In this document: piece after piece, positions 1-42,647 of the stretch
Position numbering within the stretch: position 1 is the stretch's first letter
How the letters are laid out: each line of letters starts with the position of its first letter
Source: an uncultured Actinomycetes bacterium
GTDB lineage: Bacteria > Actinomycetota > Thermoleophilia > UBA2241
Assembly (NCBI GenBank): GCA_963725665.1
Contig: CAVRZA010000007.1
Span: forward strand, 1 to 42,647
Reading direction: 5' to 3'
DNA length: 42,647 nt
The notes under the pieces: generated by a model
What the model saw: the letters and a program-made list of their open reading frames with translations, nothing else
Told to the model about the DNA's origin: nothing
Database searches by the model: none
Made by a program: the position numbers and the translations under genes

Positions 1-709
1 TCAAGTCGTTCAGCTCGGCGGCGCGTTTCAAGGGGATGCGCTGCATGAAGATCTCGAAGAGCTTGGGGTCGTCGAGGATCGGCTGCGTGAGAGGCGTCCA
101 GAAGACGCAGGGCGCTATGCTGTTCACGTTGATCTTGTACTTCGCCCACTCCGTCGCCAGTTGCTTGGTCAACAGGTGCACGGCGCCCTTGGCCGGCACG
201 TAGGCGGCGTAGCCGCCCGGGTGACCCAGCTCCCCGCGCAAGGACCCGACGGTGATGATCTTGCCGCCGCCCTGCTTGATCATCTGCCGTCCCGCCGCCT
301 GGCAGCAGAGGAAGGTCCCCCTGACCAGGGAGTCCATCACCTTCTGCCACTCGTCGATGGGGAACTCCTCGGCGGGGTAGCGGTTGGTGACCCCCGAGCC
401 GGTGACGAGGATGTCGACGTGGCCGAGCTCCTCGATCGTCTGGGCGACCATCGCCGCGACGCTGGCCTCGTCGGTCGTGTCGCACGGGATCGCCCGCACC
501 TCGTGCTCCGACAGGGCGCGCAACTCGTCGGCGGCCCGATCGAGGTTCTCCGCGTTGCGGCTCGTAAGCACGACGTCGGCGCCGAAGGCGGCCAGTCCTC
601 TCGCCGCCGCGCCGCCGAAGGCGCCCGAGCCCCCGGTGACGATGGCCACCTTGCCGGTCAGGTCGAACATGTTGCGGATCTGCTCAAGACTCCAGGTCTC
701 TTGCGCCAT
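1..709 (-). CDS. SDR family NAD(P)-dependent oxidoreductase, 3'-truncated by the window edge; candidate phloroglucinol reductase-like
   Basis: Not in the ORF track; translated by hand from ATG at 709 (SD AAGGGGAG): MAQETWSLEQIRNMFDLTGKVAIVTGGSGAFGG... It has the TGxxxxxG motif, catalytic YVPAK (YxxxK) and INVNSIAP. The frame is open to the window end. Confidence 0.9.
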   Translation of the reverse strand, partial: MAQETWSLEQIRNMFDLTGKVAIVTGGSGAFGGAAARGLAAFGADVVLTSRNAENLDRAADELRALSEHEVRAIPCDTTDEASVAAMVAQTIEELGHVDILVTGSGVTNRYPAEEFPIDEWQKVMDSLVRGTFLCCQAAGRQMIKQGGGKIITVGSLRGELGHPGGYAAYVPAKGAVHLLTKQLATEWAKYKINVNSIAPCVFWTPLTQPILDDPKLFEIFMQRIPLKRAAELNDL

Positions 710-793
710 CTGCTCCCCTTCCGAACCGTGCCTTTGCTCTCTCGACCGCCGACGGCGGTCGCGTTCTGTCGCCGATCAGGCGGCGAAGCCCCG

Positions 794-1570
794 TCACCGT
801 TCGCCGCCGCTCAGTACCGACTGGATCTCGTCACGCGTGCGCAGCAGCGCCGCGGCGACCTCGCGTTCTCTCGCCTCGAAGCGCGCCGCCGGCAAGACCA
901 CTCCGACGGCCGCCAGTGATCCCAGGGCGTCGTGGACCACCGTCGCGACCGCCGCGATCCCCACGGTGTGCTCCTCGCGGTCGTAGGCCACGCCCGTGGC
1001 ACGGACTAGATCGAGCTCCTCGTGCAGCACGCGGCGGTCAGTGATCGTCGCCGGAGTGTGCTTCGGCAGGCAGGACGGGACGAGGGCGTCGACCTCGTCG
1101 TCGCCCATGGCTGCAAGCAGGGCCTTGCCGTTCGCCGTGCAGTAGACGGGAAAGCGACCGCCGATCTCAGACACGATACGCAGCACGTTCTGCGAGGTGT
1201 ACTGGTCGATGAAGAGCACATCCTCGCCGTCGAGCACCCCGAGGTCGACCGTCTCATGCACCTCATGCGAGAGGCGCTCCAGGTAGGGCGCCGCCTCGTG
1301 ACGGAGCTCTCTCCGGCTGGCTACGGCGATGTGGATGAGAGCAGGGCCGATGCGCAGCTTGCCCGACGGCGACGCGAGCACGAAGCCCTCGTGACTCAGG
1401 GCCCGCACGATGCGGTGCGCGGTCGAGCGCGGCAGCTCGACGCGCGCCGCGAGCTCGGCAAGGGAGAGACCGCGCGGCGAGGCCGCGAGCTGGCGCAGCA
1501 CCTCCGACGCGCGGGCGATGACCTGCACACCCTCGCGGCGCCGGCCCGCGGCGTTGGGCGAAGCCGTCAT
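794..1570 (-). CDS. IclR family transcriptional regulator
   Basis: N-terminal HTH (GLSLAELAARVELPRSTAHRI), C-terminal CTANGKALLA and GVAYDREEHTVGIAAVA motifs. Start MTASPNAA chosen; the ORF extends to 1696. Confidence 0.93.
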   Translation of the reverse strand: MTASPNAAGRRREGVQVIARASEVLRQLAASPRGLSLAELAARVELPRSTAHRIVRALSHEGFVLASPSGKLRIGPALIHIAVASRRELRHEAAPYLERLSHEVHETVDLGVLDGEDVLFIDQYTSQNVLRIVSEIGGRFPVYCTANGKALLAAMGDDEVDALVPSCLPKHTPATITDRRVLHEELDLVRATGVAYDREEHTVGIAAVATVVHDALGSLAAVGVVLPAARFEAREREVAAALLRTRDEIQSVLSGGER

Positions 1571-1630
1571 CCGCAGTTGCGCCACGTCCCCTGACTCCCT
1601 CGTGGATCCCTCGCCGGACATCCCCGCGAA

Positions 1631-1666
1631 TACTGCATTGCGGAACTGCCCATCCGTGATGCAGGA
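1631..1666. promoter_or_regulatory. Paired 15-bp pseudo-palindromic boxes, putative IclR operator
   Basis: TACTGCATTGCGGAA (1631-1645) and ATCCGTGATGCAGGA (1652-1666), 21 bp apart, upstream of the iclR-SDR unit. The same architecture recurs at 5498/5519 and 12605/12626. Confidence 0.55.
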
Positions 1667-1765
1667 CATCATTGCAGCACACGAGGCGCGAATCAAGTAC
1701 GAGTCCGACCCTCGTCGTCGCGCCTGAACGCGGCTCGCCGAGGCACGCGCGGTGCGTGCCGAAGG

Positions 1766-2539
1766 CTAGATCCGCGCCGTCAGACCACCGTCGACGAACA
1801 GGATCTGGCCGGTGACGAAGGCGGACGCCGGCGACGCCAGAAAGAGCACCGGCCCGACGACGTCGCCCGCGTCCGCCCACCGCCCCATCGGGATGCTCGC
1901 GCGCAAGGTGGCGGCGAACTTCTCGTCGGCGAGCACGGCACGCGTGAGGTCGGTCTCGACGAACGTCGGCGCGACGGCGTTGACGCGCACACCGAACTCG
2001 GCCCACTGCGCCGCCAGCGAGCGAGTCAGCGAATCGACCGCGCCCTTGCTGGCCGAGTACTCGGTCTGCCCGAACGCGGCCCCGAAACGGCCGCGCACCG
2101 ACGAGAGATTGACGATCGCGCCGGAGCGCTGGCGGATCATCTGCTCCCCGAAGACGCGGCAGCAGACGAAGGTGCCGGTCGCGTTCACGTCGAGGATGCG
2201 CCGCCACTCTTCCAAGGTCACGTGCTCGGCGCGCTTGCGCACAGTGACGCCGGCGGCGTTGACGAGGATATCGACGCGCGCGAACGCCGAGACGACCTGC
2301 GCGCAGGCCGCCCGCACCGAGGCCTCATCCGTGATCTCGGCGGCCAAGCCCAGCGCCTGGACGCCGAGCTGGCGCGCCGCGTCGGCGGCCTCGACGGCGC
2401 GATCGCCGTCGAGGTCGGCCACGGCGACGTCGGCGCCGTGGCCGGCTAGGCCGACGGCGATCGCCCGGCCAAGGCCGCCCGCTCCGACGACGACGGCTCG
2501 CCTGCCGGTGATGTCGAACACGCTCACGGGCTGCTCCAC
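1766..2539 (-). CDS. SDR family oxidoreductase (gluconate 5-dehydrogenase/KduD-like)
   Basis: VVGAGGLGRAIA, ILVNAAG, NLSS, YSASK, VNAVAP and VTGQILFVDGG motifs. The GTG start at 2539 is inferred. Confidence 0.9.
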   Translation of the reverse strand: MEQPVSVFDITGRRAVVVGAGGLGRAIAVGLAGHGADVAVADLDGDRAVEAADAARQLGVQALGLAAEITDEASVRAACAQVVSAFARVDILVNAAGVTVRKRAEHVTLEEWRRILDVNATGTFVCCRVFGEQMIRQRSGAIVNLSSVRGRFGAAFGQTEYSASKGAVDSLTRSLAAQWAEFGVRVNAVAPTFVETDLTRAVLADEKFAATLRASIPMGRWADAGDVVGPVLFLASPASAFVTGQILFVDGGLTARI

Positions 2540-2844
2540 GTCTCCACGAGCGGCAATGATATCGGGAGACGAACGCAAACCAAGCTCATGGTCACCTTCG
2601 ACCGACCAGTTCGGGTAACAGGCGTCGCTGGTCGGCGACCCGCCGGCCCCGCCGGCCGCGGGCCGATCTGCCCGGTAGGGGCATGCCTGCACGAGCTGCC
2701 GTCCCTGGTGCCGCAGGGCATTTCGCGCTCGTCTCGAGCTTCGAGGACAAGAGTACCGCGACACACACGCCTGCCGTTGCGGTTCAAGGGATCACGAGCG
2801 ACCCGAGCCCGACCCCTCGCGACATGTCCCGATGGCTGCGGGAG

Positions 2845-3699
2845 CTAGGGAGTCGGCGCTCCGCTGCCGGCATACCCGACGAACTCCGAGAGCGACAAGG
2901 CGGTGGCCTTCACCGCATCGGCGCAGGCCTGTCGCTCCTCGGGACCGAAGCGGCCGGTGGGGACCACCACCCCCAGCGTGGCGATGACGTTACCCATCTG
3001 GTCGCGGACGGGCGCGACGACGGCACACGTGCCGATGTCGCGCTCTTCAAGGTCGAACGCCACACCCTCGTTTCGGACCTTCTCCAACTCGCGCGCGAGC
3101 TCGCGCGGATCCGTGATCGTCCTGGGCGTGCGTCGAGCGCGCGGCTGGTTGACGATGGCTTCCCGCTCGGCGTCCGACTTCGAGGCCGCAAACGTCTTGC
3201 CGTGGGCGTTCGCTGTGTCGCCGATGATGCGCCCGACCGCCACCTCGCGCTTGAGAGGGCGCGTCGAGGCGACCATGTCGACGCAGACCGCCACTCCGTC
3301 GACCTCGACCGCCAGCGTAGCCGACTCACCGGTGGTCTCGACCAGCGACTCGAGATAGGGACGCGCGATCGCTACGAGCTGGGCGTAGCCCTCGGACAGG
3401 TAGATCGCCGCCAGCAGGGCGGGACCCAGATGGTACCTGCCGGTCGCCGGATCGGTGACCAGGTAGCCCGCACCCTGCAGGGTGCGGGCCATGCGGTAGC
3501 CGGTCATGCGCGGCAAGCCCAGTCGCGCCACCATCTCGTCGAGGCTCCACTCGCGATGCTCGGCGTCGAAGAGGCCGAGCATCGCGAGCCCCTTGGCCAA
3601 CGCCCGGACCACGAACGGATCATCGCCGTCGACGCTGCCCGGCGCCGGCCCCACCGGCCCGCGTTTACGCTTGCTCCTGGATCGATCCCCTTTTGCCAT
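2845..3699 (-). CDS. IclR family transcriptional regulator
   Basis: VRALAKGLAMLGLF, HTH (WSLDEMVARLGLPRMTGYRM), TANAHGK and GVAFDLEERDIGTCAVVAPV motifs. Starts 14 nt after the AOR stop. Confidence 0.93.
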   Translation of the reverse strand: MAKGDRSRSKRKRGPVGPAPGSVDGDDPFVVRALAKGLAMLGLFDAEHREWSLDEMVARLGLPRMTGYRMARTLQGAGYLVTDPATGRYHLGPALLAAIYLSEGYAQLVAIARPYLESLVETTGESATLAVEVDGVAVCVDMVASTRPLKREVAVGRIIGDTANAHGKTFAASKSDAEREAIVNQPRARRTPRTITDPRELARELEKVRNEGVAFDLEERDIGTCAVVAPVRDQMGNVIATLGVVVPTGRFGPEERQACADAVKATALSLSEFVGYAGSGAPTP

Positions 3700-3713
3700 G
3701 ACGTCTCGATGTC

Positions 3714-5426
3714 CTACTCGGCGAACACGCTGTCGAGGTCTGCCTCGCTCACGTCGAAACGATTACCGCTGGGCGGCAGCGCCTCGTCGACCATGAAGTC
3801 CGGCAGCCGGTCGTCGGCCGCCGTGAAGCCGGCGCGGCGGTTGAACTCGCGCTCCTGCTTGACGATCTCAGTCCCGAGGTCGACCAGGTAGCTGTCCGGG
3901 ATCTCCTTGCCGGTGAGTGAGGCCACGGCCGAGAGCATGTGGCCTTGGAGCTCGGGCATGTCGAGCGGGGGCAGGCACGCGAACAGACACATGCCCAGCG
4001 AATCGATGGCAGCGAAGTAAGCCTGCAGGAACTGCGATACTTGCGCCTGCCCCCCGGACGAGCTGGGGTCGTAGGCAAGGTTGGCGGGGCTGGGCAGAGC
4101 GTTGCCCGCGGTGTGGTCCCCACCCTGAGGGCTGGTCGCGTAGGTGACCCCGGTGCCCTTGAGCACCCTCGGCTCCCAGGCGGCGATCCCCTGTCCTTTG
4201 ACGGCGGGTATGCGCTCGACTCCAAGAGCCGTGCCGGTCGCGACACAGCCGTTGGCGATGAGTTTCGCGTTCTCGTCGCCGGAGGTCAGCCGGCCGAGGA
4301 GCTCGTGCACGGCGGCTCCGTCACCCCAGGGAAGCAGACCGCCCTCCATGGCGACTCCCACAGCCGCTCCGATCTCGATGGTGTCGAGCCCGAGGTCGTC
4401 GCAGAGCCGGTCTATGCGCGCCAACTGCTCGATGTCGGTGATGGCGCAGTTCGAGCCCAGAAGTCCCAGGCTCTCGAACTCGAAGCCCGAAGTGATCTCG
4501 TTGCCGTCCTCGTCCGTGAACACCTGCGAGCAGTTGATCACGCAGCCAACCATGCAGCGGTGCTTGGCCTCGCTGTTTGGACGTGCTGCCATGAGCTCGA
4601 CCAGGCGCGCACCGTTGATGGACTCGGCGCTCTCGAACTCACCGGCGGAGAAGTTCCTGGTCGTCAAGCAGCCCATGCTGTTGGCGACGTCCACCAGGAA
4701 CGCCGAGCCCAAGGCCTCCAGCGCCCCAACGGCCGGATGCGAGCGGATGCCCTTCGTGAAGCTCGAGGCCGCGGCCTTCATGGCCGCCGGGTCGGCGGGC
4801 TTCACGCTCTCGCCGCGCGCGTCGTCGATGACCACAGCCTTGAGGTTCTTGGCGCCCATGACGGCGCCCAGGCCGCCGCGGGCTGCCGCACGCGGGCGGA
4901 AGTCCGGGCTGGTCACTGTGACCGAGGCTGCCTTGAGCTGCAGCTCGCCCGCCGGCCCGGCGCAGATGATGGACACGCCGTCGCCGTAGCGCTCTCGTAG
5001 TCTCTCGATGGTCTCACGGGTGCCGAGCCACTTCAGATCGTCGGCGGGAAGCACCGTGCCCCCGTCCGCCGTCACAGTGAGGAGGCAGAGCGAGTCGGAC
5101 CGACCCGTCACCTTGATGCCCCGCAGGTCCAGCATGGCCATCTTGCGAGCGGCCGCTCCGCCTGCGTTGGCCTCTTTGATGCCGCCGGTCAGCGGGCTCT
5201 TCGCCCCGACCGACAGCCGGCCGCTGTTGGGGAATGACGTTCCGGCGAGTATGCCCGCCGCGTATACCAGGACGTTGTCAGGACCAAGAGGATCCGCCTT
5301 GGCGTCGACCTCCCGAGCGACGATGGCAGACGAGAGGCCGTGACCGCCGAGCTTCTCGAGCTCTTCCGAAAGCGCCTGCCTGGTCACCGTGCCGTGGGTC
5401 AAGTCGACGCTCAGAAGGTCGGGCAT
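3714..5426 (-). CDS. aor: Aldehyde:ferredoxin oxidoreductase family (tungsten-bis-pterin) enzyme
   Basis: AKSPLTGGIKEANAGG, AARGGLGAVMGAKNLKAV, CMVGCVINC (Fe-S), EFESLG, DDLGLDTI, DSLGMC and DDRLP motifs, all typical of the AOR family. Confidence 0.93.
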   Translation of the reverse strand: MPDLLSVDLTHGTVTRQALSEELEKLGGHGLSSAIVAREVDAKADPLGPDNVLVYAAGILAGTSFPNSGRLSVGAKSPLTGGIKEANAGGAAARKMAMLDLRGIKVTGRSDSLCLLTVTADGGTVLPADDLKWLGTRETIERLRERYGDGVSIICAGPAGELQLKAASVTVTSPDFRPRAAARGGLGAVMGAKNLKAVVIDDARGESVKPADPAAMKAAASSFTKGIRSHPAVGALEALGSAFLVDVANSMGCLTTRNFSAGEFESAESINGARLVELMAARPNSEAKHRCMVGCVINCSQVFTDEDGNEITSGFEFESLGLLGSNCAITDIEQLARIDRLCDDLGLDTIEIGAAVGVAMEGGLLPWGDGAAVHELLGRLTSGDENAKLIANGCVATGTALGVERIPAVKGQGIAAWEPRVLKGTGVTYATSPQGGDHTAGNALPSPANLAYDPSSSGGQAQVSQFLQAYFAAIDSLGMCLFACLPPLDMPELQGHMLSAVASLTGKEIPDSYLVDLGTEIVKQEREFNRRAGFTAADDRLPDFMVDEALPPSGNRFDVSEADLDSVFAE

Positions 5427-5497
5427 CGTCCATCACATCCCTTCACGGAACTCTTGCAGGCTCTCAGTGCGTCGATCAGCCGACAAGGGCCTCGACG

Positions 5498-5533
5498 GTC
5501 GATAATGCAGCCCACATGGGTCGCAGTGCGCAC
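5498..5533. promoter_or_regulatory. Paired 15-bp boxes, putative IclR operator upstream of aor-iclR
   Basis: GTCGATAATGCAGCC (5498-5512) and GGTCGCAGTGCGCAC (5519-5533), 21-bp spacing. Confidence 0.45.
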
Positions 5534-5941
5534 GCTATGGTAGCAGGGTCGGTGGTATCAGGATATCGATTCTCGCCGACCATGTCGCTACCTACCCGTG
5601 TAGGTCGGCTGGCAGGTGAAGGTCCTCGGGAAGAAGTAGCCGCCGCACGACTTGCAGTGCTGGTCATGAGCGCCGTCTCCCGCTTCGGGAGTGAACACGC
5701 GCGTAGCCTCGTCTCCCACGCGGCGTACGTGCGCTTGAGGGACTCCTCGTTCAGGATCGGGGACAACACGTCGCGGTGCTGATGACGCATGTCGGCGGTG
5801 GCGGAGCGCACGGCAGGCCAGCTCCTGCGACTTCGCACCGGCGTGCGCGCGAGCGCGAGGCCGCGGAGGTACGCCGACGAGAGCGCCGGTGCAGCGGCTG
5901 CTGCGCGCCGCAGAGTTGGAGCGCGCGGGGCGCGGTCGGGC

Positions 5942-6736
5942 TCAGTCGAGCGACAGCCCGAAGAAGTCGCGCGGATTCGCCCAGCAGACCCGGTCGATCG
6001 TAGCCTTGTCGAGACCCATCAGGCGCATGGCGAGCATCACGCGCGGCACCATGAAGTAGTCGTTGCCCTGGCCGCCGAGCTCGGAGTTGATGAGGATCCG
6101 GTCACGCCCCTCGGGAGTGTCGATCACGAAGCGCGCCGCCACCTCGGGCGGCATCTTGTCCCAGCAGATGGAGAGGCCCACCATGCCGCCGGTGCCCATG
6201 CGGAAGGCGAGCGTCTCCTCGCCGGCGTGGTCGAAGACGCAGCGCTCTACCGGGAAGCCCTCCTCCTCGATGATCGTGAGGATCCTTGGTGTCACGGTCG
6301 GACCCTGCGGAGCCAGGCGGATCGGCGTGTGCAGGATCACCGGCAGGTCGTTGGCCTTGGCGAGGCGCAAGTGCTCGCGGAACAGGTCCTCCTCGAACTG
6401 CGTCGCGCAGTCGAGGCCGATCTCCCCCATGGCCACTACGCGTTCGTGCCCCAGGAAGTCGGGCAGCTTGGCGAGACACGTCTCGGCGTCGGCGTGGTTC
6501 ACGCCGAAGAAGGGCACCGAGAGAGAAGCGAAGGCCTCGAAGCCTAGCGTCTTGGCCGTGTTGACCTCCATGGTGAGGAAGCGCTCCCAGAGGAGCAGCA
6601 CGGTGTCGGCGTCGTGGGTGCCGAGGAACATGTGCGGACTGGGGATCACCGCCGCATCCATGCCCATCATGACCAGCTTCTGGAGCTGGACGTCCTCGAT
6701 CATGTCGGTGTGCAGATGGGAATCGATGAACCTCAC
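5942..6736 (-). CDS. TatD-related metal-dependent TIM-barrel hydrolase (COG1099/EboB-like)
   Basis: DSHLH, VAMGEIGLD, LPVILHTP, VFDH, ILINSE and NPRDFFG motifs. GTG start at 6736 with GGAGG SD. Confidence 0.85.
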   Translation of the reverse strand: MRFIDSHLHTDMIEDVQLQKLVMMGMDAAVIPSPHMFLGTHDADTVLLLWERFLTMEVNTAKTLGFEAFASLSVPFFGVNHADAETCLAKLPDFLGHERVVAMGEIGLDCATQFEEDLFREHLRLAKANDLPVILHTPIRLAPQGPTVTPRILTIIEEEGFPVERCVFDHAGEETLAFRMGTGGMVGLSICWDKMPPEVAARFVIDTPEGRDRILINSELGGQGNDYFMVPRVMLAMRLMGLDKATIDRVCWANPRDFFGLSLD

Positions 6737-6788
6737 GTGAAGCACCTCCCTCGACCGTAGCCTACGACACCCCGCCCGTGCGACCACC

Positions 6789-6842
6789 CGGCGCGAGCGC
6801 CGCCGACGCGCTGCCCCGTCGGCCAGGCGGCGCGAGCGCCGC
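6789..6842. repeat. 15-bp direct repeat of a self-complementary unit
   Basis: CGGCGCGAGCGCCGC at 6789-6803 and 6828-6842, in the decarboxylase/hydrolase intergenic region. Confidence 0.5.
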
Positions 6843-8277
6843 TACGACTCCTCGCTTCGTTCGGCGGCGCGTCGCCGTAGCTCGTCCCACAGGCCGCGCA
6901 CATGCTCTCGTTCGGTCGTCTGCGCGCCGACGGAGACGTGGATCATCTGCCTGCCCTTGAGCAGCGACGGCGTCAGGTAGTAGCGACCGCCACGGTTGAC
7001 GTCGGTCGCGATGGCCAGGTTGTGCGCCGCCAGCGCCGGCTCGTCGCCGCGCAGACGCTTCGGGCACGTGGCGCAGAGCAGACCGTCTGCAGGGGGACCG
7101 GCGCGAGGCGCTCCCAGTCGTGCTCTGCGTCGACCTGCTCCTTGAGCCACTGCGCATTGGCGACGTCGCGGCGCAACCGCGCCTGCAGCCCCTCCACCCC
7201 GTGCTCCCTGATGAGGAACCAGAGCTTGAGGGCGCGGAATCGCCGCCCGAGCGGGATGCCCCAGTCGCGCAGGTTGCGCGCCACGCCGTCCTGCGTCGTG
7301 CGCAGGTAGCTGGGGTCCGTGCTCATGACCCGCACGAGATGCTCGGAGTCGCGTACGTAGTAGGCGGAGAGGTCGAAGGCAGTGCCCAGCCACTTGTGCG
7401 GGTTGAACACCAGCGAGTCGGCCGCCTCGACGCCGCTCCACATCCAGCGGAACTCGGGACAGATCATCGCCGAGCCGGCAAGGGCGGCGTCGACGTGCAG
7501 CCACATGCCGTGGCGCCGGGCGACGTCGGCGACGTCGGCCACCGGATCGAGGGCGGTCGTGGCCGTCGTTCCTACGGTGGCCACGACCGCACACGGATGT
7601 CGACCCGCCTCGAGGTCGGCGGCCACGGCGGCCACGAGGAGGTCGACGCGCAGGGCATGCTCGTCGTCGGTCGCGACGAGACGGAGGTGGTCGCGACCGA
7701 AGCCGGCCAGCAGGGCGGCCTTGGGGATCGAGCTGTGGGCCTGGTCGGAGGCGTACACGACGAGCGGCGGCCCCTCGCCTTGCAGGCCGCCGCTCTCCTG
7801 ACCGAAGCCTGAGACCCGCTCGCGCGCGCACAGCAGGGCGCACAACGTGCAGGTGCTGGCCGTGTCCTGGATCACACCGCTGAACGTGTCGGGCAAGCCG
7901 ACCATCTGACGCAGCCACTCCATGACCACGTTCTCGACCTCGGTTGCGGCGGGGCTCGTCTGCCAGCTCATGCCCTGGCTGCCGAGGCCGGTCGAAACGA
8001 GGTCGGCGAGCACCGACGAGAGGTCCGCGTTGGAGGGGAAGTAGGCGAAGAAGCCGGGGTGGTTCCAGTGGGTGATCCCCGGCAACACCAGGCGTTCGAG
8101 GTCCGCGACGATCGTCTCGAACCCCTCACCTCGCGAGGGTGGCTCGGCGGCGAACAACGCTTCGAGATCCCCCGGCTCGACGCGGCTCATCACGGGGTAC
8201 TGCTCGATGCGCTCGCGGTAGGCGGCGATCCAATCGACCAGTTCGTGACCGAGACGGCGGAACTCCTCAGGGTCCAT
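6842..8277 (-). CDS. PLP-dependent aromatic L-amino acid (DOPA/tyrosine) decarboxylase family; two apparent +1 indels near 7050-7080
   Basis: MDPEEFRRLGHELVDWIA, PGITHWNHPGFFAYFP, SPAATEVE, WLHVDAALAG, FNPHKWL (PLP Lys) and IPLGRRFRALKLW motifs. Removing two single bases restores QTVCLRHVPEALRGDE...HVSVGAQTTEREHV to the stop at 6842. Confidence 0.9.
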
Positions 8278-8306
8278 CCCTGCCTCCCTTCGCGCCCGGT
8301 ACGGGG

Positions 8307-8969
8307 CTACTGCACCCAGGTCACCAGCTCGTCTAGGCCGGCGCGGGCGCGCTCGAACCGGTTGGTGGCCGCCTCGTAGTCGGGATAGCCTAGCGTCACG
8401 GCGACGACGAACCGCTTGCCGTCGCCCCCCGGCAGCAGCTCGCGCAGCAGCTCCGGGTAGCGCACGATGGTGGCCACGATACACGTGCCCAAGCCCCTGT
8501 CATAGGCGGCGAGACAGACGCTCTGCACAAGCGACCCGGTGTCGAAAGAGGCGTACTCGGGCGCCAGGCAGTCCTCGATGCCGAACACCAGCAGACAGGG
8601 AGCGCCAAAGAGGTTGGCCATACGCGCCAGCGCGGCCGCCGGGTCGGTCGCGAGGCCGGCTGCCGCAAGTGAGGCCGACCGGGCCTGCATCAGGCTGGCC
8701 GTCCTCAGCGAGCATGCCGCCGGCCAGTCGTTGGTAGGCACGAAGTCGGGGCTCGGCGGTTGGCCGTCGTCTACCGCGCTCTGGAAGCGCTCCTTGAAGC
8801 GCTCCAGCGCCCCGCCGGTGACGACCCAGATGCTCCACGCCTGCGTGTTGCGCCACGAGGGCGACCAGCGCGCCTCGTCGAGGATCTCCTCGATCAGCTC
8901 GCGCGCGACCGGTTCAGCGGTGTAGGCGCGGATGCTGCGCCGTCCGCGCAGCACCCTCTCGAACTCCAT
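8307..8969 (-). CDS. Nitroreductase family flavoprotein
   Basis: RRSIRAY, ARWSPSWRNTQAW, GLGTCI and VTLGYP motifs; GGAGG SD. Confidence 0.92.
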   Translation of the reverse strand: MEFERVLRGRRSIRAYTAEPVARELIEEILDEARWSPSWRNTQAWSIWVVTGGALERFKERFQSAVDDGQPPSPDFVPTNDWPAACSLRTASLMQARSASLAAAGLATDPAAALARMANLFGAPCLLVFGIEDCLAPEYASFDTGSLVQSVCLAAYDRGLGTCIVATIVRYPELLRELLPGGDGKRFVVAVTLGYPDYEAATNRFERARAGLDELVTWVQ

Positions 8970-9098
8970 CCGTCCTCCATGCGTCCACAGGCCGGCCGAC
9001 GCCGAGCGGGCGCCGGGTGCGCGGTGGCGCGTTGCACGGCGACGTCTTGCGCCGACGCCGCGAACGCACGCGGCCGCCCGACGACGCGCCGGCTCCGA

Positions 9099-9932
9099 CT
9101 ACGCCTTGCTCAGAAACAGCGCGCCCAGCGTCACGCTCTCGCCCGGCTTCACGGGAACGCTCAGCGGCTGGTAGCCGGCGCCCTTGAGCGTGAGCGTGTA
9201 CTCGCTGCCCGGCTCGAGCTTGTCGATCAGAAAGCCACCGTAGTTGTCGGTGGTCGCTCGGCCCACTTCGCGGCCGTCGAGGAGCACGGTCACCGTGACA
9301 CCCTCAGCGCACTCGTCGCGCGTCTCGTCGACGACACTACCGGCCACGAAGACCTTCGTCCACCGGTGCAGGTTCCTGTAATAGACGCGCGGCACGGTAC
9401 CCAGGCTGTCGCGGTAGCGCTCGAGCCCCTCGGCGGCCACGCGGCCGGCCATCTCCTCGTCGCTTCCCAAGAACAGCTTGATGGCGTCGGTCGGACAAAC
9501 CTGCGAGCAACGCGTCTCCGTCCACCCCTCGTCCAGCAGGTGAGCGCAGCCGGTGCACTTCTGCGGGAGCCGCTGTTCCTCGTTCCAGTAGATGACGCTG
9601 TAAGGGCAGCTCGCCGCGATGTCCGTGCGTCCCGCCGCCTTCACCGGGTCGATGATCACCAGGCCGTCCTCACGCTTGTACACGGCGCCGTCGTCGGTGA
9701 GGCACGGCGCCTCGTCGCAGTGCATGCAGGGCGTCGGCAGGTAGGCGGTCTGCACGGTCGGGAACTGGCCGCGCTCGCGGCGCTGGATGTTCATCCAGCG
9801 CTGGCCGTGCCACGGCTGGCCGGCCGAGTAGGGCGGGAAGTCGTTCTCGACGAACTCGTCCTTGTCGGCCAGGAAGCAGTCGTTGCAGTCGTGGCAGCGG
9901 GCAATGTCAACGATCAGATGCCACTTCTTCAT
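9099..9932 (-). CDS. bthL: Pyrogallol hydroxytransferase (transhydroxylase) small subunit homolog: 4Fe-4S domains plus C-terminal beta-sandwich
   Basis: CHDCNDC, WMNIQRRERG, PTPCMHCDEAPC, CPYSVIYWNEE, QKCTGCAHLLD and PRVYYRNL match my recollection of Pelobacter acidigallici BthL. The ATG overlaps the large-subunit stop (ATGA). Confidence 0.88.
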   Translation of the reverse strand: MKKWHLIVDIARCHDCNDCFLADKDEFVENDFPPYSAGQPWHGQRWMNIQRRERGQFPTVQTAYLPTPCMHCDEAPCLTDDGAVYKREDGLVIIDPVKAAGRTDIAASCPYSVIYWNEEQRLPQKCTGCAHLLDEGWTETRCSQVCPTDAIKLFLGSDEEMAGRVAAEGLERYRDSLGTVPRVYYRNLHRWTKVFVAGSVVDETRDECAEGVTVTVLLDGREVGRATTDNYGGFLIDKLEPGSEYTLTLKGAGYQPLSVPVKPGESVTLGALFLSKA

Positions 9933-12532
9933 TGGGCCACCTCCTCCCACTTCTCGACCTGGATCAGACACGAGTTGTTGGACATGCCCGTCGACGTCGG
10001 CGTGATGAAGCGCTTGGTCGTGAGCAGGTTGACGCAGCCGGCGATGTCGGTCGAGGCGCCTGGCTCGCCCAGAGGCAAGTAGTCGGCACAGCTCTCGTAG
10101 GAGTGGACAGTGCCGGGACCGACTCGCTCGGTGAGCTGCGCCGACAGGATCACGGAGCCACGGTCGTTGAAGGCGCGGATGAGGTCGCCTTCGGCGATGC
10201 CCCGCGCCTGCGCGTCCTTGGTGTTGAGGCGCATCACCCAGTAGTAGTGCCCGTCGTCGTGCAGAATGCGATGCTCCGGGACCTCGTTGAGCCAGCTCTC
10301 CTTGGAGTCGCCCATGGTGTGGAAGCTGAAGCGTGGGTGCGGGCTCACCATCTGCAGGGGGTACTTGTCGTACAGCTCGGCGGTATGGTGCCCCTCCCAC
10401 GAGGGGATGTACTGCGGACCCATCGCTGGCCGTTCGGGATCGACGACGTCGAGCTCCAGATGCTTGAGGGCGGTACTGACGAACTCAATCTTGCCCGAGG
10501 CCGTCTGCAGTCCCCTCAGCCCGACGGTGTCGCCCGGCGCCGGGCCCCAGTCTGGCGTGTCGCGCACGCGCCCCTCAGCGAACCAGCGCATGGCCGGAGT
10601 CGAGACGTGATCTTCCGGGAAGGGGACGACGAAGTAACCCTTCTTCTCGAACTCCTCCCAGGTGATGTACTTGGGCAGGTCGGTCACCGCGAAGTAGAGC
10701 TTGCACCAGTCGAGCTCGTCACGGCCTCCCTCTGTATAAAGGTCGCCGATGCCCATGCGCTCGCACACCGCAGCGAAGATGTCGTAGTCCGACTTGCTCT
10801 CGCCCAGCGGCTCGATGCACTTCTTCTGGAAGACGATCACGCGGTGGTTGGTCTGGATGTAGTTGTCGGCGATGTAGCCCGAGCAGTTGCCGAACTCGCT
10901 CATGTCCCAGCGCTCGAAGTTGGTGCAGGCCGGGAGGATGAGGTCCGCGAACTTGGCCTCGCCCTCCATCCAGATCGATTGGTTGACGACGAAGCTGACC
11001 TTGCCCTCCTGGTAGGCCTTCACGTAGCGGTTCGTCTGCTGCATGGTGCCGAAGAACGAGCCCCCGTAGCGCCAGTACATCTCCACGAAAGGGTAGCCCG
11101 GGGCGGGGTACTGGTGCTTCTGCATCTGGCTCTGGATGGAGGAGCCGCTGAAGCCCTTGCCCCGCCACTCGAAGCGTTCGTGCATCATCGCCTCGGGGAT
11201 GCGCAGGCGTGGGATGGCCTGCCCCTCGGGGGAGTCGTGGGGGTTGACCGTGGGGTGCGAACCGGACCCGTGGGGGAACATGCGATACGTCCAGCGGTAG
11301 GCCGACGCCGACTTCTCGGGGTCGCCGGAGATGCCGCCTTCGGCGTAGCCGGGGAAGATGAACGACTCGTCGGCGGGCGCGCCTTGTGTCGTGCCCCAGA
11401 TGTTGCTGCCCGGTTTCCCGTAACCCTGCATGGCGGCGAGGGCCACCATAGTGCGTGCCCACTCGTTACCAGTGGCGGAGCGACAGGCCCCGCCCCAGCC
11501 GCCGAGGCCGCCGGCGGCGAGCATCGTCTTCTTGGCGCCCCACTCGCGGGCCAGGGCGCGGATCTCGCGCGCCGGGATGCCGCACTCGTTCTCGGCCCAC
11601 TCGGGCGTCTTGGGCACGCTGCCGCTCTTACCGAGCACGTAGTCCTTCCACTCGTCGAAGCCTTGGGTGTGCTCGGCGACGTACTCCTTGTCGTAGAGAC
11701 CCTCGGCAAACCAGGTGTGGGCGATGCCCAGGCCGAACGCCACGTCCGTGCCCAAGCGCGGCGCGAACCATTTGTCTGAGAAGAGCTCAGCGGTGGGGGT
11801 GAAGTAGGGATCGATGAACACCATCTTGACCCCCAGCTCCTTCATCCAGTAGCGCCGCGACGTGCTCTCGAAGGCCGCGTAGATGCCGCCGCCGGTGGTC
11901 TCGGGGTCGGCCGACCAGAACACGACCATCTCGCAGTGCTTGAGCGCATCCTCGAGCAGGTCCCATTGCTCGGGGGCGCCGAGGCGGTGGCTGTTGCCCC
12001 ACATCGGGATGGCGCCCCAGTGCCATCCCTCCCAGCTGTCGGGGTTGTGCGCGCACTTGGAGAAACCCATGAGGTTGAGGAAGCGGGCGTAGGCACTGTG
12101 CCTGTAGCCGACGTTGCCCCACAGGTGGTGTGAGCTCTCGGTGGTCATGATGGAGCCGGGGCCGATCTCACGATGGCAGCGCTCGACCTCGTCGGCGACG
12201 ATGTCGAGCGCAGCCTCCCAGCTGATGGGCTCATAGCCGGAGACACCGCGGTTGCGGACGTTGCGCGCGCCCTTGTGGTCGAAGTCGACGCGCTTGAGCG
12301 GCGTGAGGATGCGCTTGGGCGAGTAGACCATGGAGCGCTGCGCCTGGGCGTGCGGCGACAGGGTGGTGCGGCGCGGCGGCGTGAAGCGGCGCCCCCGCGC
12401 CTCGATCACCCAGTCGCCCTTGTCGTCGTCGTCAAGGTCGATCGGGAACATGCGGACGATGCGCCCGTCCTTCACGTCGACGTAGAGAGGTCCCCCTGTC
12501 GTGCTGTTGGTCAGTCTTACGACGTCCCCCAT
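9929..12532 (-). CDS. athL: Pyrogallol hydroxytransferase large subunit homolog (DMSO reductase family, Mo-bisPGD, Ser ligand)
   Basis: N-terminus MGDVVRLTNSTTGGP; SSHHLWGNVGYRHS, HNPDSWEGWHWG, GGLGGWGGACR, FPGYAEGGISGD, NCSGYI and SPHPRFS match AthL as I recall it. GGAGG SD; no signal peptide. Confidence 0.9.
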   Translation of the reverse strand: MGDVVRLTNSTTGGPLYVDVKDGRIVRMFPIDLDDDDKGDWVIEARGRRFTPPRRTTLSPHAQAQRSMVYSPKRILTPLKRVDFDHKGARNVRNRGVSGYEPISWEAALDIVADEVERCHREIGPGSIMTTESSHHLWGNVGYRHSAYARFLNLMGFSKCAHNPDSWEGWHWGAIPMWGNSHRLGAPEQWDLLEDALKHCEMVVFWSADPETTGGGIYAAFESTSRRYWMKELGVKMVFIDPYFTPTAELFSDKWFAPRLGTDVAFGLGIAHTWFAEGLYDKEYVAEHTQGFDEWKDYVLGKSGSVPKTPEWAENECGIPAREIRALAREWGAKKTMLAAGGLGGWGGACRSATGNEWARTMVALAAMQGYGKPGSNIWGTTQGAPADESFIFPGYAEGGISGDPEKSASAYRWTYRMFPHGSGSHPTVNPHDSPEGQAIPRLRIPEAMMHERFEWRGKGFSGSSIQSQMQKHQYPAPGYPFVEMYWRYGGSFFGTMQQTNRYVKAYQEGKVSFVVNQSIWMEGEAKFADLILPACTNFERWDMSEFGNCSGYIADNYIQTNHRVIVFQKKCIEPLGESKSDYDIFAAVCERMGIGDLYTEGGRDELDWCKLYFAVTDLPKYITWEEFEKKGYFVVPFPEDHVSTPAMRWFAEGRVRDTPDWGPAPGDTVGLRGLQTASGKIEFVSTALKHLELDVVDPERPAMGPQYIPSWEGHHTAELYDKYPLQMVSPHPRFSFHTMGDSKESWLNEVPEHRILHDDGHYYWVMRLNTKDAQARGIAEGDLIRAFNDRGSVILSAQLTERVGPGTVHSYESCADYLPLGEPGASTDIAGCVNLLTTKRFITPTSTGMSNNSCLIQVEKWEEVAQ

Positions 12533-12604
12533 AGTCCTCCCACCTCCGCTTTCGAGTCCGATCAAGCGCCAAGGAGGCAACGGCATCGGGCCGTAGCGCA
12601 CCCA

Positions 12605-12640
12605 ATCCACGATGCAGACGGCATAGTCCGCAGTACGGGC
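12605..12640. promoter_or_regulatory. Paired 15-bp boxes, putative IclR operator upstream of athL
   Basis: ATCCACGATGCAGAC (12605-12619) and GTCCGCAGTACGGGC (12626-12640), 21-bp spacing. The second is one mismatch from GTNCG-N5-CGNAC. Confidence 0.55.
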
Positions 12641-12761
12641 ATACTACGTTCGGCCCCGTCGCCGTTCAAGCGATGGAGTCTCTCGTCGAACGGGGTGTGC
12701 CGTCGAGGTCGCAGGCGACAAGGCGAGGAGCCACGCGCCGCGATCAGCCGGACGCCGCTTC

Positions 12762-13589
12762 TCAGCGGAACGGGAGATCGCTGGCCGCGATCGCAACCGT
12801 TGTGAGGCCCTCCCGGAAGACCCGCCGGTGCGCGCCTTCCATCACGCAGCGGCGAACCCCTTCTGGATCGGTCACGACGGCGCCCGCTAGTAGGTCGACG
12901 CCATACCCGAACCACACCTGCGAGAGTGGCACGCTCGGCCCAACCAGCACCGTGTAGGCCGACCGCGACAGTTCCAATAGTCTCGGCAGCGTCTTGTTCG
13001 TCACCGCGGTGCCCGTGATGCAGACGCAGTCCTGCTCAGGCAGCAGGTACTCGCAGGCCGGATCCGGTGTGTCTGCGCCATCTGGCTTGCGTTCGAGGAC
13101 GGTCAGGTCACACGTATCAGCGACCTTCTTGAGTACAGGGAAGTGGCCGACGACCGCCACTCTGCCACCGGCGAACTGCTCGGCGATCCGCTCGAAGAGC
13201 CCCGTGCCGCTCACCACGAAGTCCTCCAGCGCCCCCTGCGTCATCTCCTCGATTCTCTCGCGACTGTTCACGACTGCGTTGATGGCCGAGCAACCGATCG
13301 CCGCTTCGTAGTAGTTCCAGCTCAGCACCCAGCGTGCCGCGGTGTGCAGGTCGGTCCCGGCCACGGATCCCGGCAGCATCGACTCGTCAAGGCCCTGTGC
13401 GAACGTGAGAGCAACGCCGGCATTACCGTCGTCGGTCACCACCGACGTCCACACAAGCCCAACAACACAATCGACGACGGCGCCACCCGGCACCTCTTTC
13501 AGCAGATCATGGTACGGCCGCCAAGCCGGGGAGTCGCACTCACCCCAAGGCCCTACGGCCGGCACGGCAAGTTCGAACGGTTGCACCAC
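12762..13589 (-). CDS. DUF364/DUF4213 family protein (Rossmann-like, putative metal chelation)
   Basis: EAAIGCSAINA, VAVVGHFP, LTVLER, ITGTAVTNKTLPRLL and LVGPSVPL motifs. Confidence 0.85.
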   Translation of the reverse strand: MVQPFELAVPAVGPWGECDSPAWRPYHDLLKEVPGGAVVDCVVGLVWTSVVTDDGNAGVALTFAQGLDESMLPGSVAGTDLHTAARWVLSWNYYEAAIGCSAINAVVNSRERIEEMTQGALEDFVVSGTGLFERIAEQFAGGRVAVVGHFPVLKKVADTCDLTVLERKPDGADTPDPACEYLLPEQDCVCITGTAVTNKTLPRLLELSRSAYTVLVGPSVPLSQVWFGYGVDLLAGAVVTDPEGVRRCVMEGAHRRVFREGLTTVAIAASDLPFR

Positions 13590-13598
13590 GTGACCTCC

Positions 13599-14714
13599 TC
13601 AGGTGATCAGTCGTTGCAGCGGCCGTCCGGTCAGGTGTTCGACAGCCGCAGCAAGGCGCATGGCGACCTCGAGGCGGCGGCGAGCGGCATGACATGCGGC
13701 TTCGTCACCGGCGAAACGCTCGAGCGCTTCGCTCAGTCGTTGTTCCAGGGAGATTACAGTGACCTCACGCACCAGCTTGTCGGCGAGATAGAGAACCTCC
13801 CCCTCGCCGGGGATCGTCGCCACTGGCTCGGGGACGTCCATGTGACGGGCAACCACGGCAGCGACACGGGGCAAGCCAGACGCGGTCAGGTAGGCGGCGC
13901 TCGCCGCGGCATGGTGACGTTGTTCGCGACGCACGTCGTGGAGCAGCGCTGCTGCATTCAGCAGCTTGAGATTGAGGCAGGCACCGGCCTGGTTGAGCGC
14001 CTGGCCGAGGCCGTGCGCCACGCGGGCAACGGCCTCACCGTGCACCCGCACCGCCCGGGACACGCCCCACTGCTCGCAGAGCTGCCGGCACTCGTCGGGA
14101 GCCGGCACGCGTTCGGCGCGGACGAGCTCGGCCACCCGCACGTAGTCCTGCGCATCGTTCATGTCGACCAGCACGCCGCCGTCCTCGACAGGCACCTCGA
14201 GAGCACGGTCATCGAACGCCGCCAGTACGTCGCGCAGCCCGCTCGGGGGGTCGTGCGTCAAAATGGCGTCGCGCACGACTTGGCGGAAGAGCGGAGGGTG
14301 ACCACGACGACCGGCACGCACGGGATGGACCACCTCGCAGTCGTCTGCGACCGCCGTGCGAAGCAGGCGACCCACAGTCTCGGCACGCACCAGGGGGCAG
14401 TCGACCGGCAAGACGCCGATCCACTTTGCGTCCGAGCCAGCGGCCGTGACGCCGGCGACGACAGAGGAGAACATGCCCCGTTCGTAGCCCTGGTTTGTCA
14501 CGTGACGCACGTCGACGCCGTCGAGCAGCACGGCCAGCCGCTCGGCCGCGAACCCGAGCACCACGATGGGCTCGACACCGATGTCGGCGAAGACTTCGGC
14601 GCATCGCACGACGGCGGGCACGTCACCGACAGGCAGGAGCGACTTCGGCTCGCCCATCCGACTTGAGAGCCCACCGGCCAGCACCACACCCGAGAGGACA
14701 CTGCCCTGCGTCAC
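13599..14714 (-). CDS. MocA-like nucleotidyltransferase fused to an HD domain (DVU_1551 family)
   Basis: VVLAGGLSSRMGEPK, GMFSSV, PVDCP, GHPPL and DMNDAQDY motifs; C-terminal HGEAV...LLHDV...HH...HMD...YLADK HD domain. Confidence 0.88.
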   Translation of the reverse strand: MTQGSVLSGVVLAGGLSSRMGEPKSLLPVGDVPAVVRCAEVFADIGVEPIVVLGFAAERLAVLLDGVDVRHVTNQGYERGMFSSVVAGVTAAGSDAKWIGVLPVDCPLVRAETVGRLLRTAVADDCEVVHPVRAGRRGHPPLFRQVVRDAILTHDPPSGLRDVLAAFDDRALEVPVEDGGVLVDMNDAQDYVRVAELVRAERVPAPDECRQLCEQWGVSRAVRVHGEAVARVAHGLGQALNQAGACLNLKLLNAAALLHDVRREQRHHAAASAAYLTASGLPRVAAVVARHMDVPEPVATIPGEGEVLYLADKLVREVTVISLEQRLSEALERFAGDEAACHAARRRLEVAMRLAAAVEHLTGRPLQRLIT

Positions 14715-15751
14715 GAGGCTTCTGCCCTCACTTGGATCATCTCGGCGACGATGCTGACGGCGAGCTCGCCCGGTGTCTCAGCTCCGATCGCGAGGCCGAT
14801 CGGCGAGTGCACGCGGTCGAGTTCGCCATCACTGAAACCGTCGGCGCGCAAAGCATCGTAGAAGCGCTTGCGCTTAGTACGGCTCCCCATCAGGCCGATG
14901 TACCCGGCCTCGGTGCGCAGAGCCTGCCTCAGGACACTCATGTCGTGGGTGTGACCGCGTGTGACGATGACGACGTAGCTGTGTGGACCGACATCGAGAC
15001 CCGAGAAAGCTTCGTCGAACGAATCGAGTGTCGTGACCGACTCCGCCTCTGGGAACCGCTGCGGATCGGCGAACTCCCGACGATCGTCGAGAACGACGGG
15101 CCCGAAGCCGGCACAGCGCGCCACGGGCGCCAACGCTGCGCCGACATGCCCGGCTCCGCAGATGACGACCTGGAAGGGTGGTTCGACTGCCTCGACGACC
15201 ACGGCGCGGCCATCGGGAAGCAGCGCGGCCCCGTGCCGCATGGCCTCGCCCACGAGCTCACTAAGGGAGGCGGAGTCGCAGGGCGCGCTGCCGCGGATAC
15301 TGCCGTCCTCGCCCGAGAGGCAGAAGGCGACCTCCCCTCCATCCCCAGACGGCAAGATCGTGCAGAACCAGACCCGCCGGCGGTCGCTCACAGCGAGCTT
15401 GATCTCGCGGCAGATCTCAAGTAGAGGGCGGTCTCCAGCCGAAACGCGCGCGATCAACACCTGCGCTTTGCCCCCGCACACCATCTTCTCCGCGCTGGAC
15501 ACGTCGTCGCCCGTCAGCTCCAGACTAGTGACGCGCGAGCGGCGCTCGCCAAGCGCCTCGGCGGCTTCCTTCATCATGGTGGCTTCGAGCAGCCCGCCGC
15601 CGATCGTGCCGGCTATCGACCCGTCTTCGCGCACGAGCATCTGCGCCCCTGCGGCGCGCGGCGTTGAGCCGCTCTCACTCACGAGGGTCAGGAGTGCAAA
15701 GTCCCTGCCTGCCTCGAGTTGCTCCAGGACCTGGTCGAGTATCTCACGCAT
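14711..15751 (-). CDS. xdhC: XdhC family molybdo-enzyme maturation factor
   Basis: GSTPRAAGAQM, GTIGGGLLE, MVCGG, CGAGHVG, VTRGHTHD, YIGLMGSRTK and SPIGLAIGAETPGELAVSI motifs. Confidence 0.93.
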   Translation of the reverse strand: MREILDQVLEQLEAGRDFALLTLVSESGSTPRAAGAQMLVREDGSIAGTIGGGLLEATMMKEAAEALGERRSRVTSLELTGDDVSSAEKMVCGGKAQVLIARVSAGDRPLLEICREIKLAVSDRRRVWFCTILPSGDGGEVAFCLSGEDGSIRGSAPCDSASLSELVGEAMRHGAALLPDGRAVVVEAVEPPFQVVICGAGHVGAALAPVARCAGFGPVVLDDRREFADPQRFPEAESVTTLDSFDEAFSGLDVGPHSYVVIVTRGHTHDMSVLRQALRTEAGYIGLMGSRTKRKRFYDALRADGFSDGELDRVHSPIGLAIGAETPGELAVSIVAEMIQVRAEAS

Positions 15752-17138
15752 CGGCCACCTCTCTCTGTCGCTCGTCCACGAGAGTCCTCTTGGACATTCC
15801 ACTGGAGCTGGGCCATGAGATCTCGTCAGCCTCGCAGACGACGACCTCCAGCGCCCCACGCCGGACCGAATCCGCCAACCTCGATGCGTTCATCAGAACC
15901 CCCCTCGCGGCCGCTGCGACCTGCCCGGACCGAGGCTCTGTCCGAAGGTCGATCACGAGCGCCTCGTGGCCGCGTTCACTGACGACGCGCGCAGCAAAGT
16001 CGGCCACCCCGTCGAGGCCGAGCAGCCAGTCATCGAGTTCTGCGATGCACAACTCGACTCCTCCGCTCAGCTGGATCGCCTCACCACGGCGCCCCGCGAC
16101 AGGAGCCAACAGCCGGAGTGAGGAGCCACAGGGACAGACGTGGGGGACGAAGCGAGCAAGGTCTCCCGTGCGATAGCGGATGAGAGGCATCGCGTCTCGC
16201 GTGAGCGTCGTGAACACCACCTCACCCATCTCGCCGGGCTGAACGGATGACCCCGAGAGCGGCGACACCACTTCGAACATTAGGTCCGCCTCACGAAGGT
16301 GGTAGCCGGCGTGCGCGGCGCACTCCACTCCACCGCCAAGTCCCATCTCCGTCGAGCCATAGTGGTCGTAGACCGAACAGTGCCACGCCTCCTCGATCGT
16401 GCGCCGCACGGTTGCGGGCAGGCGATCAGCGCTCAGAAGCACCTCGCGTACGCCCGCCACCGGCGCCGCTGTGCGCTGGCTGTGCCGGACGAGGGCCAGG
16501 ACCTGTGTCGGGAGGCCGACGATGATTGAAGCCCTCGTCTCGCACAAAGCCTCCAGCGCGGCGCCCACGTCGCGAACGGGGCCGTGGACGGTCACCGTGG
16601 CGCCGAGGCGGGGGAGCGCCCGGGCCAGCAGCTCGCCGACACTGCCAGGGCGCTCCCCCGGCATCAGCACGAGCACGTGGTCGCCGGCGCGCGTGAACGT
16701 GGACATGCCATGATGGAAGAAGTCGACCGTCAGTTCCTGGTCGCTCCCGCTGAAATAGATGCGTTTCGGCGCGCCTGTGGTGCCCGACGTCGGCACGGTG
16801 ACGATGCGCTCCACCTCGTCGAGACGAACGCAGAGAAGGCGCGGCCCCTCGCGGCGCAGGTCGTCGGCGCTGGTGAACGGCAGCTCGCGCATCTCCTCGA
16901 GACTGCCGAGTCCGCCGTCGCCGAAATCGGCAAGACTCTCCGCGTAGAAAGGACTCAGCCTGCGCGCGCGCGATAGCGTCTCGTTGAGTCGAGCGAGCTG
17001 CCAAACGGCGAGCTCGGCAAGGTCCAGACAGCCGTCGCGGCGTCCCACACGAGCGGCAATCCAAGCCTCGAGTGGCGTCCGCGCCGGATGGTCGGCCGAT
17101 CGCGTGGGCTGACCCGCTGCATGCACGGCGACGGTCAT
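15744..17138 (-). CDS. Phenylacetate-CoA ligase-like AMP-dependent ligase (DVU_1553 family)
   Basis: TSGTTGAPKR, HYGSTEMG, GEVVFTTL and MPLIRYRTGD motifs. The ATG overlaps the radical SAM stop. Confidence 0.87.
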   Translation of the reverse strand: MTVAVHAAGQPTRSADHPARTPLEAWIAARVGRRDGCLDLAELAVWQLARLNETLSRARRLSPFYAESLADFGDGGLGSLEEMRELPFTSADDLRREGPRLLCVRLDEVERIVTVPTSGTTGAPKRIYFSGSDQELTVDFFHHGMSTFTRAGDHVLVLMPGERPGSVGELLARALPRLGATVTVHGPVRDVGAALEALCETRASIIVGLPTQVLALVRHSQRTAAPVAGVREVLLSADRLPATVRRTIEEAWHCSVYDHYGSTEMGLGGGVECAAHAGYHLREADLMFEVVSPLSGSSVQPGEMGEVVFTTLTRDAMPLIRYRTGDLARFVPHVCPCGSSLRLLAPVAGRRGEAIQLSGGVELCIAELDDWLLGLDGVADFAARVVSERGHEALVIDLRTEPRSGQVAAAARGVLMNASRLADSVRRGALEVVVCEADEISWPSSSGMSKRTLVDERQREVADA

Positions 17139-18568
17139 TGCAGCACTGCCTCGGGGACATGCCGCGGCCGCCAGGCGCCGCTCAACGAGCGGCCTGCCGC
17201 GTCGGTGAGGTTGTAGGCGCAGAACGGCACGAGTCTCAGGTCGCGGCTGAGCACCTGCAGATAGCAGTAGGACAACCGCTCGAGATCCATGGTCCACGCG
17301 TCCTGAAACGCCATGCAACTGATGCTGAACGTGCGCCCGCGCACATCCTCGACCAGCCGGTCCCAGTCGTCCGACTCCCGGCATGCCGAAGCGCTCTCAG
17401 CGGACCCACCCCCACAGCAACAGGAGGATGCCGTCGCCGCGCCGCGCCAGCGCAACGCCGTGCGGCGAGCCTTCTCCTCAGCGGCCATCACTCCACCGCC
17501 GCGCCGTTCGTCCCGGAGCGAGAGCACCCGTCCGCTGGAGAGCCACATGAACTCGCCGTGGAAGGCACACGCGGGGTGCTCACAGGCGGCCGGCTTGAAG
17601 TCGCCGATGCTGAGTCCGTGCCGCGACTGATCGACCACCGCGCGCAGCACCTCAGGCAATGTCACGCGTGGGCGGCCGCCGAACGGTCCCTCGGTGGGAA
17701 CGCGTCCGAAGCGACTGACGGGCTGGAGGTGGACGCCACGGACGGCCGGCAGGTTCGCAACAGCAAGGTCGACGATCGCCCCCACCTCGTGCATGTTGAC
17801 GCCGGGGACCAGCGTTGGGACCAGCACCACCCCCAGACCAGCCTCAGCGCACGCTTCGATGGCACGCATCTTGGTGGTGAACAGCGAGGCGCCGCGCAGG
17901 ACTTGATACGGCGCCTCGCTCACGCCGTCGAACTGGAGGAACACGGTCGACAGCCCCGCCTCCGCGAGCCCCTTCACGTAGTCAGCGTCCCTGGCCAGCC
18001 GCACGCCGTTGGTGTTCAGCTGGAAGAAAGAGAAGCCGTGATCGCGCCCGAGCGCGATGACTGCCGGCAGGTCGTCTCTGAGCGCCGGCTCGCCACCTGA
18101 TAGCTGGATGTTCGCGCGAGGGGCGACATCAGCCAGATACTCGAACCAGCCTCTGATCTCATCGAGAGACGGGTCGGCGGTCCCGTCGCCCACTGATGAC
18201 GCATAGCAGACGGGACAACCCAGATCGCAGCGCGTGGTCACCTCGAAGAGCACGCAGCAGGAAGTCTGCTTGTGGTGATCGCACAGGCCACAGCGAGTCG
18301 GACATCCATGATCTGCATCCGTCAGTCCCGGCCACGCAGGGATTGCCGCTTCTGCATCGGACGAGTTGGCACCCCGCCACTGCAGAAGGTCCGGTGGGCC
18401 GCGCCAGACGATCTCGCGAGCGTCGCCGTGCTCAGGACAGCTTCTGAAGAGGTAGACGTCATCCCCCTGCCGCTCAAGGACTGCCGGCAGGGAGCGGAGG
18501 CAGACGGGGCAGACGCTCCCGGTCTCGGCGATCGTCTCGGCCCGCACGGTATTGCTCATTCCGCTCAC
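17135..18568 (-). CDS. trsS: Radical SAM protein, TrsS-like; no in-frame UGA here
   Basis: N-terminal SVCPVC...CPEHG, CPTRCGLCDHH, CDLGCPVC (CxxxCxxC), QLSGGEP, QLNTNG, MAFQDAW and PFCAYN motifs; position within a DVU_155x-type cluster. Confidence 0.8.
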   Translation of the reverse strand: MSGMSNTVRAETIAETGSVCPVCLRSLPAVLERQGDDVYLFRSCPEHGDAREIVWRGPPDLLQWRGANSSDAEAAIPAWPGLTDADHGCPTRCGLCDHHKQTSCCVLFEVTTRCDLGCPVCYASSVGDGTADPSLDEIRGWFEYLADVAPRANIQLSGGEPALRDDLPAVIALGRDHGFSFFQLNTNGVRLARDADYVKGLAEAGLSTVFLQFDGVSEAPYQVLRGASLFTTKMRAIEACAEAGLGVVLVPTLVPGVNMHEVGAIVDLAVANLPAVRGVHLQPVSRFGRVPTEGPFGGRPRVTLPEVLRAVVDQSRHGLSIGDFKPAACEHPACAFHGEFMWLSSGRVLSLRDERRGGGVMAAEEKARRTALRWRGAATASSCCCGGGSAESASACRESDDWDRLVEDVRGRTFSISCMAFQDAWTMDLERLSYCYLQVLSRDLRLVPFCAYNLTDAAGRSLSGAWRPRHVPEAVLQ

Positions 18569-18948
18569 TCCCTAGTTGCCAGTTCGTGCGCCTTGAGGTA
18601 GGCGGCGACGGCGATGGGGGGGCAGCGCACGGCACGGGCCATCGGGTCTTCCTCAACGAGGTCGGCACACTCGATGGAGCCGAACTCGGCGCGGAACCAG
18701 TCGACGTAGTGACCCACTGTCATGTGGTCCGCAGGCCGGTCTCCTTGCAGGATCGACAGCGCCAGGACGCCGCCAGTGAGGGCGCCGCAGGTGGTGCCGG
18801 ACCAGAGCCCCCCGCACAACACAGCCACCTTGGCGACGAATTCAGGGTTGTCGTGTCCCACGTCCTCGAGTGCCAGCGCTACAAGAGCAGATGTGCAGCA
18901 TATGCCGCTCAGCATAAGGGCGTTCACGCGGTCCTCGAGATCGTCCAT
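18565..18948 (-). CDS. C-GCAxxG-C-C family putative redox protein (DVU_1555-like)
   Basis: GICCTSA, LCGGL, TCGALTGG, SIECADL and RCPPI Cys pattern. Confidence 0.85.
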   Translation of the reverse strand: MDDLEDRVNALMLSGICCTSALVALALEDVGHDNPEFVAKVAVLCGGLWSGTTCGALTGGVLALSILQGDRPADHMTVGHYVDWFRAEFGSIECADLVEEDPMARAVRCPPIAVAAYLKAHELATRE

Positions 18949-18968
18949 GCCAACTCCCTACGACTCGA

Positions 18969-19814
18969 CTATCTGAGGACTGGACCTTTGCATGAGTCCG
19001 TGCGCCCAAGACCGGTGGTCGTTGGCCGGGCTACGGCCAGGAAGTAGCCGACCTTGTCCCTCCTGACGGTGGCAGCGGACACAGCAGGTTCGGGCAACAA
19101 CAATGCCGCGGCGCATGGACCCGTTCGACAGCCGAGCAGCCTGGCTAGCCTCGCGACCGGAATGCCGGCGAACACCGTCCTGGCCACCAGTTGCACCAGC
19201 TCGGCGGAATGGTCTTGCCAGACCTCTAGCGTGAGGGCGCAGTCACGCAGCAGGCGCTCCCAGGCCTGCGCCGTGTCACCCTGGCCTCCACCGCAGCGAG
19301 CGTAGACGTCTGACACGACGAGGCGGCCGCCCGTGCGCAGCACGCGTGCCGCCTCGCGCAGAGCCCGTTGGCGGTCGTCGACCAGTGACAGCACGCACTC
19401 CATAAACACACCATGGAACGTCGCGTCCCCAAACGGCAACGCCTCTGCGCGACCCTCGCGGAGCTCGATCCCGGGATAGCGCCGACGGGCCTCGGCAAGG
19501 AGCACGGTACTCGGCTCCACACCCACGACGTCGAACCCCTTGGCCTTCAGGAACCCCGCGCTAGCGCCGAGCCCGCAGCCGACATCCAGCAGGCGTGCGC
19601 CGGGTTCGAATCGGCAGAGCCCCAGGGCGCGGCCGGTCAACTGGAGGCCGCCCGGACGCAGTACGCACCCGATGCCCTCCCAGAGCGCCGCGTCCTCGTA
19701 CGACGGGGAGGCCGAAACCATGTTATCGCCGCCCGCACTGAGTTGGTCCGGTACGCCTTCGCGATGGGCGGGCGAAGGGGTCGCCTCGAGGAAGGAGAGT
19801 TCACCGGGGTCCAC
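18969..19814 (-). CDS. Class I SAM-dependent methyltransferase (DVU_1556-like)
   Basis: LRPGGLQLT, LLDVGCGLG, AEALPF, ECVLSL and RVLRTGGRLVVSDVY motifs. Start is uncertain: GTG 19814 with AGGAGG, or ATG 19721. Confidence 0.87.
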   Translation of the reverse strand: MDPGELSFLEATPSPAHREGVPDQLSAGGDNMVSASPSYEDAALWEGIGCVLRPGGLQLTGRALGLCRFEPGARLLDVGCGLGASAGFLKAKGFDVVGVEPSTVLLAEARRRYPGIELREGRAEALPFGDATFHGVFMECVLSLVDDRQRALREAARVLRTGGRLVVSDVYARCGGGQGDTAQAWERLLRDCALTLEVWQDHSAELVQLVARTVFAGIPVARLARLLGCRTGPCAAALLLPEPAVSAATVRRDKVGYFLAVARPTTTGLGRTDSCKGPVLR

Positions 19815-20625
19815 TGGCGATCTCCTCCTGCTCCGCACTGCCGAAAGCGCCGGGCACGTGTCTGTCCGTGGCCTCTCGTGCCCAATAGACCTTGCGGCAG
19901 TGCTTGGACAGCGCCGGCGTTCCGGCTCCCTGCCGCACCGCCGCGACCACTCGCTCGTTCTCGACCGGGACCATCCCTGCCAGCAGGTGCACCGGCAGCG
20001 CGCGATAGGCGTCGGGCAGCATCGGCGTCGTGGGTCCCAGGACCATCACCTTGACCCTCTCAGTCACGCGCTCGAGAAAGAGCTCTAGTGAATCGTTGAG
20101 GATCGTCGTTGCCGTGACGATCAGGACGTCCGGCCAGTGCGCGAGAGCGTTCACGAAAGCAGCCTCGTCCCCCATGCGCTCGTCCCGATCGAGGATGCTC
20201 AGCTCCGCTCCGGCATCCTGCAAGCTGCGCGCCACGGGAGGGAAGTAGCCGACCATGGCGACCCGGGTGCCCTCACGCACCGCGAACCGAGCCATGAAGG
20301 CACCGCCAGGAGCATCGTCTCGCGGAAGCGTGAGCGCCTGAGGCTGGTTGAGGGCATTGACCAGCGCGACACCCATCGTTCGTTCGAGCGTGTCGTCGCT
20401 GCGCAGGTACTCGAGCAGCTCGGTCGCCGGCGCGTCGTCGAAGTCGCGGTACGCGCGCACGTGGGTGCAGCACGCCGTCCGGTCGATCATGGAGTAGCTG
20501 AGGCCCACACCGCCGTCGGCGGTGGCCACCGCCGTGTAGCCGAGCCCGATGGTCAGCTCAGCCACCGACGTCGCCGCCGCCCGTTCGTGTACCGCCGCGT
20601 AGAGGCTGTCGACCAGCTCTCTCAT
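19801..20625 (-). CDS. Second DUF364/DUF4213 family protein
   Basis: IGLGYTAV, GVALVNAL, VAMVGYFPP, TATTILNDSL and VLGPTTPM motifs. The ATG overlaps the upstream stop. Confidence 0.83.
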   Translation of the reverse strand: MRELVDSLYAAVHERAAATSVAELTIGLGYTAVATADGGVGLSYSMIDRTACCTHVRAYRDFDDAPATELLEYLRSDDTLERTMGVALVNALNQPQALTLPRDDAPGGAFMARFAVREGTRVAMVGYFPPVARSLQDAGAELSILDRDERMGDEAAFVNALAHWPDVLIVTATTILNDSLELFLERVTERVKVMVLGPTTPMLPDAYRALPVHLLAGMVPVENERVVAAVRQGAGTPALSKHCRKVYWAREATDRHVPGAFGSAEQEEIASGPR

Positions 20626-23192
20626 TTGTCCTCCAACGCCTGCTCGACCTCGAGCATCCGGCCGGTGGCGAGCTCCTCCGAGATGAGCACGAGCCCGTGC
20701 TCGACGCACGCCGGCAGCTTCACCGGGAAGCCCGCAACCAGATAGGAGAGCGTCACCGAGCGTAGCTCGAGCGCGTGATCCCCCGGAGCGCAGCGCCACA
20801 GCCGCCCCTCGACCTCTTCCAGGGCGTCGGCCGCGGGCCACGGCGGAGGCTTGATCTCGATCCGGTGACTATAGGCGCTGTGGACGACGAAGCGATCGCC
20901 GTCTGGAGAGTACTCCACCCAGTACGTCACGGCGCCGATCGACGTGCTCCCGAGCAGATGCCCGGTCTCAGGCTCCTTGAAGTGCCGACCGGTCGCCTGT
21001 GCGTGAACGATCACCTGATGGACCTCTTCGGGACGGATGTATCGCCGCTCGAGCATGTCCTCGACCTCGGTCGCGAGCACGAGGTCGTCGCGCCAGCCCG
21101 CGCCGGGGGCGGCACCCTCGTGCCAGAGGTCGGCGAGCAGTAGTTGCTTGAGCGCCGCGCGCTGCTCCGACCGCTGCGTCAGCACGGGCCCGCGACGCTC
21201 GGCGCGCCTGTCGTACGCCTCGGCGAAGACGAGGTCCAGGAGGTGCACCGCTCGCTTGCCCCTGGCGGCAAAGCGGTCGCGGCACATGGCGCAGTAGGCG
21301 ACGAAGTCGGCGTCGCCCTCAGCGATGCGGCGCTGGACGACCGCGTCGCCCATCTCCGGATTGGCGTAAAGCATGAGCCCGCCGAACCCGCAGCACTCCG
21401 TGCGTTCGCGCGACATCGCGAGCTCGTCGACCCGGTAGCCGCAGGCGGCGACGAGCTCGCGGACGGCGCGCTGGACGTTGGTCTGATAACGCGCCGTGCA
21501 GGCATCGTGGACTGCCACGCGACGCCCCCCGCCCGCGCCGGCCGCACCGTCGGGCAACCCGGTATCGCGTAGCACCTCCCAGAGCGAGACCGTCTCGAAC
21601 TCGGGCAGATGCGCCTCGAAGACGGTCTCGCAGGTAGGGCAAGCGAGGACGACCCGCGACGCGCCCAGGCCCCTCAGACGCTCGCGAAGGCCGGCAAGGG
21701 TCTCGGCGAAGACGCCAGCCTGGCCGGCCCAGTCGGCCGGAGCACCGCAGCAGAAGAGGACGAGCCCGGTACGCGGCTCGAACCGCTCCAGCAGATAGGC
21801 ATAGGCGCGTTCCACTTGGGCGGGGTCCGAGGCCGCGAGCTGGCAGCCCGGGAAGAACACGGCATCGCTCCTGTCCGTACCGGGGGCGTGGCGCGCCAGC
21901 GCGGACCGCTCGTCCACGGCGAGCCGGAGATCTTGCACGGCGAAGTCGAAGGCGGAGGCCGGCATCCTGCCCTGCCTCACCATCTCCCGCCGTGAGTCTC
22001 GGATCACTTCGGCCATGTCGAGGTCCGTGGGGCAAACCTCGTAGCAGAGGCGGCAGAGGCTACACGAGTCGATCATCTTGTTGGCCGACCGAGAGCCTCT
22101 GCCCATCGTCACAGTGAGGTTGTTGTAGATGCGCCGCGCATACAGCCCGGGGTGCGCGCCGAACGCCTCCAGATACGCACACACCTTGACGCACTCGAGG
22201 CACTCGCACTGCAGACAGCGCTTCGCCTCCGCGACGGCCTCCTCCCGCGTGTAGCCGACCGCGGGGTCGGCCGCGCTCTCAGGTGCCGCACTCTCGACGC
22301 GCGCGAGGTTGACGACCAGACTCGTCGCGAAGCCGCCGCGATCCTCGCGGGACGCCGCCAGGGAGACGCGCTGCAGCTGCCGGTCGATCGAGAGCGCGGC
22401 CCGCCGCCCGTCGGCGATGGAGGTGATGGGCGACCACGGCTCGGAGGGTCGGAGAATGCTGCCGCCGCAATAGACCCCCGGCGCGCTGGTCGCCAGCGTG
22501 ACCGGGTCGACGGCGATCCTCCCCCGGTCGTCGATGTCGAAGCCGAGGGCGGCGCCGGCGTCGGCCTCGGTGGCACCCGCGGCCAGGTACACGGCGTCGA
22601 CCCCGGGCGCCAGTGCGGCGAGCGCGTTCGCCCCGGCGGGGCGCTCGAGCGCCACGGGAGTGAACGGGACGAATTCGGCTCCGGTCTTCGCAACACCCGC
22701 GCAGTCGGCCCTGAGATCGGCTTCAGCGAGCACGTCGCCGCCGAGGCCGCGGGCACGGCCTCCGGCTCCGTCTCCCGCCTCGAAGACGACGACGGAGTAG
22801 CCTTTGCGAGCGAGCTCGTACGCGGCGCTGAGGCCACTGAGGCCGGCGCCGATCACGGCGATCTGACCCGGCTTCCGGCGGGAGACCGCCGTCGCCGGCG
22901 CCGGCTCCTCGCCGTACTCCATCGCCGCGCGTTCGATAGCGCGGATGCGGATCGCTCCACCGGCCTGCTCGCGCACGCAGGCCGTCTGGCAGGGGGCGTC
23001 GCAGCAGCGTGCGATCACCCGCGGAAAGGGCACCGCCTGCGTGAAGATCCGGCGCGCCTCCGCGAAGTCTCCCCGACGCGCCGCCGCGAGGAGGTCTTTG
23101 GCGTCCACGTGCACCGGGCATGCCGCCTTGCAGGCCGGTGGCTGGTTCTGGATGCACTGCTCCTCGAGATGTTGCAGTCGCTGAAGGTCCAT
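20622..23192 (-). CDS. Pyridine nucleotide-disulfide oxidoreductase/dicluster/CCG-domain protein (DVU_1558-like) with a fused DVU_1557-like C-terminal domain
   Basis: CIQNQPPACKAACP, IGAGLSG, RCLQCECLECVKVC, CSLCRLCYEVCP, FFPGCQL, CCG, HDACTAR, CCGFGG and YCAMCR motifs. Ends LSYL...FPVKLPAC...MLEVEQALEDK. Confidence 0.83.
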   Translation of the reverse strand: MDLQRLQHLEEQCIQNQPPACKAACPVHVDAKDLLAAARRGDFAEARRIFTQAVPFPRVIARCCDAPCQTACVREQAGGAIRIRAIERAAMEYGEEPAPATAVSRRKPGQIAVIGAGLSGLSAAYELARKGYSVVVFEAGDGAGGRARGLGGDVLAEADLRADCAGVAKTGAEFVPFTPVALERPAGANALAALAPGVDAVYLAAGATEADAGAALGFDIDDRGRIAVDPVTLATSAPGVYCGGSILRPSEPWSPITSIADGRRAALSIDRQLQRVSLAASREDRGGFATSLVVNLARVESAAPESAADPAVGYTREEAVAEAKRCLQCECLECVKVCAYLEAFGAHPGLYARRIYNNLTVTMGRGSRSANKMIDSCSLCRLCYEVCPTDLDMAEVIRDSRREMVRQGRMPASAFDFAVQDLRLAVDERSALARHAPGTDRSDAVFFPGCQLAASDPAQVERAYAYLLERFEPRTGLVLFCCGAPADWAGQAGVFAETLAGLRERLRGLGASRVVLACPTCETVFEAHLPEFETVSLWEVLRDTGLPDGAAGAGGGRRVAVHDACTARYQTNVQRAVRELVAACGYRVDELAMSRERTECCGFGGLMLYANPEMGDAVVQRRIAEGDADFVAYCAMCRDRFAARGKRAVHLLDLVFAEAYDRRAERRGPVLTQRSEQRAALKQLLLADLWHEGAAPGAGWRDDLVLATEVEDMLERRYIRPEEVHQVIVHAQATGRHFKEPETGHLLGSTSIGAVTYWVEYSPDGDRFVVHSAYSHRIEIKPPPWPAADALEEVEGRLWRCAPGDHALELRSVTLSYLVAGFPVKLPACVEHGLVLISEELATGRMLEVEQALEDK

Positions 23193-23215
23193 GGTGCGTC
23201 CGTCGCGCGAGGCAA

Positions 23216-23289
23216 GCCGGCCGGTGCCGCTACAGAAGGGGCACCGGCCGGCAGTCGCCCCGGCCGCCGCCGGTGGCGGCGGCCGGGGC
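23216..23289. terminator. Two tandem GC-rich hairpins between mop and the accessory genes
   Basis: 13-bp stem GCCGGCCGGTGCC/GGCACCGGCCGGC (23216-23252) and 15-bp stem GCCCCGGCCGCCGCC/GGCGGCGGCCGGGGC (23257-23289). No U-tract, so termination is not established. Confidence 0.5.
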
Positions 23290-23303
23290 ATCGCTGCTGG
23301 CCC

Positions 23304-26043
23304 TTAAAAGGCCTGGATGTCCTCCTTCATCGCGGCGAGGACCTTCTCGGGCAGCGCCGGCAGGCGCCGCACGCGGGCGCCGCAGGCGTTGTCGATGGCG
23401 TTGATGATGGCCGCGTGCGGCGCCGTCAGCGGCGCCTCGCCGCAGCCCGACGCGCCGTACGGGCCGAGCGGCCGCGGCGTCTCGAGGTACACGACCGTGA
23501 GGTCGTCGGTGACGTCCTTCGGGTACGGGATGCCGCAGGCGCGCATCGAGGTGTGCTTCTCGAGGTCGTCGAAGTCCTCGGTGAGCGCGAGGCCGATCCC
23601 CTGCGAGAGGCTGCCCCACATCTGCCCGTCGACATTCAAGCGGCTGTTGATGACGCCCACGTCGGTGCAGATGAGGAGGTGATCGACGTAGGTCTTGCCG
23701 GTCGCCACCTCGACCGACACCTCGGCGAGGAAGACGCTGTACATGTAGTTGGCGATCGGGGCTACCCTGACCGGTCCTGGGATCGACAAGCTCGCCCGTA
23801 GTCTGCGTCCAGCTGCCTTCGTAGCGCAGGTCGAGGCCCTCGGCCACCATCTCGTCGTAGGTGCGATACCCGCCGCCGTCCTTGCTCATCGCCGTGATCA
23901 GCTTCTCGCAGGCGTCCTTGATGGCGTTGCCCACGAGGACCTGCGACCGGCTGCCACCCGCACCGCCACTGTCGGGACACCTTGCCGTGTCGTTCATGTC
24001 GAGGCTGATCTGTTCCATGGTGAGGCCGAGCGGGCGGAGCGCTTCGTGCGCGGTGCCGAGCGTCCCGCCATCCGAGCCCTGGCCGTGATCCTCCCAGGTG
24101 TTGTAGATGCGCACACCGCCGTCGGGACGCAGCTCGGCCGCTGCGTTGGCGACGTCCTGCCCATCGCCGCCGGCGCCGAAGATGCCGAGGGCGATACCGA
24201 CGCCCTTCTTGACCTCCGGCGTCGATCCCTCGGCCGTGCGCTTCTTGGCCTTGTCGTAGTAGGGCTTGACCATGTCGAAGAGCTTCTTGAAGGAGTAGAC
24301 CTCGTACTCCTGGCCCCACGAGAAGGTGGCGCCGGGCTCGGCGAGGTTCTTGTAGCGCAGCTCGAACGGGTCCATGCCCATCTTCTTGGCGAGCTCGTCG
24401 ACGACGCTCTCCCCGGCGAAGAACGCCTGCGGCGACCCCCAGGCACGGAAGGGGGCACCCCAGGAGTGGTTGGTACGCACCAGCTTGCCGTCGCCGCGCA
24501 TGTTCGGGATGTCGTAGCCCCCGCCGCAGAACATGCCCTTCTGCACGAGGTTGTCGCCGAACTCCATGTACGGCCCGTGGTCGCAGATCCAGTGGTTCTC
24601 CATGCCGAGGAACTTGCCGTTCTCGTCGGCCGCGAGCTTGCAGTGGTAGAAGTGCGGCGAGCGCTTGCCTGTGTAGGCGATCGACATCCAGTAGTCGTAC
24701 TTGAGATAGACGGGGCGGCCGGTCGCCATGTGGGCCGCACCGAGGAGCGCCTCCATGGTGGGGCAGAACTTGTAGCCGAACGTGCCACCCGTGGGGTTCT
24801 GGACCATGCGCAGGTTCTCGAGCTCGACGCCGAGACCCTCGTTGATCATCGCCGCGTGGAAGTTCAAGGCGATGCTCTTCGAGTGGATCGTCAGCCGCCC
24901 CTCTTCGTCGGTGTAGGCGAAGCCGCAGTCCGGCTCGAAGTAGAGGTGCGGCTGGCGCTGCAGGTAGTACTTGCCTTCGACCACGTGCGCCGCGTTCTTG
25001 AAGGTCTCCTCTGTGTCCTCGCCCTTGATCAGCTGCTGGGTGAAGAAGTGGTTGGGCGTACCGGGGTAGATCTCGATGGCGTCGTCGGCCATGGCGTCCA
25101 GCGCGTTCATGTAGGCCGGCAGCTCCTCGAGCTCGACCTTGACCTTGGCGACCGCGGCCTTGGCCTGCTCGAGCGTGTCGGCGCAGACGATCGCCAGGGC
25201 GTCGCCGTACTGGTACACCTTCGTGTCGCAGAGGATCGGCCGCTCCCACCCGTCGGCGAGCACGTCGTCGGGGAACATGACAAGGCCGTTGATGCGGTTT
25301 CGGCCCTTGACGTCCTTGTGCGTGACGACCTTGGCGACGCCCGGCATCTTCTCGGCCTCAGCGACGTCGATGGAGAGCACGTTCGCGTGCGATACCTGCG
25401 CGTGGACGACGGCGCAGTGGAGCGTGCCCGGCGGCATCTTGAGCTCGAGGTCGGCTCCGAAGTCGATCGTGCCGGTGACCTTGGCGCGCGCAGAGGGCCG
25501 TGGAAAGCGCGTGTTCCAGATGTGACCGTCCTGCGGCACCTGGTAGTCGAGCTCCTCCGTGGTCATCTCGCCGCGCAGCACCTTGGCGGCGTCGATCACG
25601 GCATCGACGAGTGGCTTGTAGCCGGTGCAGCGACAGACGTTGGCGTGACGTTGCCACCAGTCCCTGACCTGCTCCCGGGTCGGGTCGGGATTCTGATCGA
25701 GGAGCGCTTTGGACGAGACGATGAAGCCGGGCGAGCAGTAGCCGCACTGGGCGCCGCCGTGCACCATCCAGGCAAGCTGCAGGGGATGCAAGTCGTCGGG
25801 CCGGCCGATGCCCTCAATCGTGGTGATCTGCGACTCCGCCGGGACGCGCTTCATCGTCGTGGTGCACGAACGCACCACCTTCCCGTTAAGGATCACCGAG
25901 CAGGACCCGCACTGGCCCTGGCCGCAGGCGACCTTGGTCCCCGTCAGACCGAGCTGCCCGCGCAGCACGTGTGCTAGCTTGGCGGCCGGGTCCGCGATGA
26001 CGGTCGCGGGAACACCGTTGACAACGAGCACTCTCTTCTCCAT
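23304..26043 (-). CDS. mop: Molybdopterin (MCD)-dependent aldehyde oxidoreductase, Desulfovibrio gigas Mop-like; one +1 indel at about 23760
   Basis: GTKVACGQGQCGSC, AQCGYCSPG, CRCTGY, GGTFGYKF, WEDHGQG, GGSRSQ and GASGCGE (catalytic Glu) motifs. Deleting one base from the G run at 23758-23761 joins ORF 23230..26043 to ORF 23304..23789 (GQGSPIANYMY). Confidence 0.92.
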
Positions 26044-26189
26044 GGACGCACCCCTTGGTTGCTGAATCTCTGGCTCATGGCTGGCGGATCAGGCGTCGCG
26101 ACTTGCTTTGCGGCGCGACCCTCCGAGACGATCGCGAAACTCACCTCCGGCCCGGGAATGGGACGGCCGCCGACCGAGGGGTACCGTTG

Positions 26190-26327
26190 TCAGAGAGCCC
26201 CGGGGTCGAAAGACGATGTCGCTTCCCCGAGCGCATTGGGTCCGGGAGTCACGCGCGCCCCGCGCAGTTGCCTACCAACCCGTGAGGAGGGGCTTGCTGG
26301 ATCGCCGGCGACGCAAAGGCGTGGCAT
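26190..26327 (-). CDS. Possible 45-aa leader ORF under the riboswitch SD
   Basis: ATG lies 8 nt after the AAGGAG of the RNA motif (MPRLCVAGDP...FDPGAL). No recognisable homology. Confidence 0.25.
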   Translation of the reverse strand: MPRLCVAGDPASPSSRVGRQLRGARVTPGPNALGEATSSFDPGAL

Positions 26328-26331
26328 GAGA

Positions 26332-26437
26332 TGCTCTCCTTTCCGCACTGGGAGACACGGCGGTTTCCCGCTGTACCCTACCGGCGCAAGCTCCATGGGT
26401 CGCGTGGACCTTTAGGACTCAAGCGCTCGGAGAAGCA
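26332..26437 (-). ncRNA. Moco RNA motif, P3-less (Tuco-type) riboswitch candidate, copy 1, upstream of mop
   Basis: Minus strand reads UGCUUCUCCGAGCGC...CCUAAAGGUC-CACGC-GACCCAUGG...GCGC CGGUAGGGUACAGCGG-GAAA-CCGCCGUGUCUCCCAGUGCGGAAAGGAGAGCA. It shows the CUCCGAGC / CCUAA / GNRA P4 / UCCC..GGAAAGGAG landmarks of Rfam RF01055. A -10 TATACT sits at 26443-26448. Confidence 0.88.
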
Positions 26438-26716
26438 GACAGAGTATATCGGTTCGGTGCGCATTCGGAATAGACGAAGTGATGAATGCGGGCGCCGCTG
26501 GCTCGACAAGCGGTAGTGGCGATCCTCACGTCCTGCGCGGTCGAGGCGTGGCAACGTAGGGGCCAATCGCGACAAAGCTGATGCTGCCGAAGAGAGCGCC
26601 GGTCGAGGCAACCGTGCGAGTTGACACGATAGCCTCCGCCGCGCCACAGTATCCTGACGGTGACGCCAATGTCGCCGATCACAGCCGTTGAATCTCGCAG
26701 CGAGGACCTACCGGCA

Positions 26717-29410
26717 ATGATCGAGCTGACCATAGATGACTTGCCCGCCTCCGTGCCCGAAGGCACCTCCATCCTAGAGGCTGCCAGGAGTGTCGCGATC
26801 GACATCCCGACGCTCTGCTACGAGCGCACGCTGGGTGTAACCGGCGCCTGCCGGCTGTGCATGGTCGAGATCGAGGGCAGCGCCGCGCTCCGCGCCGCCT
26901 GCGCCACGGAGGCGGCCACAGGCATGGTCGTCCGCACCGAATCCGACCTCGTCGTCGAGACGCGGCGCACCCTCCTCGATCTCCTCCTTTCCAACCATCC
27001 TCTCGACTGCATGATCTGCGAGAAGGCGGGTGCCTGCAAGCTGCAGGAGTACTGCTACCGCTACGACGTGGGCGAGACCAGCTATGAGGGCGAGCGCACG
27101 CATCTTGAGATCGACGATGAGAACCACCTCATCCAGCGAGACCAGAACAGGTGCATCCTCTGTGGCAAGTGCGTCGCCGTCTGTCAAAACGTCCAGGTCA
27201 CCAGCGCGATCGACTTCACGCAGAGGGGCTTCGAAGCGGCCATCGACACCTCCTTCGAGCGGCCGCTCAGCCTCGAGAACTGCCGCTTCTGCGGGCAGTG
27301 CGTCGACATCTGCCCCACCGGGGCGCTCACGAACAAGCAGCTCAAGGGCACCCGCACGTGGGACCGCAAGAAGGTCAGGACGACCTGTCCCTTCTGCGGC
27401 GTGGGCTGCAACTTCGACCTGAACGTGGCGAACGGCAAGGTGGTCGGCGTCACGGCCGCCTACGACGCCCCCGTCAACCAGGGCTCGCTCTGCGTCAAAG
27501 GGCGATTCCACACCGACCTCATCGACAGTCCGGAACGCATCACCCAGCCGCTCATCAAGCGCGCCGGGGTGTTCGAGGAGGCGACCTGGGACGAGGCCCT
27601 CGACCTGGTCGCGCGGCGGCTCAAGGAGATCCAGGCCGAGCACGGCCCTATGGCCGTAGGCGTTCTCAGCTCGGCGCGCTGCACCAACGAGGAGAACTAC
27701 CTGCTGCAGCGCCTGACACGGGCGGGCCTGCACAACAACAGTATCGATCACTGCGCCCGTACCTGACACGCTCCAACGGTGGCCGGTCTGGCCGCCACGT
27801 TGGGTTCAGGCGCTATGACCAACTCGATCGGCGAGATCGCCGGCAACGACGTCCTGTTCATCATCGGCTCCAACGCCACCGAGGCGCACCCGATCATCGG
27901 CAACAAGATGAAGCAAGCGGCCCTGCGCGGCGCGAAGCTGATCGTCGTCGACCCGCGCCGCACCGAGCTCGCCGAGCACGCTCATCTCTGGCTGCGGCTC
28001 AAGCCGGGCACGGACAACGCGCTCGTCAACGGGATCCTGAACGCGATCATCGCGAACGGCTGGCACGACCAGTCGTATATCGACGAGCGTTGCGAGGGCT
28101 TCGACGACCTCTGGGAGACCGTCAAGGACTACCCGCCGGAGCGCGCCGCCGAGATCACCGGCGTGCCGGTCCATCTCATCCTCCAGGCGGCCGAGCTCTA
28201 CGCCACAACGCCGCGCGCCGGCATCTTCTACACCCTGGGCATCACCGAGCACACCACGGGTACGGCCAACGTCATGAACCTCGCCAACCTCGGCATGATC
28301 ACGGGCCACATCGGGGTGGAATTCGCCGGCGTCAACCCCATGCGCGGCCAGAACAACGTGCAGGGGTCCTGCGACATGGGCGCCCTGCCCAACTCGTTCC
28401 CGGGCTACCCGAGCGTCAACGATCGCGAAGCGCGCGCCCGCTTCGAGGAGGCCTACGGCGTGTCCATGCCCGAGCAGATGGGCCTGCGCATCCCCGAGAT
28501 GCTCGACATGGCCGTCTACGGCAAGCTCAAGGCGATGTACATCATGGGCGAGGACCCGCTTCTCACCGACGCCGATGCCAACCACGTGCGCAAGGCGCTC
28601 GAGAGCCTCGACTTCCTGGTCGCTCAGAACATCTTCATGACCGAGACGGCCAAGTACGCCGACGTATTCCTGCCGGCGGCCCTCTACGCCGAGAAGGAAG
28701 GCACCTTCACGAACACCGAGCGCCGCGTGCAGCGCGTGCGCAAGGCGGTCGACCCGCCCGGGCAGTGCCGCCCTGACTGGCAGATCATCATCGACCTCAG
28801 CGAACGGCTGGGCCATCACATGCCGTTCTCATCGCCCGAGGAGGTGTTCGAGGAGATCCGCCGGGTCATCCCCGCCTTCGCCGGCATCACCTACGAACGC
28901 CTCGAAAACGAGGGCGGCCTGCAGTGGCCGTGCCCCAGCGAAGACCATCCGGGCACAACATACCTGCATAAGGGCAAGTTCACGCGAGGCAAGGGGCTGC
29001 TGCAGGGCATTCCGTTCGAGCCTCCGGCGGAGCTCACCGACGGGGGGTATCCTATCCTGCTCACCACCGGCCGCATGCTGTACCACTACAACATCTCTAC
29101 GCGCATCTCCGCGAGCCTCGAAATGCTGCGGCCGCACGAGCTCGCCGAGGTCAACCCGGCTGACGCCGACCGGCTCGGCTTCGAGGACGGCGAGCTGGTA
29201 CGTGTGAGCTCCAGGCGCGGTTCCATCACCACGCACATCACGGTCACGGACAAGGTCGCGCCGGGCACCGTGTTCATGACGTTCCACTACAAGGAATCGC
29301 CGGTGAACGAGCTCACGAACTCGGCCTACGACCCCGTCACCAAGACGGCCGAGTTCAAGGTCTGCGCCGTGAAGCTCACGAAGCTCGCAGAGGAAGAAGT
29401 GGCGTCGTAG
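26717..29410 (+). CDS. fdhF: Selenocysteine-containing formate dehydrogenase alpha subunit with NuoG-like N-terminal Fe-S domains
   Basis: ORFs 26660..27766 and 27779..29410 are in frame across the TGA at 27764-27766, giving IDHCART-U-HAPTVAGL. Also TCPFCGVGC, LCVKG, RGQNNVQG and GTFTNTERRVQ motifs. Start MIELTID at 26717. Confidence 0.95.
27773..27803 (+). promoter_or_regulatory. Bacterial SECIS element
   Basis: CCAACG-GUGGCC-GGUCU-GGCCGC-CA-CGUUGG hairpin starting 7 nt after the UGA. The GGUCU apical loop is as in E. coli fdhF. Confidence 0.9.
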
Positions 29411-29427
29411 CAGCAGCCCGCGCCCTG

Positions 29428-29496
29428 GCCGAACAGGGGAGCCTGTTGGCACTACCTCTCCTCGACCGACCCCAGATCCGGGTGCCAGGTAGTGCC
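29428..29496. terminator. Inverted repeats between convergent fdhF and the desulfurase gene
   Basis: AACAGG-GGAG-CCTGTT hairpin and a GGCACTACCT/AGGTAGTGCC 10-bp inverted repeat (29448-29457 / 29487-29496). Confidence 0.4.
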
Positions 29497-29500
29497 TCCG

Positions 29501-30658
29501 CTACTGTGATCGAGCGATAGCCAGCATCGCCTCGAGAGCCCTGTCGATGTGCTCGTCGGTCGTTGAGATCCCGAGGCTGAACCTGACTGCACCGACCTTC
29601 GACGTGCCAAGGTCGGCGTGCACCAGGGGCGCGCAGTGAAGACCAGTCCGCACGGCGATCGAATAGTCGCCGTCAAGGATGGCGCCTACATCGTCGGCGG
29701 GGATCTCGCGCACGGTGCAGGTCACGATGGGCAGGTCGTCCTCACCCAGTGGCGGGCCGTAGACGACGACACCCGGGATCTGCCCGAGACCGTCGCGCAG
29801 CCGCTGCGCAAGCACCATCTCGCGCTGGTGGAGAGTCGTGACGCCCTGGTCCTCGAGGAAGTCGAGGCCCTCGCAGAGACCGATCACCCCGAGCAGGTTG
29901 AGCGTCCCCGCTTCGAGCCGGTGCGGAAACGACTGCGTGTGTTCCAGGCTTTGGGAGTCGACGCCGGTGCCTCCGAACCGCGTCGTCGCCGGGTCGAGTC
30001 CGGGCGAAAGGACGAGCCCTCCGATGCCGCTGGGACCCATGAGAGCCTTGTGCCCGGTGAAGGCGACTGCGGCCGCACCCAGGGCGCGCATGTCGACGGG
30101 GATCTGGCCGGCCGTCTGGGCGGCGTCGACGAGCAGGGGCACGCCGCGCTCCCGACAGACCTGGGCGATCTCCGCCACAGGCTGCACGGTGCCGAGGACC
30201 GATGACCCGTGGCAGACGATCGCCAACGCCGTCGTCGGGCGCAGTGCGCCGGCAAACACGGCCGGGTCGATGCGCCCCGACTCGCCGAACGGCACGAGAT
30301 CGTACTCGACCCCGTCGCGTTCGCGCAGGTGGTGGAGCGGACGGAGCACCGAGTTGTGCTCGAGTCTCGTGGCCACCACGTGATCGCCGGGATGCACACA
30401 GCCCTGGATGGCCAGATTGAGGGCGTCGGTGGCGTTGGCCGCGAAGATGACCCGGTCGGGGTCTGGGGCGCTGAAGAACCGCGCCAGCTTGCCGCGCGCG
30501 GCGCCGACGAGCTCTGAGGCTTCGACCGAGAGATCGTAGCTGCCACGGCCGGGGGAGACGCCGAACCGCTCGTACACCTCGACCATCCGCCGCAAGACCG
30601 CAGCGACCTTGGGGAACGAAGTAGCCGCGTTGTCGAGATAGACGAGCCGCTCAGCCAC
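29501..30658 (-). CDS. Class V PLP aminotransferase, cysteine desulfurase family
   Basis: YLDNAATSFPK, LEHNSVLRP, DAAQTAG, FTGHKALMGP, LEAGTLN and RTGLHCAP (catalytic Cys) motifs. Confidence 0.92.
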   Translation of the reverse strand: MAERLVYLDNAATSFPKVAAVLRRMVEVYERFGVSPGRGSYDLSVEASELVGAARGKLARFFSAPDPDRVIFAANATDALNLAIQGCVHPGDHVVATRLEHNSVLRPLHHLRERDGVEYDLVPFGESGRIDPAVFAGALRPTTALAIVCHGSSVLGTVQPVAEIAQVCRERGVPLLVDAAQTAGQIPVDMRALGAAAVAFTGHKALMGPSGIGGLVLSPGLDPATTRFGGTGVDSQSLEHTQSFPHRLEAGTLNLLGVIGLCEGLDFLEDQGVTTLHQREMVLAQRLRDGLGQIPGVVVYGPPLGEDDLPIVTCTVREIPADDVGAILDGDYSIAVRTGLHCAPLVHADLGTSKVGAVRFSLGISTTDEHIDRALEAMLAIARSQ

Positions 30659-30667
30659 GTTGTCGGC

Positions 30668-31039
30668 TCACAAGCACGTCTTCGGGTTGGGAAGGCCGGC
30701 CAGGCGTCGGGCGCCCCTCTTGATGCCGGCCGGAAAGAGGCCCTCGAGTGCGAGCAAGGACATCTCCGTGCCCGCGACGAGCTGCCGATTGAGGGGCGCC
30801 CGACCGTTGTGGCCGTAGTACTGGCGCAGGAAGTGCAACACCCGCCAGTGCGTCTCGCTCAGGGCGACGAGGCCGGCCTCGGCGGCCAGAGCGACGGCGA
30901 GGTCCTCGCTCCAGTCGTCTGCGCTCCACAGGAACCCCTCGTTGTCGAACAGGACGCGACGGCCGGCGATGTGCCGGTAGCGGCGGCTCAGGCCGAACTC
31001 GCCGGCTGAGCCGCCGCCGGACTCTGGCACCTGCTTCAC
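30668..31039 (-). CDS. TusE/DsrC/DsvC family sulfur relay protein with a single C-terminal Cys
   Basis: DNEGFL...WSEDLA...HWRVLHFLRQYY...LFP...LAGLPNPKTCL. The GTG overlaps the upstream stop. Confidence 0.88.
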   Translation of the reverse strand: MKQVPESGGGSAGEFGLSRRYRHIAGRRVLFDNEGFLWSADDWSEDLAVALAAEAGLVALSETHWRVLHFLRQYYGHNGRAPLNRQLVAGTEMSLLALEGLFPAGIKRGARRLAGLPNPKTCL

Positions 31040-33700
31040 CGCGCCGTCGTGAGCGCCAGCGCCGCCTTGACCTTGTCCGGGGTCGCCGGCAGGTCGTAGA
31101 TGCGCACGCCGATGGCATCCTCGATCGCATTGAGGACGGCCGGCGCCGTCGGGACCAGCGTCATCTCGCCGACGCCCACCGAGCCGTTGCTCCCATGCTT
31201 GCGTGGCGTCTCGCGGATGATCACGTCCATGTCGAAGGCGGTGCGCATGCTCGGGTATTTGAACGTGACCCAGTCCTTGGTCTCACCCGCGATGTACTGC
31301 TCACGCAGCGCTAGGCCGACGCCCATGTCCATGCCGCCCTGCAGCTGACCGATGACGTTGTCGGGATGGATGATGGTTCCCGCGTCGACCGCGCACGTCA
31401 TCTGCAGAACGCGAACGTCGCCGGTCTCGGTGTCGACCTCGACTTCGGCGAGCTGCAGCGCGTGAACCTGCGACTCGAACGAGGGTCCCTGCCCCGTCTC
31501 GGGATCGAGGTTGCCGACGACCATCTTCTTCGTGCCCATGTAGCGCGTGGGGACGCCCGCCTTCTGCAGGTCGGCGTAGCCTGCCGCGCCGCAGTCGGCC
31601 ATGGCACGCTTGAGCTGGGCGATGGCGTCGAGCAGCGCGCCGCCGGACATGTAGGTGAGGCGGCTGGCGGCCGCGGGTCCGTTGGCCGTGGTGTGGTCGG
31701 TGTCCCGTGTGACCAGTCGCACCTTGTCGAGCGGCAGACCGATGGCGTCGGCGGTGAGCTGAAGGAGCATGGAGTCGTTCCCCTCGCCGGGGTCGGCGAC
31801 GGCGCCGTAGACCGTCACGCCGTCGTCCGGGTCGAGCTCGATCGCCACCATACTCTGATCGTTGGGGCCGCCGATGCCGAACGCACCGGCGCCAAGGCCG
31901 ACACCCCGCTTCTTGGTCCGGTCGCCGGCCTCACGCGCCTCGCGGACGGCACGCTCGTAGTCGGGCTTGATCGCGTCGCACAGCTCCGGGAACGGCCACT
32001 CCTCCACGACCGCCCCCGTGGACTTGGTCTGGCCCGGAAGCAGCGAGTTGCGCCGCCGGAACTCGAGCGGGTCGATGTCCATCTTGCGGGCCAGCATGTC
32101 GATCGCGCTCTCGAGCGCGTAGTTGACCTGGGGCGGGCCGGCGCCGCGTGCCGCGGCCCCCCAGGGATTGTTGGTGTAGACCAGTCGCGCGAGCGCGTCG
32201 ACGTTGGGGATGTTGTACGAGCCCGATAGCATCTACACGGCGCGCAGCATGACGACGTTGCCCATCGAGTTGTAGGCGCCGTTGTCGACCAGGATGTCCA
32301 TGGTGAGGGCGGTGAGGTGGCCGTCGGCGTCGGCCGCCAGCTTGAGCTTCATGTCGAAGGGGTGCCGTTTGGGGCTGAGGTACATCGACTCGAGGAGGCT
32401 AGGCACGTAGCGCGACTGCTCGTCGGAAGTGGAGGGCGGCAGCGGCGGCGATGCCCTCGGAGGTCACGTCGATCTTGATGCCGAACTGACCGCCCGACGA
32501 AGGCCTCCTCGTAGCGCATGTTCTCCCAGCCGGTCGCCTCCTGCAGCATGGCCAGGTGCTTGTGGATGTTGATGCTGCGACCGACGACGACCAGCTGCGC
32601 GTCGTCGCCCTCGCCCTCGAAGAAGGCGAGACACGCCTCGGGCTCCAGCGGCGCCTGGTGGTTGATCTGGGTGATGAAGCGACCTTCGACGACCGCCGCG
32701 GACTCGGCAAGGGCCTTGTCGGCGTCGCCCTTGATCTGCGGTTGGGTCAGGCAGACGTTGGCCCACTCGTCGTGAATCTGTGGCGCACCCTCGGCCATCG
32801 CCTCTTCGGGCGAGCCGAGCACGGGCAGCGGCTCGTAGTCGACCTCGACGGCCGCTGCCGCCGCCACGGCCTGGTCGCGCGTCTCGGCCGCCACCACCGC
32901 CACCGGGTCGCCGATGTAGCGCACGCGATCCTCGCAGAGCACCGGCCGGTCGGCGACCATGTAGTTGTGACGGTTGGTGCCCTTGATGTCCTTAGCCGTC
33001 ATGACGCCCACCACACCGGGCATGGCCGCCGCCGCCCGCGTGTCGATGCCGCGGATGAGCGCGTGAGCGTGGGGACTGTGCACCGCCGCCAGCTCCAGCG
33101 CTCCCGGGAGCGGCGATGTCGGCCGTGAACTCGGCCACGCCGCAGGCCTTGATCATGGCCGACGGGCGCGGGTGCGAGACGCCGATCTTGGGACCGTCGG
33201 GGTCGGGACGCAGGGCGTCCGGCGGGTCGTCTCGCCGCGCAGGAACGCGCCGGCCAGCTGCACGGCCTCGATGATCTTGACGTAGCCGGTGCAGCGGCAG
33301 AGGTTGTGGCGCAGCGCGCGCTTGATCTCCTCGGTGGACGGGATCGGGATTCGCGTCCAGCAGGGCCTTGGTCGCCATGATCATGCCGGGGGTGCAGAAG
33401 CCGCACTGGATGGCGCCGGAGAGCACGAAGGCCTCCTGGATGAGGTGGGGGTTCGCCGGCGTGCCCAGACCCTCGACGGTGATGACGTCGGCGCCGTCGA
33501 GGCGGCTCACCTTGGTCAGGCACGACCTCACTGCCTTCGCCGTTGACGATGACCGTGCAGGCTCCGCACTGGCCCTTCTTGTCGCAGCCCTGCTTGGCGC
33601 CGGTCAGTCGCAGCTCGTCTCGGAGCAGATCGAGCAGGACGAGGTCGGGGTCGACCACGACCTGTCGCGGCCTCCCGTTGATCGTCAGCGTGACCTTCAT
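31036..33700 (-). CDS. Second Mop-like xanthine oxidase-family Mo oxidoreductase with several single-base indels between about 32230 and 33540 (error-ridden or pseudogene)
   Basis: Fragments in shifting frames: MKVTLTING...TGAKQGCDKKGQCGAC; GAIQCGFCTPG; NLCRCTGY; DRPVLCEDRV; HQAPLEPE; GGQFGIK; DNGAYNS; RGAGPPQ; GSVGVGEM. AGGAGG SD. Confidence 0.85.
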
Positions 33701-33847
33701 GCGGGTTGTCCTCCTGCAGTGGTTCGCCGTCACAGCTGCCCTGCTTCTCTCGGCGCCCGACGCACTGCCCGTTCGGTACGAGACCGCACGCGACGTGCAA
33801 GCGCTACATCCAGGTGCAGGAGAGCCCGCGCGACCACACGGGAACGG

Positions 33848-33955
33848 ATGCTCTCCTTTCCGCACTGGGAGACACGGCGCTTTCGCGCTGTACCCTACCG
33901 GCGCAAGCTCCGTAGGCCACGAGGGCCCCTAGGACTCGAGCGCTCGGAGAAGCAT
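33848..33955 (-). ncRNA. Moco RNA motif, P3-less (Tuco-type), copy 2, upstream of the second Mop-like gene
   Basis: Near-identical to copy 1, with compensatory changes (GCGC-GAAA-GCGC; GGCC-CUCGU-GGCC). A -10 TATTGT sits at 33961-33966. Confidence 0.88.
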
Positions 33956-34087
33956 TCTTCACAATACCTTCTGGCGCGCTGTCGCGCACACGCCAAAGAG
34001 CTGAGATTATCCGGCGTGGCTCGTCAGGTTGGAGCCGAGCGGCCCTGTACCCGAGGCGGCACGGCGTGCTGGACGCGTCCAGGCATC

Positions 34088-34291
34088 CGCGATCTTCTTG
34101 CTGACGGTCAGCGTTGGGAACGGGACGGTCTTCACTCCGGAGCCCGACGACATGTCGGACGCACCGCCGAAGCCGCCGATCAGCTTCCACGGATCCCGGT
34201 CCACACGGCATGAGACGGTGATCGGCGACATCGGGACGCGTCCGAAGCTGCAACGGATGCTGGCGAACCGCTTTCGCCGCGCAAGGCCGTG
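34088..34291 (-). pseudogene. 68-codon remnant paralogous to part of the secreted beta-propeller gene (37004-37207)
   Basis: HGLARRKRFASIRCSFGRVPMSPITVS...WKLIGGFGGASDMSSGSGVKTVPFPTLT versus CGLSKRKRFATIRCTFARVPSAPIAVS...WKLLGMFGGKSDMSAGSGAKTVPFPPLT; 42/68 identical, ungapped, by hand count. Confidence 0.8.
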
Positions 34292-34322
34292 TTGACAGCA
34301 CCTCAGCGGGGTCGCCTATCCT
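34292..34322 (+). promoter_or_regulatory. Putative sigma70-type promoter for RNA motif copy 3
   Basis: TTGACA (34292-34297), 19 nt spacer, TATCCT (34317-34322); the motif begins 8 nt later. The spacer is longer than ideal. Confidence 0.45.
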
Positions 34323-34330
34323 CGGCCGCA

Positions 34331-34426
34331 CTCTCCGAACGGCGAGGCCTACAGGATCTGATCCCACGGCCCGCCGTCTATGGGTCTGGGTGGAAACGCC
34401 CGAGCCTCCCGTGCTTGGAAAGGAGA
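34331..34426 (+). ncRNA. Moco RNA motif, P3-less (Tuco-type), copy 3, upstream of a small CxxC ORF and the aldehyde dehydrogenase
   Basis: CUCUCCGA-ACGGCG-AGGCCUACA-GGAU-CUG-AUCC-CACGGCC-CGCCGU-CUAUGGGUCU-GGGUG-GAAA-CGCCC-GAGCCUCCCGUGCUUGGAAAGGAGA. Confidence 0.87.
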
Positions 34427-34435
34427 ACGCAAACG

Positions 34436-34726
34436 ATGCACCCCGCACTGTTCCGGTGCCCCCGCTGCGGCCACGTTGAACTCCCCGTCAACCCTCTGGC
34501 GCGAACGCGCCTCGAGGAGAGCGGCCTTTGCCAGGGGTGCCGGGCCGCTCGCACCTTGAGCAGACGCCCCTGGCTGACGGCCGACTTCGTGGGTGTGTGG
34601 CAGCGAGTCGGGTTCCCCGCATCGGACTCGTGGTTGCGAGACATCCCCGCCGAGGGCAGCGCACACGCCCCCTTCCTCCGGACAACCGTGGCCGTTCGGT
34701 CGCGCGGATCGGAGCTGGCTCACTGA
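34436..34726 (+). CDS. Small hypothetical protein with two CxxC motifs (zinc-ribbon-like), 96 aa
   Basis: ATG lies 10 nt after the motif's AAGGAG. Sequence MHPALFRCPRCGH...GLCQGCRAAR. Confidence 0.5.
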   Translation: MHPALFRCPRCGHVELPVNPLARTRLEESGLCQGCRAARTLSRRPWLTADFVGVWQRVGFPASDSWLRDIPAEGSAHAPFLRTTVAVRSRGSELAH

Positions 34727-34806
34727 ACGACCCCCCGTCCACTGCCGCTCGGCCGAGCAAACCAACGGTCTGCCAGCCACGCATCGAATCGTAAAGGAGG
34801 CGCACA

Positions 34807-36288
34807 GTGACGAGGACGTACAAGGCGTTCATCAAGGGAGACTGGACCGACTCCTCCACGGGAGACACCTTCGACGTCAGCAATCCCGCGACTGGAGAAG
34901 TGATCGCCCAAGTCTCCAAGTGCGACGCCGCTGATGTCGACCTCGCGGTGAAAGCGGCGCGCGAGGCCGGCCCCACGTGGGCCGGCAAGACCGTGGCCGA
35001 GCGCTCCAAGGTCCTCCTCAAGCTCTCCCAGCTCATTGTGGACAACGGGGAGGAGCTCGCCAAGCTCGAGACCCAGGAGCACGGTTCGCCGTTGCGCAAG
35101 ACGAAGTTCTTCGACGTGCCGCTCTGCGCGGAGCAGTTCGAGTACTTCGGGGGGGTCGCCCGCGCCATGACCGGCGAGACTCTGCCAGTCGGCCCATGGT
35201 GCACGTCGTTCACCGTCCGCGAACCCTTGGGTGTCGTCGGTCTAATCACCCCTTGGAACTCCCCCGCGCTCATGGTCGCGTGGAAACTCGGAGCGGCGAT
35301 GGTGACCGGCAACACCTGCGTGGTCAAGCCGCCGTCCGTCGCGCCCCTCACGACCCTCAGGCTGGCGGAATTGGCCACCGAGGCCGGCGCGCCTCCGGGC
35401 GCGGTGAACGTGATCACTGGCCCGGGTGACACGGTGGGCGAGGCCCTGGTCCGACACCCACACGTGGCGAAGATCGGGGTCACGGGCGACACGGTGACTG
35501 GCAAGCGCATCGTGAGCGTCGCCAGCGAGACGGTGAAGGGGCTGGGGCTCGAGCTCGGAGGCAACAACGCGTTTCTCGTGATGGCCGACGCGGACGTGGA
35601 CGCCGCCGCCGAAGGGGCCACCTTCGGCGCATTCTTCAACTCTCGGCAGGTTTGTGCTTCGGCGAGCCGCTTCTACGTTCACGAGTCGCTCTACGCTGAA
35701 TTCACGGAGAAGCTGGTGGCCTCGGCGAAGCAGCTCCGTGTGGGGGACCCGATGAACATGGAGACGGTCATCGGCCCGGTCGCGTACCCTGAGCATCGAG
35801 ACAAGATCAAGTGGTACATCGAAGGCGCGAAGAAGGCCGGCGCGAAGCTCCTCCTCGGGGGAAAGCGCCCGGACACGCCGGAGACCCGCAGCGGGTGTTT
35901 CGTGGCCCCCACGGTCTTCGGCGACTGCACCCACGACATGGAGTTCATGCAGGCCGAGGTCTTCGGCCCGGTGGTGGGGATCTGCCCCTTCCGGACCCCG
36001 GAGGAGGCGGTCTTCTTCGCGAACGACACGCCCTACGGGCTGAGCGCGTCGATCTGGACCAAGGACGTCCGCGCGGCCCTCGCCATGGCCGGGCAGATCC
36101 AAGCCGGCACCGTGTGAATCAACGAGCACCTGATCGTCTTCTGCGAGACGCCGTGGGGTGGCTGCAAGCAGTCCGGATGGGGGAAGGACCTGTCCACCAT
36201 GGTCCTGGACGAGTACACCCACACGAAGCACATCTACGTAGATCTGACCGGCGAGACCGTCAAGCCGTGGTACACGATTCTTAAGTAG
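34807..36288 (+). pseudogene. NAD(P)-dependent aldehyde dehydrogenase with an in-frame TGA at a conserved Trp
   Basis: ITPWNSP, VVKP, LELGG, QVC and EVFGPV motifs. After GTV-TGA(36115-36117)-IN the frame continues PWGGCKQSGWGK...TKHIYVD to TAG at 36286-36288. Confidence 0.85.
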
Positions 36289-36358
36289 AGAGAGAGGGGG
36301 GGGCGCCTCGCGAAGCCCAGCGTCAAGGCCGAGGAAGCGGTTTGGCAGGCGTGTCGGT

Positions 36359-38458
36359 TCACCAGCGCCGACGCGGGCGCATGAGCGGAGCCGGCCGCGG
36401 GCGTGGCCTGCCTCGGGTGCGCTCGGCCGGGAACGGGCGCACAAGCTCGGGATCCCAGTCGGCGAACAGGCGGAGCCGCCGCCGTCCGGCCCCTGGGCCA
36501 ACCATCAAGGCGGCGCCCACCACGAGGGCCGCCAGTGGCACAAGCGGGAGTCCCGCGAATGCGAGGCTGGCCCCGCCGCCCTCACCACCGCCGGCGACCC
36601 CGGAGGCCTTGATCACATAACCGGACACCGAGCGCGTCGCCGCACCCCCCGTGGACGTCGACACCGCAGAGGGCATCTCGACCCCCGACGAGCTCCCACC
36701 TGCGGCGCCCGTATCCGACCCTGCCGCGTTCCCCGAGGAGCCGCTTCCGCGACCGTTGCCAGCGCCGCTCCCGGACCCGCTGCCCGTGCCGCCGCCCACA
36801 CCGCCGCCGGACCCGGCCCCGCTGCCTCCGCTCGAGACGGGATAGTTGTAGGTACCGGAGCCTCCGTTGCTGTCGCGTCGGTTCCCGCTGACGCCGCCGC
36901 CGCCGCTGCCGCTCATCTTCGACCGCCACGGCTCGTAGGAGATGGTGAGCGACCGCAGCGCGGGAGCACAGGCGCGTGACCCCGTCGACAATGTCACCTG
37001 GTAGGAGATCCTCTGGCCTGCGGTCAGCGGCGGGAACGGTACGGTCTTAGCCCCGGAGCCCGCCGACATGTCGGACTTGCCACCGAACATGCCGAGCAGC
37101 TTCCACGAGCCGCTGTCGATAAGGTACGAGACGGCGATCGGCGCACTCGGGACGCGCGCGAAGGTGCACCTGATGGTCGCGAACCGCTTGCGCTTGCTTA
37201 GGCCGCAGTCAAGGCTCCTGGACGTCACCGACCCCGCATCCGTCGTCGTCCCGAGCACGACCACCCGCCGCCCCCCGGGGTCGGCGACGGCGAGGCGCCC
37301 ATCGGTCGCCTGCGAAAGAGCCGCCGGCGCCGACAGCGAGCCCGAGAACGGCGTCCCGCTGCTCGAGCCGTACTCAGCGAACTTTTGGTGCCGGGTGGGC
37401 CGACCCGAGATCGAACCGGTCGCCACGCCGAGTACGCTGCGGCGGCCGGCGTCGGCGATCCACACGACGTTGTCGGCACCGTAGCTGCCGAGCGCCCAGC
37501 TCGGAGAGCTGAGGAGAGAGGCGGTCTCCGAGCCGGAGGCCGGATACTGCCAGACGATGCTCCCCGCGGTGAAGCCGTGGCTGGACCCGGAGGAGGCGTA
37601 GTCGGCGTAGCGAACCTCTATGACCCGCGCCGCCCCGGCATCGCAGATGAGCACGTTGTCCCGTGACGCTCCCGCCGTGAGGCGCTGTGCTGAAGTCGGC
37701 GTCACGAGCTGGTCGACACCGTCGCCGGACACTCCGGTCGTGCCGTACTGCCACACGATGCTGTCGGCGGTGAACCCGGCGTCCGCGCTCGTGGCGTTAT
37801 AGTCGCCGGCGCGCACCACGATCACTCGATGATTGCCTGCGTCGCAGATCACTACGTTCCCGTCGGAGAGCACGGCGGCGGACGTCGGTGCATCGAGCCT
37901 GTCAGGACCGGAGCCGGCGGCCCCCGTCTCCCCGTACTGCCACTCCACCTTGCCACTTTGATCATCGATGATGAAGACGCGCGCTGCGCCGCTATCGCAG
38001 ATCAGTGTGCGCCCGCCAGCGAGCCGGCGGGCGCGCACCGGTGTACGCAGGTCGGCGTCGTCCGCGGCTGTGTAAGACCAGACAAGCGCGCCGTTCGCGT
38101 CGAACTCGGCGACCAGCCTGTTGGCGACATCTGCCACCAGGACGCCGCCGCCGCTGAGCACATCCACGCTCCGGGGATCGGCCTGCGAGACGCCCAGCGA
38201 GACATAGCCCTGCGTGCCGGCGTCGATCACCTGCAACTCGCCCACCTTGAGGCTCACACTCTGATCTTCGGCCCCGCTCACCACGACGTCCGCGCCGAGT
38301 GGTGTGACGAGGTCGAATGGCGAGCCCGCGGTGCCTTGCGGAAACGCCGACTGAGAAGCGAGAGCCGAACCCGGCGCCAGCAGGACCGCCCATCCAGCGA
38401 TGCACAGCGCCGCAGCGTATGCGGCAACGCGGATCGCTCGACTGACTCCCCAGGACAT
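36359..38458 (-). CDS. Secreted/surface NHL-like beta-propeller protein with a Gly/Ser-rich linker and C-terminal membrane anchor
   Basis: Signal peptide MSWGVSRAIRVAAYAAALCIAGWAVLLAPGSALA; repeated (L/I)xDxGxxRV...(I/V)xWQY blades; GGGSG-rich tract; hydrophobic LPLVPLAALVVGAALMVG followed by an Arg-rich tail. GGAGG SD. Confidence 0.75.
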   Translation of the reverse strand: MSWGVSRAIRVAAYAAALCIAGWAVLLAPGSALASQSAFPQGTAGSPFDLVTPLGADVVVSGAEDQSVSLKVGELQVIDAGTQGYVSLGVSQADPRSVDVLSGGGVLVADVANRLVAEFDANGALVWSYTAADDADLRTPVRARRLAGGRTLICDSGAARVFIIDDQSGKVEWQYGETGAAGSGPDRLDAPTSAAVLSDGNVVICDAGNHRVIVVRAGDYNATSADAGFTADSIVWQYGTTGVSGDGVDQLVTPTSAQRLTAGASRDNVLICDAGAARVIEVRYADYASSGSSHGFTAGSIVWQYPASGSETASLLSSPSWALGSYGADNVVWIADAGRRSVLGVATGSISGRPTRHQKFAEYGSSSGTPFSGSLSAPAALSQATDGRLAVADPGGRRVVVLGTTTDAGSVTSRSLDCGLSKRKRFATIRCTFARVPSAPIAVSYLIDSGSWKLLGMFGGKSDMSAGSGAKTVPFPPLTAGQRISYQVTLSTGSRACAPALRSLTISYEPWRSKMSGSGGGGVSGNRRDSNGGSGTYNYPVSSGGSGAGSGGGVGGGTGSGSGSGAGNGRGSGSSGNAAGSDTGAAGGSSSGVEMPSAVSTSTGGAATRSVSGYVIKASGVAGGGEGGGASLAFAGLPLVPLAALVVGAALMVGPGAGRRRLRLFADWDPELVRPFPAERTRGRPRPRPAPLMRPRRRW

Positions 38459-38494
38459 CGATTCCTCCGGGTGACCCTCGCCACCGTCGTCTGC

Positions 38495-38527
38495 GTGACA
38501 GCACGTTATCTCTTGTGTAGTATATCG
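38495..38527 (+). promoter_or_regulatory. modA promoter overlapped by a ModE-type operator
   Basis: GTGACA (38495-38500), 17 nt, TAGTAT (38518-38523). CG-T-TATCTC-TTGTGT-AGTATA-T-CG (38504-38527) has the spacing of the ModE consensus CGnTATATA-N6-TATATAnCG. Confidence 0.65.
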
Positions 38528-38696
38528 CCCCGTCAATGCCCTTGACGCTGGCGCTCGGGATTTGTGCCGGCGCCGCCCGCCTGGGGGCCGCTCGGCGGTC
38601 GCCTGGGTCGGGCCTGTGTACAACAGGGCCCAGGGGGAAGCAGGAGCTCGCTCCGCCGTCGGAGCCGCTCACATGGTGTCATGGAGGAGGAACCTC

Positions 38697-39770
38697 ATGA
38701 GAAGCAAGTTGCGAGTACTGCTCGTCGCGGTGATGGTGGTCGCGGTGCTCGGGATCGGAGCGACTTCGGCGTCGGCTGCGACCCCCAGGCCCAAACTGTA
38801 CGTGCACGCCGCCGCGTCGCTCTACAAAGCCTTCCCGGCCATGGTGGCGCCGTTCAAGGCCGCGAACCCCAAGTACAAGTCCTACAAGTTCGTCTTCAAC
38901 TTCCAGGGCACTGACACGCTCGTCGCGCAGATCGAAGCGGGCGCGCCGGCCGACGTCTTCGCGGGCGCCAGCACCAAGTACGGCACCCAGCTGTTCAATG
39001 ACGGCTTCACCTACACGCCGAACCTCTTCGTCCAGAACAAGCTGTGCGTCATCGTGCCGAAGTCGAATCCGGCGAAGATCGATAGCCTGGACGACCTCAC
39101 GAAGGACGGCGTCATGATCGCCATCGGCGACGCGGCAGTCCCGATCGGCACCTACACGCGCACGGTCCTCACAAACATCACCAACAGCGGCGTCTACGGC
39201 GCTACCTACTCCGACGATGTCATGGCCAACGTCGTCGCCACCGTCTCGAACGTGAACATGGTGACCGCCCTGGTCTCGCTCGGAGAGGTCGACGCCGGTT
39301 TCGTCTACAAGAGCGACGCGCTGGCCGCCAACATCGGGAAGGTCAGGGTCCTCAGGGTCAACATCGCGAACGCCTACCAGACCAACCCGCTGCCGACGTA
39401 CCCCCTCTCCAGGGTCAAGACGTCAGCGCACCCGACGGCGGCCGTGGACTTCATCAATTACTGCCTGGGTGTGCGTGGCCAGAGGATCCTGACATCCTAC
39501 GGGTTCCTCCCCAAGCCGACGCTGCTCGTCAGCGCCGTTCTCCCCACGAGCGGTCTGGCAGGTTCGACGGTGACCATCACCGGCGCCGGCTTCGGCAAGG
39601 CGGGCGTGGTCAGCATCGGCGGCACCCCCGCCACGACCAGCACCTGGACCTACAAATCGATAAAAGCCACGGTGCCGGCCAGCCTCACGGCCGGCGCCCA
39701 GCCTGTCACCGTGACGCCCACCGGCGGCACGACCTCGAACGCGGTCACCTTCACCGTGACCGCCCCGTGA
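38697..39770 (+). CDS. modA: Molybdate ABC transporter substrate-binding protein with a C-terminal IPT/TIG-like domain
   Basis: AAASL, QIEAGAPADVF, VPIGTY and GEVDAGFVYKSDA motifs. Tail PTSGLAGSTVTITGAGFG...IKATVP...SNAVTFTVT. Confidence 0.92.
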   Translation: MRSKLRVLLVAVMVVAVLGIGATSASAATPRPKLYVHAAASLYKAFPAMVAPFKAANPKYKSYKFVFNFQGTDTLVAQIEAGAPADVFAGASTKYGTQLFNDGFTYTPNLFVQNKLCVIVPKSNPAKIDSLDDLTKDGVMIAIGDAAVPIGTYTRTVLTNITNSGVYGATYSDDVMANVVATVSNVNMVTALVSLGEVDAGFVYKSDALAANIGKVRVLRVNIANAYQTNPLPTYPLSRVKTSAHPTAAVDFINYCLGVRGQRILTSYGFLPKPTLLVSAVLPTSGLAGSTVTITGAGFGKAGVVSIGGTPATTSTWTYKSIKATVPASLTAGAQPVTVTPTGGTTSNAVTFTVTAP

Positions 39771-39836
39771 CGCCCCGACCAGCTGAGGTCGCGGGCGACA
39801 ACGCATACTGCGGCTGCGGCACGGCGTCGTGAGGTC

Positions 39837-40637
39837 ATGCTTCGTAGCCTGAGCAAAGTCACGGCGGTGGCGATCACCGGGATCGCCACCGCCGTGCTCG
39901 TTCTGTTCGTCGGCCTGCCGCTGCTGGCCATCTTCACGCGCGTGCCGCTCTCCACGCTGCTCGACCAATTCCATTCCGAGGCAGTCCGCGACGCGCTGCG
40001 CATCAGCTTGCAGACCAGCCTCGTCGCACTCGCCTTCATCCTGGCGGTGGGCACGCCCGCCGCGCACCTGCTGGGTACGAGCAGGTTCCGTGGCCGGACC
40101 GTGGTCACCACGCTGCTCGAGATGCCGCTCGTCCTGCCACCGGCGGTCGCCGGCATCGGCCTCTTCGCCGCGTTCGGGCGGACGGGCCTCCTCGGATCGC
40201 AGCTTCAGGCGCTGGGCATCAGGATCCCGTTCACCTGGATCGCCGTCGTGATGGCGCAGGCGTTCGTGGCGATGCCGTTCTACGTGCGGCAGGCGATCGT
40301 CGCGTTCGGTTCCGTGGACACGCAGCTCGTCGGCGCCTCGCGCACGCTGGGAGCCGGCCCGCTGCGTTCCTTCCTCCGCGTCGAGCTTCCGCTGGCCCGA
40401 CCGAGCCTCTCCGCGGGCGCCGGCCTAGCGTGGGCTAGAGCTATCGGCGAGTTCGGCGCCACGGCGCTGTTCGCCGGCAGCCTCCAGGGCGTCACCCAGA
40501 CGCTCCCGCTCGCCATCTACGCGCAGTTCGGCGGTGGCAACTTCGAGGCGACGCTGGCCATGTCGGCCCTGCTCGTCGCGGTGAGCTTCGCCATCCTCGT
40601 CACCACGAAGCTCCTTCTCCGTTGGCGCGACGCATGA
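39837..40637 (+). CDS. modB: Molybdate ABC transporter permease
   Basis: PLVLPPAVAG, EAA-like ASRTLGA, WARAIGEFGAT and TQTLPLAIY motifs. Confidence 0.93.
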   Translation: MLRSLSKVTAVAITGIATAVLVLFVGLPLLAIFTRVPLSTLLDQFHSEAVRDALRISLQTSLVALAFILAVGTPAAHLLGTSRFRGRTVVTTLLEMPLVLPPAVAGIGLFAAFGRTGLLGSQLQALGIRIPFTWIAVVMAQAFVAMPFYVRQAIVAFGSVDTQLVGASRTLGAGPLRSFLRVELPLARPSLSAGAGLAWARAIGEFGATALFAGSLQGVTQTLPLAIYAQFGGGNFEATLAMSALLVAVSFAILVTTKLLLRWRDA

Positions 40638-41748
40638 CCCTTGCGGACGACACGCTGACCATGGACATACGGCATCGATTGAGCCGGATCGACCTGGACG
40701 TGCACCTGACGGTGGGTCGGGAGACGCTGGCCCTAGTCGGTCCTTCGGGGGCCGGCAAGACGTCGGTGCTGGGCACTCTCGCCGGCCTGTTGCGGCCGGA
40801 CTGGGCGCGCGTGGTCTACGCCGGGCAGACGCTCGTCGACACCGACGAGCGGATCGACCTGCCGCCGGACAGGCGTCGCGTCGGCATGATGTTCCAGGAG
40901 GGGGCGCTCTTCCCGCACATGACGATAGCGCGCAACGTGGCGTACGGCTTGCGGCCGCGGCCCAGGAGCCGCGGAGAGCGGCGGGCGCGGGTCGCAGACC
41001 TCCTGGCGCGATTCGGCATCGAGGGCCTCGCGCGCACGCGACCGGGCAAGGCGTCTGGCGGCGAGCGTCAGCGCGCCGCCCTCGCCCGCGCGGTCGCCAC
41101 CACGCCGGACATCCTGCTGCTCGATGAGCCGCTGTCGGCCCTCGACTCGGTGACCAAGTCGCAGGTGTCGACGGCAGCTCGCTCACTGGCTGGCGGAGCT
41201 CAGTCTGCCGACCATCCTCGTGTCCCATGACTACGGCGATGTCGTCGGTCTCGCTGACCGCATCGCCGTCATCGACGCTGGGAGTATCGTCCAGACGGGC
41301 ACCGCTGCCGACCTCTGCGCGGCCCGCGCCGCCGTTCGTGGCGGTCTTCGTCGGCACTAACTTCTTCTCCGGATCAGCCTCTGGTGTGGCGAGGTCACCG
41401 AGGTCATCATCCCCGACGGCGCCCGCTTCGTGAGCGCCGACTCCGGCCATCGGCGACGTCTCGGTGGTCGTGGATCCGTGGGCCGGTGCGAGTTGACTCC
41501 GCCGGCAGCGGCGCCCTGCGGGACCCAACGTGCGTGGGCAGGGTCCGATCGCTCAGATTGCGCGCATGGGGAGCGTAGTGCGCGTCACCGTGGCCTCGCA
41601 CCCGCCGCTCATCGCAGAGCTCCCGGCCACGCAGGCTGCTTCGCTCGACCTTAATCACGGTGCGATTGTGGCCGCGGCTTGGCCGCCCGAGGCGGTGCGG
41701 CTGGTCGTAGCAGAGGGAGCCCCGCAAGGGCCGACCGACGCCGGGTAG
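40634..41748 (+). CDS. modC: Molybdate ABC transporter ATP-binding protein with a C-terminal TOBE-like region; several indels after about 41170
   Basis: GPSGAGKT, ALFPHM, SGGERQR and LLLDEPLSALD motifs. LVSHD and the C-terminal ...MGSVVRVTV...IAEL...SLDL continue in shifted frames. Confidence 0.85.
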
Positions 41749-41814
41749 TTCGCCTACCGGCCTGACAGGGGAAGAGACCAGGTGACTCGGCGGGGGCTCA
41801 ACCGGCCGCGCGCC

Positions 41815-42316
41815 TCACGTCTTGGGCTGCGCCTGCGGGGACGAGAGCGAATCGGGTTGCGCGAAGGGCGTGTCGCCGAAGTGCTTGCGGTAGAGCCTGT
41901 CGAGCTCGGCGTCGGCCTCGTCGAGGAACGCTCGAAAGCGCTGGACGAGATCCAGACCGTCCGCCGTGAGGGTCGATCCGCCACCGCCCTGCCCGCCAAT
42001 CTGGCGATGGAGCAGCTCGAGGTGCAGGTGATCCTCGGCCATGCGCACCACGTTCCAGGCCTTTGTACGACATCCCCATGCGTTGGGCCGCCTGATGCAG
42101 CGACCCCGTCTCCTCGACGAGTACGAGCAGGTCGCAAATACCGGGACCGAAGAGCGGCTCCCCCTCCTCATGGAAGAAGACGCGATGACCTGCGCGCACA
42201 CGAGGCCGTCCACCCGCGGGCCACGGCCGCGAAGACGCCCGCTCCCGACGCTGCTGCGCACGCCGCTCTCGCGGGCTGAGCGCGCTGTAGTCGTCTGACG
42301 GGTCGACGTGTGGCAT
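41815..42316 (-). CDS. modE: ModE N-terminal winged-HTH regulator with no Mop/TOBE domains; one indel at about 42063
   Basis: FGPGICDLLVLVEETGSLHQAAQRMGMSY / KAWNVVRMAE...GGQGGGGSTLT, split across ORFs 41798..42379 and 41815..42384. Confidence 0.82.
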
Positions 42317-42501
42317 GTGGCCTCCCGCGAGGGTTTTGGTAACGCCAACCACAGCAGAGCATAGCTCCGCACCGCCCACGACACGAGTGCCGTGCCGCAG
42401 GAGCCTGGTGCCGTGCGGCTTTCACCATCCTCCTACAGCGGGCCGGGACGGCGATACGCGACGGTCGCCCGGGCCAGAGGAGAACAGGGCTCGCTACCAG
42501 C

Positions 42502-42530
42502 TTGACACGCCCAGGACCCTCGCTGATAGT
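42502..42530 (+). promoter_or_regulatory. Putative sigma70-type promoter for RNA motif copy 4
   Basis: TTGACA (42502-42507), 17 nt, GATAGT (42525-42530). Confidence 0.55.
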
Positions 42531-42540
42531 GTCGATCTCG

Positions 42541-42647
42541 AACTCCAAGCCCCTCGTCCTAAGGCACTCGCCACGGACGACGGGCCGTACCATGGACAGA
42601 CCATGGGGCGGCGCACGGTGTGCCGTCGTGGGCCCGCGGTGGAAACG
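42541..42647 (+). ncRNA. Moco RNA motif, copy 4, with a stem in the P3 position; truncated by the window end
   Basis: CUCCAAGCCC-CUCGUCCUAA-GGC-ACUC-GCC-ACGGACGA-CGGGC (P2), CCAUGG-ACAGA-CCAUGG (P3 position), an extra GGCGCA-CGG-UGUGCC hairpin, then GGGCCCGCGGUG-GAAA-CG (start of P4). Confidence 0.7.

Follow-up and report, generated by a model that had tools for sequence, protein, structure and literature searches.

P3-less RF01055 aptamers lead genes for tungsten-independent aldehyde-oxidising enzymes in an uncultured Thermoleophilia bacterium: a possible W/Mo/metal-free isoenzyme switch

Cobalamin riboswitches silence the B12-independent isoenzymes metE and nrdDG, as has been proven experimentally. 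For the molybdenum and tungsten cofactors, the available part of Regulski et al. (2008; PMC2408646) names P3-less RNAs Tuco from gene correlation alone, and proposes that Tuco might repress Moco enzymes encoded behind P3-less RNAs, given a Tuco-dependent alternative; in Syntrophomonas wolfei, such RNAs are found before putative Moco sulphite-oxidase genes. The Eubacterium limosum study (PMC11725836, available in part) takes the Tuco ligand as assumed and places P3-less RF01055 elements before tupABC, with translational and terminator platforms both present; riboswitch control of genes without a pterin cofactor (iron transporters, focA) has already been reported there. In Pelobacter carbinolicus lacking W, the W-AORs are replaced by the Mo isoenzyme Pcar_0220, beside NAD-dependent aldehyde dehydrogenases, and the same replacement is cited for Desulfovibrio gigas and Eubacterium acidaminophilum (PMC4275255, in the text available); the word "riboswitch" has 0 occurrences in that text, which mentions no RNA element.

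The window, a stretch of 42,647 nucleotides analysed in full, was searched with cmscan against all Rfam families at gathering thresholds (RF01055 cut-off, 36 bits). A total of three matches was obtained, every one to RF01055, with E values from 6e-14 to 4e-11:

26320..26444, (-) strand: RF01055 aptamer 1, P3-less, 58.6 bits, leads Mop1
33837..33961, (-) strand: RF01055 aptamer 2, P3-less, 56.8 bits, leads Mop2
34321..34441, (+) strand: RF01055 aptamer 3, P3-less, 66.3 bits, leads ALDH

In each of the three alignments, the model positions of the P3 hairpin (about 63-78) are deleted. The window RNAs are three genuine Moco/Tuco-class aptamers of the P3-less subtype, and each serves as the 5' leader of a transcription unit encoding an aldehyde oxidiser that has no need of tungsten. 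An earlier note, made from the letters of the sequence, had described three Moco-motif RNAs without P3 and had named failure to score against RF01055 as evidence against its idea; the copies scored 57-66 bits and P3 was absent in 3/3. Chance similarity, or a repeated element present in non-functional copies, deserves next to no credence as their origin. The 3' halves of aptamers 1 and 2 are almost identical, which is repeat-like, but E values this low were reached over all Rfam families, every copy shares its strand with the downstream gene, the aptamer is kept in orthologous leaders of other genera despite diverging flanks, and the genome holds just six copies, each in a cofactor-related context. 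A chance or repeat origin is therefore refuted in practice by the scores, the genome contexts and the orthologous leaders.

The core common to the window copies and the P3-containing Moco riboswitch of E. coli moaA, as given in the available part of Regulski et al. (2008; PMC2408646), comprises P1, P2, the P4 GAAA loop, CCUCCC and GGAAAGGAG. The moaA switch is ligand-OFF and has its ribosome-binding site in the P1 3' strand, like motif 3 and the leader of another genome, L253. In contrast to moaA, the window copies lack P3 and head genes whose enzymes use the cofactor or stand in for it, rather than synthesis genes, and leaders 1 and 2 (135-277 nt) carry a distant anti-aptamer element.

The genes concerned were assigned as follows:

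23304..26043, (-) strand: Mop1, a MOP-type Mo aldehyde oxidoreductase (NF045668, 1267 bits against a cut-off of 1100)
12762..23291, (-) strand: genes co-directional with Mop1 (Pfam and NCBIfam)
31036..33701, (-) strand: Mop2, a second Mop-type gene and Mop paralogue (tblastn, orthologue alignment, frame HMM)
29501..31130, (-) strand: genes 3' of Mop2, a 159-aa ORF without a family and a cysteine desulfurase family protein (TIGR01977)
34807..36288, (+) strand: ALDH, an NAD(P)-type aldehyde dehydrogenase (PF00171, 507.6 bits)
34436..34726, (+) strand: possible leader ORF of 96 codons, beginning at the 3' end of aptamer 3
3714..5426, (-) strand: W-family AOR gene (AFOR_N and AFOR_C), with no RF01055 upstream

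Pfam and NCBIfam agree with the gene contexts given in the earlier note (Mop with accessory genes, a second Mop-like gene, and an ALDH), and its W-AOR without an upstream motif was confirmed, no RF01055 match being obtained there even at E<=1. The Mop1-side genes encode a flavo/FeS protein fused to a DVU_1557 domain, a DUF364 protein, a methyltransferase, a GCAxxG protein, radical-SAM TrsS, an AMP-binding protein, XdhC, a MobA-like NTP transferase and a further DUF364 protein; judging from strand and spacing, they probably form one operon with Mop1. Aptamer 3 lies 366 nt upstream of where ALDH starts. The AUG of the intervening ORF is 10 nt past the GGAG of the P1 3' strand and its GC3 is 0.81; the frame HMM called it non-coding, it had no Pfam or NCBIfam match, and 3/40 relatives matched weakly (best E 2.4e-4, 18-22 bits), none convincingly. 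As a coding sequence it is unsupported.

None of the three enzyme genes (0/3) has an intact frame as assembled, a disruption missed in the earlier note. Mop1 contains a 1-nt (+1) insertion near 23763, seen against two orthologues and by the frame HMM, and its ORF as assembled (23230-26043) runs out of frame past codon about 763; PDB 1DGJ/1SIJ match residues 1-762 only, Pfam similarity ends there too, and the true C-terminus sits in the frame 23304-23772. Alignment of Mop2 to three orthologues (81-87% protein identity) revealed six insertions peculiar to this genome, near 33538, 33339, 33226 (2 nt), 33114, 32495 and 32414, and the gene is split into at least five frame pieces (tblastn frames -2/-3/-1/-3/-2). 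In ALDH, an in-frame TGA occupies 36115-36117, a position at which 8/8 orthologues have TGG (invariant Trp); this TGA also lies within a 219-nt contig of a public run, which shows no difference.

These breaks could mean that the locus is decaying, with Mop2, ALDH and perhaps Mop1 being true pseudogenes of a lineage rich in W-AORs, and the riboswitches target-less relics. The six insertions of Mop2 fall within 2.7 kb and are accompanied by a TAG, the change in ALDH is a substitution and no indel on which the independent contig agrees, the Mop1 frameshift costs about 145 C-terminal residues, and the genome has 12-13 AOR loci. Nevertheless, decay is considered unlikely. Candidate frame breaks number 589 across this assembly (16 per 100 kb), with 46 clusters, one inside modA, whereas the same test on 200-kb samples of two relatives gave 2.5 and 7.5 per 100 kb; given this genome-wide excess, the indels in the Mop genes may be assembly errors. 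Moreover, conservation persists past the breaks, as the 57 codons after the ALDH stop share 89% identity with the nearest orthologue and the tail of Mop1, though out of frame, can still be matched to orthologues, the aptamers are intact and well-scoring, and the 219-nt contig may share its sample with the assembly.

Two elements downstream of the aptamers are predicted to compete with P1:

26220..26235, (-) strand: anti-aptamer element of leader 1 (UGCGCUCGGGGAAGCG), complementary to the P1 5' strand plus CCGAGCGC
33742..33758, (-) strand: anti-aptamer element of leader 2, duplex -23.5 kcal/mol, equalled in 2/300 shuffles

The predicted duplex of leader 1 reached -30.6 kcal/mol and was equalled in 0/300 shuffles, and the counts for the three strongest leaders were 0/300, 0/300 and 2/300. 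Four leaders showed a weak or non-significant pairing: G007 (28/300), the paralogue in G007 (62/300), leader 3 (12/300) and L056 (154/300). The alignment of Mop1-type leaders shows a conserved predicted anti-aptamer pairing: the helix was found in 7/7 leaders with 96.9% of cells paired, compared with 43-56% with a slid partner, and six pairs change on one side yet stay paired. Neither a U-tract terminator nor a common second partner for the anti-aptamer element was found in leaders 1 and 2, and constraint folding in two states revealed no consistent difference in how accessible the Mop ribosome-binding site is. Canonical terminators formed without P1 come after the aptamer in L259, L295, L144, L146, L151 and L056. 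Such separate terminators, like the anti-aptamer elements, fit ligand-OFF control in the Mop/ALDH leaders. In the W-AOR leader of another genome (L283), the P1 3' strand doubles as the 5' arm of the terminator, which looks like an ON design; this leader alone was clearly ON among the six AOR leaders of a 78-unit sample, the other five being ambiguous.

The recurrence of P3-less motifs before Mop and ALDH genes, a survey suggested in the earlier note, was borne out for Mop, in at least four phyla, and hardly for ALDH. Within the family, the motif stands ahead of Mop orthologues in G007 (two paralogues) and G017, and these records are among the six of 67 Mop1-family loci with the motif upstream; the proportion for Mop2-family loci is 3/80. 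The phyla, assigned from record titles and the usual placement of those families, are presumably Actinomycetota, Chloroflexota, Bacillota (Syntrophomonadaceae) and that of a Thermovirgaceae MAG. Counting against this association, the 1.5 kb upstream of each of the eight closest Mop1 orthologues (86-89% identity) contained no motif, and it was likewise absent within 1.5 kb of two Desulfovibrionaceae Mop1-type loci. ALDH-family genes were found behind a P3-less motif in two other genomes only, making the link rare: a 65%-identical orthologue (L056), preceded by motif and terminator, and a member of another ALDH subfamily (L253), the start codon of which is 7 nt past the P1 GGAG. The motif adjoining each of the two closest ALDH orthologues lies on the opposite strand and heads modA, which also counts against the link.

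The genome contains five P3-less RF01055 copies (three in the window) and one P3-containing copy. The latter heads modABC and has a 37-nt insert at the place of P3. Of the two P3-less copies outside the window, one heads a TupA-like transporter gene (best NCBIfam family TupA, 152.9 bits, under the cut-off), followed by moaA, MOSC and MoCF genes, and the other heads an operon containing WtpA (TIGR03730, 270 bits against 242.75); a P3-less copy of this genome also precedes an Oxidored_molyb gene. In 30 relatives, seven P3-containing copies head ModA (4), MOT1, a Mo-oxidoreductase and MobAB, while the genes behind P3-less copies include those of TupA type, MoaA and Mop. Within this genome the presence or absence of P3 follows Mo versus W, which supports a tungsten reading.

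It is also conceivable that P3-less aptamers sense the pterin cofactor generally (Moco, or metal-free or any-metal MPT), tying Mop to cofactor supply, possibly as ON switches, with the ALDH cases as neighbourhood by-products. This alternative is doubtful, though it carries some weight. The Tuco ligand was assigned by gene correlation; P3-less copies head genes serving both cofactors (moaA, moeA) and, in the 78-unit motif-first scan (AOR 6, Mop-type 3, FDH-like 2, Oxidored_molyb 1), W and Mo enzymes alike. The ALDH orthologues of L052 and L055 adjoin Moco genes though the motif points away, and ALDH pairs lie directly upstream of a tup/moaA riboswitch in G000 and four relatives. On the other hand, the subtypes split cleanly in this genome and its family (modA with P3, TupA/WtpA without), the Mop/ALDH leaders have an OFF layout unlike the ON layout of L283, and a cofactor repressing its own enzyme is less sensible than cross-repression.

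The preferred explanation is that these RNAs are ligand-OFF, likely W-pterin-sensing switches on W-independent aldehyde oxidisers, to which we assign a probability of about 0.5; the polarity, the ligand and the physiological logic are what we infer. The earlier idea of a W/Mo/metal-free isoenzyme switch, already hinted at by Regulski et al. (2008), is plausible from the sequence: the Mo/W regulon split, the OFF-type leaders and the motif-less AORs speak for it, while the rare ALDH link, the broken genes and the W-AORs behind P3-less motifs elsewhere (6/78) speak against it, the last limiting the W-silencing reading. The logic would be that of cobalamin riboswitches, a cofactor shutting off the cofactor-independent enzyme, with another RNA family and ligand. 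It would also be the repression logic proposed for S. wolfei (Regulski et al. 2008, available part), which differs in its enzyme family and has neither an aldehyde isoenzyme set nor a platform analysis. In E. limosum (PMC11725836, available part) the switch stands before a W enzyme, WOR1, whereas here such switches stand before the Mo enzyme MOP and an ALDH, the AORs being motif-less; Fe and TonB-type transport genes lie behind the motif in the 78-unit sample too.

In the preferred explanation, ligand binding would close P1 and release the downstream element otherwise paired with the P1 5' strand, which in leaders 1 and 2 would then fold into an attenuator hairpin; in leader 3, the closed P1 would hide the GGAG beside the first AUG. 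The ligand would most likely be the tungsten form of the pterin cofactor. The predicted outcome is that of P. carbinolicus (PMC4275255, available text), with W enzymes on tungstate and a Mo isoenzyme without it. The Mo and metal-free aldehyde oxidisers would thus be made only under W-cofactor shortage, and the many W-AORs of this genome, none of which (0 of the AFOR_N loci) adjoins a motif, would do the work when W is available.

The window, the complete 42.6-kb contig C7 of a genome (G000) of 3.73 Mb in 12 contigs with 68% G+C, was scanned with cmscan against all Rfam families at the curated thresholds. As a result, three matches were obtained, every one of them to RF01055. Each lies within the 5' leader of its downstream gene and on the strand of that gene, with 276, 135 and 365 nt separating aptamers 1, 2 and 3, respectively, from the start codon of the enzyme.

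26320-26444, minus strand: RF01055 aptamer 1, 58.6 bits, before Mop1 (23304-26043, minus strand)
33837-33961, minus strand: RF01055 aptamer 2, 56.8 bits, before Mop2 (31036-33701, minus strand)
34321-34441, plus strand: RF01055 aptamer 3, 66.3 bits, before the ALDH gene (34807-36288, plus strand)

All three scores exceed the Rfam gathering cut-off for RF01055 (36 bits), and in each cmscan alignment the P3 stem is missing (model positions about 63-78 deleted). The conserved core, comprising P1, P2 with the CCUA bulge, P4 with the GAAA loop, CCUCCC and GGAAAGGAG, was found in all three aptamers and was also visible in an alignment of 28 aptamer sequences. The earlier note had described three P3-less motifs here, and the covariance model by which it proposed to check all copies and their P3 status bore this out. 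Its observation that the W-family AOR gene (3714-5426, minus strand) has no such motif was likewise correct, as no RF01055 match was detected upstream of that gene in the window at the gathering threshold or even at E<=1.

The three downstream genes belong to the families that the note had named (Mop-type, a second Mop-type and ALDH); their reading frames did not hold up, all three being broken as assembled. Mop1 (residues 1-757) matched the equivalog NF045668, molybdopterin-dependent aldehyde oxidoreductase, with 1267 bits versus a cut-off of 1100, and resembles the solved Desulfovibrio MOP structures (1014 bits for 1DGJ). It shares its strand with further genes, for a flavo/FeS protein (NF045663) that carries a fused DVU_1557-family domain, and for DUF364, methyltransferase, GCAxxG, TrsS (radical SAM), AMP-binding, XdhC and MobA-like nucleotidyl transferase proteins. 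Within this neighbourhood, TrsS (a radical SAM 'seleno' protein) and the NF045663 'dicluster near Sec' oxidoreductase with its fused domain lie at 17135-18568 and 20622-23291 (minus strand), and the family names NF045663, DVU_1557 and TrsS presumably recall the gene set beside the Desulfovibrio vulgaris aldehyde oxidoreductase. Mop2, about 35% identical to Mop1 and of a family widespread in anaerobes, is followed 3' by a 159-aa ORF and then by a cysteine desulfurase family gene. The ALDH gene matched PF00171 with 507.6 bits (profile positions 1-420 of 461) and no NCBIfam equivalog at its cut-off. In addition, a NAD-type formate dehydrogenase with a NuoG-like N-terminus and molybdopterin domains, read as two ORFs, is encoded at 26660-29410 (plus strand); the two ORFs are joined by a TGA codon in frame (27767-27769) that most probably encodes selenocysteine, and FDH-like genes after P3-less motifs at loci L245 and L307 likewise end at about 360 aa.

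The intact frame of about 905 aa (Fer2, Fer2_2, hammerhead domain, MoCoBD_1 and MoCoBD_2) is absent for both Mop1 and Mop2. The similarity of Mop1 to the MOP structures and to MoCoBD_2 ends at residue ~762, with MoCoBD_2 covered only from 8 to 198 of 283. Alignment with two orthologues placed one extra base near 23763, and the genuine C-terminal frame extends to 23304, just short of the start of the next gene at 23291. Mop2 is spread over at least five frame pieces, with six insertions (7 nt in total) that are private to G000 in comparison with three orthologues. The intact ALDH frame of about 494 aa is also absent: codon 437 is TGA (36115-36117) and is TGG in all eight orthologues, and the 57 codons past the stop show 89% identity to the nearest orthologue. 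Recoding of this TGA as selenocysteine or Trp is unlikely, the position being an invariant Trp and no other sign of such a code being found.

The apparent frame breaks of G000 reflect either many indel errors in the assembly or many truly decayed genes. A codon-position HMM, in which same-strand frame switches without an upstream-frame stop within 60 nt were counted, gave 589 candidates in the whole of G000 (16 per 100 kb), compared with 2.5 per 100 kb in 200 kb of G018, a single-contig relative of similar G+C, and 7.5 per 100 kb in 200 kb of the relative G003. The candidates form 46 clusters of at least three, the largest comprising 14 at C6:61575-63102. The Mop2 cluster is one among many, and the modA gene behind the only P3+ riboswitch of G000 is split over two frames (L009 373-2126; C6 ~99.5-101.3 kb) in a cluster of three. 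Because candidates occur at 16 per 100 kb and in clusters, the lone Mop1 shift is unremarkable for this assembly. Outside support among the three breaks was obtained for the ALDH stop only, which is a substitution: a 219-nt contig from a public run, possibly of the same sample as the assembly, covers the TGA without difference. Between 31000 and 36400 this DNA run, which shares a small part of the sampled words, yielded exact contigs over 35878-36249 only, and its pieces over Mop2 are low-identity fragments of other organisms, silent on the Mop2 frameshifts. No RNA run among the public runs listed contained the locus. Caution is needed with G000, in which all three target genes and many others are frame-broken as assembled.

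The RF01055 copies of G000 number six, five of 121-125 nt and one of 159 nt, the latter with 37 nt inserted where P3 lies in the model. The 159-nt P3+ copy heads modABC. One P3-less copy outside the window heads a PBP_like_2 binding protein (best NCBIfam family TupA, under the cut-off), a permease and an ATPase, with moaA, MOSC and MoCF later, and the other heads three no-family ORFs, an Oxidored_molyb gene and a WtpA-type tungstate transporter (above the cut-off). The P3-less subtype and its proposed tungsten-cofactor (Tuco) ligand were first described by Regulski et al. 2008 (PMC2408646), in whose accessible text the criterion is a downstream MPT-synthesis or Tuco-using gene. Such genes were found behind the two P3-less copies elsewhere in G000; the three window copies are followed instead by a Mo enzyme, a second Mop-type gene and an ALDH gene. 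The tungsten metabolism of G000 includes WtpA, the TupA-like protein and 12-13 AFOR_N loci, none of which adjoins an RF01055 motif.

RF01055 was found in 16 of 30 relatives, with 40 copies, and the first genes were scanned for 39 of these. The seven P3+ copies precede ModA (four), a MOT1 transporter, a Mo-oxidoreductase and MobAB, whereas the short copies precede TupA-type genes (four), MoaA or MobAB-MoaA (five), SBP_bac_11 (two), Mop genes (three), Mo-oxidoreductases (two, with aptamers of intermediate length), a permease (one) and no-family ORFs (eight). This segregation agrees with that reported in the accessible text of Regulski et al. 2008 (PMC2408646). In G000 and its relatives, the association of the P3-less subtype with tungsten remains a correlation. 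Several P3-less copies in this family also precede ORFs of 230-570 aa without a Pfam or NCBIfam family (L007 6096-8775, minus strand; L012, L017, L024, L031, L032 and L034), and in G000 such ORFs stand ahead of the Oxidored_molyb gene and WtpA. Moreover, the P3-less riboswitch heading tup/moaA is immediately preceded on its own strand by two ALDH genes (G000 C6:519884-522858), an order kept in four relatives (G008 C64, G007 C13, G002 C206 and G013 C55). This synteny links aldehyde dehydrogenases to tungsten cofactor supply, without riboswitch control of the ALDH genes themselves.

Recurrence of the motif was surveyed from the side of the genes and from that of the motif. Among the relatives, Mop1-type orthologues with the motif occur in G007 (two paralogues) and G017, and no motif was found before the orthologues in G015 and G001. 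In place of a regex-only scan, which had missed the P3+ copies and four short copies, a covariance model trained on 28 P3-less copies was used. This model detected the motif upstream of 6 of 67 Mop1-family loci of species genomes, the G007 and G017 records among them, all six from Actinomycetota at 77-85% identity. It detected none upstream of eight Mop1-family loci at 86-89% identity, nor upstream of those from Chloroflexota, Desulfovibrionaceae and Bacillota. In the Mop2 family (80 loci, about 64 including the upstream region), the motif lay directly upstream in 3 of the ~64, namely in two Syntrophomonadaceae MAGs and, as a tandem pair, in one Anaerolineales MAG.

The motif-first sample, from an exact-pattern scan for P3-less cores, held at least 85 aptamers in at least 80 loci. 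Three loci had no downstream room, L279 (79-aa ORF only) was dropped, and the next ORF was scanned when the first was shorter than about 100 aa, giving 78 aptamer-gene units among the matches listed.

First genes behind P3-less aptamers, units of 78 (among the matches listed)
TupA-type: 16
MoaA, plus one Radical_SAM only: 8
W-type AOR: 6
Iron or TonB-type transport: 6
MoeA: 3
Mop-type: 3
ABC permease: 3
FDH-like: 2
SBP_bac_11: 2
ALDH: 1
Single other families or no family: remaining units

The key loci of this sample were confirmed with Rfam. Among the nine closest ALDH orthologues (63-78% identity), L056 has a P3-less motif immediately ahead of the gene and in its orientation, L052 and L055 carry an opposite-strand motif heading modA, and six have no motif. 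The ALDH behind the motif at L253 is only 25% identical to that of the window and is presumably of the pyrroline-5-carboxylate dehydrogenase type. Of the two associations that the earlier note had proposed to survey, that with Mop recurs across phyla, patchily (6/67 and 3 of ~64), and that with ALDH is rare yet real (L056 and L253).

Several further arrangements were observed in the surveyed loci. Tandem P3-less pairs precede a single gene at L146 1372-1714 (Mop-type), L245 3589-3902 (FDH-like) and L300 5251-5541 (no-family ORF). At L248 4450-4629 (plus strand), in a Desulfuromonadales MAG, a cobalamin riboswitch lies just 3' of an AOR gene that itself stands behind a P3-less aptamer. P3-less aptamers also precede TonB-dependent receptors, OMP_b-brl_4 barrels and iron-type ABC parts (L246, L309, L297, L306, L263 and L285). 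According to the accessible text on Eubacterium limosum, P3-less copies there precede WOR1, tupABC, iron transporters and focA (PMC11725836), and the iron and TonB-type genes found here echo the iron transporters of its Tuco riboswitches.

The sequences between aptamer and gene were then compared. Past the aptamer, seven actinobacterial Mop1-type leaders have little sequence in common other than an element (consensus GCGCUCGGRGRAGC) some 100 nt downstream, complementary to the invariant 5' strand of P1 together with CCGAGCGC. Of 98 cells in the resulting anti-aptamer helix 96.9% are paired, and sliding the partner by 1-3 columns lowers this share to 43-56%. Six pairs show a one-sided change and are still paired, and none shows a two-sided change because the aptamer fixes the 5' strand. 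Shuffled sequences paired as well in 0/300 cases for motif 1 and G017, 2/300 for motif 2, 12/300 for motif 3, 28/300 for G007 and 62/300 for its paralogue. In L355, L357 and L371 the element doubles as the 3' arm of a local hairpin, which is followed by a short U-rich stretch. Judged from sequence, the layout of the actinobacterial Mop1-type leaders is that of a predicted OFF switch, in which the element would hold the P1 5' strand when ligand is absent; when ligand is bound, P1 would close and the element would form an attenuator. Simple scans for promoters and terminators in both leader regions gave nothing, and a U-tract terminator was not found in leaders 1 and 2. Constraint folding of five leaders (aptamer-closed versus anti-aptamer) gave no consistent change in accessibility of the Mop ribosome site, and a search for a common second partner of the anti-aptamer element gave no consistent candidate.

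Five of six Mop-type leaders from other phyla (L259, L295, L144, L146 and L151) contain strong hairpin-plus-U-tract terminators 8-54 nt past the aptamer. These are independent of P1, as is that of the L056 ALDH leader, and the anti-terminator pairings in the foreign Mop leaders are only weakly better than those of shuffled sequences (16/200 to 164/200). At motif 3 and at L253, an AUG follows 7-10 nt after the GGAG of the P1 3' strand, a layout like that of E. coli moaA. At L283 (Chloroflexia MAG, 1708-1982, minus strand), a P3-less aptamer before a W-type AOR gene is followed by a strong terminator whose 5' arm is the P1 3' strand, so that ligand binding should prevent termination; this leader is a candidate ligand-ON design. 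Each of the remaining five AOR leaders has a ribosome-binding site of its own that can pair with aptamer segments, and these five are ambiguous between ON and OFF. Two short ORFs in the window leaders were also considered. A 44-codon ORF past aptamer 1 was dropped as a leader peptide, not being conserved in the orthologous leaders. The 96-codon ORF past aptamer 3, possibly a real ORF, gave no Pfam or NCBIfam match, was called non-coding by the frame HMM and had weak matches only in 40 relatives (best E 2.4e-4).

The earlier note had proposed that a W-pterin OFF switch silences Mo-dependent and metal-free aldehyde oxidisers while AOR can be loaded. This is a reasonable hypothesis from the sequence data, unproven and not conceptually new, and it is now better supported because of the regulon split, the OFF-type Mop and ALDH leaders and the one ON-type AOR leader. 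Regulski et al. 2008 (PMC2408646) had already suggested that rising Tuco might repress the putative Moco sulphite oxidase genes that P3-less RNAs head in S. wolfei. Control of cofactor-free genes is also not new, because the E. limosum copies precede such genes (PMC11725836). For P. carbinolicus, replacement of W-AOR by a Mo isoenzyme has been described, and the accessible text offers no RNA mechanism (PMC4275255). The literature search gave no paper connecting RF01055 with Mop-type or ALDH genes, and supplementary or RegPrecise-type lists may already contain such cases; the repeated occurrence of the motif ahead of Mop-type genes in different phyla therefore appears to extend the known regulon.

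Taken further, one aptamer class with opposite expression platforms may serve as a metal-dependent isoenzyme selector and thereby as the RNA mechanism of W/Mo aldehyde-oxidoreductase replacement, a tentative reading to which we assign a probability of roughly 0.3. Binding of the tungsten cofactor would turn W-AOR genes ON, as in the L283 design, and would at the same time switch Mo-MOP operons and NAD-ALDH genes OFF, through the anti-aptamer element or a separate terminator, with tungstate uptake and MPT synthesis going OFF alongside them. Proof of the ligand of P3-less Moco-class RNAs is still wanted in riboswitch biology. Leaders of Mo, W and cofactor-free enzymes for one reaction give opposite predictions for tungstate and molybdate, so the ligand question can be tested with reporters. 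If true, the selector would underlie the W/Mo replacement in Pelobacter, Desulfovibrio gigas and Eubacterium acidaminophilum.
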